DNA of 61,679 nt, counting the filler. It is 5 parts of 5 records of this genome, joined end to end, with 100 filler letters (N's around TTAATTAATTAA, not from the genome) between each part and the next. Parts side by side here need not be neighbours in the genome. Positions count along the whole stretch, not along the records: positions 1 to 17,180 come from SRR31156797_5212; 4 more parts are not named here. One strand, 5' to 3'. Every line of letters begins with the position of its first letter. Position 1 is the first letter of the stretch. The position numbers were made by a program, and so were the translations under genes. A model generated the notes under the pieces. It worked only from the letters and a program-made list of their open reading frames with translations, was not told where the DNA came from and did not search any database. Positions 1 through 61,679 of this stretch are shown piece after piece.

Positions 1-20
1 CCGAATAGTCGAAATGTCAG

Positions 21-59
21 GATGCTGACCGTAGCGTCAGCATCTCGTCCGGACCGCCA
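21..59 (+). other. Hairpin fused to a tRNA-3'-end-like fragment (possible att-site remnant)
   Basis: Perfect 9-bp stem GATGCTGAC(21-29)/GTCAGCATC(36-44), then TCGTCCGGACCGCCA (45-59), which resembles the 3' end plus CCA of Bacteroidota tRNA-Asp. No complete cloverleaf. Confidence 0.45.
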
Positions 60-60
60 A

Positions 61-110
61 CACAAAAAAAATTAGGCTGTTAGTCAATAGATTAACAGCC
101 TTTTTTTGTG
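61..110 (+). terminator. Intrinsic terminator-like hairpin
   Basis: AGGCTGTTAGTC-aata-GATTAACAGCCT followed by a T-run; the flanking CACAAAAAAA/TTTTTTTGTG can also pair. Confidence 0.7.
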
Positions 111-295
111 GGCGTTGCCGATGAACGTTGTTTAAAATCAAAAATCGAAAAAAACATGAATACGACAATTTCTGTAGCCTTATGGTTCATTTTGAGTTGT
201 TATTGATCAATAATTGCAAGCATTCTCAATCCCATAACACAACCCAACATTTCTTAAAAAACTGTTAAGTTTTTCATTTCATGTATCTAAATATT

Positions 296-303
296 TAGAT
301 TTG
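296..303 (+). promoter_or_regulatory. Bacteroidota -7 promoter element (TAnnTTTG)
   Basis: TAGATTTG ends 29 nt upstream of the ATG at 333. Confidence 0.55.
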
Positions 304-332
304 TAAGCTAATCATTCATTAAACTATTTAAC

Positions 333-2147
333 ATGAAGAAACTCGTTTACCTGACTTTGATGCTTCTTGCGTTTCAGGTTTCAGCGTTTTCCCAAACTGC
401 CATCATCGATGAGGATTTCTTTGATCCGTTGGTGGACTGGGAAATGGAAGGAAACTGGGGACAGGAAGATGGCTATCTGATGCTCTATTATTACCCGATT
501 ATCGAGGACTTCGATTTCTCAGCTCACACACCGGAATTTGTAGTTCCGGACAACGGCGGCGATGTTGTGTTTTCACTTTTTATTGATGTTTACCAGTCGA
601 ATACCACGGATGAAAAATGTGAAATCTCTGTAGTGTATGACGGCAACGAAGAGGTGCTTTGGACACATGAATTGACCGACGGCCCCTGGGGTGATTTTTC
701 AGGCTCCGACCTTACGCTATCGCTGGATGAATACGTTGGTGAAACCGTTAAACTGCGTATGCGTTCCTATGGTACTTCTACAAGTGCTTTGTGGGGCTGG
801 TTCGTTTTTAATGTTAACCTGACAACATGGTTCGATCATGAATTGTGTGCCATGGATATCTTTGGCCCAACCAATCTCGATATGGGTGAAACCGGCATGT
901 GGGAGATTGATATCAAAAATCAGGGACTGAATGCTGAAAATGATTTTGTGGTTAATCTTTACAGCCATAAGAAAGATCAAATCCTGGCTTCCGGTACTTA
1001 TGAAGGGAGTCTTGCTCCGGGTGAAACCGGTGTTGTGAATGTGGAATGGTCTGCCGAGGAATCGCATAATACCGTGCTTTATGCAAAGGTGGATTCACCA
1101 ACTGATGAATTTGAGTTTAACAACAATTCAACCGGAAGATTCCTAAGGGTTGAACCCGATTTGGAATACAATATCCTTTTCTGGGATAACGACAATGGCA
1201 TCTCATCCGTTGAGAATCCGGAAACTGGCATGATGCAGGAACCACACCAGGGCATTCAAAAAGCTTTTCAGGTGGCCGGCATCAACATAGATATGGTAAG
1301 TTCACTACCTGATAACCTGGAGGATTACCACATCGTGTTGACCACCATGGGGAATTACTGCCTGAGCTGAGGCCAGACCCCGCCCGGTACTGTATCTGAA
1401 ACAGACCAGGCAAAAATCCTTGACTACCTGCAAAATATGAATGGTAAACTTTATATCGAAAGCGTGAACCTTGGCATTGACCACCATGGAACAGATATGC
1501 TGGAAAGCTTTGGTGTAAAATTTATGGATGATGGCATAGAAGATGAATTTTACACCATCTCAGGTGTGAACGACACATTACTTTCTGAAGTAAATATTGA
1601 ATACGCCGGTGGAGATTCACCACGATTTAGCGTTGACCGTTTGGCAACAACCGACAGCGAAGAACTTTATCGCTCTGATGACGGTTTTGGCAGGATGTTC
1701 CTCAACGATCCGGGTGAATCCTACAAAGTGATCTCTTCATCTATGACCTTTGGTGCATTGCGTGATGGCGACAGCCTGAGCATGAAGCCTTATTTGCTGG
1801 CAGAGATGGTTGATTATTTTCTGGGGATTAATACCGTTACTGATATCAAAGAGGCTTTTGGCCAGATTGCTGATGTCAACACAACCGTATATCCAAATCC
1901 TGCTGTAACAAATACCACAATTCAATTCAATCTGCCTGAAAGTGGTGATGTTGATTTGATCATTTATGATGAACTTGGCCGTAGCATACAGATCATCGGG
2001 ATGGATAACATGATCTCTGGTAAACAAACCATAACCTGGGATTTGAAAGATGCCTCAGGCCAGATTGTACGTAACGGAATTTATTATTTCCAGCTTGTTT
2101 TTGATGGTCAAACAGGATCATCAGGAAAGATCATGGTAAACAGATAG
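333..2147 (+). CDS. Putative T9SS-secreted selenoprotein (604 aa, U346 in CxxU), reading through TGA 1368-1370
   Basis: ORF 333-1370 ends GNYCLS-TGA. The next 66 nt are open (GQTPPGTVSETDQAKILDYLQN) and run in frame into ORF 1437-2147. The signal peptide is only in the first part and the T9SS CTD (VYPNP...GIYYFQL...KIMV) only in the second. A CARDB-like Ig segment lies in between. Confidence 0.85.
1382..1411 (+). promoter_or_regulatory. Putative bacterial SECIS element
   Basis: Stem GCC-c-GGT-a-CTGT / loop ATCTGAA / ACAG-ACC-a-GGC, starting after an 11-nt spacer from the TGA. Confidence 0.65.
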
Positions 2148-2170
2148 ATTTTAAAGAAAATCTCAAATAT

Positions 2171-2209
2171 AAAAGCCCCGGTTACTAACGTTTCCGGGGT
2201 TTTGTTTTT
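2171..2209. terminator. Bidirectional intrinsic terminator
   Basis: AAAAGCCCCGG...CCGGGGTTTTGTTTTT between convergent genes. Confidence 0.7.
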
Positions 2210-3640
2210 CTAGGCCAGAAGCTCAGGGTACTCATGAGCCACCTTAATGATCAGTTCACCAAATAGCGTATTTGCCCATGCAAACCAACTCCGGGTAAAA
2301 TTAGACGCATCATCTTTATGGAAGCCTTCATGCATGAATCCTGTGCCGGCATGCGTGTTTTTAAGCATACCAAGACAGTGTGAAATTTCATTGGGGTCCA
2401 TGCTGGTCATGGCCCGCAGAATGATCCCCATTGGCCAGATCATTTCTTTTCCGGTGTGTGGGCTGCCCTGGCCGGTTGCAGCCTTTCCGGTTAGAAAATA
2501 TGGATTTGAATTACTCAACAAAAATTTTCGTGTGTTCAGATAAAGCTTATCCTCAGGTTTGTGAGCTCCGAGGTAGGCCAGTGACATCAGTGATGGTACA
2601 TTGGCATCATCCATAAAAAGATGGTTACCAAAGCCATCGGTTTCATAGGCATAAATTTTTCCATGTTCAGGGTGGTTGGCTATGCCGTGCAATTGAATAG
2701 CCATGTCGAGTTCATCAGCCAATTCCTGACATTTGTTGGCAAAAACAGCATCTCCGATTATTTCGCTGTAGATTTCATCAAGCTGACGGAGGGCGAGTAC
2801 TGCAAAAATATTGGATGGTATCAGGAAAGGAAACAGCGTTGCATCATCCGATGGCCGAAACATGGAGCAGATCAGGCCGTTCGGTTTTACAGGCCTGCCC
2901 GTTCCGTTAAAAACGGGAGCATCAATCATGCTGGTTGTTTTCCTTCTGAAATAGTAGGGCGATTCTCCGGTTTTCCGCTGTTCCGTAATGAAGGTATCAA
3001 CAATCAGTCGCATGGCTGTGTCCCAATGCGGATCAAAAATTGAAGTGTCCCCTGAAATTTTATAATAATGGTATGATAACCGCACTACATAACATAGCGA
3101 ATCGATTTCCCATTTTCGTTCATGTACACCTGGAACAGGCGTCGGTTCATCACTTTGCCAGTGGCTCTTCCGGGTAAGATCCTTGTAAAATGCATTGGCG
3201 TAGGGATCTTTCAAAACACATTTTACCTGCCTGTTCACAAGTCCGTTAACCAGCAGTTTTAATTGCTTATCTTCTCTGATGAGCGGCATATATGGCCAAA
3301 CCTGTGCGGTTGAATCACGCAGCCACATTGCATCAATATCGCCGGTGATGATAAATGTATCAGGCTTTCCATCAATCAACTCAAAATCAACCGTTGTATC
3401 CAGCGTGTTTGGGTAGCAGTTTTCAAACATCCACGCCAGTTCCTCATCTTTGATAACTGCTTTTATTTTTACTATCAATTGCTCTACACTTTCGCTAATA
3501 AATGTCCTGGAAGCTTTTTCCGGTCGGTTGCTGGCAAACTGATTGGGTAATGAAAATAAGATGTTTGCCGACAGGCTGGGGAGCACGGCTGAACCAAGCA
3601 GCGTTAGTCCATGCTTTTTCAGAAATGACCTTCGTTTCAT
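2210..3640 (-). CDS. Glycoside hydrolase family 125 (exo-alpha-1,6-mannosidase-like), Tat-like signal
   Basis: Motifs TGDIDAMWLRDS, ERKWEIDSL, FRPSDDA, MDDANVPSL, FTRSWFAWAN; N-terminal KRRSFLK. Confidence 0.92.
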   Translation of the reverse strand: MKRRSFLKKHGLTLLGSAVLPSLSANILFSLPNQFASNRPEKASRTFISESVEQLIVKIKAVIKDEELAWMFENCYPNTLDTTVDFELIDGKPDTFIITGDIDAMWLRDSTAQVWPYMPLIREDKQLKLLVNGLVNRQVKCVLKDPYANAFYKDLTRKSHWQSDEPTPVPGVHERKWEIDSLCYVVRLSYHYYKISGDTSIFDPHWDTAMRLIVDTFITEQRKTGESPYYFRRKTTSMIDAPVFNGTGRPVKPNGLICSMFRPSDDATLFPFLIPSNIFAVLALRQLDEIYSEIIGDAVFANKCQELADELDMAIQLHGIANHPEHGKIYAYETDGFGNHLFMDDANVPSLMSLAYLGAHKPEDKLYLNTRKFLLSNSNPYFLTGKAATGQGSPHTGKEMIWPMGIILRAMTSMDPNEISHCLGMLKNTHAGTGFMHEGFHKDDASNFTRSWFAWANTLFGELIIKVAHEYPELLA

Positions 3641-4284
3641 TAATTGGCAGTTTGAAGTATATATTTCAATCCCACCAATACGCCAAGCGAATTGGTTTTG
3701 GAGTCGCCCAACGTTTTGGAGAGGCCCAGGTTTTCTTTCAGGTCTATGCCCAACAAAAGCTGTTCGGAAAGGTCAATATTTAAGCCAATGCCAATTGAAA
3801 TGCCGAAATCCACGCTGTTCGTTTCGGAAGTAAAATCTTCCTTTTTGCCCGGTACCAGGTCGGTCTCTTCATAATAAACCATGTTGCTCAAAAGCAATCC
3901 AAAGAAAGGGCCTGCATTGGCATAAAAACTTGTTTTACCCGGCGTGTGGTAGGCAAAGAGTAGGGGCAGGATCAGGTAATTGTATTCGATGTCGATTTCC
4001 TGCTTTCCTAAAATAGCTCCTTCATTATCGGTAAGAATGATTTCGTCCTGAGCTCCTTTTTGTTCAAACATCAATCCCGACTTGATTCCCAGATATGGTG
4101 TAAAAATGTATTCGAAACTGGCTCCGGCTGCAAAACCAATTTTAGGATCTAATCCACTGTTCGATTCATTTCTGATGGATGTTAAAGAGGGGCCGGCATC
4201 AACACCAATAATATACTTTTTGTCCTGGGCGTAGAGTGAAAAGGTAAAAATGATGGCTAAAATGCTTGTAAAAACTGCTTTCAT
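3640..4284 (-). CDS. Outer-membrane beta-barrel protein (PorT/porin-like family)
   Basis: Signal peptide, alternating beta strands, NAGPFFGLLL and terminal VGLKY; TAATG overlap with the GH125 start. Confidence 0.75.
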   Translation of the reverse strand: MKAVFTSILAIIFTFSLYAQDKKYIIGVDAGPSLTSIRNESNSGLDPKIGFAAGASFEYIFTPYLGIKSGLMFEQKGAQDEIILTDNEGAILGKQEIDIEYNYLILPLLFAYHTPGKTSFYANAGPFFGLLLSNMVYYEETDLVPGKKEDFTSETNSVDFGISIGIGLNIDLSEQLLLGIDLKENLGLSKTLGDSKTNSLGVLVGLKYILQTAN

Positions 4285-4307
4285 AACAGGCTATATTTTG
4301 CTTTGCC

Positions 4308-4315
4308 CAAAAGTA
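4308..4315 (-). promoter_or_regulatory. Bacteroidota -7 promoter element
   Basis: TACTTTTG on the minus strand, 23 nt upstream of the ATG at 4284. Confidence 0.5.
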
Positions 4316-4420
4316 AATAAAAACAACTTAACAGTTGATAAATCAATACCAATGGTTGAATCAGCAGTGTGAATTTCTTTGGGTTGTATCCAGACTTATA
4401 TTAAATGACAAATCTATGCG

Positions 4421-5851
4421 CTACAATGCATTGATTTCGGCGATTAATTTCTGTATTGAATCCTTGGCATTGCCGAAGAGCATCCGGGTATTGTCTTTGA
4501 AGAAAAGTGGATTTTCAATGCCGGCGTACCCTTTTCCCATTCCGCGTTTCATCACGATAACATTTTTGGCTTCAGCGGCATTGATCACCGGCATGCCGTA
4601 AATGGGACTGCCGGGCGTATCGTTTGCAGCGGGGTTTACAACATCATTGGCGCCAACCACAATCACCACATCTGTACCAGCCATGTCTTTATTGATATCG
4701 TCCATCTCAATCAATTTATCGTATGAAACGTCAGCTTCAGCAAGCAATACATTCATATGGCCGGGCATGCGTCCGGCAACCGGGTGAATGCCAAAACGGA
4801 TGTTTACATCTTTGTCCACAAGAAGTTTTTCCAATTCATGAACGGTGTGTTGGGCCTGGGCTACGGCAAGTCCGTAACCGGGAACAATCACCACAGATTT
4901 TGAATACGCAAGCAGCACTGCCGCATCGCTAAGAGTAATCTCCTTGATGGTTCCCCCCTCTTCGCCTGCAGCACCGACACTTCCACCACCAAATCCGCCC
5001 AGGATCACACTGAGTAACGAACGGTTCATGGCTTTGCACATCAACAGGGTTAGGATTGAACCTGCCGCGCCTACAAATATACCACCCAGGATCATAGCGA
5101 GGTTGTGATATATGAAACCAGCCATTGCTGCAGCAATTCCGGTTAAAGAATTTAACAGTGAGATAACTACCGGCATATCTGCGCCTCCGATGGGGAAAAC
5201 GAAAAGAATTCCATAGATAATGGCTACAGCAAATAAAATATATACTAGCATGGCGTATTCCTGTGGAGCAGGTTGTAACAAAACATAAACGGCCATGCCA
5301 ATCAGCGCAATCAACAAAATGATATTGATGTATTTCATGATGCCTGCACTCAGGTTACCTACCTTTCCACTGAGTTTGCCATAGGCGATCATACTACCGC
5401 TGAATGCAATTGAGCCAATGATAAGCCCCAGAAGTGTTACCAGCAGTGATTCGTTTTCAGGATTCGAAAATTCAAGTAATCCCACAAGAGCAGATGCCGC
5501 CCCACCAGTTGCATTAAAAAATGAAACCAGTTCGGGCATGGCTGTCATTTTCACTTTTTTGGATATAATAAACCCAACTGCTCCCCCCACAGCTATGGTT
5601 GCCAGTATCACGATGATATTGGTAATCCCGATGCCGTTTCCGGCATCGTCTTTATGGAACAATAGGGTGGTGATCATGGCAAGCACCATACCTGCTGCTG
5701 CCCAAAAATTTCCTTTGCGTGCGGTTTCGGGGTGGCTCAAAAATTTGAGCCCAACCACAAACATGATAGCTGCCAAAAGGTAACTGAATTCAAGTACAGC
5801 AGCTCCAATGGTGAAATCCGATCCGTTGAATGTTTGTAAAATTCTTTCCAT
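4421..5851 (-). CDS. pntB: NAD(P) transhydrogenase subunit beta
   Basis: Multi-pass membrane domain; PIGGADMPVVISLLNS, VPGYGLAVAQAQH, HPVAGRMPGHMNVLLAEA, GANDVVNPAA. Confidence 0.97.
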   Translation of the reverse strand: MERILQTFNGSDFTIGAAVLEFSYLLAAIMFVVGLKFLSHPETARKGNFWAAAGMVLAMITTLLFHKDDAGNGIGITNIIVILATIAVGGAVGFIISKKVKMTAMPELVSFFNATGGAASALVGLLEFSNPENESLLVTLLGLIIGSIAFSGSMIAYGKLSGKVGNLSAGIMKYINIILLIALIGMAVYVLLQPAPQEYAMLVYILFAVAIIYGILFVFPIGGADMPVVISLLNSLTGIAAAMAGFIYHNLAMILGGIFVGAAGSILTLLMCKAMNRSLLSVILGGFGGGSVGAAGEEGGTIKEITLSDAAVLLAYSKSVVIVPGYGLAVAQAQHTVHELEKLLVDKDVNIRFGIHPVAGRMPGHMNVLLAEADVSYDKLIEMDDINKDMAGTDVVIVVGANDVVNPAANDTPGSPIYGMPVINAAEAKNVIVMKRGMGKGYAGIENPLFFKDNTRMLFGNAKDSIQKLIAEINAL

Positions 5852-5929
5852 CAGGAAAAGTATATCGTTAATTGTTATCTGTTATTCGTTGACCAAAACC
5901 CAAAATTTTAAATTCCTTGCTATAAACTC

Positions 5930-5971
5930 GCAATTCTAAAATCAAAATTCAAAATTCGTAATTCTGAAATC
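5930..5971. repeat. Degenerate heptamer tandem repeat (6 units)
   Basis: GCAATTC TAAAATC AAAATTC AAAATTC GTAATTC TGAAATC in the pntA2-pntB spacer. Confidence 0.6.
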
Positions 5972-5993
5972 GGAACGCTAAACTTTAAGCTTC

Positions 5994-6305
5994 CTATTTT
6001 TTCTTCCTGAACATATCCAGCATCCGATCCGTAACGGCAAATCCTCCGGCTACATTTAAAGTCCCGAAAAGCACAGCAAGAATGCCAAGCACCAGTTCAA
6101 TGGAAAAACCGCTTAAATCAGCGTGGCCAACAAGTATAATTCCACCAATGATAATGACGCCACTGATAGCATTCGCTCCGGACATCAATGGCGTGTGTAG
6201 CACAGAAGGAACATTAGAAATCACCTCGATGCCCAGGAAAATAGCCAGGATCATGATGAAGATTGGCTCGCGGAATGAATAGAAGAATATTAATATTTCG
6301 TCCAT
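5994..6305 (-). CDS. pntA: NAD(P) transhydrogenase subunit alpha, part 2 (membrane)
   Basis: VPSVLHTPLMSGANAISG and NVAGGFAVTDRMLDMF. Confidence 0.95.
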   Translation of the reverse strand: MDEILIFFYSFREPIFIMILAIFLGIEVISNVPSVLHTPLMSGANAISGVIIIGGIILVGHADLSGFSIELVLGILAVLFGTLNVAGGFAVTDRMLDMFRKKK

Positions 6306-6326
6306 AATTTTAAAAATTCAGGATAA

Positions 6327-7463
6327 TCAGGATTTATCTGATTCAATGACAGATTTTACCCTTTCATTGATGATTTCGTGTTTGTGGGTGATACATGCAC
6401 CTTTCACTACTTCATCCTCAAAATCAAGGTTCATTTCACCCTTTTCATTGATGATCAACTTCAGGAAATTGAGCATGTTTTTACCATACATCCGGCTTGC
6501 ATCCACAGGCATACCGGCAGGATAATTTGAGTTCCCGATGATCTTCACACCATTTTTAACCACAACTTCATCGTTTTTGGTAAGCTCGCAATTGCCACCC
6601 GTTGATGCCGCCAAATCCACAATCACCGATCCGGGTTTCATGTTTTCCACGGTTTGTTTTTTAATCAGAACCGGTGCTTTTCTTCCGGGTATTTGTGCGG
6701 TGCAGATTACCACATCCGATTTCAGGGCATGATCCTGAATCATCTGGCTCTGGCGCTTTTTAAATTCATCGGATTGTTCAACAGCGTAGCCACCTGCTGA
6801 TGCATCATCTTTGGCGCCTTCAACTTCTACAAATTTGGCACCCAGGCTCTGCACTTCTTCTTTCACTGCCGAACGCACATCAAAGGCCTCTACAACGGCA
6901 CCCAGTTTGCGGGCGGTGGCAATGGCCTGAAGCCCTGCAACACCAGCACCCAACACCAGCAACTTTGCCGGTTTTATTGTCCCAGCCGCCGACATAAACA
7001 TGGGGAAAAATTCCGGCAGGTTCAGCGCTGCATCTAAAACAGCCCGATATCCTGCAACAGTAGCCATCGACGAAAGTACATCCATGGCCTGGGCCCTGGT
7101 GATCCGTGGAATAGCATCAAGGCTAAAGGATGTGAATCCTTTTTCCTGTAGGTTCATAACCAGGGCTTTGTTACTCAATGGCCCCAACGTCCCAACAATT
7201 ACCTGGTCGGGTTTGAGTTTAGTGAGTTCTTCATCAGTAGGTGCGTTCACCTTCAAAATCAGAGATGCCTGCTTAAATATTTCGCTATCATCAACAACTT
7301 CAGCACCGGCATCAGAATAGGCTTTGTCGGAAGCAAATGCCAGATCACCGGCGTGTTTTGAGATCAGGATTTTGTTGTTGTTTTCGATGAGGACCTTTAA
7401 GGCCTCAGGAAGAAGTGCTACTCTTGTTTCGGGAAGCTGCTCTTTTAAAATGCCAATTGTCAT
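6327..7463 (-). CDS. pntA: NAD(P) transhydrogenase subunit alpha, part 1 (NAD-binding)
   Basis: ETRVAL, PRITRAQAMDVLSS, GAGVAGLQA, GGYA, TAQIPGRKAP. Start placed at MTIGILKE (7463). Confidence 0.95.
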   Translation of the reverse strand: MTIGILKEQLPETRVALLPEALKVLIENNNKILISKHAGDLAFASDKAYSDAGAEVVDDSEIFKQASLILKVNAPTDEELTKLKPDQVIVGTLGPLSNKALVMNLQEKGFTSFSLDAIPRITRAQAMDVLSSMATVAGYRAVLDAALNLPEFFPMFMSAAGTIKPAKLLVLGAGVAGLQAIATARKLGAVVEAFDVRSAVKEEVQSLGAKFVEVEGAKDDASAGGYAVEQSDEFKKRQSQMIQDHALKSDVVICTAQIPGRKAPVLIKKQTVENMKPGSVIVDLAASTGGNCELTKNDEVVVKNGVKIIGNSNYPAGMPVDASRMYGKNMLNFLKLIINEKGEMNLDFEDEVVKGACITHKHEIINERVKSVIESDKS

Positions 7464-7749
7464 TCTTTTGAACGTATTTGAACAACCAGAAGAAACAACC
7501 AATCGGTAAAGATGTTCAAATATCTAAAAATCACAATGTATTGATGTCAACTATTTACCTGGTTTTTGGACCGGGAGGAAAAATGTAAAACCCACTAAAA
7601 AAAGAGCTGTCAAATTTATTATTCTGAAATATTAACCGGTTTAAATCTTCTTAGGGAGATAGTTATTAGGAGGTAGCGCAGTTTTATGTGTATTCGTTGA
7701 AATAAAAAATGAGAATACAAATCGGGAGGCCTTTTTATCAGGACTATTT

Positions 7750-8745
7750 CTATAATTGCTCCTTTTTGTATTTCATCCAGCGTAATCGGATATTTTCCAT
7801 GAGATTATAATAAAAGAAACTATAATCATAAGCATGAAATACGCCACGCGGAAAGAACGAAACCCCAGGAGTGTAATAATCATCAGGATTAGGGACCGTA
7901 ACGATCAACGCACCATTTGCTCCTATTTCGGCATCGGTATATTTCGAGATTGTTTTACTTAAATTGTGGTTATCATCAAAAAATGCTGCACCAAGGTTAA
8001 GCTTACTCGAAGCATAGTCAGGGGAGGTGGTCCAAATTAACGGATTTACACATTTTGCACCAGGGAGCAATACTGGCGAACCTTGTGCATCCGGGGATTG
8101 CGTATTGTAGGTTATTATCACCCCAAGGTCATCTTTTTTCTGAGCAATTTTCATCCACGGATGTTTATTCAATTCCTCATCCGTTATGGAAAAACCAATG
8201 GTATATGCGGCAATTAACTGGTTAACCAGTTGCTTATTGTCAAACCTGTTTTTCATCAGCATTAACAACATATCGCTCCCCTGGCTATGGCCTGCAAGGA
8301 AAAACGGCCTGCCATTGTTCAGGTTTTTTATATAGTAATCAAAAGCATTTTCAACATCCTGATAGGCAATATCCAAATAGGGCTTTGATTCAGTGTCGCT
8401 CAGAGATAGTACTGCAATCGAAACCTGCCTGTAGTATGGAGCATACATGTTTGCAACCTCCGAAAAAACGCCTGTATGTTCTGTGGCTACTCCTTTTGCT
8501 TCATCTCGCAATTCATTATTTTGAAGATCCATAGTGGCCGGTTTATCACCAAAGAACACAGTTGGGTAAACGTAAAAAACATCACATCCGAATGTTTTAT
8601 CATCCATTGACTGAAATATCCAGTTTTCAGCATTTGAGTAATCCACGCCACTGAGGACATTCTCTTGTGACATAAGCCATTGTGGTTGGGAAAAATATAC
8701 CCACAACATACAGGCCAGTAAAAGGCATTGTTTCCAAATTTTCAT
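7750..8745 (-). CDS. DUF3089-type alpha/beta hydrolase, secreted
   Basis: DVFYVYPT, YAPYYRQ, nucleophile elbow GHSQG, HAYDYSFFY. Confidence 0.85.
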   Translation of the reverse strand: MKIWKQCLLLACMLWVYFSQPQWLMSQENVLSGVDYSNAENWIFQSMDDKTFGCDVFYVYPTVFFGDKPATMDLQNNELRDEAKGVATEHTGVFSEVANMYAPYYRQVSIAVLSLSDTESKPYLDIAYQDVENAFDYYIKNLNNGRPFFLAGHSQGSDMLLMLMKNRFDNKQLVNQLIAAYTIGFSITDEELNKHPWMKIAQKKDDLGVIITYNTQSPDAQGSPVLLPGAKCVNPLIWTTSPDYASSKLNLGAAFFDDNHNLSKTISKYTDAEIGANGALIVTVPNPDDYYTPGVSFFPRGVFHAYDYSFFYYNLMENIRLRWMKYKKEQL

Positions 8746-8764
8746 TGCTCAGATTGGTTGAAAT

Positions 8765-9232
8765 TTATAGAATCGCCACCAGGTCGATTTCGAAAATGAG
8801 AACGGTATTTGGGGGAACCGATCCGGACCCTAAAGTGCCATATCCCAGGGCTGAGGGTAAAAACAAAGTTATCGAGCCGCCCTCTTTAATCAACGGGATT
8901 CCATATTGCCATCCGGAAATCAGGTTTGCGAGCAAAAAAGAGATTGGTGCACCTGTGGTCTGGTCAAAAATGCTGCCATCGGTGAAATATCCTTTATAAA
9001 AAACTTCAACAGTCGAGCTAACTGTGGGGTTTTCTCCACTGCCTTGGTTGGTTATCAGGTAGTATAATCCCGATTCGTGTTTGGTTGCATTCACGTTATT
9101 GGCGTCCAGGTAATCCAGAATGATCTGTTCATCAATCTGGGCCTGTTTCTCTTCGTCATCGTCTTTTTTACAGCCCGGTACGATCAAAATTGTAACCATC
9201 ATCACCGCAAATAATCTCACCAAGTGTTTCAT
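8765..9232 (-). CDS. FKBP-type peptidyl-prolyl isomerase lipoprotein
   Basis: Lipobox Cys (PGC); SGLYY, YKGYFTDGSIFD, LISGW, PSALGYG, VPPNTVLIFEIDL. Confidence 0.93.
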   Translation of the reverse strand: MKHLVRLFAVMMVTILIVPGCKKDDDEEKQAQIDEQIILDYLDANNVNATKHESGLYYLITNQGSGENPTVSSTVEVFYKGYFTDGSIFDQTTGAPISFLLANLISGWQYGIPLIKEGGSITLFLPSALGYGTLGSGSVPPNTVLIFEIDLVAIL

Positions 9233-9312
9233 AAGCTATATACATTATCAGGATAAATATCCATTATGTTAATAAGCAGGCAAAAATAGATAAATAGACC
9301 GACCGTAAAAAT

Positions 9313-9348
9313 AAAAAAAGCTGCATCCCGGCATGGAAAGCAGCTTTA
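9313..9348 (-). terminator. Intrinsic terminator after the Omp28-like gene
   Basis: AAAGCTGC...GCAGCTTT stem with an A-run on the plus strand (U-tract on minus). Confidence 0.6.
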
Positions 9349-9371
9349 ATTTTAATAGTGTTCCGGTGAGA

Positions 9372-11390
9372 TTATCTCAGGATGCTAACTTTTTTATTTA
9401 GGATAGTTTGGTTATCAATGAGGATGTTGAGGAAATAAATTCCATCACCCAGGTAGCTGAGGTCGAGACTTCCTGCATCAAAATTATCATATTGGTTCAT
9501 TACCGCACCAGCAGTATTGTATACCACAATCTGTGCATCTTCAACACCGCTGATGATCACTTTTCCGGTTGTCGGGTTCGGGAAAACCTGAACTGCCTTA
9601 CCTGCATTTTCTTCAATATCAGTGTCGATATCAAAGGTGATGCTGTACGTATAATACGTTGCATGGTCTTCGGCAAAAACACTTACGGTAGTTGTTCCAG
9701 GCAGTGTATTGGCAGGAACAATAATCGGCATGGCATTGCCATTTGATGTAGTTACTGTAATTTCAGGCACTTCCACGGTTCCTTCTTCAAGCATAATGGT
9801 ATACTCAAAAACATCAGGGGAAAATCCTTCCAGATCATCACCATCGACCATGATCGAAGTTAGTTCTGCATCGTTGCTGTATTCAGCATCTTCCATGGTA
9901 TAACCTGACTGGAAAATGTACATGGAGCCCATATCCTGAACAATCACAGCTACCCCAAGGTCGTCCCATTCTTCCACATTGGTACCTGCCAGGTCAACAG
10001 TTTCCGAAATGGTAACAGGAACACGGTCTTCAAAATTCACCACTGTTCCAAAGGCATCAGGAACCATTTTCATCATTACATGTTCAAATTCTGTTTCACC
10101 GTTTGTGGATGCATTGTCCTCGGTCAAATATTCAAAAACCACGATATAAACTGAAGTATTTTCCATATTGGTAAATGGAACCATGCTCACTTCAATGTCC
10201 ATCACAGTACCCTCGAGGGTATGCGCCCCGGCCATACTTATTAGTCCGGGTTCTCCCATTGAAGCGTTATACATGGTCTGGATAGCTGCCATATTGTTGT
10301 CGGTATAGGTTCCGTCAAGATTTGTCCATGGCACCCAGCTTACACCATACATGTTTCTGCGGTCGCCGCCTTCCTGTGTGTAGTATGGGTCGCCAGCACC
10401 GGGCCAGTTCATCTGGTATTTTACAAGCGTGATGCTCTCATCATGGTCGTTGCACCAGGGAACAAAACTCGAATTAAAGGAGGCGCAAGGCGCACATGTT
10501 GAGCTGGTGAATTCCTCCAAACAGGGACGATGCTGCACAGTGTAGCTAACAAAGTTTACTGATTTTTCGAGCATGTTATTACCGGGGTCATCGTCTTCAC
10601 CACCATTCACAGTTTCGATATTGAGTGTAAGTGTATAGCTGCCGATGGGTAGGTCAATCAGCCCATCACATGTAAAATCATAGGATTCGCCAAAATCAAC
10701 TGACAATCCACTGAATGAAGTAGTTGTGGGTTGTCCGTCGTCGATTTTCCAACTTATCTCCGTGTCTGTAATAGTGGTTTCGCCAAGGTTTTTAAAGGCT
10801 CCGGTTACTTCGGTGGGCCCATTGAGATAGGTGTTTGTTGAAATTACAGAGAGTCTTGCATCATGATTTAATGGAACAAAGAGCCAGATATCATCAATGT
10901 ACCAATAGTCGAGATTATAGAAGTTTCCATTGATGAAAATGCGAAACTGGAAATCAGAAGCTCCAACATCATCATTTTCAATTACTACAGTAACGGTTTC
11001 AGGCCCAATATCTCCTGTTGGGTTTACCGACCAAACATCATTCCATGTACCACCGTTTGAACGCGTAGAAACACCCAGCGTGTAGCCTGATCCTGAATAA
11101 TCATCCAGAAAGTGGTTGAACTGAAAGCTTATTGATTCGAGTCCGGTGAGGTCGATCTCAGGGCTGATAAGGCTTGATGTGGAAATTCCGCTTGTGTAGC
11201 TGAACATGGCTTCCGGAGCCTGGCCACCGGCATTGTTTCCGGACTCAACCGACCACTGCGATGCATAGGCGTCTATGCTCCAATCGGTTGGAGGCATATT
11301 TCCATCGGTGAAGTCTTCGAGTAAGTAGGTCTGGCCTGATAAGAAAAGTCCCAGGCTCATGAGCATGGCAAATAGTAGTGGTTTTTTCAT
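9372..11390 (-). CDS. Omp28-related thioredoxin-like T9SS cargo protein (CxxC)
   Basis: Signal peptide; LEEFTSSTCAPC, KYQMNWPGAGDPYY, GETEFEHVMMKMVPD; C-terminal VFPNP...GIYFL CTD. Confidence 0.85.
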   Translation of the reverse strand: MKKPLLFAMLMSLGLFLSGQTYLLEDFTDGNMPPTDWSIDAYASQWSVESGNNAGGQAPEAMFSYTSGISTSSLISPEIDLTGLESISFQFNHFLDDYSGSGYTLGVSTRSNGGTWNDVWSVNPTGDIGPETVTVVIENDDVGASDFQFRIFINGNFYNLDYWYIDDIWLFVPLNHDARLSVISTNTYLNGPTEVTGAFKNLGETTITDTEISWKIDDGQPTTTSFSGLSVDFGESYDFTCDGLIDLPIGSYTLTLNIETVNGGEDDDPGNNMLEKSVNFVSYTVQHRPCLEEFTSSTCAPCASFNSSFVPWCNDHDESITLVKYQMNWPGAGDPYYTQEGGDRRNMYGVSWVPWTNLDGTYTDNNMAAIQTMYNASMGEPGLISMAGAHTLEGTVMDIEVSMVPFTNMENTSVYIVVFEYLTEDNASTNGETEFEHVMMKMVPDAFGTVVNFEDRVPVTISETVDLAGTNVEEWDDLGVAVIVQDMGSMYIFQSGYTMEDAEYSNDAELTSIMVDGDDLEGFSPDVFEYTIMLEEGTVEVPEITVTTSNGNAMPIIVPANTLPGTTTVSVFAEDHATYYTYSITFDIDTDIEENAGKAVQVFPNPTTGKVIISGVEDAQIVVYNTAGAVMNQYDNFDAGSLDLSYLGDGIYFLNILIDNQTILNKKVSILR

Positions 11391-11440
11391 AAAAATTTGA
11401 AGTTTTTGTTATTTGAAAAGTTAAATAGAAAAATACTTTG

Positions 11441-11448
11441 CAAAAGTA
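11441..11448 (-). promoter_or_regulatory. Bacteroidota -7 promoter element
   Basis: TACTTTTG on the minus strand, 50 nt upstream of the Omp28-like ATG. Confidence 0.5.
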
Positions 11449-11690
11449 ATGGATTAGGACTTCCTAAAAAAATTTAAAAAGAAATTATTTATAGAAAAGT
11501 AATTTTGAAAGTGAGGTTAATTTGCCAAAAAATGAAACATAGGTAAATATGTATAAATCGAATAGATAACGCGCAGATATACAACAAGATATTGGCAATC
11601 TATTTTAAGAAATTTGGATTTGATGTTCTTGTTTTTATTCAATTTTCCGCACCAAATACGCTACGTATCAGACTTTTCAGGAAGCCCTGC

Positions 11691-12392
11691 TTATCTGTTG
11701 AGATATTCCAACAAAGCCCTTTTGATCTCCACATTCCGGGTTTTAACAATTTGTGAGAGCTTATCTACGGTGAGGTCAAGGTATTTTTGGGGAAGGTCCT
11801 TCAATTCATGGTAGCTCATCCTGTTGTTTAGTCTCAAATCTGTTAAGATATACTGGTCGTGGTTACGGTTGATTTTCACCTGCTCGTAAGTCTGTGTATC
11901 AAAAATATAATAGCCTACAAACGAAAACATGCTCACCGCATCCGGATATTTTGAGTAGGTGCCTACACCGTATTGTTTTCCATTCAGAAAACGATGGCTG
12001 ATCTTGTTTTCGGGTTCAAACTTTCTGAGAATGATCACCACAAAATCGATGTTCTCTTTTCCATGAAGTGTATCAAACCATGCTATCATATCCTTCGTGG
12101 GTTTCCCGACAAAGTTGAGCAGGGCCATCCGGTTAAGTTTTGGAGAGGGAGGCGCATTTGTTACAGCAATGTTGGCAGCCGTTAAAATATTTTGGAGGCC
12201 TGATGTGGTTTCGTGGTAGTAGTTAAAAACATCCTTCTCAAAAGTTGTCGAATACCAGCGGTTGCCATAAATGTGTGAAAGTACTGTATCAGCAAGGTTT
12301 ACCACAGCAACCTTAGCCCTTGGTGCCGGGGTTTGCGCCGACAGGATGCCAGATAATTGAAGCAGTGCTATGAGAATGAAAATTTTTTTCAT
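11691..12392 (-). CDS. Secreted hypothetical protein
   Basis: 233-aa ORF with a typical MKKIFILIALL...LSA signal peptide; no family recognised. Confidence 0.75.
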   Translation of the reverse strand: MKKIFILIALLQLSGILSAQTPAPRAKVAVVNLADTVLSHIYGNRWYSTTFEKDVFNYYHETTSGLQNILTAANIAVTNAPPSPKLNRMALLNFVGKPTKDMIAWFDTLHGKENIDFVVIILRKFEPENKISHRFLNGKQYGVGTYSKYPDAVSMFSFVGYYIFDTQTYEQVKINRNHDQYILTDLRLNNRMSYHELKDLPQKYLDLTVDKLSQIVKTRNVEIKRALLEYLNR

Positions 12393-12686
12393 GAATTCGA
12401 TTGAAAAATTGAATCTGCAAAATTACAGAATCAGTTAAGGCTGGTAACGTTAGCTCACGGTTTAATTGTCGAAATCTATTTGACAAATCCTTGCAATTCA
12501 ACAACAAATATCATATGCTCCGGGTACTCCCGGGTTTATCATCCATGCTGCACCGGAAAAACCCAAAAGTGTGTTAAAAATGGGGGTGAACAATGCAACC
12601 ATTGCATTGTTTAGAATCGTTAAAAATAAGTATCACTTTTATTAACCAATCTCAATTTACTGAAAAACAATTAATACGAACCAATT

Positions 12687-14267
12687 ATGAAGCGGATTTC
12701 ACTACTAATTTTACTTGTTACACTATTTTATTTTTCAAATGCTCAAAATGATGTTGAACAACTCGGACATCTTTCTTATAGTCAGGAGCTCAGCGATGTT
12801 TGGGGTTATGTTGACGAAGAAGGCAACGAATATGCACTTGTAGGCGTTTACGACGGATTTTCTGTTGTGGATGTAACTGATCCTTCAAATCCTGAAGAGG
12901 TTTATTTTGAGTCCGGCCCTCAATCCATATGGCGCGACATGAAGACATGGGGGGACTATGCGTATGTTTCCAACGAATCTTATGATGGTATTTTAATCGT
13001 CGACCTGAGCCCATTACCCGACGGGCCAATAACCACATCTACAAATTATTTTGGCAGTAATTATGGCTTCGAGAGTGCACATAACCTCTATATCGATGAA
13101 TTTGGCAAGCTCTACATTTTTGGGGCAGATAATGGCTCCGGTGGTGCTATAATTTGTGATGTTTCCGAATCACCGATGGAGCCACAGGAACTTGGTCGTT
13201 TTAATGATTTTTATTTACACGATGGAATGGCTCGTGGCGACACACTTTGGGGGGCAGGTATCTACCAGGGTGTGCTGGCGGCCATTGATGTTTCAAATCC
13301 GGCAAATCCTTCTATCATGGGAACTGTAAGTACTCCAGGGCAATTTGCCCACAACTGCTGGGTTTCAGATGATGGAACGCATGTTTTTACCACCGATGAG
13401 ATCAGCGATGGATATATTGGCGCTTTTAATGTTGAAGACCTTGGCAATATGTTTGAAACCGACCGCATCCAGTCAAGTCCCGGCGATGACGTTATTCCAC
13501 ATAATGTACATGTACGAAATAATTTCCTGATTACGTCCTATTACACAGATGGCGTTGTGATTCACGATGCCATCAACCCCGAAAACATCACAGAGGTTGG
13601 TAGTTACGATACTTCTCCTAACTTTTCCGGCCCCGGGTTTAGTGGTTCATGGGGAGCGTATCCGTTTTTACCCAGTGGGAATATTCTTGTTTCTGATATT
13701 GAGGAAGGACTTTATGTACTTGGATTTGATTTTGTGCGTGCAGCATTTGTGCAGGGAACCGTAATGGACAGTGTTTCAGGAGATCCACTTTTTGCCGTGA
13801 ATGTTGATGTGCTTGATACAGAGCTATCCACCCAAACCTTGTTTGATGGCAGTTTTGAGTTTGCTGCAACAATCACCGGAACTTTTGATATTCAGTTCAC
13901 GAAAACCTCATACGAAACCAAAGTGATCGAAAATGTTACGTTTGTTCAGGGTGAAGTTCAGGAACTTGAAGTAGAGCTGGTAAACGCGCTTTCTGTTTCA
14001 ATACAGGAACAGGAATTGGAAAATAGTATCGCCGTATTTCCAAACCCAACAAAAGCAGCTTTTAACCTGAATTATAATGATATTCCTTCAGCAAACGGGA
14101 ATGTAAATTTCACCGTTTACAGCGTAATCGGAAATATAATTGATGAGTTTATCCTGAATGGTTTTTCCGGAACAACCAGTTTTGGCGAAAAGTACCAGCC
14201 TGGAGTTTATTTCCTGCACATCGATAATGGTATGTCGAAAGATGTACGCCGGATTATAAAAGAATAA
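12687..14267 (+). CDS. Choice-of-anchor B / LVIVD-repeat beta-propeller T9SS cargo protein
   Basis: SDVWGY...EYALVG, WRDMKT, AHNCW, TTDE, HNVHV, WGAYPFLPSG; carboxypeptidase-regulatory-like domain; VFPNP CTD. Confidence 0.85.
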   Translation: MKRISLLILLVTLFYFSNAQNDVEQLGHLSYSQELSDVWGYVDEEGNEYALVGVYDGFSVVDVTDPSNPEEVYFESGPQSIWRDMKTWGDYAYVSNESYDGILIVDLSPLPDGPITTSTNYFGSNYGFESAHNLYIDEFGKLYIFGADNGSGGAIICDVSESPMEPQELGRFNDFYLHDGMARGDTLWGAGIYQGVLAAIDVSNPANPSIMGTVSTPGQFAHNCWVSDDGTHVFTTDEISDGYIGAFNVEDLGNMFETDRIQSSPGDDVIPHNVHVRNNFLITSYYTDGVVIHDAINPENITEVGSYDTSPNFSGPGFSGSWGAYPFLPSGNILVSDIEEGLYVLGFDFVRAAFVQGTVMDSVSGDPLFAVNVDVLDTELSTQTLFDGSFEFAATITGTFDIQFTKTSYETKVIENVTFVQGEVQELEVELVNALSVSIQEQELENSIAVFPNPTKAAFNLNYNDIPSANGNVNFTVYSVIGNIIDEFILNGFSGTTSFGEKYQPGVYFLHIDNGMSKDVRRIIKE

Positions 14268-14280
14268 TTGCTAACCTGAT

Positions 14281-14322
14281 AAAATAAAGGCTCTGCAGAT
14301 ATTGCAGGGCCTTTTTTATTTT
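14281..14322. terminator. Bidirectional intrinsic terminator
   Basis: AAAGGCTCTGCA-gatat-TGCAGGGCCTTTTTT between convergent genes. Confidence 0.75.
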
Positions 14323-14645
14323 GGGGGTAACGACATCACATATTCATAGCTTTCGTTGAGCAGTTTAATAAGTTTTTCCTGGTTGTCCAAAAGGTTTTCC
14401 GGGATAAGTACATAACCCTTCATTACAGCTCCATAAGATTTGAAGTTTGTGGTATGGAGCTCCACAAAATACTTTTCCTGAACTTCCTTTGAAAACCTGA
14501 TCCCAAGTTGGCCATCTTTATTGAGTTGCGAAAACATATGGCCGTTTGCCGATGTGTAGGGCATGGTTTTTCCTTTGCGTTCAAATTGTGGGCACATGCT
14601 CACTATTTCATCATATAAAGCCAGTATTTTTTTCCTTGATTCCAT
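14316..14645 (-). CDS. Small conserved hypothetical protein (TfoX/YjbR-like)
   Basis: RKGKTMPYTSANGHMFS, YGAVMKGYV, ESYEYVMSLPPK. Confidence 0.7.
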   Translation of the reverse strand: MESRKKILALYDEIVSMCPQFERKGKTMPYTSANGHMFSQLNKDGQLGIRFSKEVQEKYFVELHTTNFKSYGAVMKGYVLIPENLLDNQEKLIKLLNESYEYVMSLPPK

Positions 14646-14835
14646 TATTGCACGTTTTATTAATTGGGGGTTGGAGTTTATTATTTAATTCTTGAATTGA
14701 CTCTTCAGTTTTAGCAGATCAATAAAAAAAGCAAAACACACATTTTTTGATAATTTGGTCATACAATTCCTTTTGAAATTGATTTATATGATTTGTGTTC
14801 AAATGATTAGCAACGACAACTATTTGAAATTTTAA

Positions 14836-15645
14836 TTAATTAAAATAATCTGAGTATGTTTCCCCATCCTGAAAAAACTGTTTTGGCGATGATCCTGTAA
14901 ACTGTTTGAAATCATTAATCATATGTGGTTGGTCATAATATCCACAATGATAGGAAAGAGCGGTCAGGTTCATTTCTTTATTTATAGCTTTTGCATAAAT
15001 AGCACTCTGAAACCGGATAACTTTTTGGAATTGTTTTGGAGTTGCCCCGACATGTTTTAAGAATACCCGCTCAAACTGCTTCCTGCTCAGGCATGCCCGG
15101 GATGCAAGTTTTTCTACTGAAATATTTCCCCTGGTTGAATTTATTAGGTTTATACTTGTCGAAATCCTTGCCCTGTCTGTTTCATCAACATCTAAATCCA
15201 GCAACTTCAATAGGAACGTCTCAGTTATCCTGATTCTTTCATGAAAACTTACTGCCTCAAATAATTTTGACTCGAGGTTATTTGTCATCAAACCATCTAA
15301 ATTGTTTAATGCAATCTGTTTGTTATATAATTCATGGATAGGAAATTTGAAAAAAGCAGCCAACGCGGTTGGTTGAAAAAGGATTGAAAATATGGAAATT
15401 TTTCCCCTGAGATTAAGATCAGTATAACCATTCATCTGACCAGACAGAAATAAGCTATTATTTGCTGATCCGGAGAGGTTTGGATTTTTGGGATTGTTGC
15501 CAAAGTAAAATGTAAGTTCAGGCAGCCCGTGTGGTACTATGCGTTGCGTATGTTCCAGCCCATTTGTGGTACAACTATTAATAGCCCAGTATTGCTTTAC
15601 AAAAGCGGCTAATTTTGTTGATGGTCCGGAAATTTCTAATTTCAT
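14836..15645 (-). CDS. AraC-family transcriptional regulator (DUF6597-type N-terminus)
   Basis: C-terminal double HTH (LSRKQFERVF...GYYDQPHMINDFK). Start placed at MKLEISGP (15645). Confidence 0.9.
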   Translation of the reverse strand: MKLEISGPSTKLAAFVKQYWAINSCTTNGLEHTQRIVPHGLPELTFYFGNNPKNPNLSGSANNSLFLSGQMNGYTDLNLRGKISIFSILFQPTALAAFFKFPIHELYNKQIALNNLDGLMTNNLESKLFEAVSFHERIRITETFLLKLLDLDVDETDRARISTSINLINSTRGNISVEKLASRACLSRKQFERVFLKHVGATPKQFQKVIRFQSAIYAKAINKEMNLTALSYHCGYYDQPHMINDFKQFTGSSPKQFFQDGETYSDYFN

Positions 15646-15729
15646 CCTGTTTGGAATTGCAGTACAAAAATCTAAATAAATTGAAAACAGGAGGCTGAAT
15701 TTTTTAATGCTCAACCTCCCGACCCATCG

Positions 15730-16089
15730 CTATTGATCACCATACAGTCCAACCTTATTTCCTTCGCTGTCGTGTATCAGGGCAAAATATCCCCTGCCTT
15801 CAGCTTCAATTTTTGTTTTGGGCCGGATCAATTTCCCATGGTTTTTTATGACCCGTTTTATGGCGCCATCCAGATCCTTTTCAAGGTTAAAGCTTACCAG
15901 GACTCCATCGGCTGATGGTTTGAAATCCGGAGCAAAAGAGATTGCCCCTTCATCATTTGGAAAACAGGCCATTTTTTCCTCGCCAAAGTCCAGTATATTG
16001 AGTTCAACATTTAAAACATTGGTGTAAAATGCTACTGCCCTTTCAAAATTGGTAGCCGGTACTTCTACCCATGCAATTAACTTTTTCAT
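15730..16089 (-). CDS. VOC / glyoxalase-family protein
   Basis: WVEVPATNFERAVAFY and GYFALIHDSEGNKVGL. Confidence 0.9.
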   Translation of the reverse strand: MKKLIAWVEVPATNFERAVAFYTNVLNVELNILDFGEEKMACFPNDEGAISFAPDFKPSADGVLVSFNLEKDLDGAIKRVIKNHGKLIRPKTKIEAEGRGYFALIHDSEGNKVGLYGDQ

Positions 16090-16215
16090 CGATTTGTGAT
16101 TTGATTAATAAAAGAATATTGCTGCAAAAGTATTTACCACATAATCCATAAACTTGGAAAATTGCGACATCTTGGTTTCCAACCCCACCAAAAATTCAAC
16201 TGCAGATTTTTGATA

Positions 16216-16989
16216 CTACTTTCCTGCAATCACAAGCATCTCAAAATCTTTGATGGTTAGTTTGTCATTTCGTGAAAAAGCACCCAGGGTTGCGCCAAAC
16301 ATCTCGATGCTCTTAAACCCCAGTGTTTTCAGCAGCCAGGTAATTTCGCTGGGGACATAGTACCGTTCGTTGCATTCAAGCCTGATCTTTTTCCCGTCGT
16401 CGTCTTCAATCTCTGTGACGTTGTGATCGCGAAAGGTCATCAAATCAAACTTATTATCATGATAATTTGCATTGCCCTCAGCATTGCCGGCATTGGTAAA
16501 TTCCTCTACCGAATTATGAATTGGGAAGAGTCCGTTGAGCGTGGTAAAAATAAATTTGCACTTTGGTTTCAATGATTTGGTAACACTTTTCAGGATTTCG
16601 AAATTCATTTCATCGGTTTCCATCAGGGGGAAGCCACCTTCACAAAGCATGATAGCCACATCAAATTCTTCATTGAAAGGCAGGCTGCGGGCATCTGCAC
16701 GGACGAAGTCAATAGAAAGGTTTTCAGCACTTGCTTTTTGCCTGGCCCTTTCCAGTTGATTTTCCGAGAGGTCTACGCCGGTGACCGGGTATCCGCGTTT
16801 GGTCATTTCAATGCTATGTCTGCCTGTTCCACAACCTACATCCAGAATTTTCAATTTTTTATTGTGGGTGAGTTCCTTTTCCAGAAAATCACATTCACCC
16901 ATTGTTCCCCGGGTAAAGGTTTCATTGTCGTATTGTTCGGCATAATTCTCAAACAACTTTTCGTACCATTGTTTTTTCTGATCGCTCAT
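16216..16989 (-). CDS. Class I SAM-dependent methyltransferase
   Basis: ILDVGCGTGRH, VTGVDLS, ADARSLPF. Confidence 0.92.
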   Translation of the reverse strand: MSDQKKQWYEKLFENYAEQYDNETFTRGTMGECDFLEKELTHNKKLKILDVGCGTGRHSIEMTKRGYPVTGVDLSENQLERARQKASAENLSIDFVRADARSLPFNEEFDVAIMLCEGGFPLMETDEMNFEILKSVTKSLKPKCKFIFTTLNGLFPIHNSVEEFTNAGNAEGNANYHDNKFDLMTFRDHNVTEIEDDDGKKIRLECNERYYVPSEITWLLKTLGFKSIEMFGATLGAFSRNDKLTIKDFEMLVIAGK

Positions 16990-17180
16990 GGTAATGCTAT
17001 TTTAACCTGATTCATGCGCAAATCTATAGCATTTGTAAATTAACCCGGAATATTCATCTTTTTTTGATGAATAATCCGGGATAAGATGGACAAAACTTTT
17101 ACTTTAGCCTAACCTGGATAGGCCAAAACCAAGGAGGGAATTACTTTTAAAGCATGTAACATGTTTTGGCTTATCCAAGT

Positions 17181-17280
17181 NNNNNNNNNNNNNNNNNNNN
17201 NNNNNNNNNNNNNNNNNNNNNNNNTTAATTAATTAANNNNNNNNNNNNNNNNNNNNNNNNNNNNNNNNNNNNNNNNNNNN
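17181..17280. other. Artificial contig linker
   Basis: N44-TTAATTAATTAA-N44 (stops in all six frames). Confidence 0.98.
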
Positions 17281-17281
17281 C

Positions 17282-17719
17282 CAGGAACATGCCGGAGTAA
17301 TTCGTCACGGTGCTAAAGTATTATATGCATACTCTGAAGCTACGGTGCCTAAGGTAACTGTTATTTTGCGTAAAGCATACGGTGGTGGTTATATTGCTAT
17401 GAACTCTCGTCACTTAGGTGCCGACTTTATGTTCGCATGGCCTACTGCAGAAATTGCAGTTATGGGACCAGAAGGTGCAGCTAATATCATCTTTAAGAAA
17501 GAAATTGATGGAGCTGAGAATCCGGATGAAATGCGTCAGCTAAAGGTTCAAGAATACAAAGAAAAATTTGCGAACCCATATGTTGCTGCAGCTAAAGGAT
17601 ACATTGATTCAGTAATTGAACCTAATGATACGCGTAATATTTTATTACATGCATTAGAAGTATCTGAAGGTAAGGATGTTCATCATCCAGAGAAAAAACA
17701 TGGTATTCCTCCATTTTAA
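17282..17719 (+). CDS. Acyl-CoA carboxylase carboxyltransferase subunit, 5'-truncated
   Basis: Frame is open from the contig edge: QEHAGVIRHGAKVLYAYSEATVPK...RKAYGGGY...AVMGPEGA...KKHGIPPF. Confidence 0.93.
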   Translation, partial: QEHAGVIRHGAKVLYAYSEATVPKVTVILRKAYGGGYIAMNSRHLGADFMFAWPTAEIAVMGPEGAANIIFKKEIDGAENPDEMRQLKVQEYKEKFANPYVAAAKGYIDSVIEPNDTRNILLHALEVSEGKDVHHPEKKHGIPPF

Positions 17720-17730
17720 ATCGACTAGTT

Positions 17731-18051
17731 ATGAGCAATAAAGACGAATTAGTTGGCTTTAGAGTACACAGTTTGGAGTACCAAACTAAGGTTACTAAAA
17801 AGTTTGCGAACAGAAAAGCATGGCAAGCGCCAGATCCATGTGAAATTCGCTCTTATATTCCGGGAACAATCATTAAAATTAATGTGAAAGTCGGAGATAC
17901 AGTTAAAGAGGGAGAGTCACTTTTAGTGCTTGAAGCTATGAAAATGCAAAATCAAATTGCCATGCCATTTGATGGTAAGGTAAAAGAAATTTGCGTGAAA
18001 GAAGGTGATAAAATTCCTAAGCGTGAATTAATGATCCTTATTGAAGAGTAA
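17731..18051 (+). CDS. Biotin carboxyl carrier protein
   Basis: LEAMKM biotinylation motif. Confidence 0.92.
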   Translation: MSNKDELVGFRVHSLEYQTKVTKKFANRKAWQAPDPCEIRSYIPGTIIKINVKVGDTVKEGESLLVLEAMKMQNQIAMPFDGKVKEICVKEGDKIPKRELMILIEE

Positions 18052-18071
18052 GATTTTACTTTAAATAACAC

Positions 18072-18104
18072 AAAAGCCCCAAGATTTTATCCTGGGGCTT
18101 TTTT
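18072..18104. terminator. Bidirectional intrinsic terminator
   Basis: AAAAGCCCCAAGAT...ATCCTGGGGCTTTT between convergent genes. Confidence 0.75.
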
Positions 18105-18915
18105 ATATCTTCTCTTTCCAAATAAAGCAATCTTCAAATTCAAGATCTGAATCTTCCCTGAATAAACCAAATACCGCGGCTCCACTTCCTGTCATTGATG
18201 CATAAATAGCTCCATTTCCATACATCTTCTCCTTTATTTCTTTAATAAAAGGATGATTTGGGAAAACAGAATCTTCAAAATCATTTTGCAATTCATCTTT
18301 CCAGTTTTCAACAGGACTCTTTAACTTTTCTTCAATAGATACCTGAAGAACTTTGGGAACTACACCACTATATGCTTCAGGAGTAGAAATATGAATTTCT
18401 GGTTTTACCAGTAGCAAATAAAACCCAGTTAAATCGGTAGAATTAGGTATTAAAATATCCCCAATCCCTTTTGCTGTATGCGGCGTATTCTGAATAAAAA
18501 AAGCACAATCAGCACCAATTTGAGATGCGTACTTAAGTTGTTTATCTATCGAAATATGTAAGCTAAACATTTCATTCAACATTTTTATAGTAAAAGCTGC
18601 ATCTGCTGATCCTCCTCCTAAACCTGCTCCAAAAGGAATTACTTTATGTAAATGCATTTTTACAGGTGGGATATCAAAGTCTTGCTTTAACAGCATCAAT
18701 GCCTTAATACATAGATTATCCTCTGGACTACCGTCAATATGTATACCGCTACTGCTCCATACAAAAGGCTCTTTGCTACCTTTATTTTCTATAATTTCTA
18801 AACCATCTTTTAGTTGCAATGGATAAAATAAAGTTTCCAGATTATGATATCCATCTGGTCGCTTTTCTGTGATATATAAGCCAATATTAATTTTGGCATT
18901 GGGAAAACAAATCAT
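18103..18915 (-). CDS. ispE: 4-diphosphocytidyl-2-C-methyl-D-erythritol kinase
   Basis: AKINIGL, DGYHNLET, IPFGAGLGGGSADAA, NDFE, MTGSG. Confidence 0.96.
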   Translation of the reverse strand: MICFPNAKINIGLYITEKRPDGYHNLETLFYPLQLKDGLEIIENKGSKEPFVWSSSGIHIDGSPEDNLCIKALMLLKQDFDIPPVKMHLHKVIPFGAGLGGGSADAAFTIKMLNEMFSLHISIDKQLKYASQIGADCAFFIQNTPHTAKGIGDILIPNSTDLTGFYLLLVKPEIHISTPEAYSGVVPKVLQVSIEEKLKSPVENWKDELQNDFEDSVFPNHPFIKEIKEKMYGNGAIYASMTGSGAAVFGLFREDSDLEFEDCFIWKEKI

Positions 18916-19105
18916 ACTTCATCATAGATAATAATTTGCAAAGATAAATAAACTATTGATCAACTTATTTATTTAAAATATCTTTTGCACTTAACACTGA
19001 TACACTGCCTCTTATAAACTATTTTGAAACTATTTGAAAACTTATATTGAAGACTAAAGATTGTTGCTTAAATTTGTGTCCCCTTTTTAAAAACGATTTG
19101 TGATT

Positions 19106-20671
19106 ATGGCAGAAAAGAGAAATTATTCAAGTAAAAAAGCTTCTCCCAATATGGATTTAGAAGTTGGTAAAATGCCCCCTCAGGCTTTGGAACTGGAGGA
19201 AGCTGTATTAGGTGCATTAATGCTTGAAAAAGATGCTTTTACTGCTATTGGGGAAATTCTAAAACCAGAATGTTTTTACAAAGACACGCATAAAAAAATC
19301 TATTCTGCCATTCAAAATCTGAATTCCAAAGATTTGCCGGTGGATATGCTTACGGTTACACAAGAGCTTAAAGAAATGGGTTCTCTAGAAGAAGTTGGAG
19401 GAGCATTTTTTATTACTCAGTTAACAGGACGAGTGGCTTCTGCTGCTCACATAGAATACCATGCCCGAATTATTTGGCAAAAATATTTACAAAGGGAAGT
19501 CATTCGAATAAGTTCTGAAATTCAGACAAAAGCCTATGATGAATCTATTGATGTCGATGATTTATTAGATGAATCCGAAAGTTCGTTCTTTAAATTAAGT
19601 CAGGGTAACATGAAGAAAGGGGTGACTCAAATTAACCCAGTTATTGATGAAGCCATTGAAATGATTAAAGTGGCTTCTCAACGATCAGATGGTTTGAGTG
19701 GTGTTCCTTCGGGATTTCATGAATTAGACAAAATCACCTCAGGATGGCAACGTACAGATATGATTGTAATTGCAGCCCGTCCTGCGATGGGAAAAACGGC
19801 CTTTGTACTTTCCATGGCTCGAAACATGGCTTTACAATTTAGACAAGGTGTAGCTGTTTTCTCTCTGGAGATGGCCAACGTTCAACTTGTTAATCGTTTA
19901 ATTGTATCGGAAACAGAGCTTCCTGCCGAAAAAATTAAAAAAGGTAATTTGGCCAGTTATGAGTGGGAACAATTAGACCATAAAATACAAAACCTAATTG
20001 ATGCCCCAATTTATGTAGATGATACAGCAGGTTTGTCTGTTTTTGAGTTGCGTGCAAAATGTAGAAAGCTTAAAAAAGAACACGATATTCAAATTGTAAT
20101 CATCGATTACCTTCAGCTAATGAATGCTAATGGTATGAACCCAGGTTCGCGTCAGGAAGAGGTTAGTATGATATCTCGAAATTTGAAGGGCTTAGCGAAG
20201 GAACTAAATATTCCGATCATTGCGCTTTCGCAGCTTAACCGTGGTGTAGAAGGACGTGCCGGAGCAGAAGGAAAACGCCCTCAGCTATCTGACCTTAGGG
20301 AGTCCGGTGCAATTGAGCAGGATGCCGATATGGTATGTTTTATTCACAGACCTGAATATTATAAAATTACCGAAGACGAACAAGGGAACTCATTAATTGG
20401 AATGGGTGAAATCATCATCGCCAAACACCGTAATGGTGCCACAGGAGATGTACGACTGCGATTTAGAGGTGAATTGGCTCGATTCGAGAACCCGGAAACC
20501 GGAGTATTTGGTAGCGATTTGGGAATGGATGCAGGAGGAGCTTCTGTCACCTATGGTTCGAAAATGAATGAACCAAGTTCAAATGAAAGTTTTGAGCAAC
20601 AACCTCAGGGCAATGACTTTGGATTACCAGATTTTCCAGAATCTCCTCATGATAAGGACATGCCTTTTTAA
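19106..20671 (+). CDS. dnaB: Replicative DNA helicase
   Basis: AARPAMGKT, FSLEM, IIDYLQLM, ALSQLNR, SDLRESGAIEQDAD, KHRNG; no intein. Upstream TAAATTTG at 19069-19076. Confidence 0.98.
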   Translation: MAEKRNYSSKKASPNMDLEVGKMPPQALELEEAVLGALMLEKDAFTAIGEILKPECFYKDTHKKIYSAIQNLNSKDLPVDMLTVTQELKEMGSLEEVGGAFFITQLTGRVASAAHIEYHARIIWQKYLQREVIRISSEIQTKAYDESIDVDDLLDESESSFFKLSQGNMKKGVTQINPVIDEAIEMIKVASQRSDGLSGVPSGFHELDKITSGWQRTDMIVIAARPAMGKTAFVLSMARNMALQFRQGVAVFSLEMANVQLVNRLIVSETELPAEKIKKGNLASYEWEQLDHKIQNLIDAPIYVDDTAGLSVFELRAKCRKLKKEHDIQIVIIDYLQLMNANGMNPGSRQEEVSMISRNLKGLAKELNIPIIALSQLNRGVEGRAGAEGKRPQLSDLRESGAIEQDADMVCFIHRPEYYKITEDEQGNSLIGMGEIIIAKHRNGATGDVRLRFRGELARFENPETGVFGSDLGMDAGGASVTYGSKMNEPSSNESFEQQPQGNDFGLPDFPESPHDKDMPF

Positions 20672-20691
20672 AAGGTAATAAACCAAACCTA

Positions 20692-21342
20692 TTATTTCAC
20701 TACTCCTTTTAACATGGGAACAAATGCAAAATAACCAAATTCTTCCTGGCTAAAATCTGTCTCAGACTCCCGGGTAATTCGTGTCATCACCTGCGTATTA
20801 TCTCCCCCAACGGGAATTACCATTCTACCCCCGATGGCTAGTTGAGTCAATAAATCTTCCGGAATTTTTGGAGCTCCAGCTGTTACTATTATACTATCAA
20901 ATGGAGCAAATTGAGGAAGTCCCTGATAACCATCGCCTAAATAAAAACCCATTTTATAACCCATGCGACGCAAAAGCTTAGAGCTTTTTAAATACAATTC
21001 TCTTTGACGCTCTATGGAAAATACTTTAGCTCCAAGTTCACACAACACCGCGGCCTGGTATCCAGAACCAGTACCTACCTCGAGAACCTTATGCCCAGGT
21101 TTTATCTCCAATAGCTGAGATTGAAATGCCACCGTATAGGGCTGACTAATCGTTTGTCCTGCTCCAATTGGAAATGCTTTATCCTGATAAGCAAACTGTA
21201 TAAAAGTACTTTCAAAAAACAAATGTCTAGGCACATTTGCTATCGCAGTCAACACTGCTTCATCTTTAATTCCCTTCCGGACAATTTCATCAACTAAGCG
21301 ATTTCTTAATCCTTTATGTCTAAATGTATCTTCCATACGCAA
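20692..21342 (-). CDS. pcm: Protein-L-isoaspartate O-methyltransferase
   Basis: VPRHLF, GQTISQPY, VLEVGTGSGYQ, APFDSIIVTAG, FVPM. Confidence 0.96.
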   Translation of the reverse strand: MRMEDTFRHKGLRNRLVDEIVRKGIKDEAVLTAIANVPRHLFFESTFIQFAYQDKAFPIGAGQTISQPYTVAFQSQLLEIKPGHKVLEVGTGSGYQAAVLCELGAKVFSIERQRELYLKSSKLLRRMGYKMGFYLGDGYQGLPQFAPFDSIIVTAGAPKIPEDLLTQLAIGGRMVIPVGGDNTQVMTRITRESETDFSQEEFGYFAFVPMLKGVVK

Positions 21343-21421
21343 TAATCGCAGTCAAAAATAAAGTTTCTCTAAAATTTTAATACAATTTTACCTATAAAAA
21401 ATACCACTGTCTATAATTTAT

Positions 21422-22915
21422 ATGCACATTTCACGTTATATTAGCACATCGAAGCAATCATATATGGTGTGGGATTTAAGAACAGCTACATTTAAGAGAA
21501 TCAGTAATAAAAGGATAGCCTTTACGCACCTAATATTTGATGTATTGGCATTAGTTATTTGCCATTGGCTATTTATGAAAAAATACCAATTACCGTATCA
21601 CAGATTTTTTAATCAAGAAACATTCTCGAAAACGCATATTCCGAATTTGTACATTGCTGTAATAGTACTGATTTTATTCTGGATTTTTGCCTTTTATATA
21701 TCAGGACACTACAGTAATACAGGAAGAAAGTCTGGCCTTCAGGTTCTAGGGCCAACTTTGGCTACAAGTTTTATTATATCAACCCTTTTATTTTTAATCA
21801 TCAGCAGCAATGTTCCTTCCGACCTAAACATCAACCTCTTAGAGCTATTTATCAGATACTTCGTACTTATCTTTGTTTGCATATTTTACTTTAGAATGAT
21901 GCTTATTCACCGACTACAATTTCTTATAAAAAAAGGAAAACGTGAATACAAAAAACTACTTGTTGGTAACAATGATCATATAAAAGGTATTCTTGAGAAG
22001 TTTGGTAATGATAAAAAAGCTATTAAAAATAACTTTATTGGTTATTTAAGTGATAACCATGGAAACACTTACGATTTAAGCGAATTTATCCCTTGTCTCG
22101 GTACAATTGAAGATATTGGTCCGGCTATAAAAAAAGGAGATGCTGATGAAGCGATAATATGCTTACCTCATGTAAAACATAGTAAACTTAACTATATCAT
22201 TAGCAATTTAAGACATAAAAACATTTTAATACGATTATTTGTGGAGAACGATTTTCTTATTGATGGAGCAATTAAACACCAAAGCCTGGAAAGTTTCCCT
22301 TACCTAACCATTGGCACATATATAGTACCTGTTTGGCAACAGCTTTTTAAACGTACCTTTGATATATGTGCTGCAGTTGCAGGATTGATATTCAGCATAC
22401 CTATAATAATACCTGCAGCTCTTTTTATTAAATACGGATCAAAAGGACCAATCATTTATAAACAAGAAAGAATTGGAAAGAACAAAAGACCCTTTTACAT
22501 TTATAAATTCAGAACAATGTACGCTGATTCTGAGAAAGATGGACCTGCACTTTCCTCCTCCAATGATGAAAGAATAACACCAACAGGAAGGTTTATGCGA
22601 AAATGGCGATTAGATGAAATTCCTCAGTTTGTAAATATTCTTCTTGGAGACATGTCACTCGTTGGTCCAAGACCTGAAAGACAACATTTTATCAATCAAA
22701 TATTACCTAAGGCACCTCATTATGCTCATGTTTTTTCGATACGTCCAGGTATCACTTCCTGGGGAATGGTAAAATATGGCTATGCAGAGAACATTGATCA
22801 AATGATAGAAAGACTTCAGTATGATCTACAATATCTTGAAAACAGAACGCTGGTAATTGATTTTAAAATCTTATTATATACAATTAAAACATTATTTTCG
22901 GGTGAAGGAAAATAA
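21422..22915 (+). CDS. Polyprenyl glycosylphosphotransferase (bacterial sugar transferase, WcaJ-like)
   Basis: N-terminal TM helices; KRTFD, KFRTM, RLDEIPQ, GDMSLVGPRPE, PGIT. Exact start uncertain. Confidence 0.9.
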   Translation: MHISRYISTSKQSYMVWDLRTATFKRISNKRIAFTHLIFDVLALVICHWLFMKKYQLPYHRFFNQETFSKTHIPNLYIAVIVLILFWIFAFYISGHYSNTGRKSGLQVLGPTLATSFIISTLLFLIISSNVPSDLNINLLELFIRYFVLIFVCIFYFRMMLIHRLQFLIKKGKREYKKLLVGNNDHIKGILEKFGNDKKAIKNNFIGYLSDNHGNTYDLSEFIPCLGTIEDIGPAIKKGDADEAIICLPHVKHSKLNYIISNLRHKNILIRLFVENDFLIDGAIKHQSLESFPYLTIGTYIVPVWQQLFKRTFDICAAVAGLIFSIPIIIPAALFIKYGSKGPIIYKQERIGKNKRPFYIYKFRTMYADSEKDGPALSSSNDERITPTGRFMRKWRLDEIPQFVNILLGDMSLVGPRPERQHFINQILPKAPHYAHVFSIRPGITSWGMVKYGYAENIDQMIERLQYDLQYLENRTLVIDFKILLYTIKTLFSGEGK

Positions 22916-22967
22916 TCCCAAAGTCAATTGAAATCGGGATTATTTGTTATTCATTTAGTATTTTATT

Positions 22968-25760
22968 CTACCGTTTAATAAACTTAAATACTCTCTGCAC
23001 ATTGTTTTCTCCTTTCAAAACCAGAAAGTAAACACCCGGTGACAGATGCTCTATCTGAATTGATGAAGAATAAGAAGTCTCCCGGGTAGTTGAAATAACT
23101 TCTCCTGTTACACCCATCAAATAAAAACCCACAAAAGGTTTATCATCGGTTTGTATAAAGAGCTCAGATATTGCCGGATTAGGCGAAATAGAAGCATCTT
23201 TAAAATACAATGGATCTCCTAATCCCGTATGAGGCATAAAATCTTTTAACTTTCTTTGAGTAAGCAAGGCAAACTCTCCTGCTTCAAGAGAATACTGCAT
23301 ATTCAAATCCGTTACATTAACACTATCCCCTTTAAAATGATTATACCAATAGCCGGTTGAACTAAATCCCGGAACTACAGATTGAGAAGTCAGGTTAAAA
23401 TTACCAACTAAGCGAACATCTGATCCCTCATAATTTAAGCTTATATTTTTAACGCCAGACCAAACATTCATATCAAAATCTTCCGTTGAAAATACTGGTT
23501 CCTCTTTTTTAAGATCAATAATAGTTTTGTACGTATCAAATAACGATAATCGATTTACTTCTTCCTGATATTCCCATACAATAGGTTTTCTCCCTGTTCG
23601 ACAAGCATCATCAATGGTCCCATCAGTACAGGTATTAATACTATAATCATATCCTAACTCGCCAAATTGCCAGACCATTTTAGGCCCCGGTATAGACATT
23701 AAAAATACGGCAGCCGCTTCTGTCCTTTTTAAAGCTGTTTTTAATTTAGTTACATCATAAGCTGTTGTAGATGCTCCATAAGTCAGATTCTTAAACATGA
23801 TTCGTTCTTCATCATGACTCTCCATATAATTAATAATATGTGGATTGTTCCACTCTCTATTTTTATATGATGCCCATGAAAAATCAGATTTACCACTTTC
23901 ATTATATCCCATAGTTGCTTCATTAAAATTATGATTGTGATTTCCCCAAAGCAAAATACCGTAATTGGCTAATTCTTTTTCCTCAACGTTATCTGCCAAA
24001 TGTTCGAAGGCTAAAATGGCATCCTGTTTTCTATTCCATATTTCATCGGCCATTCTTTTTAATATAGCAACACGAGCAGGATCTGGACCATTTGCCCACT
24101 CATCAGAAGCTACTGTAAAAGGGGTATTCGAAAATCCTTTTGTAAAATCAAACCGGTAACCATCTACTTTAAACTCATTGATCCAAAAAGAACAAATACT
24201 ATCCACGAGCTCCTTTGTATGTTCACTTTCATGGTTAAAATCATACCCCCAACTTAAACCACTATTTTCAATATTAGAATCTCGATTATACCACGGATTA
24301 TTCTCTGCAGGCTTTCCTCCATCTAAATACATTCTGGCAAAAGGAGATTGACCGAAAGAATGATTGAGAACCATATCCATGATTACAGCTATTCCATTTT
24401 GATGACAAACATCGATAAACTCCTTATAATCATTTTCAGTTCCATAAGCTTTATCTGGTGCGAAATAAAAAGAAGGATTATAACCCCAACTATCGTTTCC
24501 TTCAAACTCATTAAAAGGCATTAACTCAATAGCAGTTACTCCCAACCTCTTTAAATAAGCTATAGAATCTTTTACTGTTTTAATATCACCATTTGCAGTA
24601 AAATCTCTGATATGTAACTCATAAATAATGAGTTTATTCTCTTCCGGATTCGAAAATTCGGTTACATTCCAATTATATGTTTCTTTGTTAATTTTAAAAA
24701 GTGAAGCCACATGTTCTGTTAAGCCAGTAGGATAATCTTTTAGACCTGAATATACATTATTTGAGATATATTGATCATCCGGATCTAAGGTTTTGTTTGT
24801 ATATGGATCTGCAATTCTTATTTCTCCATCAATGAAAAACTGAAATGCATATTCTGTATCTTTATCCAAGCCATCAATGGTTAACCAAAAATAATCTCCA
24901 TCTTTTTTCATTAAATAATTGTCATCAGGAAGCCAATTATTAAACTCTCCAATAATGTGAACAAATTCTTTATATGGAGCAAACAGAACCATAGTAACAC
25001 TTTGGTCATCTCTAATATTAACACCTCTTTTTAATCCAGTCGGCATCATTTCTTCAACAACCTCACTTCTTACATAAAAATCAATGGATTGCTCAACAGA
25101 ATTACTTCCATCTGAAGCAATCGCTTTTAAAGTATATTTACCTACATTGCCTGCAAGAAAAGAAGCTTGCAAAGAATTGCCTGAACCCGTTGCAACCTCT
25201 GCTTCATCCAAATAAACACTAATTTCAGAAGCATTTGTAGCAATAATAGATACTTCCACTTCTGATCCGGTTTGATATACAGCCAGTTCTTTTGGTAAAT
25301 TAAAAGTAACTGTTAAATCTGCTGTAGTTATTGTTTGAAATATATCACCTCCTGATGAAGTTTTACCTGTCTGACTTCCATCTGCACTTCTAAATACAAA
25401 TGCCAGCTGTTCTATTTTTTCTCCATCTGGTACTCCGTAAAATTCTCTTATGGAAGGGTGAATATCCAGCGTATACATATCATTTCCAATTGATGTCAAC
25501 TTACATGCTGTAATATTCTCGCCCCATTCTGCTTTCACATATCTCCAGTCTGATGAGCTTGTACTTTCTGAAGTAATAACACCTGTATGTGCATATACAT
25601 CTCCTGAGTATCCAACCAATCCGGCACTTCCTTCTGCTGCATTAAATGTTATAGTTACAGGCTGATCGTCCACAGGCATAACAGGATCAGCACTGATGAC
25701 CTGCGCTTCCAGTAAGAAGCTTATTTTTAATATCATTAATATGAATAAAGTCCTCTTCAT
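22968..25760 (-). CDS. GH13 alpha-amylase/debranching-type enzyme with CBM48-like domain and T9SS CTD
   Basis: IYELHIRDF, WGYNP, DMVLNH, DGYRFDFTKG, ESHDEER; signal peptide; C-terminal PNP...GVYFL. Confidence 0.9.
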   Translation of the reverse strand: MKRTLFILMILKISFLLEAQVISADPVMPVDDQPVTITFNAAEGSAGLVGYSGDVYAHTGVITSESTSSSDWRYVKAEWGENITACKLTSIGNDMYTLDIHPSIREFYGVPDGEKIEQLAFVFRSADGSQTGKTSSGGDIFQTITTADLTVTFNLPKELAVYQTGSEVEVSIIATNASEISVYLDEAEVATGSGNSLQASFLAGNVGKYTLKAIASDGSNSVEQSIDFYVRSEVVEEMMPTGLKRGVNIRDDQSVTMVLFAPYKEFVHIIGEFNNWLPDDNYLMKKDGDYFWLTIDGLDKDTEYAFQFFIDGEIRIADPYTNKTLDPDDQYISNNVYSGLKDYPTGLTEHVASLFKINKETYNWNVTEFSNPEENKLIIYELHIRDFTANGDIKTVKDSIAYLKRLGVTAIELMPFNEFEGNDSWGYNPSFYFAPDKAYGTENDYKEFIDVCHQNGIAVIMDMVLNHSFGQSPFARMYLDGGKPAENNPWYNRDSNIENSGLSWGYDFNHESEHTKELVDSICSFWINEFKVDGYRFDFTKGFSNTPFTVASDEWANGPDPARVAILKRMADEIWNRKQDAILAFEHLADNVEEKELANYGILLWGNHNHNFNEATMGYNESGKSDFSWASYKNREWNNPHIINYMESHDEERIMFKNLTYGASTTAYDVTKLKTALKRTEAAAVFLMSIPGPKMVWQFGELGYDYSINTCTDGTIDDACRTGRKPIVWEYQEEVNRLSLFDTYKTIIDLKKEEPVFSTEDFDMNVWSGVKNISLNYEGSDVRLVGNFNLTSQSVVPGFSSTGYWYNHFKGDSVNVTDLNMQYSLEAGEFALLTQRKLKDFMPHTGLGDPLYFKDASISPNPAISELFIQTDDKPFVGFYLMGVTGEVISTTRETSYSSSIQIEHLSPGVYFLVLKGENNVQRVFKFIKR

Positions 25761-25813
25761 TTTATTTTTAATTAAAATAGGTATGATGAAATTAAGTGTG
25801 TTAACTGGTTAAT

Positions 25814-27679
25814 TTATTTGGCAGAAAATACAAGTCCAGTTAATGGAGGAATAGTTATACCACCGCCCTTAAATTCAGCATCAGTCAACAAATTTGCAAA
25901 CCTCATTTTGCTTGTAAACTCATAATCTGCCTCTTTATCACCTACATTTAACAACACCCATATTTCATTTGAATCATTCACTCTTTTATACACCAACAAT
26001 TTCTCTTTGGCTTCAACAAACACTATTTCTCCATCAACCAAAACAGAATTATTATTTCTAAGTTTAATCAGCTTTTTATAGAAATTATATAATTCTTTAT
26101 CAAACCCAACAGAATCATAGACCGGTTCTTGTTGCTGAATATTATTTCTATTCTCAGGTTCAAATGAATATTCTGGCCACCATAAAGGTTTTCTGCAATC
26201 CGGATCGTCTGCACCCCACATTCCCATTTCATCTCCATTCCAAATGTGAGGAGCGCCAATTGATGTAAACTGATGAATCAGATACAATTTTAGTCGTTGA
26301 TAGGTCTCTTTTCCCGGTTTCCCAGTAATGTATGTAGTATTATCATTGGGTTTTGCTCTGAATTTATATTTACCTGAATTGGCAAATGAAGTTAACAACC
26401 TTGGAGAATCATGTGTTGCCGCAACATTCATCATGGCTTTTGCTGTTTTATCACTTAATCTCGACCATTGATACTTTAAGCTATCTACAAACTGGCTGGC
26501 ATCAATTTCAAAATCTGTTTTAGCAAAAAAGTAACGGGCAGGACGATAAACCTGATAATGCATAACAGCATCGAAAACATCTCCATTTACATAAGGTATC
26601 GGATTCATTAATTTGTCCGGCCATTCTTCCCACCATATTTCTCCAACCAAATAAGCTTCCGGATTGATGGATTTGACAAAATCATGGTAATCACGCCAAA
26701 ATCCCATTGGAATATGATCAGCCACATCTAAACGATAACCGTCAATTCCTTTACTCACATTTCCATCCGGTGCCAACCACCTTTTTGTAACAGCAAATAT
26801 GTGCTTTTTTACTTCTGGATGTAAATTGCCCTCGTAAGGATGACCTGGTTTGTGATCGGCCGGAGCATTTACTTTTTTAAGGGCTGGCAAACTCGAAATA
26901 TTCAACCAACCTTCATATTCAAATTCATTTTCAGCGGTTTTGGGATCATCAAACGATTTAATAATATACCAATCTTTGTATTTAGATTTTTCCTGATGCT
27001 TAACAATATCCTTCCATGCCCAAAATTCGACTCCGGTATGATTCCAGGAATAATCCAATACCACGCGAATATTTCTTTTATGTGCTTCTTCTACAACCTT
27101 TAGAAACAACTTATCTGCAGAGGTCCATTTCCACGTAGATGGATCAACCGGATTTTCACTTTTTATTACCTCAATATCCCCATAAGGATCAGGACCAAAA
27201 TTTATATCAATATGCCTGTAATTCCGCACATCGTACTTATGTAATGAAGGAGCATCATTTAATGGATTAAAATAAATAGCTGTAATTCCTAAATCCTGAA
27301 GATAGTTCAGCTTATTTAAAACACCTTGCAAGTCACCTCCATATCTGCGCATTTGAAGATTTCCATAAAAATCTAGTCCTGTTTCTTTAGTCCAATTATC
27401 TTCTGCATACCAATCGCTTGTCCAAGATGTTATTTCCCAATCATTAGGAGTTTCTCTAAAATTAGATGCTGCAAACATCGTTTCCGGAGTTGGGTCGTTA
27501 AGCGTATCTCCATTATAAAATCGCTCCACAAAAATTTGATACCATATTACATCTTTAGCCCAAGTGGGAGGTTCTGAGATATCCTTCTTTTCTATAGTAT
27601 TATTACACCGAATAAATAAGGTGACAATTATTAATGCGAACAAAGAAAGAATTACGAATCTAGTATTCATAACTAACAA
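25814..27679 (-). CDS. GH13 neopullulanase/cyclomaltodextrinase-like lipoprotein
   Basis: WYQIFVERF.NGD, GGDLQG, DYSWNH, IDGYRLDVA, VGEIW, THDSPR, DDPDCRK. Confidence 0.9.
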   Translation of the reverse strand: MLVMNTRFVILSLFALIIVTLFIRCNNTIEKKDISEPPTWAKDVIWYQIFVERFYNGDTLNDPTPETMFAASNFRETPNDWEITSWTSDWYAEDNWTKETGLDFYGNLQMRRYGGDLQGVLNKLNYLQDLGITAIYFNPLNDAPSLHKYDVRNYRHIDINFGPDPYGDIEVIKSENPVDPSTWKWTSADKLFLKVVEEAHKRNIRVVLDYSWNHTGVEFWAWKDIVKHQEKSKYKDWYIIKSFDDPKTAENEFEYEGWLNISSLPALKKVNAPADHKPGHPYEGNLHPEVKKHIFAVTKRWLAPDGNVSKGIDGYRLDVADHIPMGFWRDYHDFVKSINPEAYLVGEIWWEEWPDKLMNPIPYVNGDVFDAVMHYQVYRPARYFFAKTDFEIDASQFVDSLKYQWSRLSDKTAKAMMNVAATHDSPRLLTSFANSGKYKFRAKPNDNTTYITGKPGKETYQRLKLYLIHQFTSIGAPHIWNGDEMGMWGADDPDCRKPLWWPEYSFEPENRNNIQQQEPVYDSVGFDKELYNFYKKLIKLRNNNSVLVDGEIVFVEAKEKLLVYKRVNDSNEIWVLLNVGDKEADYEFTSKMRFANLLTDAEFKGGGITIPPLTGLVFSAK

Positions 27680-27695
27680 GTTTCAATTACTAATT

Positions 27696-27732
27696 AAAAA
27701 AGGCCACTAGTTTACATAGTGGCCTTTTATTT
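27696..27732 (-). terminator. Intrinsic terminator after the susE-like gene
   Basis: AAAAGGCCACTA-gtttaca-TAGTGGCCTTTT with an A-run on the plus strand. Confidence 0.75.
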
Positions 27733-27745
27733 ATATTAAAAATTA

Positions 27746-28858
27746 TTAATTAGCTGTTATAGTAATAGACCCTTCTCTTTTATTTACTAGAACATGGTAA
27801 CTGCCAGATGCAGCTACAAACTGCCAGTTTGGATCTCCGTGTCCTTCTGCAACAATAATAACACTCTGATCGTAATCTGTAAGAATATCATGACCATAAC
27901 CAATTGGCCCCCAATCTGGCTGCTCAAAGCAACGGAAATAATTGTTTTGCGTAAATGTTACATCTCCTTCCCAAGTATAGTGCCCTATCCACGTTAGTTT
28001 AGTTGGATTATCCCAACCCCATCCATGTGTTGCATCTCCTGTCAGATATAAAAATGGTTCGCTTGCCGGACTCATTTCAATTACACCTGTACCTGTGTTT
28101 ACATAAATTTCATACCAACCTGCATCCCCAATAAAATTAAAATTCGGATCTCCATCTGTTGTTGCTGGTTCTAAATACTCAGTAGGATAAGTTGTTAATA
28201 CATCATATCCTCCCATTGATGATCCCCAATCAGGGGCTGTAAAGAATCTAAAGTTAGCACCAGAAGCTGCATCAAAATATGCTTTGGTTTGATATTCGTT
28301 TACATCTCCTGTTGATGCTATCTCAACGGCTAATGACGGATCCCATCCTCCAACAGAGGCTCCTATCATATAAATAGAAGGAAATACTGTAGAGAAAGGG
28401 GTTACTTTAATAGTTAAAACTGAACTCACCTCTTCCTCTATCTGATAATTAACCATAGATACCACTCTTACATCAACTTCTCCTTCTTCCTCAGGAGCAA
28501 GACCTAATCCTAATAAAATTTCATTCAACGCACCATGCGTTAACTCTACATTATTTGAGGTTGTAGTAGTTAAAAGAACAGCATTTGCGAAATCTCCTCC
28601 TTTTAAATCTAATTCAACTTTATACTCTACACTCAAATTAACCCCATAATCAGGCTCAGACCATTGAATTGTTAGAGCAACATCACTCTCTTTATCTTTT
28701 TCAAGTAACACACTATAGTCGGCATCAGGGGATGTAATTCCTGGAGGATTTACATTTTCCAAGTCACCAATCCGGGTCATCTCTAAATCTTCCGAACAAG
28801 ATGAAACCAACACTATCAGTGACACATAAAACAATAATTTATATATGGTATTTTTCAT
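27746..28858 (-). CDS. susE: SusE/SusF-like surface glycan-binding lipoprotein
   Basis: Lipobox SSC; WSEPDYG...Y.VELD N-terminal domain; repeated Y.IG...GW modules; position after susD. Confidence 0.8.
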   Translation of the reverse strand: MKNTIYKLLFYVSLIVLVSSCSEDLEMTRIGDLENVNPPGITSPDADYSVLLEKDKESDVALTIQWSEPDYGVNLSVEYKVELDLKGGDFANAVLLTTTTSNNVELTHGALNEILLGLGLAPEEEGEVDVRVVSMVNYQIEEEVSSVLTIKVTPFSTVFPSIYMIGASVGGWDPSLAVEIASTGDVNEYQTKAYFDAASGANFRFFTAPDWGSSMGGYDVLTTYPTEYLEPATTDGDPNFNFIGDAGWYEIYVNTGTGVIEMSPASEPFLYLTGDATHGWGWDNPTKLTWIGHYTWEGDVTFTQNNYFRCFEQPDWGPIGYGHDILTDYDQSVIIVAEGHGDPNWQFVAASGSYHVLVNKREGSITITAN

Positions 28859-28876
28859 TATTATGCTTTTAAACTA

Positions 28877-30517
28877 TTAATAATTTGGATCATTTTGTTC
28901 TGCATTAGGATTAGAAACTAACTCTGCAGAAGGAATAGGATAAATAACTCTGTGACTGTCCAAAGCTGTTCCTGCCATCACCCCACCTTTCCAGGGCCAC
29001 AAATAAGTTCCTGAAGTAAATTTCCCAAAACGAACTAAATCTTGCCTTCTATAACCTTCATAATAAAATTCACGGGCGCGTTCTTCAAGCAAAAAATCCA
29101 GCGTTAAGCTTCCTGCTGTTATATTATTGGTTGAGTTCCCATAGGCACGCTCAATAATATCATTTACATAACCTAAAGCAGTTGTTACTGATCCATTTCC
29201 ACCTCTTAGTACAGCCTCTGCATACATTAAATAAGAGTCTGCCAATCGAAACATAGGCCAATCAGTATCAACAAAATAAGGATCTGCACCATCAGGTAAA
29301 GTTCCATCACTATTTATATTTCGAAACTTAAATACATTTACTCCTTGGGTATAATCTAATGGGTTATCCATTTCTAATCCTGCATTAATTACTAGCATGG
29401 TGGTATAATCAAGATTATCTCCATTTTCTGCAGATTCCGTTTTACCCCTCATATCGCCAGCTGGTCGCATTTGAAACTTGTCATAAATAGATCTTGTTCC
29501 GTGATTTCCTCCCCATGTACTACCTGGAGCCCCAACAAAGTCACCAAATGCTCCATTTGTACTTGAGGAAATAACATATTGTGTAGCAGAGAAACCTTTA
29601 GTGTTTGAAGGATCTAATGGAATGCCGAAAATTACTCCGGATGCTTCATCATTATCTCTAGAGAATAACTTAAGATAGTTAGGCTCCAAAGTATACGCTG
29701 AGTTCACTAATTCCGTATACTTTATTACCTCATCATAACTATTTTTACCTTGAACCGGATTTTCAACCCCTGAAAAATTGACTGCATTAATGTACATTTT
29801 GGCTAAAACCATATATGCAGTTCCTTTATCCATCCTACCATATTCACGAGCTCCAGCCTCTGGTAAATCCGGAATAACCTCATCTTCTAATTGTGAGACA
29901 ATCCAATTAAACAAAGTTTCTCGATCAACAGGTTTAGGATACTTTTCAGTTGAGTTCTCATCAATGATACTCATGGTACCATATAAATCAATTCCGTGAT
30001 AATAAGCAATTGCTCTGATTAATCTTGCCTCCGCTCGCATTTGTTTAGCTTCACTAATAAAACTTCCGAGACCTCTTGAATTTAGTTCACTTTCAGTTGA
30101 TTGTCTTAAAAATTCATTAGTTAAAGAAATCATGTAATACAAACGATAGAACATACCAGCAACATATTGATTATCTGCAGACCAAACCCCATTTTGCAAA
30201 GGCACTAAACCCCCATCATTCCAGGCATTCATTGCTTCACCAGTAGGTAAGGTCTGAAAATTCCAATAGTTACGTATATAGGAGGACATTCCTCCATCAG
30301 AGATAGTACTTAAATCACTCTCATTATCATCCCCTGTTTGTCCGGCAACATGGTAACCTGCATATATTTTTGCAAGTACCTGTTTATAACCTTCAGCAGT
30401 AGAATACACTTCTGTTCCAAAAGTTAAATTCGGATCAATTGGAGTAATATCCAAATCTTTCTCACAAGAAGTATGTACTGCTGCAATAACTAAAATATAT
30501 AATATTACTTTTTTCAT
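28877..30517 (-). CDS. susD: SusD-family starch-binding lipoprotein
   Basis: Lipobox TSC; AEARLIRA, FRLADSYLMYAEA, LEERAREFYYEGYRRQDLVRFG. Start placed at MKKVIL (30517). Confidence 0.93.
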   Translation of the reverse strand: MKKVILYILVIAAVHTSCEKDLDITPIDPNLTFGTEVYSTAEGYKQVLAKIYAGYHVAGQTGDDNESDLSTISDGGMSSYIRNYWNFQTLPTGEAMNAWNDGGLVPLQNGVWSADNQYVAGMFYRLYYMISLTNEFLRQSTESELNSRGLGSFISEAKQMRAEARLIRAIAYYHGIDLYGTMSIIDENSTEKYPKPVDRETLFNWIVSQLEDEVIPDLPEAGAREYGRMDKGTAYMVLAKMYINAVNFSGVENPVQGKNSYDEVIKYTELVNSAYTLEPNYLKLFSRDNDEASGVIFGIPLDPSNTKGFSATQYVISSSTNGAFGDFVGAPGSTWGGNHGTRSIYDKFQMRPAGDMRGKTESAENGDNLDYTTMLVINAGLEMDNPLDYTQGVNVFKFRNINSDGTLPDGADPYFVDTDWPMFRLADSYLMYAEAVLRGGNGSVTTALGYVNDIIERAYGNSTNNITAGSLTLDFLLEERAREFYYEGYRRQDLVRFGKFTSGTYLWPWKGGVMAGTALDSHRVIYPIPSAELVSNPNAEQNDPNY

Positions 30518-30555
30518 GTGCTTATATTTAATTTTGTTTGTCAACATCATCTTTA

Positions 30556-33543
30556 TTAAAATCCGAAATTAAGACCAAACATGATTGTAGTAGGACGTGG
30601 AAAAATACTATCGTCAATTCCGTCAAATACCTCTGGATCCAGACCTGAATAATCAGAGATAACAAATAGGTTCTGACCTGTTAGAGTTAATCGCAGATTA
30701 GATCCTGACACTCCAGGAACTGCTCCGAAATTATAACCTATAGTCAGGTTATCTAATCTAAAGAAATCAGCATTTTCAATCCAGTGTGAAGAAAACATTC
30801 TTTGCTCATCTGTATTTAAGAAACCTGTTTCTGAAGAATTTGCTAATTTATTAGATAGGGCTCTAGTAGTTGCACTATATAAACCAACATGATTTAAACT
30901 CCCTTCCGCTATATCATTATAAAGTTGAGCCCCTAATTGGAATCTTCCACTTATTTTAAAATCCCATTTTTTATATTTTAACTGGGTATTTACTCCTATC
31001 AAATAATCAGGAGTAGTGCTTCCTCGATAAATTTTATCATCCGAGTTAATTACACCATTATTGTCCTGATCTACATATACACCTTCTAAAGGCTTTCCAG
31101 CCTCATCATATACCTGTTCATACACATAGAAAGTATTAACCGATCTACCAACTGAATTCATTTGAATAAAACTACCAGATCCCAAATCTCCTGTTGGAAC
31201 ACCGACATACGTCGGATCATCAACAGCTGTTAATTGCGTAATTTCATTTTCATTGTAGGTTAAATTAGCTCCAATTTCCCAATAAAAATCTGGTTTAGAA
31301 ATCGGTCTACCTACCAAGCTTATCTCGACTCCTCTATTTTCAAGACTACCAACATTAGAAACTATTCTATCAGAAAAGGATGTTCCTGCTGCCACTGTAA
31401 TACTATTTATTAAGTCATTGGTTTCTTTGAAGTAATAGTCTACCGAACCATTAATTCTGTTATCTAATACAGAAAAGTCAATACCAATATTTGTACTAGT
31501 AGTTTCTTCCCATTTCAATTCAGGATTAAATGCATTTGGACGATATGTATTATACCAGGTATTTCCTAAAATATATCTGGCTCCATTGTCGGATAAAGTA
31601 TAAGTTGGATATCCCGGATAATTATTTCCACTAATATCTTGTTGGCCAGTAATCCCCCATCCTAAACGAAGTTTTAAATCCGAAATGACATTTATATTCT
31701 CAATAAAACTTTCATTTTTAATTTTCCAGGCTAAAGCAACAGAAGGAAAGTTTCCCCATCGATTACCCTCAGCAAATCTAGAAGTACCATCACGTCTAAT
31801 TGTTCCGGTTATTAAATACTTATCATTAAACGAATAATTAACCCTACTGTAATAAGAGATCAAATAGTTTTCTCCAGCATCTGGTAAGTCACGATTAGGT
31901 TCAGCTCTATTATCGTAGAAATCATTTTGATAATTATACCCTTCATCTTTGAAATGTTGCCAAGAATAACCAACCATTGCATCAAATTTATGAGAGGCTA
32001 ATTCCTTAGCATATTTCAGGTATAAATCTAATACTTGATTTGTTTTCTCTTGATCGTAGATGGCTTTTTCTCCTCGTATTTCATCTGACTCATATAACCA
32101 TGAAGCATCTGGTGAAATGGAACGATCGCCGTCACTTTTTGAATAATCTACACCATAATTGGCCACAGCATTTAAGTCTGGTAAATAATGTAATTTATAA
32201 TCTAAACTAACATTCATTATATACCTTTGAACCTGAGACTCGTCTCTTTCTTGCTCCAACATGGCCAAAGGGTTATTAGGAGCAAAATCAAGAGGTACTT
32301 CATTTTCATCGACCCATTGCCAATAGCCCCCCCATTGTTCATCTCCATTGTATATTCTTTTCACCGGATGAGTTGGATCAAATCCAATGGCTGCACCAAC
32401 GGCACCTTCGTCTGCAAAACGATTATTTACAATAGTACCTTTAGCACTTACATTGGTTTTTAAATGATTTTCAAAAAACGTAGGATTTAAGTTTAAACTT
32501 AAGGAATGTCTCTCAATATTAGATGTTTTTAAAACTCCATCCTGATTGTTATACCCATAAGAGAATCGATAAGGTAAGAAATCAAGCCCTCCTTGAAAAC
32601 TTATATTATGATCTTGGCCAAAAGCCGTTTTATATATCTCATCCTGCCAGTTGGTATCTGCATCGCCCAACGCTGCATATGCATCACTTGATGTTCCGTA
32701 TAACTCCTCAACAACCTTCTTGTATTCTTCGGCATTATATACATCAACCTTATCACTCACCATACTTACAGAATATTTACCCGAATAAGTAATAGATAAT
32801 GGTTGTCCTTTAGAACCTTTCTTGGTTGTAATGATTATTACTCCATTTGAGGCTCTCGAACCATAGATAGCAGTAGCTGAAGCATCCTTAAGTACCGTAA
32901 AAGTTTCAATATCATCTGGATTAATGGTTGCCAATGGATTATCAATTCCATCAATTCCATCTGATGATATAGGTACTCCATCAATTACAAATAAAGGATC
33001 ATTAGTAGCTGACAAAGATGCTCCACCTCTAATTCGGATGGTTGATCCTGCCCCTGGTGCACCTCCAGAAGAAGTAATTTGAACTCCTGATGTTTTACCA
33101 ACTAACAGATCCTGTGGAGAAGAAATAGCTCCTTGATTAAAGTCATCTGAAGAAAGAGCAACCACCGATCCGGTAGCATCGTCTTTTTTAACAGCCCCAT
33201 ACCCTATTACTACAACCTCATCTACACCAACTACATCAGGCTCTAGCTGTATATTAAAACTTGTTTGATCTCCAACGATTACTTCCTGTGTTAAATATCC
33301 TATGTAAGAAAATAATAGAATATCACCTTTATTAACCTGAAGTGAAAATGTACCATCAGGTGTAGTTATGGTACCAATTGTTGTTCCTTTTAACACAACA
33401 GTAACGCCGGGTAGAACATCTCCTGAACTAGCGTCCTTCACAACGCCGGACACAGTCCCTTGCTGCGCAAATGCCAAGTTTGTTATAAACAACAAACCTG
33501 CGAGTAGCATAGTGACTTTGTTAATTCGAAATGATTTAAACAT
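30556..33543 (-). CDS. susC: SusC-family TonB-dependent transporter
   Basis: EVVVIGYG, IRIRGG, LKDASATAIYGSRASNGVIIITTKKG, LKWEET, terminal F. Confidence 0.97.
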   Translation of the reverse strand: MFKSFRINKVTMLLAGLLFITNLAFAQQGTVSGVVKDASSGDVLPGVTVVLKGTTIGTITTPDGTFSLQVNKGDILLFSYIGYLTQEVIVGDQTSFNIQLEPDVVGVDEVVVIGYGAVKKDDATGSVVALSSDDFNQGAISSPQDLLVGKTSGVQITSSGGAPGAGSTIRIRGGASLSATNDPLFVIDGVPISSDGIDGIDNPLATINPDDIETFTVLKDASATAIYGSRASNGVIIITTKKGSKGQPLSITYSGKYSVSMVSDKVDVYNAEEYKKVVEELYGTSSDAYAALGDADTNWQDEIYKTAFGQDHNISFQGGLDFLPYRFSYGYNNQDGVLKTSNIERHSLSLNLNPTFFENHLKTNVSAKGTIVNNRFADEGAVGAAIGFDPTHPVKRIYNGDEQWGGYWQWVDENEVPLDFAPNNPLAMLEQERDESQVQRYIMNVSLDYKLHYLPDLNAVANYGVDYSKSDGDRSISPDASWLYESDEIRGEKAIYDQEKTNQVLDLYLKYAKELASHKFDAMVGYSWQHFKDEGYNYQNDFYDNRAEPNRDLPDAGENYLISYYSRVNYSFNDKYLITGTIRRDGTSRFAEGNRWGNFPSVALAWKIKNESFIENINVISDLKLRLGWGITGQQDISGNNYPGYPTYTLSDNGARYILGNTWYNTYRPNAFNPELKWEETTSTNIGIDFSVLDNRINGSVDYYFKETNDLINSITVAAGTSFSDRIVSNVGSLENRGVEISLVGRPISKPDFYWEIGANLTYNENEITQLTAVDDPTYVGVPTGDLGSGSFIQMNSVGRSVNTFYVYEQVYDEAGKPLEGVYVDQDNNGVINSDDKIYRGSTTPDYLIGVNTQLKYKKWDFKISGRFQLGAQLYNDIAEGSLNHVGLYSATTRALSNKLANSSETGFLNTDEQRMFSSHWIENADFFRLDNLTIGYNFGAVPGVSGSNLRLTLTGQNLFVISDYSGLDPEVFDGIDDSIFPRPTTIMFGLNFGF

Positions 33544-33674
33544 AAACTAAAGATTTAACAGTTAAAAAACTTGTTTAATTTTCTTAAATAAACTGATTTT
33601 AAATTGTGGACTTTTTTAATTAAAGGTTACTAAACACCATAAATAGCAACTACTCTAACTCATTTTGGACATTA

Positions 33675-33682
33675 CAAAGCTA
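33675..33682 (-). promoter_or_regulatory. Bacteroidota -7 promoter element for the susC operon
   Basis: TAGCTTTG on the minus strand, about 130 nt upstream of susC. Confidence 0.45.
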
Positions 33683-33747
33683 CAACAAAGCTCTATTGAA
33701 TTTACACATTTATTAACATAGACATCTTATTTTTTGACATTTTTTAA

Positions 33748-33784
33748 CGCAAACGTTTGCGGTGGCGTTTGCGATGTCGTTTGC
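33748..33784. promoter_or_regulatory. LacI-type operator with extra half-sites
   Basis: Perfect palindrome CGCAAACGTTTGCG (33748-33761); CGTTTGC recurs at 33754, 33766 and 33778. Confidence 0.75.
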
Positions 33785-33982
33785 AAAACAAACATATGTT
33801 GTACAACATGTTTTGAACATTTTATATGTTTGTTTAAATAGTGATATATCTCATATTATTTGGCTATTACAGAGCAAATGACACTGTTGAATCAGGAGAA
33901 ATATCAAGAAATTATACTATTATTGTATTAATTATTTCATAGCTTTCTATCGAAGCATACATTATAAATGTGTAATAACTAA

Positions 33983-35005
33983 ATGGCACACCAGGTAACT
34001 ATAAAAGACATTGCAAAAATTCTAGGCATATCTCCCTCTACTGTTTCAAGAGCATTAAAAGATCACCCGGATATCAGCCCCAAAACGAAGAAAATGGTTC
34101 AGGCTTTTGCCGAGAAAGTACAATATCGTCCGAATGCTTTAGCGCTAAATTTGAGAAGAAGTAAAACAAATACCATAGGTATTATATTACCTGAGATCGT
34201 CCATCACTTTTTCTCTTCGGTATTGGCAGGAATCGATAAAGTAGCTTATGCTGCCGGTTATAATGTAATGATATGTCAAAGCAACGAAGATTTTAACAGG
34301 GAGGTAAGTGATGCACAAGCTTTATTAGATAACAGAGTGGATGGAATATTAATGTCATTAAGTAAAACAACGCACGATCTTGATCACATTCATAATTTAA
34401 TTGATCATGGAATTCCTGTTGTTTTTTTCGATAGAGCACCGGCATCCATTGAAGCTGATAAGGTAATAATTGATGATTTTAAAGGTGCAAAAATTGCGAC
34501 ACATCACTTAATATCTATAGGTTGCAAAAATATATTGCACTTAGCAGCTCCTCAGCACCTTACTATTGGGCAAAGAAGAAAAGAGGGATACCAGCAAGCC
34601 CTTAATGAAGTGGGGATGCCGTTTAATCCGGAATATGTTATTAAATGTGACACGAGAGATGATGTGTATGCCAATGCCGGTAAGATTTTGCAACTTGCGA
34701 ATGAAATAGATGGTATTTTTGCAGTCAATGACTCTACTGCTATTGCTGCCATGCAGGTATTAATGAAAAATGGCATCAAAGTTCCGGATCATATTTCTGT
34801 TATTGGTTTTGGAGATGGCCCTAATGCCAATATAGCCTACCCGCCATTATCTACGGTAGAGCAAAAAGGCATAGAAATGGGGAAAGAAGCCATCCAGCTT
34901 TTGATCAACCAAATAGAAAATGAAGGTGAATTACACACTTTTCAAACGAAGACACTTACACCTGTATTGAGAATAAGAGAATCTACATCAAAAACCATTG
35001 ATTAA
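33983..35005 (+). CDS. LacI-family transcriptional regulator of the maltose/starch locus
   Basis: VTIKDIAKILGISPSTVSRAL, YRPN, VPDHISVIGF, LSTVEQ, IREST. Confidence 0.95.
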   Translation: MAHQVTIKDIAKILGISPSTVSRALKDHPDISPKTKKMVQAFAEKVQYRPNALALNLRRSKTNTIGIILPEIVHHFFSSVLAGIDKVAYAAGYNVMICQSNEDFNREVSDAQALLDNRVDGILMSLSKTTHDLDHIHNLIDHGIPVVFFDRAPASIEADKVIIDDFKGAKIATHHLISIGCKNILHLAAPQHLTIGQRRKEGYQQALNEVGMPFNPEYVIKCDTRDDVYANAGKILQLANEIDGIFAVNDSTAIAAMQVLMKNGIKVPDHISVIGFGDGPNANIAYPPLSTVEQKGIEMGKEAIQLLINQIENEGELHTFQTKTLTPVLRIRESTSKTID

Positions 35006-35009
35006 ACTG

Positions 35010-35098
35010 CATATTGCAACCGTTTGCAGAAACAGCCTTTAAAAAAATTTCATTTATTTTCTTGATAAAAAACATTTTTCGCAAACGGTTGCAATATG
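35010..35098. promoter_or_regulatory. Two LacI-type operators forming an 18-bp inverted repeat
   Basis: CATATTGCAACCGTTTGC (35010-35027) and its exact reverse complement GCAAACGGTTGCAATATG (35081-35098). Confidence 0.7.
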
Positions 35099-35364
35099 AC
35101 ATTCTCAACATATCACAATCACAATCACATCATTACATCCACGTTTAGATTAGGCTAATACCAATTTTATGCTTTATCTTTGACCTGATTTTAAATCATT
35201 GGACACGATTTAATTAAGATTAATTAACACCATGCATATTTCTATTCAGAAATTTGCTAACTAATTTACCTCCTTGGACAGAAATCCAGGTTATTAATAT
35301 CACTTAACCTGAACAAAACTCATGTATTGAGTTTTCTATTTTAGTCATGTAATACAATTTGTTT

Positions 35365-36759
35365 ATGAAGAAGATGCCCCGATTATCCTTTTGGCAGATC
35401 TGGAATTTGAGTTTTGGCTTTCTTGGAATTCAGATGGGATTTGCCTTACAAAGTGCAAATGTTAGTCGTATTCTTTCCAACCTTGGTGCCGATTTACATT
35501 CACTCCCTTTATTTTGGATTGCAGCTCCAGCCATGGGATTAATTGTTCAACCAATTGTTGGATCTGCCAGTGACAGAACCTGGAATAAACTAGGAAGAAG
35601 AAGTCCTTACATTTTAGGAGGAGCTGTTATTGCAGCATTAGCCATGTTTATGATGCCTAATGCATCCATAGTTGTATCTATTATGCCTGTATTGGTTTTT
35701 GGATTATTTATGTTTGCCCTGATGGATGGTTCTTTTAATATTACTATGCAGCCTTTTAGAGCATTAGTTGCTGATATGACACCTCCTGAGCAAAGAAACA
35801 TTGGATACTCTACACAGAGCTTTTTAATAAATGCTGGAGCAGTTCTTGGTTCAATTCTTCCTTTTGTTTTAACCAATTCATTAAATATCACTAATGTGGC
35901 AGATGAAGGACAAGTTTCGCCATCGGTAATCTGGTCTTTTTATATTGGAGGTAGTGTGCTTTTACTGTCAGTAATCTGGACTGTTATAAAAACCAAAGAA
36001 TATCCACCTGACGAATACGCTGCATATAAAGGTATTGAAGCTGAAAAGGAAGTCGATCCACAATTTAAAGGTTTGGCAGGATTCTTTCGACTATTGAAAA
36101 GCACTCCAAAAACCATGATACAACTGGCTATTGTGCAATTTTTCAGTTGGTTTGCACTTTATCTAATGTGGGTTTATACGACTGCAGCAGTATCTCAACA
36201 TGTTTGGGGATGTGAAGTTGGAGACAGTACATCACAGGCAGCACAGGATGCAGGAGACTGGGTTGGAATTTTGTTCGCGGCCTTAAGTATTTTTGCGGCT
36301 ATTTTTTCCGTCTTTATGGGTAAGTTAGCCAACAAAATAGGTCGTAAAACAGTTTATTCCTTATCTCTGCTATTAGGCGGCATTGGTTATTTAAGTGCAT
36401 TCTTAATTAAGGGTGGAGAAATTATACATTTAAATCTTCTGATAACTCAAGTTGACGTACCAACAAGTGCCACTATGTGGATTTTGCCAATGTTTGGTAT
36501 CGGAATTGCTTGGGCAGGTATTTTAGCCATGCCATATGCTATTCTTTCGGAGTCAATTCCAGCTGATAAAATGGGTGTATTTATGGGCGTATTTAATTTC
36601 ACCATTGCAGGACCACAAATTTTAAGCGGTTTAGTTTCTCCATTTATTATGAAAGCATTTAAAGGAGAAGCTATTTACATGATTGTAATAGCAGGAATAA
36701 GTATGATACTGGCAGCTATTTCTGTAACATTTGTGAAGCAAAAAAAAGAGGCCAATTAA
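35365..36759 (+). CDS. MFS sugar (maltose-type) transporter
   Basis: LSFWQIWNLSFGFLGIQ, QPIVG..SDRTW..LGRR.PY, QFFSWFAL; multi-pass TM; upstream TATCTTTG at 35175-35182. Confidence 0.92.
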   Translation: MKKMPRLSFWQIWNLSFGFLGIQMGFALQSANVSRILSNLGADLHSLPLFWIAAPAMGLIVQPIVGSASDRTWNKLGRRSPYILGGAVIAALAMFMMPNASIVVSIMPVLVFGLFMFALMDGSFNITMQPFRALVADMTPPEQRNIGYSTQSFLINAGAVLGSILPFVLTNSLNITNVADEGQVSPSVIWSFYIGGSVLLLSVIWTVIKTKEYPPDEYAAYKGIEAEKEVDPQFKGLAGFFRLLKSTPKTMIQLAIVQFFSWFALYLMWVYTTAAVSQHVWGCEVGDSTSQAAQDAGDWVGILFAALSIFAAIFSVFMGKLANKIGRKTVYSLSLLLGGIGYLSAFLIKGGEIIHLNLLITQVDVPTSATMWILPMFGIGIAWAGILAMPYAILSESIPADKMGVFMGVFNFTIAGPQILSGLVSPFIMKAFKGEAIYMIVIAGISMILAAISVTFVKQKKEAN

Positions 36760-36784
36760 TTTTTAATTTTTAAATGAGACGAAG

Positions 36785-37441
36785 ATGGAAAAAATAAAAG
36801 CTTGTCTTTTTGATTTAGATGGGGTTATAGTAGATACAGCCAAATATCATTATATAGCATGGAAAGAATTAGCTAACGAAATGGGCTTTGATTTTACTCC
36901 TGAAGATAACGAACGATTAAAGGGTGTAAGCAGAATGACTTCGTTAGATATTCTTTTATCCATTGGACAAATAGAAAAATCAGAAGCTGAAAAAGAAGCT
37001 TTAGCCACGAAGAAAAACGAGAACTATCGTTCATATATTCTAAAAATGGGACCGGAGGAGATATTACCTGGAACCAAAGATTTTTTAGATCAACTTAAAA
37101 AGGAAGGTATTAAAATAGCACTTGGTTCTGCCAGTAAAAATGCCATGACCATTTTAGAACGTCTTGAATTAACATCATACTTTGATGCTATTATTGATGG
37201 AACAAATGTAGCCAAGGCAAAACCCGATCCGGAAGTATTTTTAAAAGGAGCAGAAGCATTAGGCGTACAGCCGGAAGACTGTGTCGTTTTTGAAGATGCC
37301 GAAGCCGGAGTTGAAGCAGCGCTGGCCGGCGGTATGAAATGCATAGGTATTGGCAGCGAAGACGTATTAGGTAAAGCTCATTTTGTCATAAGTGGTCTTC
37401 ACAAAATGAATTTGCAAAAGCTTAACCTACTTAACGACTAA
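36785..37441 (+). CDS. pgmB: Beta-phosphoglucomutase
   Basis: HAD motifs FDLDGVIVDTA, LKGVSR, SASKNA, KPDPEVF, FEDA. Confidence 0.95.
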   Translation: MEKIKACLFDLDGVIVDTAKYHYIAWKELANEMGFDFTPEDNERLKGVSRMTSLDILLSIGQIEKSEAEKEALATKKNENYRSYILKMGPEEILPGTKDFLDQLKKEGIKIALGSASKNAMTILERLELTSYFDAIIDGTNVAKAKPDPEVFLKGAEALGVQPEDCVVFEDAEAGVEAALAGGMKCIGIGSEDVLGKAHFVISGLHKMNLQKLNLLND

Positions 37442-37470
37442 ATTATTTGTAATCAAGAAAAAGCAGAGAA

Positions 37471-38739
37471 ATGAAAAAATATCTTAAAAATGATGAGTGG
37501 TGTGTCATCGAAGAGGGATTTGATCCTAACAACCACCAGGCTTCTGAGAGTATTTTTAGCATAGGAAATGGTAAAATGGGGCAAAGAGCAAATTTCGAAG
37601 AAAGCTATTCTGGCCCAAGTTTACAAGGTAGTTATGTGGCTGGCGTTTATTACCCGGACAAAACAAGAGTGGGATGGTGGAAAAATGGATACCCGGAATA
37701 CTTTGCCAAAGTACTTAACTCCCCAAACTGGATAGGAATTAATGTACATGTTGATGGAGAAGAGCTTGATGTTTTTTTGTGTAAAGTAGAAGGCTTTGTG
37801 CGTACCCTGAATATGAAAGAAGGATACCTGGAGAGAGAGTTTAAAGCTACTTTAAAAAATAATAAACAGATTCACGTAAAATCACGTCGTTTTGTGAGTA
37901 TGGCGGATACCGAAAATGGAGCCATACAATACGAAGTAACGCCTTTAAACTTTAGTGGACATATTTCATTTACTCCTTATATTGATGGGGACATTGAAAA
38001 TGAAGACTCCAACTATGATGAAAAATTTTGGAATGTATTAGATGTATATGCTGGAGAAGGTTCTGCTTACCTCGAATCCCAAACTAAAAAATCTGATTTC
38101 CGATGTGGTTTCGCTATGAAATATCATATTTTATTGGATGAGAAACCTATTCACCTGGAACCTGAAGTAATTAAATTGGCGAAATGGGTAGGAAACAAGG
38201 TTGAACTTGAAGTTAAAGAAGGCCAAAAAGCGACAATTGAAAAGTATGTTGGTGTAACCTCTTCTTTAAACTACAATACCAATGAATTAAAGTCCAATGC
38301 GGAAGAGCTGGCTTCTTATGCGGCACACAAAGGGTTTTCCAAACTTTTTGCCGATCATCAACAAAAATGGGCTGACAAATGGGTACATAGCGATATAAAA
38401 ATCAAAGGGGATGTTGCTGCTCAGCAAGGTATTAGATTCAATATTTTTCATTTAAATCAAACCTACACCGGAGAAGATGAAAGACTTAATGTTGGTCCGA
38501 AAGGTTTTACCGGAGAAAAGTATGGAGGTACTACTTACTGGGATACCGAAGCTTATTGCATTCCGTTCTTTTTAATGACTTCACCTTCTGAAGTAACCCG
38601 ACAATTATTAATTTACCGTTACAAACATCTGCCTAAAGCCATTGAGAATGCAGAAAAATTAGGTTTCAAAAACGGGGCTGCCCTTTATCCAATGGTTACA
38701 GCCAATGGAGAAGAGTGTCATAATGAGTGGGAAATTACT
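37471..38739 (+). CDS. Maltose phosphorylase-like GH65, 3'-truncated
   Basis: SESIFSIGNG, GPKGFTGEKYGG.TYWDTE, ECHNEWEIT; next to pgmB. Confidence 0.92.
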
Positions 38740-38839
38740 NNNNNNNNNNNNNNNNNNNNNNNNNNNNNNNNNNNNNNNNNNNNTTAATTAATTAANNNNN
38801 NNNNNNNNNNNNNNNNNNNNNNNNNNNNNNNNNNNNNNN
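38740..38839. other. Artificial contig linker
   Basis: N44-TTAATTAATTAA-N44. Confidence 0.98.
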
Positions 38840-39720
38840 GCATACATAGGAACAGCCAGCAGTACGGCCAGCGGAACTGCATACCATTTATCCGCCGATA
38901 AAAATTCAGTAAAAAAATCTTCAGGAACATAGCCATGCATAGCAGCACCAATGGCTATACCTATAATTACATACAGCAACACCTTTCGTACTATTCCCCA
39001 TCCATCGTTTATAATTACAGGAAGCCGATCGATAAACGGTGTTTTATCACTCTCCCACCTGGCATTTTCGTTTGTTGAGTTTTGTTGAATCTCGCGTACC
39101 CAATCGCTTAAATAATTATCAAGTTTAAGTTTTCCAAGAATATAGCCGCCCACCATTCCAAGCAATATCCCGCTTCCGGCATAAATTAAAGTCGCTTTTA
39201 TTCCAAAAAGCCCAAGGAACATTGCAACAGCAACTTCGTTTACCAAAGGAGAGGTAATCAGGTAAGCAAAAGTTACTCCCAAGGGTATTCCTCCCTGAAC
39301 AAATCCAATGAACAGCGGTATTGAAGAACACGAACAAAAAGGTGTTACGGCACCAAAAAACGAGGCGAAAAAATATTGAAGCCCATACATTTTTTTTGTG
39401 GTTAAATAAACCCGCAAACGTTCCACCGGGAAATATGCATTTACTGCTCCCATTAACGAGCTAATCAAAAAAAGCAGAATCAAGATCTTTACAGTATCAT
39501 AAATAAAAAAGTTTATGGCTTCTCCCAGGTGTGAGTCAGGATTTAATGCAACCAAATTGAAAGTCAGGAAATCAACCAATCCCGGCAGGTAATAATAAAG
39601 CAACAACATAGCAGGCAAGACTAATACTATGGATGCTATCAATGCTACCCTCCTTTTCTTCAACGCTTTTATTTCTTTTCCTTCTTTCTCTAATGCAACT
39701 TTGTATGTTTCCATAATCAC
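38840..39720 (-). CDS. arsP: ArsP-family permease, 3'-truncated
   Basis: FFIYDTVKI, GAVTPFCSCSSIPLFIGF, SPLVNE, HGYVP, AVPMY. Confidence 0.88.
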
Positions 39721-39723
39721 TAA

Positions 39724-39747
39724 TTCGTCTTTCGCAGAACAACGAAC
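39724..39747. promoter_or_regulatory. Putative ArsR operator copy (before arsP)
   Basis: TTCGT-CTT-TCGCA-GAACA-ACGAAC. Confidence 0.65.
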
Positions 39748-39838
39748 ATCATTTTTATTTTTTTTTGTGGACCTAATTTCCTCTTTCTTTATCTGAGGTT
39801 TCTATTTCCCCGAACTTCACTTCGTTCTGTCGCAAACA

Positions 39839-40537
39839 CTACAGGAACATCACCACACAATAATAAACTCCAACACCAATAAACAGAACAGCCACTACCC
39901 TTCTAAACCAAATTTCAAACGATTTTAACCGATTGTATAATGTTCCTATTGAGCCAACACTAAAAGCGATTAACCAGGCAAAAATAATGACCGGAATACC
40001 TGTAGCCAACGCAAATACCATTGGCAAATAAAGTCCTTCAGCACTGCTTATAGTCATTGGGATTAACATGCCAAAGTACAATACCCCGCTATACGGACAA
40101 AAAGCCAGTGCAAATACGATTCCGAGCAATAGAACTCCCCAAAAGCCCGAGTTCGATTTATTTTCCATTTTCTCGGTAAGTGAACCAATACCCGGAATAG
40201 TCAATTTTAAAATGCCCAACATAAATAAGCCAATTATGATTAGAAGCGGCCCAATAATCTTTTCTCCCCAGGTTTGTATAAAACTGGAAAACTCGAACTG
40301 GCTGGCACCAAAGAAAAATAATAATCCAATTACGGTGTATGCAATTCCGCGTCCCAGGGTATAAACCAATCCGCTAACAAAAACCCGATGTTTACTTTCA
40401 ATATCTTTACTTATAAATCCAATGGCTGTAATGTTCGTTGCCAGTGGACAAGGACTAACTGCAGTCATTAGCCCAAGTATAAATGCCGACAATATTGGAA
40501 GTTGTGAATTTTCAAATAAATTCTGAAGTAACTCCAT
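39839..40537 (-). CDS. arsG: ArsG-family (DsbD/CcdA-like) membrane protein
   Basis: LGLMTAVSPCPLATNI, FALAFCPYSG, FALATGIPV; ars context. Confidence 0.8.
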   Translation of the reverse strand: MELLQNLFENSQLPILSAFILGLMTAVSPCPLATNITAIGFISKDIESKHRVFVSGLVYTLGRGIAYTVIGLLFFFGASQFEFSSFIQTWGEKIIGPLLIIIGLFMLGILKLTIPGIGSLTEKMENKSNSGFWGVLLLGIVFALAFCPYSGVLYFGMLIPMTISSAEGLYLPMVFALATGIPVIIFAWLIAFSVGSIGTLYNRLKSFEIWFRRVVAVLFIGVGVYYCVVMFL

Positions 40538-40543
40538 GTCTGA

Positions 40544-40984
40544 TTATAACATCGTATCCAATGTGTCCTTTAATTTCTTTTCCAGTTTTTCAGGTTTATT
40601 TCGGGCATACATAAATGCCGGACTGGTTAAATCAACAGTTTTGTCGCCTTTTACCAATATTAAGGTTTGTCCGCTAACCTTGTATTTTTCAACCAACGCT
40701 TTGTTTTCCTTTTCTTCGCGATTCAATGATAAAAATTCAACTTTTCCAGTATAGTTATTTTCAATGGTTTCTTTTACCACCTTTTCTACAGCGTTGCATG
40801 TTGCACAGCGGTGAGTTGCATGAAAATAATAAGCTTTTACACCGGTAGTAGTTTGTTTTGTATCGCAACAGCTTTTAGTAATCGAAGCTTCTGCGGTTTG
40901 TTTTTTTGAACTGCAACATTGTGCCGATGCGGTGTAAACACCGGCAATAAAAACAATGGATAAGATTGTTAGTAGTTTTTTCAT
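40544..40984 (-). CDS. arsF: ArsF-family exported thioredoxin-like protein
   Basis: Signal peptide, YYFHATHRCATC, GQTLIL; two extra CC pairs near the N-terminus. Confidence 0.75.
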   Translation of the reverse strand: MKKLLTILSIVFIAGVYTASAQCCSSKKQTAEASITKSCCDTKQTTTGVKAYYFHATHRCATCNAVEKVVKETIENNYTGKVEFLSLNREEKENKALVEKYKVSGQTLILVKGDKTVDLTSPAFMYARNKPEKLEKKLKDTLDTML

Positions 40985-41028
40985 GATTTTTATTTTTAAA
41001 GTCTTTGCTATTAATTTTTGCTTGTTTT

Positions 41029-41262
41029 CTACTTTTCCAGAATGCCTTTCAATTCCTTTGTCGACGGAAGTTTCCCCTTTAAAACAACCTCTCCATCAAT
41101 CACTAATGCCGGTGTTGTCATTACTCCAAACTGCATGATCTTGTATATATCCTCCACTTTCTCAATGTTTGCTTCAATTCCCATTTCAGATGCAACTTCC
41201 CTGGTCATTTGTTCCAATTTCTTGCATTTTGTACAGCCTGTTCCTAAAACTTTAATGTCCAT
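41029..41262 (-). CDS. MTH895/ArsE-family small thioredoxin-like protein
   Basis: IKVLGTGCTKC, GVMTTPALVIDG. Confidence 0.88.
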   Translation of the reverse strand: MDIKVLGTGCTKCKKLEQMTREVASEMGIEANIEKVEDIYKIMQFGVMTTPALVIDGEVVLKGKLPSTKELKGILEK

Positions 41263-41280
41263 TTCATTTTTGTTTTATTG

Positions 41281-41304
41281 TTCGTTATTCGCAAAATGAC
41301 GAAC
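41281..41304. promoter_or_regulatory. Putative ArsR operator copy (before the arsE-like gene)
   Basis: TTCGT-TAT-TCGCA-AAATG-ACGAAC. Confidence 0.65.
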
Positions 41305-41322
41305 GATCATTATAAATTTTTT

Positions 41323-41619
41323 TTAGAATTTAAAAAAGTGCTTAAATAAGTGCTGGGCTTCAGCCCAGTTTTCTTTGTTTACACAATATTTAACGCGAGG
41401 TGCTTCAATTTCGCCCTGAATTAAACCTGCATCTTTTAATTCTTTTAAATGCTGTGAAAGAGTTGACTTTGCAATAGGCAACTCGTTACTCAGATCGCCA
41501 CTATAACAACAACTTTGTTTTCCCAGTAACTGCATAACGTATACTCTTACCGGATGCCCCAAGGCTTTAGCGTAACGTGCTATTTTTTGCTGTTCGTCTG
41601 TGAAAATTTGCACTTCCAT
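41323..41619 (-). CDS. arsR: ArsR/SmtB-family repressor
   Basis: AKALGHPVR, CCYSGDL, AKSTLSQHLKELK.AGLIQG, KYC. Confidence 0.92.
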   Translation of the reverse strand: MEVQIFTDEQQKIARYAKALGHPVRVYVMQLLGKQSCCYSGDLSNELPIAKSTLSQHLKELKDAGLIQGEIEAPRVKYCVNKENWAEAQHLFKHFFKF

Positions 41620-41712
41620 TTCCTTTTATTTTTCCTATTCAATCACCTTTTAGCGTTCCTGAATTTAGCCCATTCTCCAATTAGGAGAGATACACATATA
41701 AGAGTGACCTTA

Positions 41713-41736
41713 TTCGTTGTTCGCAAAACTACGAAC
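41713..41736. promoter_or_regulatory. Putative ArsR operator copy (before arsR)
   Basis: TTCGT-TGT-TCGCA-AAACT-ACGAAC. Confidence 0.65.
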
Positions 41737-41978
41737 ACTATTTAAATTTGCAAACTATTTTTTCTTTTTTTTTTGTAAAAAGACTTCTTCAAAAGTCAAA
41801 CCATATAAAATGAAACCTTTGATTTATTTCTAAACCTGGCTAATAACAAGAGGCCTTATCAAATGTCCATTTCTCAGAAAGTCCGTTTTTAAGGATTTTG
41901 GGGTGAATGACCAATTTTGCACCGATAAACGGAAGGGTTAAGTTGGTATAAAATTGTATTGATAAAAGCTCCCCTAAT

Positions 41979-43526
41979 TTATTCCGACACGTAATTTAAC
42001 CACGAAGAATTTTCCGAATAAGCCTCAACAACGCCAACACTATTTTTAAAGTTAAATGTTGCCATTAATTTTTCTACTTCCTGCTGCAGAAAAATTACAC
42101 CTCCATCAATTAATTCTTTCTTAAATCCTTTATTCGCAAGATCCAATACCTGGTTTAAAGAAATTATTCTTCCAACTGCCTTTCCAATTTCCACCAACTT
42201 CCGCTGTGACATTTGCAAATTCAAGTTAAAATCGACCTGCCCCTTTACATATTCCGAAGCTTTTTCAGTTAAATTAAAACCTTTTAAAAATTGAAATAGG
42301 TTTTTCTCATTACTTCGTTTCATCAGCTTAATCAGCGCTTCTGAAATTTGGGCATAAAGAATATCGTTTGATCCTTCGAAAATCTGAAAAGGCCTGCTAT
42401 CGGTAATACCTCTTCCGGCTATGTGGTTTAACTTGTAAGCTTTAGCTCCAACCAGTTGCACAACCGACTGGGCTGCTTCCTGCATTAAATCGGTTATTAC
42501 ACTTTTAACCGCATTGGCCTCCATTCCCTGCGACGACATATCTACATCTAAACCAGCCTTTTCGCTGCTATTGGCACACATAGCCGAACAAATCGTGTAC
42601 GATGCCTGAAGTTTTGACAAACGATGTTGAACCCGATCGTAAGTAAACAAACTCTTTCCGCCCACAAAACGTTGTTCACAGTGTTTTATTCCCTCATCAA
42701 GCATACGCTGGATAAAACCCATTGCCATTCCGGGAAATTGCATTCGGCTCCGGTGCAATAAATCCAGCATCATTTTTACACCAGTGGTATGTGGTACCAG
42801 TTTATGTGCCAAGGGTAATTGAACATCAATGTTATTTCTTCCGTAGGGAATAGCATACAAACCAAGGTTTTCGAAAAACTCTTCAACAACAATGTTTTGA
42901 CCCTGTGCATTTACATCGCATAAGAAAAAATCGATGTCGCGTTGCAGTTTATCCGACTTCGACTTTTGTCGGGCAGAAAGTAACCAGTAATCGGCCCACC
43001 CGGTTAATCCAGCCCAGTGCTTTTTACCCTTCAAGTGGTATCTTTGGCCTTCTTCGATATACGAGCTCTGCATGTTTAAAGCATCACTGCCAAAATCGGG
43101 TTCTGTAATCATTAATCCCCCCATAGCCTTTTCGTTTAAAAAACGGTTAAAAACCGGTGCTTTTACATCTTCTTGACCAAACTTGCCAAAAGGCTGTAAA
43201 AACAAGGCAGAGTTAATGCCAAAGGTTAAAGACAAGGCCAAAGATTCGTAAGAAGCAGCAGCGAGCAAACCAATGTTTTCTTTCATAATTCCCCCCCTAC
43301 CTCCGTAGGCCTTTGGTATGCCAACCGACAGAGGATTTACCGACATTATTTCGCGCATTACAAAAGGCGGAAGCCCTCGCTTTAAAGCCAAATTATTTGC
43401 GTCGGAACGTACCTGAAACACCAGTTTCATTTTTTCTTTTAAGGCTTTTATAAATTCGGGAAATGGGATTACAGCAGATTGCGGGTTAGCAAGGTTCGGT
43501 GATTTACCGGCTTTTATTTCAGTCAT
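41979..43526 (-). CDS. Acyl-CoA dehydrogenase family protein
   Basis: IPKAYGGRG, MITEPDFGSDA, LKGKKHW, QIFEGSNDIL. Start placed at MTEIK (43526). Confidence 0.88.
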   Translation of the reverse strand: MTEIKAGKSPNLANPQSAVIPFPEFIKALKEKMKLVFQVRSDANNLALKRGLPPFVMREIMSVNPLSVGIPKAYGGRGGIMKENIGLLAAASYESLALSLTFGINSALFLQPFGKFGQEDVKAPVFNRFLNEKAMGGLMITEPDFGSDALNMQSSYIEEGQRYHLKGKKHWAGLTGWADYWLLSARQKSKSDKLQRDIDFFLCDVNAQGQNIVVEEFFENLGLYAIPYGRNNIDVQLPLAHKLVPHTTGVKMMLDLLHRSRMQFPGMAMGFIQRMLDEGIKHCEQRFVGGKSLFTYDRVQHRLSKLQASYTICSAMCANSSEKAGLDVDMSSQGMEANAVKSVITDLMQEAAQSVVQLVGAKAYKLNHIAGRGITDSRPFQIFEGSNDILYAQISEALIKLMKRSNEKNLFQFLKGFNLTEKASEYVKGQVDFNLNLQMSQRKLVEIGKAVGRIISLNQVLDLANKGFKKELIDGGVIFLQQEVEKLMATFNFKNSVGVVEAYSENSSWLNYVSE

Positions 43527-43670
43527 AAATGTATTTTTAAACGATGCCTTCTGAATAAGAATGGCCATCGAAACTATTTAAACACATTCTAAAGAAGAAT
43601 GTTCTTAGAAATTAAGATTTCATGATTATATGTCGTGTGCGATATTTTTTTATTAAAAAAACAATAAGCA

Positions 43671-44153
43671 AAGGAAAACAACTTTTATCAATTTAAAGCC
43701 ATCAGTTTGCAGGGCAAAGAAATTGCCATGGACAGCTATAAATGCAAAACAGTACTGGTGGTAAACACTGCCAGCAAATGTAGTTTAACACCTCAGTTTG
43801 AAGGGCTCGAGAAGTTACATTAAAAATACAAAGACCAGGGATTGGTAGTTTTGGGGCTCCCATGTAACCAATTTGCGAATCAGGAACCCGAAGAAGAGAA
43901 ATCCATTTCAGAGGGCTGTGTTATCAATTATGGAGTAACGTTTCAGATGTTCTCTAAAGTTAATGTAAATGGTAAAAATGCACACCCACTGTTTAAGTAA
44001 TTAAAGGAAGAAATAGGGGGATTGTTTGGAAGCCGTATAAAATGGAACTTCACAAAGTTTCTAATTGACGCGGATGGCAAAGCTCAAAAGCGTTTTTCAC
44101 CAACAACAAAGCCCGAGAAAATGGAACGGTATTTAGTAAATTTCATGAAATAA
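43671..44153 (+). pseudogene. Glutathione peroxidase pseudogene (Cys-type)
   Basis: A single 160-codon frame reads [30 protein letters not shown] and IKWNFTKFLID. It has in-frame TAA at 43821 and 43998 and AAG at the expected start. Absent from the ORF track. Confidence 0.9.
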
Positions 44154-44157
44154 AGTT

Positions 44158-44601
44158 AAGGAATATGAACAGTTAAAACTTAGCAACCCGTTGTGTTTTC
44201 CGGTTTACGCAGCTTCGAGACTAATAATACGAGAATATCAGCCTTTGCTCGACAAACTGGAAATTACCTACCGACAATATCTCGTGCTTATGGCACTTTG
44301 GGAAAACAATAATGAGACGGTTAGTTCAATTACGAAAAAACTTATTTTAAACACCAACACCATTACCCCTCTTTTAAAACGTATGCAAACACAGGGATTA
44401 ATTTCCCGTACTCGCTCGGTAACCGATGAACGCCAGGTAAGCATTAAACTAACGGGAAAAGGAAAACAACTACAAACCAATGCAGCTGAAATTCCATTGA
44501 AGTTAATTGAGAAACTGGAACTGCACGAAATGGAACGAAATGAATTGATTGATTTGCGTGATAAATTAAATAAGTTGATTGAATCGATACAAACAAAGTG
44601 A
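44158..44601 (+). pseudogene. OhrR-like MarR regulator, probably decayed (no ATG at the expected start)
   Basis: The frame reads K-EYEQLKLSNPLCFPVYAASR...TITPLLKRM...DERQV. There is an upstream in-frame TGA at 44146 and no in-frame ATG before the sensor Cys. Confidence 0.6.
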
Positions 44602-44726
44602 ACATTAGCAATTATGAAGTGCCCTACCGGCATTTTTATTTTGAGCTTACATTTAATACACCTGGCAATTTGTTAAACCGATTTTTATTAATTTCGCAGT
44701 AGTTTAAAATTAGCTTATACAATCAG

Positions 44727-45722
44727 ATGAAATACCACTTTTTTGCTTTAATTACTGTTTTATTCTTCATTACAGCATGCAATCATTCTCCATCAAAATA
44801 CCTCGTTAATGGTGGCACTATTTATGGCACTTACTACAGTATTAAATACGAAAGCCCGGAGGGGAATAACTTCGAGCAAGAAATTAAAGATGAACTTCAG
44901 CGTTTAACAAATATCTTTTCGCATTACCAAAAGGAAGCGACAATTACCAAAATCAATCAAAATATTCAAACAGAACTGGAACCGGAATTTGTATATTGTT
45001 TTAACAGTGCAATGGAAATTTCGGAGATTACCAAAGGGGCTTTTGATATTACAGCCGGGCCACTGATTAGTGCCTGGGGTTTTGGTCCGGAGGACAAACA
45101 AAAAATAACCCCGGAACTGGTTGATTCCTTAAAAGTACGATGCGGTTATGATAAAATAAAAATTCAGGAAGGGAAAGTGGTTAAGGAAACTCCTGAAATG
45201 ACGATTAACATGAGTGCCATTGCAAAAGGTTATACCTGCGACTTAATGGGCACGTTTTTAAAAGAAAGAGGGTGTGAGAACTACCTTGTAGACATTGGAG
45301 GAGAAGTTGTAGCTAACGGAACGAACGACAAAGGTACAACCTGGGCTATTGGTATTCGAGAACCGATTGAGAATCCTTTTGAGAATGAATTGAGTGCTGC
45401 ACTTTACCTTGAAAACTGTGCCATGGCCACTTCAGGTAATTACCTGAATTTTTATGAAGAAAATGGTAAAAAGTACGCCCATACTATCGATCCAATTTCA
45501 GGCTATCCGGTTCAACATAGTTTATTAAGTGCAACGGTTGTTGCCAACGATTGTATGACAGCTGATGCTTTTGCCACTGCGTTTATGGTGCTGGGAAAAG
45601 ATTTGGCTATTGAAATTACAAGGCAAGTTACGGGATTGGAAATCTATTTTATTTATGCGGATGACAATGGTGAAAACCAGGTTTATATGTCGGAAGGGTT
45701 TGAAAACATGATAAAAAAGTAA
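44727..45722 (+). CDS. apbE: FAD:protein FMN transferase lipoprotein
   Basis: Lipobox TAC; GAFDIT, AIAKGY, VDIGGE, ATSGNY, HTIDP, ADAFATA. Confidence 0.94.
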   Translation: MKYHFFALITVLFFITACNHSPSKYLVNGGTIYGTYYSIKYESPEGNNFEQEIKDELQRLTNIFSHYQKEATITKINQNIQTELEPEFVYCFNSAMEISEITKGAFDITAGPLISAWGFGPEDKQKITPELVDSLKVRCGYDKIKIQEGKVVKETPEMTINMSAIAKGYTCDLMGTFLKERGCENYLVDIGGEVVANGTNDKGTTWAIGIREPIENPFENELSAALYLENCAMATSGNYLNFYEENGKKYAHTIDPISGYPVQHSLLSATVVANDCMTADAFATAFMVLGKDLAIEITRQVTGLEIYFIYADDNGENQVYMSEGFENMIKK

Positions 45723-45782
45723 ACTTATCTGTTTTCTCCGGAACAAGTTTAGAAAGACATAAAAATACCGATCAAAACCGGT

Positions 45783-46019
45783 TTAGTTATCTTGTGCAAA
45801 CTTAAGCTTTTTAAATTGTAATTCTTTTCTTGCATCGCGCTGTGCAATTTTATCTTGAGTGGTAGCACAATGCACTCCTTCTTCTTTTAATCGTTTATTT
45901 CCACCAACATGTGTATTCGGAAACTCACCTTTTTTTACAAAAACAATTCGAATGGCCAATCCCAACATTCCAACTCCTAACAACGCAACGGCCAATAAAA
46001 CCACTTTTAGAACTTCCAT
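45783..46019 (-). CDS. Small conserved membrane protein
   Basis: TM helix then KKGEFPNTHVGGN...GVHCATTQD; upstream TAGTTTTG at 46047-46054. Confidence 0.75.
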   Translation of the reverse strand: MEVLKVVLLAVALLGVGMLGLAIRIVFVKKGEFPNTHVGGNKRLKEEGVHCATTQDKIAQRDARKELQFKKLKFAQDN

Positions 46020-46185
46020 TTCTTTTTCCTTTCATTCTTTGCGGTACAAAACTACTTAATTCCTTCTAACTACCCCTTACTAAATAACTTATTTAACGGT
46101 AAAATGTTGTGGTTCGTCTAAAAGTTTCTCCGTTTTACTCCTGTTTTCTCTACCTTCAAGATCACAAACAAAAAACAATGAAGTC

Positions 46186-46539
46186 ATGGAAAAACACATT
46201 AACATAGTAGCTACATTACAAATTTGTTACAGCATTTTTGGATTAATGATTGCCGGTGCCATATTTATCATTTTTCACCTAGTTGGTGGATTTGTTGATG
46301 ATAACGAAGCAGACTTTGTGCTATCGATTATTGCCAACGTAATTATGGTAATTTCAACCATTGTAAGTTTACCCGGAATTATCGCAGGAATTGGTCTGTT
46401 TAAAAGAAAAGAATGGGCCCGGATTCTTACTTTAGTTCTATCGGTGCTAAACCTTTTTAGTTTTCCCATTGGTACCGGGATAGGCGTTTATTCAATTTGG
46501 GCATTGATTCAGCCCGAGAATGTTGAAGCATTTAAGTAA
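46186..46539 (+). CDS. Hypothetical membrane protein
   Basis: Hydrophobic helices; GIGL.KRKEWAR, FPIGT.IG.Y.IW.L. Confidence 0.75.
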   Translation: MEKHINIVATLQICYSIFGLMIAGAIFIIFHLVGGFVDDNEADFVLSIIANVIMVISTIVSLPGIIAGIGLFKRKEWARILTLVLSVLNLFSFPIGTGIGVYSIWALIQPENVEAFK

Positions 46540-46876
46540 CTGTTAGGAATTATCCCCTAACTTTATCGTAAAAATGAAAACTATAGCCACTTTTTTGCCC
46601 CGTTGCTTTTGCCCATTATTTTGATAACCTGACAACCGACTGGGTAGTATAGAATAAAATTAATCACTTATTGGAAGCCTGTGAGAATGTTCACCAGCAA
46701 GTTCGCGATATCCTTGGCAGATTAAAATTAACCGATACCCAACTCACAAAGAAATATAAAATCACACGATCATAATTTACGACTTACATCGAAAACGCTT
46801 AATTTCGCCCCTAATTACTGTTTAGAGTTCTTTTAAAATTAATTTTTGAACTTTAAACGCTGAACTTTAAACTGCA

Positions 46877-47149
46877 ATGAAACAGTATGAAATAAAAGTT
46901 AACGGGCGTGTACAAGGTGTCGGATTTCGTTATTATACACAACAACAAGCGCGTATACTAAACTTAACAGGATGGGTAAGAAACACCCTCGATGGAGGAG
47001 TAATGGCAATGGTACAAGGACCTGAGCATGCCATTAATACATTGGTGGATCATCTTTGGATTGGTCCTCCCCTTTCAGGTGTTAAAAATGTAACCAAACA
47101 TGAAATGGATGCCTTTGAAGAGTTTTCAGGCTTTGAGGTAAAATTATGA
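46877..47149 (+). CDS. acyP: Acylphosphatase
   Basis: GRVQGVGFRY, GWVRN, GPP. Confidence 0.94.
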   Translation: MKQYEIKVNGRVQGVGFRYYTQQQARILNLTGWVRNTLDGGVMAMVQGPEHAINTLVDHLWIGPPLSGVKNVTKHEMDAFEEFSGFEVKL

Positions 47150-47193
47150 TGCCCGAATTTAGAACGAGGCAATTGATCAACAAACAAAACAAA

Positions 47194-47713
47194 ATGAAAA
47201 AACAAAACTACCATATGACGCCTGACGAATTTCGGAAGGAGGGTAAAAAAATAATAGATTGGATCGCTGATTATTACGAAAACATAGAAAAATACCCTGT
47301 ATTATCGCAGGTAAAACCGGGCGATATTAAAAACTCACTACCCGCATCAGCTCCTTTAAAAGGTGAATCGATTGACAAAATGATGCGTGATTTGGAAGAT
47401 AAAATTATGCCGGGAATTACACACTGGCAGTCTCCAAACTTTTTTGCCTACTTTAATTCCAATACATCTTTTCCATCCATTCTTGGCGATCTGCTTTCTT
47501 CCGGATTAGGGGTTCAGGGAATGATTTGGGCGACTTCTCCTGCTGCCACGGAACTGGAAACACGGGTACTCGACTGGCTGGCAGAAATGATGGAGATGCC
47601 TAAAACGTTCAGGTCAATGTCAAAAGGGGGTGGAGTTATCCAGGATACGGCATCAACTGCTGCATTAACCGCTATTATTGCTGCCCGCGAACGGGCTACC
47701 AATTTCCAATCCA
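47194..47713 (+). CDS. PLP-dependent aromatic-L-amino-acid decarboxylase family, 3'-truncated
   Basis: DWIADY, IMPGITHWQSPNFFAYF, SPAATELE, GGGVIQDTAS. Confidence 0.9.
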
Positions 47714-47813
47714 NNNNNNNNNNNNNNNNNNNNNNNNNNNNNNNNNNNNNNNNNNNNTTAATTAATTAANNNNNNNNNNNNNNNNNNNNNNNNNNNNNNN
47801 NNNNNNNNNNNNN
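47714..47813. other. Artificial contig linker
   Basis: N44-TTAATTAATTAA-N44. Confidence 0.98.
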
Positions 47814-47814
47814 T

Positions 47815-48453
47815 ATATCATTAATATTTCTAATACTTATAGCGATAGTTTTCATAATTTTTAGCTTTAGGGACCTAAATAAAGATCACGTCTGTATAAT
47901 ATTAAACCTTACGAAAAAGAAAGTTGATATAGGTTCATTTTGTGAAGGTGATGAAATTCATTTAAATGGTTTTAATAACCCAAGAATGAAAGAAGAAAAG
48001 AACAGTAAATTCAAATGGATGATGACCAGAGATGATTCTGCCAGCTGTTTTTTCGGAACTTATAGTTTAACAAAAGAAATTGAAGAAAAGGCGAATAGGT
48101 CCGATGAGCTGAAAATTGGAGATTCAAATGTTCATGAATTAGAAAAGCCTACCTTCCCCGAAGTTAAGCCCGACATTGTTGTTTTGGCGCTAAAGGTGGA
48201 GGGTGACCCTGAATCACTTGAGGAAGAAATTGAAGAGATCTTTCTACATTTTCAGACAAATTTTCGTCAACCTGATATTTTCTATATTTATGGAACCAAG
48301 ATCCCGGAAAAGATAAAACTGTTTAAGGACATTGAGATAAATTACCTATCTAATTCTCCTGAACTTCTGATCACCAACCTTACAATTATAAGGAGTAAGA
48401 ATAGAAAGTTGTATCTTAAGAATAATGGAACAAAAAGAGTGCAGGTGAAATGA
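47815..48453 (+). CDS. Membrane-anchored hypothetical protein, 5'-truncated
   Basis: The frame of ORF 47986 is open back to the contig edge (ISLIFLILIAIVFIIFSF...); stop overlaps the next ATG (ATGA). Confidence 0.65.
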   Translation: MSLIFLILIAIVFIIFSFRDLNKDHVCIILNLTKKKVDIGSFCEGDEIHLNGFNNPRMKEEKNSKFKWMMTRDDSASCFFGTYSLTKEIEEKANRSDELKIGDSNVHELEKPTFPEVKPDIVVLALKVEGDPESLEEEIEEIFLHFQTNFRQPDIFYIYGTKIPEKIKLFKDIEINYLSNSPELLITNLTIIRSKNRKLYLKNNGTKRVQVK

Positions 48454-49217
48454 GAACAAGAGAGTCCAAAACGTTTCTCAATATGCATAAAAGGCTAGAG
48501 AATGCGATCATCGATTACGGGATGATAGGTGAGGGCGATCATATTGTTGTTGCACTTTCCGGTGGAAAGGATTCATCAATGCTTTTAAGGTTAATGTCCA
48601 GAAATAAGATCATGGTAAAAGAGAACTTCAAACTTTCAGCTTGTTTTATCAGACAAGGTTTTGAAAACGATAGCGAAAAGGAAGAGTATTTAAAGGCGGT
48701 TTGTAAAGACCTCGGAGTTGATTTTCATATAGTTGAAAGGTCTCTTGAAAAGGATCTCATGGAAAGCTCGGAAAGTAAAAGCGTGTGTTATACCTGCTCA
48801 AGATTTAGAAGGATGGAACTTTTTAGACTTGCTGAGAAGATCGGTGCTGAAACATTGGCTTTCGGTCATCACCGGGACGACTTTATTCAAACGCTGCTTA
48901 TGAATATGTTCCTTTCTTCCCAGATCGGCTCTATGAAGCCAAATAATCCGTTTTTTGGCGGAAAGATGAAACTTATCAGACCAATGGTATATATTCATGA
49001 ATATCAGATAAGAAAAGAGGCGAAAGAGACTGGAATTATGTCTTTCAGTTCAGGTTGTGAGCATAGTCAGCATAACAACAGAGAGTGGGTGAAAGATCTG
49101 CTCAAAGGTCTTTATAAAAAAGACCCTGCAATTAAAAAGTCACTTTTTAGAAGCCTTTTTTCCTGCGATCCTGATTATCTTCTTAAAAAACCTAGAAGTA
49201 ACAGTGTTATAAAATAA
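48450..49217 (+). CDS. ttcA: TtcA-family tRNA thiolation PP-loop ATPase
   Basis: ALSGGKDS, CYTCSRFRR, AFGHHRDD, LIRPM. Confidence 0.85.
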   Translation: MRTRESKTFLNMHKRLENAIIDYGMIGEGDHIVVALSGGKDSSMLLRLMSRNKIMVKENFKLSACFIRQGFENDSEKEEYLKAVCKDLGVDFHIVERSLEKDLMESSESKSVCYTCSRFRRMELFRLAEKIGAETLAFGHHRDDFIQTLLMNMFLSSQIGSMKPNNPFFGGKMKLIRPMVYIHEYQIRKEAKETGIMSFSSGCEHSQHNNREWVKDLLKGLYKKDPAIKKSLFRSLFSCDPDYLLKKPRSNSVIK

Positions 49218-49229
49218 TAAGGAGAGAGC

Positions 49230-49556
49230 ATGAAGAGATGTCCATTTTGTTTTGAAGAGATTCAGGATGAAGCGATCAAGTGTAAGCACTGTAGCGAATT
49301 TCTTGAGCCCATGCTTGTTCCTACTCCAAGAAAAGAAGAGCTTCCGCTCTATTTAAAATCTTCATTTATAATCACGATGATCCTGATAGTCGGACCTTTT
49401 GCACTGCCTTTAATATGGTTGAGACCAAATACATCTATTGGCTGGAAAGTCGGTCTTACTGTTGTTATATCAGTATTTAGTTATTTTCTTATCACAGCAA
49501 CAATGAAATCCGTAGCGATGCTAAGTGAATACTATCAGTTTATGAACAGTCTGTAA
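49230..49556 (+). CDS. Zinc-ribbon membrane protein
   Basis: CPFCFEEIQDEAIKCKHC plus two TM helices; AAGGAG RBS. Confidence 0.85.
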   Translation: MKRCPFCFEEIQDEAIKCKHCSEFLEPMLVPTPRKEELPLYLKSSFIITMILIVGPFALPLIWLRPNTSIGWKVGLTVVISVFSYFLITATMKSVAMLSEYYQFMNSL

Positions 49557-49613
49557 TTTGCTTTAAAGTTATATCTAGTTTATTATTCTAAAGTTGTTTA
49601 CTGGTTTTCGAGG

Positions 49614-51641
49614 TTGGAAATGCTGCTATACACCATTCATTTTCTTAGCGTTGTTCTCATAGTTTTTCTTCTTTTTAGAAAGCTTAATTCCGAAAAAGTT
49701 GCCAGAAAAGAGTTGAGTAAAGAGGTTGAAGACAGAAAAAAGGCTGAGGCTGCTTTAAAAGAAAGTATTGATTATCTTTCAATGGTTTTCCAAACCGCCG
49801 ACAACGTTGCTTTTGTTACTACAGATCTTGGCGGTGAGGACACAACAGTATTAGAATTTAGTCCTGGTGCGGAGAATATTTTCGGGTATAAAAGTGACGA
49901 GATCGTTGGAAAAAGGGTGAGTAGGCTTCATCTGTCAGAAGATGTTGAAACCTTTCCTGAGCTTCAGGAAAAGATGAAGGGTGGTAATAAAGGGTTTTCA
50001 GGGGAGACGACACTTATAAGAAAGTCCGGTGAGAAATTTCCAGCAATGTTCACTATTCATCCGATATTAAATTCTGAAGGTGAAGTTATAGGAACTATCG
50101 GTGTGTCGATCGACATCTCTAAGAGGAAGGAATCAGCAAGAGAACTTGTTGATAAGAAAGAGCAGTTGGAACTGGTTCTTAAAAGTGCAAATATTGGTTG
50201 GTGGGACTGGGATATTCCAACAGGAAATGAACAGTATAATGATATTCTTCCAAAAATTCTGGACTATACTCCTGATGAAGTTGAACCTCATATTAACTGG
50301 TGGACCGAAAAGATCCATTCAGATGATCTAGAGCTTGTTACAAAGGATCTGGAGGATCATTTTGAAGGAAAGACCGAGTTTTATGCAAATAGACACAGGT
50401 TGCTGCGAAAAGACGGAACCTGGAGATGGTTTTTTGATTATGGAAAAGTAGTCGAGAAAGACAGGGATGGGAAAGCTCTAAGAATGATCGGTACGTTAAG
50501 GGATATCGATGATCTGGTCAGATCAGAAGAAGAGATGCTTAATGTTAAGAAGCTGGAATCTGTCGGACTCCTTGCCGGAGGCATCGCACATGATTTCAAC
50601 AATATCCTTTCTGCAATTTTTGGAAATATTGAGCTTGCGATGTTGAAAATGAATAAGACTAGTGATGAATATAGTTACATAGAAACAGCAAATAGTGCTC
50701 TTGAAAAAGCTACCAGCCTTACGAAGCAGCTTTTAACTTTTGCTAAAGGTGGAGAACCGATCCTTGGATCTGTAGATCTTAAGGTATTGATCAAGTCAGT
50801 TGTAGATTTTAACCTTTCAGGCGGAACAATAAAAGCAAACTTCGATATTCAGGACGATCTATGGCAGGTTAGTGCTGATAAGGGGCAGTTGTCGCAGGTT
50901 ATTACCAATTTACTCGTTAATGCCAGGGAAGCTATGCCTGATGGCGGTAATATCTTTATTACAGCGAATAATTCGGGAGAAAAGGCTTCTGAGATGGTAA
51001 AGATAACCATAAAGGACGAGGGCAGAGGGATTGATCCTGAGCATGTTCATAATATTTTTGATCCATATTTTACGACAAGTCCCGGAGGGAGTGGTTTAGG
51101 TCTTGCAACAGTTTATAATATTGTTAGAAAGCATCACGGCTCAATATCTGTTGATTCAAACCCGGGTGAGGGAGCGATGTTTTCGATCCTTATACCTGCT
51201 GAAACCTCTGATGTTCTAGACGTCAAACCTGAAAGGACAGAGAAAGTCAAAAATATAAAACCACAAAAAGTTCTTATTATGGATGATGATAGTGTTATAC
51301 TTGATCTGATAACAGCGATGTTGAAAATATTCGGACATTCTTCATTTAGATCTACTGATGGAAAGCAAGCTCTGCAGATGTATAAAGAAGCTTTTGAATC
51401 CGGTAAGCCTTACGACATAGTTATAACAGACCTTACTGTTCCGGGAGGAATGGGAGGCAAAGAGACTGTTGAAAGAATTAAACTTATAAATCCTGAGGCT
51501 AAGGTAATAGTTGCAAGCGGATATTCCACCGACCCTGTTCTTGCAGATTATTCCAGTTACGGGTTTTCAGGCAGATTGATAAAACCTTTTAATGTTGATG
51601 ATCTAAGAAATGAGCTTCTCAAAGTTTCTAAAGAAAGTTAA
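49614..51641 (+). CDS. PAS-domain hybrid sensor histidine kinase/response regulator
   Basis: Two PAS domains; LAGGIAHDFNN H-box, NLLVNA, D.G.GI, GSGLGL; C-terminal receiver (MDDD, DLTVPGG, KP). Confidence 0.93.
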   Translation: MEMLLYTIHFLSVVLIVFLLFRKLNSEKVARKELSKEVEDRKKAEAALKESIDYLSMVFQTADNVAFVTTDLGGEDTTVLEFSPGAENIFGYKSDEIVGKRVSRLHLSEDVETFPELQEKMKGGNKGFSGETTLIRKSGEKFPAMFTIHPILNSEGEVIGTIGVSIDISKRKESARELVDKKEQLELVLKSANIGWWDWDIPTGNEQYNDILPKILDYTPDEVEPHINWWTEKIHSDDLELVTKDLEDHFEGKTEFYANRHRLLRKDGTWRWFFDYGKVVEKDRDGKALRMIGTLRDIDDLVRSEEEMLNVKKLESVGLLAGGIAHDFNNILSAIFGNIELAMLKMNKTSDEYSYIETANSALEKATSLTKQLLTFAKGGEPILGSVDLKVLIKSVVDFNLSGGTIKANFDIQDDLWQVSADKGQLSQVITNLLVNAREAMPDGGNIFITANNSGEKASEMVKITIKDEGRGIDPEHVHNIFDPYFTTSPGGSGLGLATVYNIVRKHHGSISVDSNPGEGAMFSILIPAETSDVLDVKPERTEKVKNIKPQKVLIMDDDSVILDLITAMLKIFGHSSFRSTDGKQALQMYKEAFESGKPYDIVITDLTVPGGMGGKETVERIKLINPEAKVIVASGYSTDPVLADYSSYGFSGRLIKPFNVDDLRNELLKVSKES

Positions 51642-51722
51642 TTCTCTCTAAATTTGACATGATTAATTCCTGTTATTAGAATCACCAGTATTTTGTTTTA
51701 CTCACAGATTGGAGAATGAATT

Positions 51723-52844
51723 ATGAAAGATCCAAGAATCGCACAAGTTGCAAAGAATCTAGTTGGTTACAGCACAAAAGTTCAAAAGGGCGAAAATGTT
51801 CTTATAGAATTTAAAGACCATTGGCCGATACCATTGGTGCATGCACTTATTGAAGAAGTTAAAGCTGCAGGCGGAAGAGCTTTTGTAAATTATAATGACA
51901 CAAAACTTCAAAGAAAAGCACTTCTTAATGCTGATGACGAGTGGTTTGATGTTATGAGAGAAGTTGATCTTCTGAGAATGAAGAAAATGGACGCATTTAT
52001 TGCAATAAACGGCCGTGATAATAGTTATGAACTCAGTGATGTTCCTGGCGAAACATTGAAAAAATATATGGAAAAATATGCAAAACCTGTTCATTTTGAA
52101 GAAAGAGTTCCAAACACAAAATGGTGTATTCTTGCATTCCCAAATCCTAGTTATGCTCAGGCTTCTTCAATGAGCAGCGAAGCTTTTGAAGAGTTCTATT
52201 TCAATGTTACAACACTTGATTACGCTAAGATGGATCGCGCAATGGATCCTCTTAAAGCACTTATGGATAAAACCGATAAAGTTCATATAAAAGGGCCGGG
52301 AAGAACGGATATTAAGTTCTCTATTAAAGACCTTGGATCGATCAAATGTGCTGGTCAGTTCAATGTTCCTGATGGTGAAGTTTTCTCTGCACCTGTTAAA
52401 GACAGCGTGAATGGAGTGATAGAATATAACACGCCGACAGTTTATAACGGAACAAAGTTTGATAAGGTAATTCTTACATTTAAAGATGGAAAGATCGTAA
52501 ACGTTGAAGGAAGTGACGTTGATAGACTTAATGAGATCTTTGATACTGATGCAGGTTCTAGATATGTCGGTGAATTTGCGATTGGTGTAAATCCTTATGT
52601 AACCAAGCCGATGGTTGATATTCTTTTTGATGAGAAAATTGCAGGTTCTATCCATTTTACACCAGGCGCAGCTTATGACGATTGTGATAATGGAAATAAA
52701 TCTTCAGTTCATTGGGACCTTGTTATGATCCAGACTCCGGAATATGGTGGCGGAGAAATCTATTTTGATGATGTTCTTATAAGAAAAGATGGTCTTTTCG
52801 TTGTTGATGAGCTTAAACCGCTTAATCCTGAGAATCTTAAATAA
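51723..52844 (+). CDS. Aminopeptidase, M29 (AmpS/aminopeptidase T) family
   Basis: NVPDGEVF, GEFAIG, LFDEKIAGSIH, HWDLV. Confidence 0.92.
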   Translation: MKDPRIAQVAKNLVGYSTKVQKGENVLIEFKDHWPIPLVHALIEEVKAAGGRAFVNYNDTKLQRKALLNADDEWFDVMREVDLLRMKKMDAFIAINGRDNSYELSDVPGETLKKYMEKYAKPVHFEERVPNTKWCILAFPNPSYAQASSMSSEAFEEFYFNVTTLDYAKMDRAMDPLKALMDKTDKVHIKGPGRTDIKFSIKDLGSIKCAGQFNVPDGEVFSAPVKDSVNGVIEYNTPTVYNGTKFDKVILTFKDGKIVNVEGSDVDRLNEIFDTDAGSRYVGEFAIGVNPYVTKPMVDILFDEKIAGSIHFTPGAAYDDCDNGNKSSVHWDLVMIQTPEYGGGEIYFDDVLIRKDGLFVVDELKPLNPENLK

Positions 52845-52965
52845 ATACAAACTATTAGCTTTTCTGCTGTTTTGTTTTTGCATACTCTTTTTTCTTGTTA
52901 AAAATCTTATATACAGTATACTTTCCAAGTTCAAATTTTATATTTTTGAAATCTTGGAGGTTTCT

Positions 52966-54579
52966 ATGCGCAGATTAATGATCTTAGCTTTGTTTATTTT
53001 GTTTTCTTCAACTGTTTTCGGGCAGACATTACTTTTGCAGGAAAGCTTTGAAGGTGGTGATACTAATTATGATGCTAATACCTTCGATGACGCAAATCTT
53101 GGTGGTACAGGAGCCGATTATTTTATGGTTCTGTCGAACTCACACATTAAGTTATCTACATACGCTAATGTTGGACATGCCGATTATATCTGGTCTGAAA
53201 GTATGAACAATGTTAATGGTACTTATTATTTTGCTGCTGAAGACACTAATGATGCTGATAATGGATTCGGTTCAACAGAAAGTTGCTTCGTTGTAATTAA
53301 AACAGTTGATGTTTCATCTTATGAGAAAGTAAGGGTTGCCATTGCTGTTGGTGCTCCCAGACACTCAGGATTCATTGAAGGTAATGAGACCCCTTGGGAG
53401 GGTCTTGAAGTACAATATGCTTTTGATAATATTGCTCCAGCAGGGGACCTTAATGTTAATCAGGGAACGTATACAACAGTTGGAGCTTTTAAAGGGGAGG
53501 CTGCCTCCACTATGTTTTACAAAGAAGATACTAACCTTGATAATATAGGTGATGGAACTCAAATTTCTTCGACTTTTCAGGATTTTACCTATGAATTCGA
53601 TACAAATGGTAAGCCTGAAGTATCAATAAGAGTTGAGGTGTTCATTGATGGGTCAGAAGAAATGGCTTTTGATAATATAAGAATATATGGAGTCGGATCT
53701 ACATGTTCAGAACCAACAGTTCCAACAGTGACAGCTACTCCGACAGCAGTTTGCTCAGGAAGCAGTTCAACTCTAAATATTACCGGAAGTTTAAATGATG
53801 CAACTGCGTGGAATATCGATACAGGATCTTGTGGCGGAACTTCAGTAGGAAATACTTCAGGTTCTACATTTTCAGTGTCGCCGACTTCAACAACAACTTA
53901 TTACATTCGCGGAGAAGGTGGCTGTGCAAGTCCAAACTCATGCGGTTCAGTAGAAGTTGCAGTTAAAAGTCCGGTAGCTATTGTTGAAACTGCAGATCAA
54001 TCATCAGTTACTGGAACTTCAGTGACTTTAGGTGGAAATGTAACTTACAGTGACTGTTCATCTGTAAGTGAAAGGGGAATTGTTTATTCAACAGCTACAG
54101 ATCCTGTTATTGGCGGTGTGGGTGTCACAAAAGATACAAATGGTTCAGGTACAGGCTTGTTTGTTGAATCAATAGGCGGTCTTACACCAAATACTATTTA
54201 CTACTTCAAGGCTTATGCTGAAAATTCTAATGGTGTAAGCTATGGAAGTGGAAAGAGTTTTAGAACTTCAGCTGTTGCTCCTGTAGCGACAACAGATGCA
54301 GCAACAACTATAGGCACAACAGGAGCCGAACTTAATGGAACTGTAAATGCTAATAATTCAAGTGCAACTGTTACTTTTCAGTACGGAACAACTACAGGTT
54401 ACGGATCAGAAGTGACTGCAGATCAAAGTCCGGTTGCTGGAACAACTGATACAGCTGTCAGTAAAGCTATAACAGGTCTTGCTCCAGGCACGACATATCA
54501 TTATAGGGTGAAAGCAGTTAACACAGGTGGAACAACTTACGGAGCTGATCAGACTTTTACAACATTAAAAGTTACACCG
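52966..54579 (+). CDS. Large secreted/surface protein with Ig- and FN3-like modules, 3'-truncated
   Basis: GGAGG RBS then MRRLMILALF signal peptide; PTSTTTYYIRGEG Ig-like module; GLTPNTIYYFKAYA and GLAPGTTYHYRVKA FN3-like repeats. Confidence 0.8.
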
Positions 54580-54679
54580 NNNNNNNNNNNNNNNNNNNNN
54601 NNNNNNNNNNNNNNNNNNNNNNNTTAATTAATTAANNNNNNNNNNNNNNNNNNNNNNNNNNNNNNNNNNNNNNNNNNNN
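54580..54679. other. Artificial contig linker
   Basis: N44-TTAATTAATTAA-N44. Confidence 0.98.
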
Positions 54680-54680
54680 C

Positions 54681-54911
54681 TGGATGTATGCCGTGTACTT
54701 CACGGATAAGGGGACCCGGATCCAGTATGAGATGTACAATCTGACCGATGATCCGGGGGAGATGACCAACCTGGCGTGGGGACCGCGAAGAAAGGCGAAC
54801 CTTGCCCGGATGCAGGAACTGCACGACCGGCTGACAGCAGAACTTACGACCCACAAGGCTTTGCCCGATGGATTTCAGTGGCCGGCAAAGGCGGGAACGG
54901 AATCCGTATAG
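54681..54911 (+). CDS. C-terminal fragment of a sulfatase-like protein
   Basis: EMYNLTDDPGEMTNLA matches the sulfatase C-terminal E.Y.L..DP.E..NL motif; open at the contig edge. Confidence 0.7.
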   Translation, partial: WMYAVYFTDKGTRIQYEMYNLTDDPGEMTNLAWGPRRKANLARMQELHDRLTAELTTHKALPDGFQWPAKAGTESV

Positions 54912-55102
54912 CAAACCGTGGTGGCTTGTGCCGAAAATCAGCATCACGGAAAGCAATTCAAAAAGGAAGCCGGCAAGTCCCTGGGGCAGGTGTTTTCCCC
55001 TCGCCCCGGTTGATTTAATTTAGGCAAGGAATCAGAAGTTGTTGGCAGCTTAAATCTCCAACAGCCGTGATTTACACCCGATGTGAAAGGAAGGCAAAAC
55101 AA

Positions 55103-58100
55103 TCAGCCGCCGGGAAAGGCCCTTTCACCTAAGTTGCCGTAGCGGTGATAGGTGTTGCAGAGGCTCTGTTCTCGGAAGTACCGGGTCATCTCTATGCGGC
55201 CTTCCATGAGCACCGGGTCGCTCGAGATATGACATCCCCTTTCGGCCGCGGCTTCATAAACCGATCCAGGTACGCGGTCGGAGGCGGCATAGCGGATGAG
55301 CGGCATCGACGAAACGGCCTCTGTCAGGTCCTCGTCCGTCTCTTCCCGTGGCACCAGGCCGTCCAGGAACCGGATACCGTCGGTGGTGTTCAGAAATTGC
55401 ACGGCCCGGGAACGGGTCCCTGGCCGTATACTCAATACGGTTTCGCACCCGGCGATCCGGGCCGCGGCCACGCGCATCAGGATATCGAAAAGGTTATCCT
55501 GCTCATGCACCCGCACAAGGACCCGGTCATAAGGGAGGTAGCGGAAGACATTGTCCTGTCCCCGGAGGTTGAAGTAATCCTTTTCCCTTGAAAACGCCTC
55601 TTCCATCCAGTAAAGACAGCTCCGAACCCCGAAAACAATCTTTTCCAGGTCGGTTCGCCACTCTTTCAACCTACCCCAGATAAGTTTGCTTTCCCATTCC
55701 TGGATGACCGGGAGAAGGGGGTTCCCCCCGGTCAAGGGGCCGGTCCGGGGAAAATCCCCCTCATCAAAGGCCATGAACTGGAACAGATAGTTGGGCCCGC
55801 CCACCTTGATCCCGGCCCCCAGGGCCGATTTGCCCATGCCGCCGAAGGGCTGGCGCAGCACCATGGCGCCGGTGGTACCGCGGTTCACATAGAGGTTTCC
55901 GGCCCTCACCCGCTCCTGCCAGTGGTCCTGTTCCCGTCTATCGAGACTCTCCAAAGAGGCGGTCAGGCCGTAGCCCGTTGCATTCACCATATGGATGGCC
56001 CCATCCAGGTCTTCCGCCTGAAGGACACTCAGAACAGGGCCGAAGAACTCGGTGGTGTGGGAGCGTGATCCGGGACGGACCCCGCATTTGATGCCGGGGG
56101 TCCAGAAATGGGGATTATTTTCTTTCATCTCCGGCTTAAGTGCCCATGTTTCCCCTTCGTCCAACTCGGTGAGGGCCCACTTGAGGTCCCCTGAAGGGGG
56201 GCGGATGAGGGGGCCGGTCCCGTTGTGGAAATCCCATGGTGAACCCACGGCAAAACTCGCGGCCGCATCCACAAGCTGACGCAGGAAATTTGGGTCTTCA
56301 TAAACCTCTTTTTCCAGGATCAGGAGGCTGGTGGCGGAGCACTTCTGGCCCGAGTGCCCGAAAGCGGAATGGACCACATTTTTGATGGCCTGGTCCCGGT
56401 CGGACATGGCCGTGACGATGGTGGCGTTCTTGCCGCCGGTTTCCGCGGCCAGGAGACCATGGGGCCGGGCCTTTTGAATCTTCAATGCGGTCTCGGTGCC
56501 GCCGGTGAAGATAATAAAATCCACATCCGGGTGGGTGGTCAGGATATCACCGTCCTCCGCGCCCGGGCAGGGAACAAACTGGAGGGTATGTTTGCCGATG
56601 CCGGCGCGCCAGAAGCATTGACAGAGGACCCGGGCGGCCAGAACCGCCCGTGATGCGGGTTTCAACAACACCGTATTCCCGGAAGCCAGCGAAGCGGCAA
56701 TGCCGCCGCAGGGGATGGCAATGGGGAAATTCCAGGGGCTCAGGACCAGGCCCACGCCCCTCCCCCGGAACCTCAGCCCGCTGAGCCCTTCCCCATGGCA
56801 GGCCGAAAGGGCATAATATTCCACAAAATCGACCGCCTCCGAGACTTCCGGGTCCGATTCGTAAAAGACCTTCCCCCCCTCGGCCGCCGCTGCACCGATC
56901 AGGTCGCCCCTGGCCCGGCGGATTTCCATGGCCGCTCTTTTCAGGACCTCCCTGCGTTGTTCCGGGGGCAGACGCCGCCAGCCGTCGGGATCGGCCTTGG
57001 CCGTGGCCACGGCCGATTTCAGGTCCTTCCCGTCCGCCCGGGTCCAGAGGGCCACCACCCGGTGCGCCCCCCGCTCCGGATCCCACTGGGAGGGGTCGGT
57101 GACGGCCCGGGTCCGCCGGTCTTTAAAAACCTCGCGGCCTGAAAAAACCAGAGGGATTTCAAGGGGGGCATCACCCGGTATCTTCCTCCATTTCTCCCGG
57201 ATGGATTCGGCCCAGGCCCGGTTGGGGGCCAGGGACCAGTCGGTGTCGGGTTCGTTCCTGAACCGACCGTCAAGGGTGGGGCGGGCGGAGACCCGGAAGT
57301 CTTCCCTGTTGCGGTCCTGGCATCTAAACGAACTGACCCGGGCCGGGTCTTCATGCTCAAGGGAGTGAAGGAACTGGCCCTTCAGGTATTTCCACTCCGG
57401 ACCCGTCGGTTCCAGATGACAGGCATGACGGAGGAAGTTCTCTTCCCCCGTATTCTCGTCCAAACGCCGTATAAGATAGGCGATGGCGCTCACGAACTGC
57501 TCCCGGGTGGCCACCGGCGCGTATAGAACCAAATCCCCGGCGGTTTCCTGTATGGCCCGGCGGACGTGGTCGGCCATCCCTTCGAGCATCTCCACGGAGA
57601 AGTGTTCCAGAACACGGCTATTCCTGGCCAGCACAAAGGAATAGGCTAGGTCGAAGAGGTTGTGGGAGCCCACGCCGATGTTGACGGCCCGGATGTTATC
57701 CGGCCTGGTACCGTATCGGATCATCCGCTTGAATGCGGCATCCACATCCAGCTTGTTGTCGTAAGGGGCCAGGGGCCAGTTTTGAAGGGCCGATTCCACC
57801 TTTTCCATTTCCAAATTGGCCCCCTTGACGATGCGGATCTTGATGGGGGCCCCTCCCCGGTCCACCCGGTCCCTGGCCCACCCGGTGAGCGCCTGCTGAA
57901 TCCCATATGAATCCGGCAGATAGGATTGCAGGGCCAACCCGGCGGAAACATGGGCGAATTCCGGCTGATCCAGGGTTCGGGTAAAGGCGGCCACCGTTAT
58001 TTCCAGGTCCCGGTACGCCTCCATGTCCAGGTTGACGAACTTGGAAACCCGGGTTCCGTCGACCCGGGTGAAGTGATGGTCCCCGGCCGCCCTCAGAAGC

Positions 58101-58726
58101 CGGGAAAGCCGTTCCACCAGAATGTGAACGGTATGTTCGAAAGCCAGGGAAGAGATCTGGGAGTAGAGGGTGGAAATCTTGACCGAGATGTATTGGATGT
58201 GAGGGCTTTTGAGGTCTTTCACATAAGCGGCAAGACGGGTGAGGGCTTCCCCCTCTCCCAGAACCGCCTCGCCCAGGTGGTTTATATTCATGGTCACGCC
58301 GTCCCTGGCCCGCGCCTTCAGGTGCTCTTCCAGGGCCCATTTCTCGCCGGGAATGACCGATCGGCTCGAATCGTCGCGCACCTTCCCCATGACCCGGGGG
58401 ACGGATACATGGGGGAAATGACGTCCGATCCCCAAAAAAATCCGCATGAGCAGCTTGTCGCCCGCGGAAAAAAAGTGCGGCACCCCGTATTTCCGCATGA
58501 GATGGTTGATTTGATCCGCCACCCGCTCGGGGTCTTCGGAACGGAAACTCTGGTCGATGAGCGCGGCCATGAGCACCTTGTCCCGGGGATTGCGAAAAAA
58601 GAGGTCCATCTGCTTCCGGAGGACCCGCTCTTCCCGGTTCAGCAGCCCATTGGCCCGGTTCTGCCAGGTTTCCGCCAGATTCAGGGCGTCTCGGGTGGTT
58701 TGATCCAGGTTGTATGACCACGCCAT
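55103..58726 (-). CDS. putA: Bifunctional proline dehydrogenase / P5C dehydrogenase
   Basis: NLDMEAY, IRIVKGAN, GSHN, YLIRRLDEN; SPWNFP, FTGGT, ETGGKNA, SGQKCSA, EFFGP. GGAGG RBS favours a start at 58726. Confidence 0.95.
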   Translation of the reverse strand: MAWSYNLDQTTRDALNLAETWQNRANGLLNREERVLRKQMDLFFRNPRDKVLMAALIDQSFRSEDPERVADQINHLMRKYGVPHFFSAGDKLLMRIFLGIGRHFPHVSVPRVMGKVRDDSSRSVIPGEKWALEEHLKARARDGVTMNINHLGEAVLGEGEALTRLAAYVKDLKSPHIQYISVKISTLYSQISSLAFEHTVHILVERLSRLLRAAGDHHFTRVDGTRVSKFVNLDMEAYRDLEITVAAFTRTLDQPEFAHVSAGLALQSYLPDSYGIQQALTGWARDRVDRGGAPIKIRIVKGANLEMEKVESALQNWPLAPYDNKLDVDAAFKRMIRYGTRPDNIRAVNIGVGSHNLFDLAYSFVLARNSRVLEHFSVEMLEGMADHVRRAIQETAGDLVLYAPVATREQFVSAIAYLIRRLDENTGEENFLRHACHLEPTGPEWKYLKGQFLHSLEHEDPARVSSFRCQDRNREDFRVSARPTLDGRFRNEPDTDWSLAPNRAWAESIREKWRKIPGDAPLEIPLVFSGREVFKDRRTRAVTDPSQWDPERGAHRVVALWTRADGKDLKSAVATAKADPDGWRRLPPEQRREVLKRAAMEIRRARGDLIGAAAAEGGKVFYESDPEVSEAVDFVEYYALSACHGEGLSGLRFRGRGVGLVLSPWNFPIAIPCGGIAASLASGNTVLLKPASRAVLAARVLCQCFWRAGIGKHTLQFVPCPGAEDGDILTTHPDVDFIIFTGGTETALKIQKARPHGLLAAETGGKNATIVTAMSDRDQAIKNVVHSAFGHSGQKCSATSLLILEKEVYEDPNFLRQLVDAAASFAVGSPWDFHNGTGPLIRPPSGDLKWALTELDEGETWALKPEMKENNPHFWTPGIKCGVRPGSRSHTTEFFGPVLSVLQAEDLDGAIHMVNATGYGLTASLESLDRREQDHWQERVRAGNLYVNRGTTGAMVLRQPFGGMGKSALGAGIKVGGPNYLFQFMAFDEGDFPRTGPLTGGNPLLPVIQEWESKLIWGRLKEWRTDLEKIVFGVRSCLYWMEEAFSREKDYFNLRGQDNVFRYLPYDRVLVRVHEQDNLFDILMRVAAARIAGCETVLSIRPGTRSRAVQFLNTTDGIRFLDGLVPREETDEDLTEAVSSMPLIRYAASDRVPGSVYEAAAERGCHISSDPVLMEGRIEMTRYFREQSLCNTYHRYGNLGERAFPGG

Positions 58727-58871
58727 GTTCTTTCCTCCAACCATTCAGAAAGCCGGTTTGGTGGAACGTTTGCGTGAGAGCCTTATTTTATCTTTATCAT
58801 TTCCGAATTATTATTTATTATAACAGAGCACGCTAAATAGTAAAGAATCTCGGGACAGGAGGTGCGCCAAA

Positions 58872-60200
58872 ATGGTTGAGAAGGTCATTATCATGGGGGC
58901 CGCCGGTCGGGATTTTCACAACTTCAACGTCTATTTCAAAGAGAACCCACGCTACCGGGTGGTGGCATTTACGGCAGCTCAGATCCCCGCCATTGACAGC
59001 CGGCGGTATCCGCCTTTACTCTCGGGGAATACATACCCTGAGGGTATCCCCATCCATTCGGAGAGCCGGTTGATAGATCTCATCAGGGAACACCGTGTGG
59101 ATCTGGTGGCCTTTTCCTACAGCGATGTTCCCCATGTGGAGGTCATGCACAAAGGTTCTGTGGTCATGGCCCATGGTGCCGATTTCATGCTCATGGGGGC
59201 CACCTACACCATGCTCAAATCCCGAAAGCCGGTGGTGTCCGTCTGTGCCGTCAGGACCGGGTGCGGAAAATCACAGACCACCCGCAAGGTATGCGCCATC
59301 CTTCGGAAGCTGAACAAGAAGGTGGTGGTGGTCCGTCATCCCATGCCCTATGGAGACCTGGCGGTTCAGGTGGTGCAACGGTTTGTATCGTATAGGGATT
59401 TTACCACACACCGGTGCACACTGGAGGAAAGGGAAGAATACGAACCGCTTGTGGATCAGGGGATCGTGGTCTATGCCGGCGTCGACTACGGGAAGATTCT
59501 CAAGGCCGCCGAGGAAGAGGCCGACATCATCGTCTGGGACGGCGGGAACAATGACACCCCTTTTTATTTCCCCACGGTGCACATTGTCCTTTTCGACCCT
59601 CACCGGGCAGGGCATGAACTCCTTTATTATCCGGGTGAAACCAATATGATGATGGCCCATATGGCCATCATCAACAAGGTGGATACGGCACCCCCCACAG
59701 GGGTTGAACAGGTGCGGAAAAACATTCTGCAGTATGCGCCCCAGGCCCATATTGTCCTGGCGGAATCGCCCGTCACCGTCACCCATCCCGGCCGCATATG
59801 CGGAAAGCGGGTCCTGGTGGTGGAAGACGGGCCCACGCTGACCCACGGAGAAATGGCCTATGGGGCAGGTCACCTAGCGGCCGAAGCCTATGGGGCGGCC
59901 ACAATAGTTGACCCGCGGCCTTATGCGGTGGGAACCATCAAGGAGACCTATGCCCGATACCCCCATGTCAAGGCGGTGCTTCCCGCCATGGGGTATGGAA
60001 AGGGGCAGATCAAGGATTTGGAGATGAGCATCAATAACGCCGATTGCGACATGGTCCTCTTTGCCACGCCCATTCAACTCACACGGGTCCTCTCCATCAA
60101 TAAGCCCACGCTTCGGGTCCGGTATGAATACAGAGATTGTGCCCCCCCCCACCTGGAAGAGGTCCTTCTGAGTCGTCTGCAAAGGATGGGAGCCATCTGA
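58872..60200 (+). CDS. arcE: Arginine synthetase-like P-loop protein (family often annotated as cyclic 2,3-diphosphoglycerate synthase/GTPase)
   Basis: MGAAGRDFHNFN, VAFTA.QIP, AVRTGCGKSQT, RHPMPYG, EEREEYE, WDGGNND, VEDGPTLTHG; directly upstream of carbamate kinase; AGGAGG RBS. Confidence 0.8.
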   Translation: MVEKVIIMGAAGRDFHNFNVYFKENPRYRVVAFTAAQIPAIDSRRYPPLLSGNTYPEGIPIHSESRLIDLIREHRVDLVAFSYSDVPHVEVMHKGSVVMAHGADFMLMGATYTMLKSRKPVVSVCAVRTGCGKSQTTRKVCAILRKLNKKVVVVRHPMPYGDLAVQVVQRFVSYRDFTTHRCTLEEREEYEPLVDQGIVVYAGVDYGKILKAAEEEADIIVWDGGNNDTPFYFPTVHIVLFDPHRAGHELLYYPGETNMMMAHMAIINKVDTAPPTGVEQVRKNILQYAPQAHIVLAESPVTVTHPGRICGKRVLVVEDGPTLTHGEMAYGAGHLAAEAYGAATIVDPRPYAVGTIKETYARYPHVKAVLPAMGYGKGQIKDLEMSINNADCDMVLFATPIQLTRVLSINKPTLRVRYEYRDCAPPHLEEVLLSRLQRMGAI

Positions 60201-60223
60201 AACCCGGGACAAGGTCTTGCCCT

Positions 60224-61165
60224 ATGGAACAGGTAAAAAAAAAGGAAGTGCTCCTGGTGGCCCTCGGGGGGAATGCGCTGATCCGAAAGGGCCAGGAGGG
60301 AACCATAGAGGAACAATTGGAGAACCTGAAGGTCCCCATGACCCAAATTGCAGACCTTTCCCCCGATTACCGGATCATCATCACCCACGGCAATGCACCC
60401 CAGGTGGGCAATCTGCTGCTCCAGCAGGAGTCATGCCATACGGTTCCCAAACTTCCCCTGGAGATTCTGGTGGCCCAGACCCAGGGGCAATTAGGCTATA
60501 TGATTGAATCGACCCTGGATACCGCCCTCATGGAAGCGGGTCTGGATAACGCGCAGAATCTGGTAAGCCTGATCAGTTACGTGGTGGTGGATGAAAATGA
60601 TCCGGCCTTTCAAAATCCCTCCAAGCCCATCGGCCCCGCCTTCTCACCCCGGAGGGCGGCGACCCTCCCTTACCCGACCCTAAAAACCGCCAAAGGGTAC
60701 CGCCGTGTGGTGGCTTCACCTGAGCCCGTTACCATTGTTGAAAAGCGCGAAATCAGAAAACTCGTGGATATGGGTTTTATCGTTATCTGCTGCGGTGGGG
60801 GAGGCATTCCGGTGGTTCGGGAGGGAAGGCGTTTTTGCGGCGTGGACGCCGTGATTGATAAGGACCTGGCCAGTGCCGAACTGGCGAAGGAGGTGGGGGT
60901 GGACATCTTTCTTATGGCGACGGATGTTCCGGGGGCGGCCCTGCACTACGGCCGGAACCGTCAACAATACCTTCGCACCATGACCACAACCGAGGCGCAT
61001 CAATATGAGCAAGAGGGCCATTTCCCGCCCGGCTCCATGGGACCCAAGGTGGCAGCGGCCGTCCGGTTTGTGGAACACACGGGTAAACGGGCCGTCATCA
61101 CGTCGGTGGGCGCCATCAAAGACGCGGTGAAAGTGAAGGCGGGTACGGAGATGGTCCCGTCCTAA
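60224..61165 (+). CDS. arcC: Carbamate kinase
   Basis: VALGGNAL, THGNAPQVG, KPIGP, YRRVVASP, GGGGIPV, AVIDKD, GSMGPKV. Start placed at MEQVKK (60224). Confidence 0.94.
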   Translation: MEQVKKKEVLLVALGGNALIRKGQEGTIEEQLENLKVPMTQIADLSPDYRIIITHGNAPQVGNLLLQQESCHTVPKLPLEILVAQTQGQLGYMIESTLDTALMEAGLDNAQNLVSLISYVVVDENDPAFQNPSKPIGPAFSPRRAATLPYPTLKTAKGYRRVVASPEPVTIVEKREIRKLVDMGFIVICCGGGGIPVVREGRRFCGVDAVIDKDLASAELAKEVGVDIFLMATDVPGAALHYGRNRQQYLRTMTTTEAHQYEQEGHFPPGSMGPKVAAAVRFVEHTGKRAVITSVGAIKDAVKVKAGTEMVPS

Positions 61166-61273
61166 AAACCGCCCCGGTTTCTCAATCCCCGCTCCATGGG
61201 CAAGACAAAGGCAAGATGGTATGTTCGGCAGCAACGATTCACCGAGGACGGCGCCTCTTTCCCCACTTTGGGA

Positions 61274-61678
61274 CTAATTTAATGTTCCCACCGCTTTCTC
61301 CACGGCACCCACAAGGGCATCGGACCGGATCAGGGAGCACACCGCCGCAATGTCGTCAGCCGGTACCCGGTCCTTTTCCAGGTATGGGACGTGTTTGCGG
61401 ATCAACTTGTAGGCCGCCATGGTCCCTTTTCCCGGTTTGAGGTTGGTAAACAGATCCAGGGCCTGGGTGGCGCATAAAAGTTCAATGGCCGCCACATGCT
61501 CGGTATTACGTACGATATCACGACATTTACGGGCTGCGATGGTGCCCATGGAGACATGGTCCTCTTTATTTGCCGAGGTGGGGATGGAATCCACGCTGGC
61601 CGGATGGGCCAACACTTTGTTTTCGGAAACCAGGGCCGCGGCCGTATACTGGGCGATCATGAAACCGGAGTTGAGGCC
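61274..61678 (-). CDS. hutH: Histidine ammonia-lyase, 5'-truncated by the window edge
   Basis: GLNSGFMIAQYTAAALVSENK.LAHPASVDSIPTSANKEDHVSMG. Confidence 0.92.
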   Translation of the reverse strand, partial: GLNSGFMIAQYTAAALVSENKVLAHPASVDSIPTSANKEDHVSMGTIAARKCRDIVRNTEHVAAIELLCATQALDLFTNLKPGKGTMAAYKLIRKHVPYLEKDRVPADDIAAVCSLIRSDALVGAVEKAVGTLN

Positions 61679-61679
61679 G

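Follow-up and report, generated by a model that had tools for sequence, protein, structure and literature searches.

A reading frame of 604 codons plus a TAG stop, which we take to be a selenoprotein gene, lies at 333-2147 on the plus strand of the window (the whole stretch of DNA that was analysed, 61,679 nucleotides including filler); all features of the gene given below are on the same strand. The ORF at 333-1370 terminates in TGC (1359-1361), CTG, AGC and TGA (1368-1370), and beyond this TGA the same frame is open for 22 codons to an ATG at 1437 and runs on to the TAG at 2145-2147. Frame reading verified this layout, which the original prediction had proposed as a fusion of two ORFs through an in-frame TGA with no other stop. 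The fused chain of 604 residues carries U at position 346 within the motif C343-L-S-U346. After the TGA the frame stays open for 258 codons compared to 2-52 codons for the other nine TGA-ending ORFs in the window, and this long open frame is not due to chance. Very probably, 333-2147 is one gene encoding a 604-residue, T9SS-secreted selenoprotein from an anaerobe of the Bacteroidales.

A possible Bacteroidetes-type -7 promoter element (TAGATTTG; 296-303) was recognised by sequence reading approximately 30 nt before the start codon; the Bacteroidetes -7 consensus is TAnnTTTG. A terminator-like hairpin at 74-101, found by the hairpin scan, closes the unit upstream, and a GC-rich hairpin with a T-run, also terminator-like, was read 3' of the stop at 2175-2209. 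The latter is absent from the scanner's list because its loop exceeds the scanner limit of 8. A second contig assembly was identical across the whole gene with a word depth of 347 (from a run possibly of the same source sample, not an independent one), in agreement with the TGA being a real base call. Another sequencing run matched the ends of the gene only, with less than 90% likeness, and no RNA data containing the gene were listed among the sequencing runs searched.

The encoded protein has the features of a secreted, multidomain T9SS cargo. Residues 1-20 (333-392) form a putative signal peptide by sequence features, with a predicted cleavage before Q21; this start (MKK, a hydrophobic core and AFS/Q, giving n, h and c regions) was recognised by eye, and across 22 homologues M1 and Q21 do not vary and T22 hardly does. 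An N-terminal all-beta sandwich resembling MAM, cleaved-adhesin and CBM domains follows at 393-842. The AlphaFold2 model of window positions 390-857 had a pLDDT of 91.4 and Foldseek matched the sandwich to meprin MAM, to the cleaved-adhesin domains of Kgp and to CBMs, with TM values of 0.5-0.69. A CARDB Ig-like domain (residues 177-258; 861-1106) scored 29.5 bits to PF07705 against a cut-off of 22.7. Beyond it an alpha/beta domain spans the TGA (1146-1835), and a T9SS type A C-terminal sorting domain (residues 519-603; 1887-2141) scored 36.2 bits to TIGR04183 against a cut-off of 23. The same C-terminal domain scored 26.2 to PF18962, slightly below its cut-off of 27, and 31.6 to FlgD_ig. The MKK-type start was seen on the N-terminal part alone and the sorting domain on the C-terminal part alone, as the original prediction had it, and its outline of a jelly-roll-like, a CARDB Ig and an alpha/beta domain was recovered by AlphaFold2, Foldseek and Pfam in agreement. 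The PorU sortase was above cut-off in 5/5 carrier genomes, and three more cargo proteins with T9SS tails are encoded in the window. Together, these features suggest that the 604-residue protein is secreted.

The site of the TGA was highly conserved. Thirty-four gene copies in 32 loci, together with the window gene, made up a set of 35, and all 35 carried TGA at the site, with TAA or TAG in none. The copies were at 35-88% protein identity, and the frame past the TGA was open for 171-522 codons. Cys343, the first residue of CxxU, was invariant in 36/36 aligned domains, and residue conservation ran on directly past the TGA (G-x-T-P-P-G-T-V...), so that both sides of the site were conserved as anticipated. 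A further genome sample gave 11 strong matches, all 11 with exactly one TGA. In a first pass through the database, 37 of 38 homologues (33-87% identity) ended at ...C-x-x; the 38th (P0004, 604 aa) was full length with C-V-G-C at the site and was collinear with residues 4-593 at 47% identity without a gap. Among 186 database proteins 56 ended at ...C-x-x, bearing out the claim that gene callers split this family in two, and seven were uninterrupted. Five of these seven had Cys at the Sec position (P0004, P0040, P0081, P0100 and P0166, each a single chain of 595-604 residues), one had Trp (P0091) and one had Glu with no first Cys either (P0147). The expectation that homologues keep either TGA or Cys thus held for the 35 gene copies and the five Cys forms and failed for P0091 and P0147. 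A metagenome scan aimed at DNA of the Cys forms returned 79 loci, 78 of which matched the generic T9SS tail motif; the only relevant one, L073, has another architecture yet contains C-G-G-TGA. On this comparative evidence, the reading of TGA 1368-1370 as a selenocysteine codon is strongly supported, and selenocysteine would be inserted at residue 346.

A SECIS-like hairpin was predicted at 1382-1411 (-11.2 kcal/mol), beginning 11 nt past the TGA and with a 7-nt apical loop that begins 23 nt past it. Over the 35 copies, 90.3% of the hairpin cells were paired compared to 23-43% when the partner was slid, the MFE was -7.5 kcal/mol or lower in 34 copies (mean -11.3), and synonymous-site entropy was 0.91 bits inside the hairpin compared to 1.82 outside (p = 7e-5). 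Just two two-sided pair changes were seen, a number reached in 128 of 500 shuffles too. Covariation in the hairpin is weak, and the support for it therefore comes from conservation and not from compensatory change. The bSECIS model takes a loop of 3-9 nt, an upper stem of 4-16 bp, an MFE of -7.5 kcal/mol or lower, a distance of 16-37 nt from UGA to loop and a G in the first two loop positions, and some bSECIS elements fall outside it (PMC13188914). The spacing, loop size and, in 34/35 copies, MFE of the family lie within this model. The main family, including the window gene, departs from the model in its invariant G, which is at loop position 5 (NNN[U/C]GNA). In L073 the hairpin loop is GGUC, 20 nt past the UGA, with a G within the first two positions. 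An Rfam scan around the TGA returned chance snoRNA and lncRNA matches only, far below gathering scores.

The machinery for selenocysteine accompanies the gene in the genomes of its relatives, as the original prediction had asked. Seven of 201 genomes of the order carried the gene, every copy with exactly one TGA, and selA was found in all seven compared to 26 of the 201 overall (p = 2.8e-7). Two sets of five carrier genomes had selA in 9/10; selD, selB and selA were above cut-off in 5/5 carrier genomes, and the closer relatives had both selA and selB in 4/5 and tRNA-Sec in 3/5. A physical linkage that the original prediction did not mention was also observed, in which the gene stands directly upstream of the selC-selA-selB-selD cluster. 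In 16 of 32 loci selA followed on the same strand, no more than 3 kb downstream, a tRNA-Sec gene lay between the gene and selA in 14 of these 16, and selD came after selB in 4/5 genomes checked. The window gene and its closest relatives (L001 and L002) have no selA downstream; NCBIfam annotation of the 52 ORFs in the window gave no sel genes and ARAGORN gave no tRNA in the window. Competence for Sec is indicated by the genomes of the relatives only.

Public gene-caller annotation treats the TGA as a true stop between two genes, one for a secreted protein of 345 residues and one for a T9SS-tailed protein of 236 residues lacking a signal peptide, and throughout the family it yields N-terminal pieces of about 345 aa and C-terminal pieces of 183-256 aa on the same contigs. 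We consider this very improbable, since residue conservation spans the 22 codons from the TGA to the first ATG, the C-terminal pieces have no consistent start (hence lengths from 183 to 256 aa), the predicted fold crosses the TGA and puts the ATG within a core strand, a T9SS tail needs a signal peptide on the same chain, and the Cys homologues are single chains of 595-604 residues. Equally little weight is given to decoding of the TGA as one of the standard amino acids (Trp or Gly, under codes 4 or 25) or to SECIS-independent read-through. The Trp of P0091, possibly itself a TGA under another code, would fit such a reading, but nine other ORFs in the window terminate at TGA and have another stop 2-52 codons later, Cys is found in 5/7 uninterrupted homologues, carriers of the gene are selA-positive in 7/7 compared to 26/201 overall, and the gene is physically linked to selC-selA-selB. 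A pseudogene or an error in the TGA base call has next to no chance of being correct. Damaged relatives do exist, the frame ahead of the TGA being open for just 124 codons in L031 and that after it for just 171 in L020; however, TGA is kept in 35/35 copies at 35-88% protein identity and is identical in the second assembly at a depth of 347, and the comparative data refute this candidate as far as sequence can show. The preferred reading is that of a single gene with selenocysteine at the TGA, and none of the refutation tests set out in the original prediction overturned it.

The domain that carries the selenocysteine was predicted to have a class I glutamine-amidotransferase-like fold, an assignment absent from the original prediction. 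Its AlphaFold2 model had a pLDDT of 86.3 and a pTM of 0.87, with the blocks flanking the Sec site at 92-97, and the downstream ATG is located inside a core strand. VIA Z scores were 16.3 to 2gk3, 16.2 to 3rht and 15.4 to the ThuA-like 4jqs, with Foldseek in agreement; Z values of 12-13.3 to the true amidotransferases 1kxj, 2abw and 8rp0 place the domain in the class I fold, and the fold matches listed were all flavodoxin-like GATase1 folds. In the model the CxxU loop (C343-x-x-U346-G-x-T-P-P-G) is inserted after the third strand, beside the invariant E376 at the end of the following strand. By strand order the nucleophile-elbow position would correspond to E376-S, with the Cys/Sec pair one strand earlier, and the loop probably sits in the active-site crevice. 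Neither the Pfam GATase families nor the thioredoxin-family models of Pfam and NCBIfam gave a match at E ≤ 1. A profile search of the PDB by sequence gave a best E of 0.038 to an unrelated mitoribosomal protein, and the best matches of the Cys homologue P0004 in the ESM Atlas were at 0.86-0.87, under the lead threshold of 0.9.

A 2026 catalogue holds 119 prokaryotic selenoprotein families and subfamilies (PMC13188914, Table 1). The window protein shares with bacterial CxxU/UxxC selenoproteins an in-frame UGA, Cys homologues, a downstream hairpin and a predicted dependence on selA, selB, selC and selD, but none of the catalogued families has its architecture or fold (PMC13188914). The selenoprotein models of NCBIfam release 20.0 (NF049945, NF004836, NF0499xx, NF041xxx and others) gave no match at E ≤ 1, NCBIfam matches at this level were confined to the C-terminal region (approximately residues 498-603; T9SS tail, FlgD-type, PorU and T9SS peptidases), and the alpha/beta domain lies outside all Pfam and NCBIfam models. 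In line with the suspicion of an uncharacterised family, it appears new to the prokaryotic selenoproteome, although supplements of prediction papers (e.g., deep-Sep, PMC12013277) might list it as an unnamed candidate.

Several known systems come close in part. The FCYXU TonB receptor is likewise a selenoprotein outside the cytoplasm and has an aromatic-C-x-x-U motif, but it is a receptor barrel, whereas the window protein carries the motif in an alpha/beta domain and gave no HMM match to that family; the receptor was not above cut-off in the five carrier genomes. Another known selenoprotein is assigned by its name to the class I amidotransferase superfamily, whose fold the alpha/beta domain resembles. 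Its Sec is in GxUxG, and its HMM did not match the window protein, in which Sec belongs to C-x-x-U-G; judging from the order of secondary structure, this motif would lie on an inserted loop that follows an earlier strand. The same fold is found in uncharacterised GATase1-like and ThuA-like proteins (PDB 2gk3, 3rht, 4jqs and 1t0b) and in the GH42 middle domain (Z 13.5-16.3 over 183-194 aligned residues), but at 10-13% identity, with no sequence-level match and no CxxC or CxxU reported. In Bacteroidales, T9SS peptidases of the C25 (gingipain-like) and M14 families contain a homologous accessory domain, scoring 58-92 bits against the profile, at the equivalent place between Ig-like domains and T9SS tail, with the Y-x-E-G strand end kept; unlike the window protein, this domain is attached to a peptidase, has no TGA and lacks the CxxU...TPPG loop (a 6-residue gap in the profile). 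These non-Sec relatives in T9SS peptidases had not been noted in the original prediction.

In the mechanism we propose, SelB and tRNA-Sec would decode UGA346 as selenocysteine under the direction of the hairpin at 1382-1411. The signal peptide would take the chain across the inner membrane, and the C-terminal domain would hand it over to the T9SS for release or anchoring at the cell surface. The active part would be the class I glutamine-amidotransferase-like domain with its family-specific CxxU loop. Tentatively, and with slightly less than an even chance, C343 and U346 may form a selenenylsulfide redox couple that acts on an extracellular substrate; CxxU motifs are mostly redox-active (PMC13188914).

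The same pair could instead form a selenolate/thiolate site that binds a metal or metalloid, for selenium capture at the cell surface or for a toxic soft metal. The position of the gene at the head of the selA-selB cluster in half of the 32 loci, mostly with tRNA-Sec between, points this way, as does selD after selB in 4/5 genomes checked; in T9SS peptidases the scaffold domain serves as an accessory module with no catalytic role, and several metal-binding selenoproteins with a C/U pair are catalogued (PMC13188914). Linkage to the sel genes may, however, only mean that the trait and its main client are inherited together, genes for transport or metal handling were not conserved beside the gene in the loci examined, and the CxxU motif is most often redox-active (PMC13188914), so we regard a binding site as rather unlikely. 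A more speculative proposal, to which we give little credence, is that a mobile gene-selC-selA-selB-selD cassette of anaerobic Bacteroidales has this surface selenoprotein as its founding client and that the protein acts in selenium acquisition; if so, an exposed Cys/Sec pair would capture or reduce environmental selenium and feed the cell's own Sec synthesis. The redox couple is the function we prefer.

Within reach of the searches made, this would be the first selenoprotein that is a T9SS cargo; a literature search on T9SS or secreted selenoproteins, judged by titles and the beginnings of abstracts, returned nothing relevant. It raises the question of what role a selenol plays outside the bacterial cell. 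Among the 26 Sec-capable genomes that the sample of the order contained, 7 had the gene; it is often tied to the sel cluster and is therefore a possible reason for keeping the Sec trait. Its reading also exposes a systematic annotation error, by which at least 56 database entries consist of the N-terminal stump alone and dozens of others are orphan C-terminal 'T9SS sorting domain' proteins.

The gene under study (window 333-2147, + strand) begins with an ORF at 333-1370 that terminates in TGC-CTG-AGC-TGA, after which 22 further codons in the same frame are free of stops up to an ATG at 1437, and the frame runs on to a TAG at 2145-2147. The fused frame has 604 codons with the TGA as codon 346, confirming the layout given in the original prediction, a CxxU-type TGA joining two ORFs in one open frame. 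Elsewhere the window uses TGA as a normal stop codon, the 54 called ORFs ending in TAA (34), TGA (10) or TAG (10); for the other nine TGA-ended ORFs the next in-frame stop lies 2-52 codons on, compared to 258 codons for this gene. A base-call error had been raised as a concern, and an independently assembled contig of a public run carries the whole gene identically at a word depth of 347; as this run may be the source sample itself, the match excludes an assembly slip, yet is not independent support. The ATG at 1437 sits within the fourth strand (K-L-Y-I-E-S) of the modelled alpha/beta domain (residues 272-516), therefore a stand-alone C-terminal protein would start in the domain core. Gene callers split the gene in two, and its N and C pieces occur on the same contigs; the C pieces span 183-256 residues and are either unnamed or called 'T9SS type A sorting domain-containing protein'.

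Searching 5.8 billion proteins by word seeding returned 38 matches, 37 of which (33-87% identity) stop exactly at ...G-x-Y-C-x-x, including P0035, a 511-residue chimera in which an acyl-CoA dehydrogenase N-terminus is joined to this protein. The 38th, P0004, has 604 residues, is collinear without gaps at 47% identity and carries C-V-G-C compared to C-L-S-U in the window protein. HMMER, run exhaustively against 1.84 billion cluster representatives, gave further stumps and many C pieces starting shortly past the site. Among 186 database proteins, 56 end at the C-x-x motif and seven run through it. Cysteine occupies the Sec position in five of these seven (P0004, P0040, P0081, P0100, P0166), in keeping with the expectation that homologues retain TGA or Cys; the exceptions are P0147, with Glu and without the first Cys, and P0091, with Trp. 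The Trp, residue 86 of P0091, falls exactly at the Sec/Cys position and might be a TGA that the source pipeline read with code 4.

A DNA-level scan of species-representative genomes yielded 33 loci, 32 with the domain and one (L033) matching the tail only; three regex matches (L008:2496, L009:4147, L018:426) were dropped as short unrelated frames. In the 32 loci there are 34 copies of the gene, paired in tandem in L016 (TGAs at 1389 and 3319) and L017 (3973 and 5902). TGA was present at the site in all 35 copies, the window included, and neither TAA nor TAG, which the original prediction had named as evidence against it, occurred in any. The frame beyond the TGA is open for 171-522 codons; the copies in L031 (open merely 124 codons upstream) and L020 (merely 171 downstream) look damaged. 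Several genomes, including G008, G089, G127 and G003, carry two copies, and every copy in the two-copy genomes has its own TGA and hairpin. A metagenome contig (L073) displayed another architecture, with the domain right after the signal peptide and the site reading C-G-G-TGA-G-W-T-P-P-D.

Downstream of the TGA a 30-nt SECIS-like hairpin is predicted at 1382-1411, with 10 pairs, two one-base bulges and a 7-nt loop. Standard pairs fill 90.3% of pair cells across the 35 copies compared to 22.6-42.9% when the 3' partner is slid by 1-3 columns, and 34/35 copies share this register in folds of <= -7.5 kcal/mol (mean -11.3). Synonymous-site entropy at codons +3 to +14 after the TGA was 0.91 bits compared to 1.82 bits outside (Mann-Whitney P = 7e-5; reference, the remaining codons with four-fold or higher degeneracy between -62 and +33, a stretch of 96 codons), therefore the RNA itself is under selection. 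Compensatory change was weak in the main family, with two pairs changing on both sides and 128 of 500 shuffles reaching the same. The bSECIS model published in PMC13188914 allows loops of 3-9 nt, upper stems of 4-16 bp and a UGA-to-loop distance of 16-37 nt, sets the MFE at <= -7.5 kcal/mol and places a G at loop position 1 or 2. Loop, stem, spacing and MFE of the hairpin lie within this model, the loop beginning 23 nt past the UGA, but the invariant G of main-family copies is at loop position 5; the same source notes that a subset of bSECIS elements falls outside the model (PMC13188914). The L073 hairpin, of unrelated sequence (AGAUCC-GGUC-GGAUCU, 20 nt past the UGA), agrees with the model on all five points.

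The gene co-occurs with Sec machinery. In a sample of 201 genomes drawn evenly from the order, seven genomes together had 11 strong matches to the domain profile (289-364 bits), with exactly one TGA each, and selA was found in 26 genomes including all seven carriers (Fisher P = 2.8e-7). selD, selB and selA exceeded curated cut-offs in 5/5 relatives' genomes; among five closer relatives, selA and selB were found in four and tRNA-Sec above cut-off in three, always just upstream of selA. Because every carrier is a metagenome-assembled genome, failure to find a gene is weak evidence of its absence. In 16 of the 32 loci selA follows downstream on the same strand at a distance of <=3 kb, with selB too in 13; ARAGORN (24 loci scanned) showed that 14 of these 16 have tRNA-Sec in the stretch from the gene to selA. 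selD follows selB within ~1 kb in four of the five relatives' genomes that had all of selD, selB and selA above cut-off, and the order is therefore gene-selC-selA-selB-selD. The window copy and its closest relatives (L001, L002; flanks of ~2,980 nt each) are without selA linkage. Annotation and a tRNA scan of the window gave no sel gene or tRNA, and downstream of the window gene lie a hairpin plus T-run and a convergent gene. A tRNA-Asp(GTC) was also seen just upstream of the selenoprotein gene in 5/24 loci scanned (L002 2756-2832; L012 2748-2822; L013 527-603; L014 29-103; L017 2627-2701); the window contig begins too near the gene to show one.

The domain order largely bore out what had been proposed. 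The N-terminus is signal-peptide-like (MKK, hydrophobic core, AFS/Q) and residues 519-603 match the T9SS type A sorting domain (TIGR04183, 36.2 bits, cut-off 23), placing a putative signal peptide in the N-part and the sorting domain in the C-part as predicted. The jelly-roll-like N-terminal domain (window 390-857, ~residues 20-175) was modelled by AlphaFold2 as an all-beta sandwich (pLDDT 91.4), most resembling meprin MAM domains, Lys-gingipain cleaved-adhesin domains and CBMs, and the CARDB-like Ig domain corresponds to a Pfam CARDB match at residues 177-258. Residues 270-515 gave no Pfam or NCBIfam match at E <= 1. The model of residues 272-516 (pLDDT 86.3, pTM 0.87, with blocks at 92-97 either side of the Sec site) is an alpha/beta fold spanning C343-x-x-U346, as anticipated, and is predicted to be class I glutamine-amidotransferase-like. 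VIA Z scores were 16.3 to 2gk3, 16.2 to 3rht, 15.4 to 4jqs (ThuA-like), 13.5-16 to middle domains of GH42-type enzymes and 12-13 to true amidotransferases, and Foldseek agrees with this fold. W284, D287, P326, G340, C343, P351, L366, E376, D435 and R454 are invariant in 36 aligned domains and position 346 (U/C) nearly so. Judged from secondary-structure order and the usual topology of the fold, C343-x-x-U346 would sit in the loop that follows strand three and E376 at the end of strand four; in catalytic amidotransferases the end of strand four carries the nucleophile.

Many genomes of the order also have large ORFs of 569-1745 residues that match the same profile, free of stops, at 58-92 bits. 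Eight ORFs over four regions (L115-L118) contain the domain, and a Pfam scan of four of them identified T9SS-secreted C25 (gingipain-like) or M14 peptidases, ordered as catalytic domain, Ig-like/regulatory domains (CARDB in C25, a carboxypeptidase regulatory-like domain in M14), alpha/beta domain, sometimes PKD, and tail. No Pfam family covers this alpha/beta domain. In profile alignments it shares the L-P-x-D-L...Y...L-G-x-Y strand and the Y-x-E-G strand end with the selenoprotein, but has a 6-residue gap at the selenoprotein's x-U-G-x-T-P-P, thus the Cys/Sec loop is an insertion on an accessory scaffold common in T9SS cargo. These peptidases are large and often in tandem arrays (L115 1853-4468 (-), L116 2079-11844 (-), L117, L118).

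The data show a single gene, a conserved UGA with Cys alternates, a hairpin under selection, co-occurrence and linkage with Sec genes, the domain order and the T9SS tail. In the most likely mechanism, Sec would be inserted at codon 346 in a SelB-dependent manner and the protein exported via its signal peptide, cleaved before the invariant Q21. Gln N-termini after such cleavage in Bacteroidetes usually become pyroglutamate. The T9SS would secrete the protein and attach it to the cell surface, probably exposing a reactive selenol/thiol pair outside the cell. The T9SS sortase PorU was found in 5/5 carrier genomes; in G003:C5 two PorU-type genes (117876-125051 and 129913-130638) lie ~5 kb from the second selenoprotein copy. 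C343/U346 may form a selenenylsulfide couple that carries out redox chemistry on a substrate outside the cell, a reading we hold tentatively at close to an even chance, and most uncharacterised CxxU/UxxC selenoproteins are believed to be redox proteins according to PMC13188914. A metal or metalloid site is a less likely alternative, possibly one handling selenium itself because of the cassette with sel genes.

The original prediction had suggested an uncharacterised extracellular selenoprotein family. PMC13188914 (2026) lists 119 prokaryotic selenoprotein families and subfamilies in its Table 1, and the parts of this table compared contain no T9SS cargo, no CARDB or ThuA-like entry and no GATase1-like one with CxxU. 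By theme, the nearest entries there are an outer membrane FCYXU-type TonB receptor (CxxU) and a CTP-synthase-related amidotransferase selenoprotein (GxUxG). Neither model matched the window protein, and the FCYXU-type receptor was below cut-off in the five carrier genomes searched. Secretion-related terms were absent from the portion of PMC12013277 (deep-Sep) covered by a term search, and a full-text literature search, going by titles and abstract starts, returned no T9SS-linked or secreted selenoprotein. We therefore rate this as a new family using a known Sec-decoding mechanism, and rate three traits as unusual: T9SS secretion, the amidotransferase-like scaffold and the place heading the sel cluster.

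The five window contigs are joined by artificial linkers (N44-TTAATTAATTAA-N44 at 17181-17280, 38740-38839, 47714-47813 and 54580-54679), and solely 1-17180 is physically linked to the selenoprotein gene, which starts 332 nt from the contig end, so upstream neighbours are beyond reach. ORFs adjacent to linkers are cut (mmdA fragment, 17345-17719; GH65, 37471-38787; SO_0444/SaoE-like permease, 38788-39720). The last belongs to a cluster at 38788-41619 (-) with an ArsR-type regulator, an ArsF-like protein, an ArsG-like permease and this SO_0444/SaoE-like efflux permease. PMC13188914 catalogues SO_0444 as a selenoprotein family (UxC); the window gene is cut by the contig end, so any Sec codon is out of view. 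Other T9SS cargo genes encode a choice-of-anchor J protein (9372-11390, -), a choice-of-anchor B protein (12687-14267, +) and an alpha-amylase-family enzyme (22968-25760, -), the last belonging to a SusC/SusD starch-utilisation locus (25814-33543).
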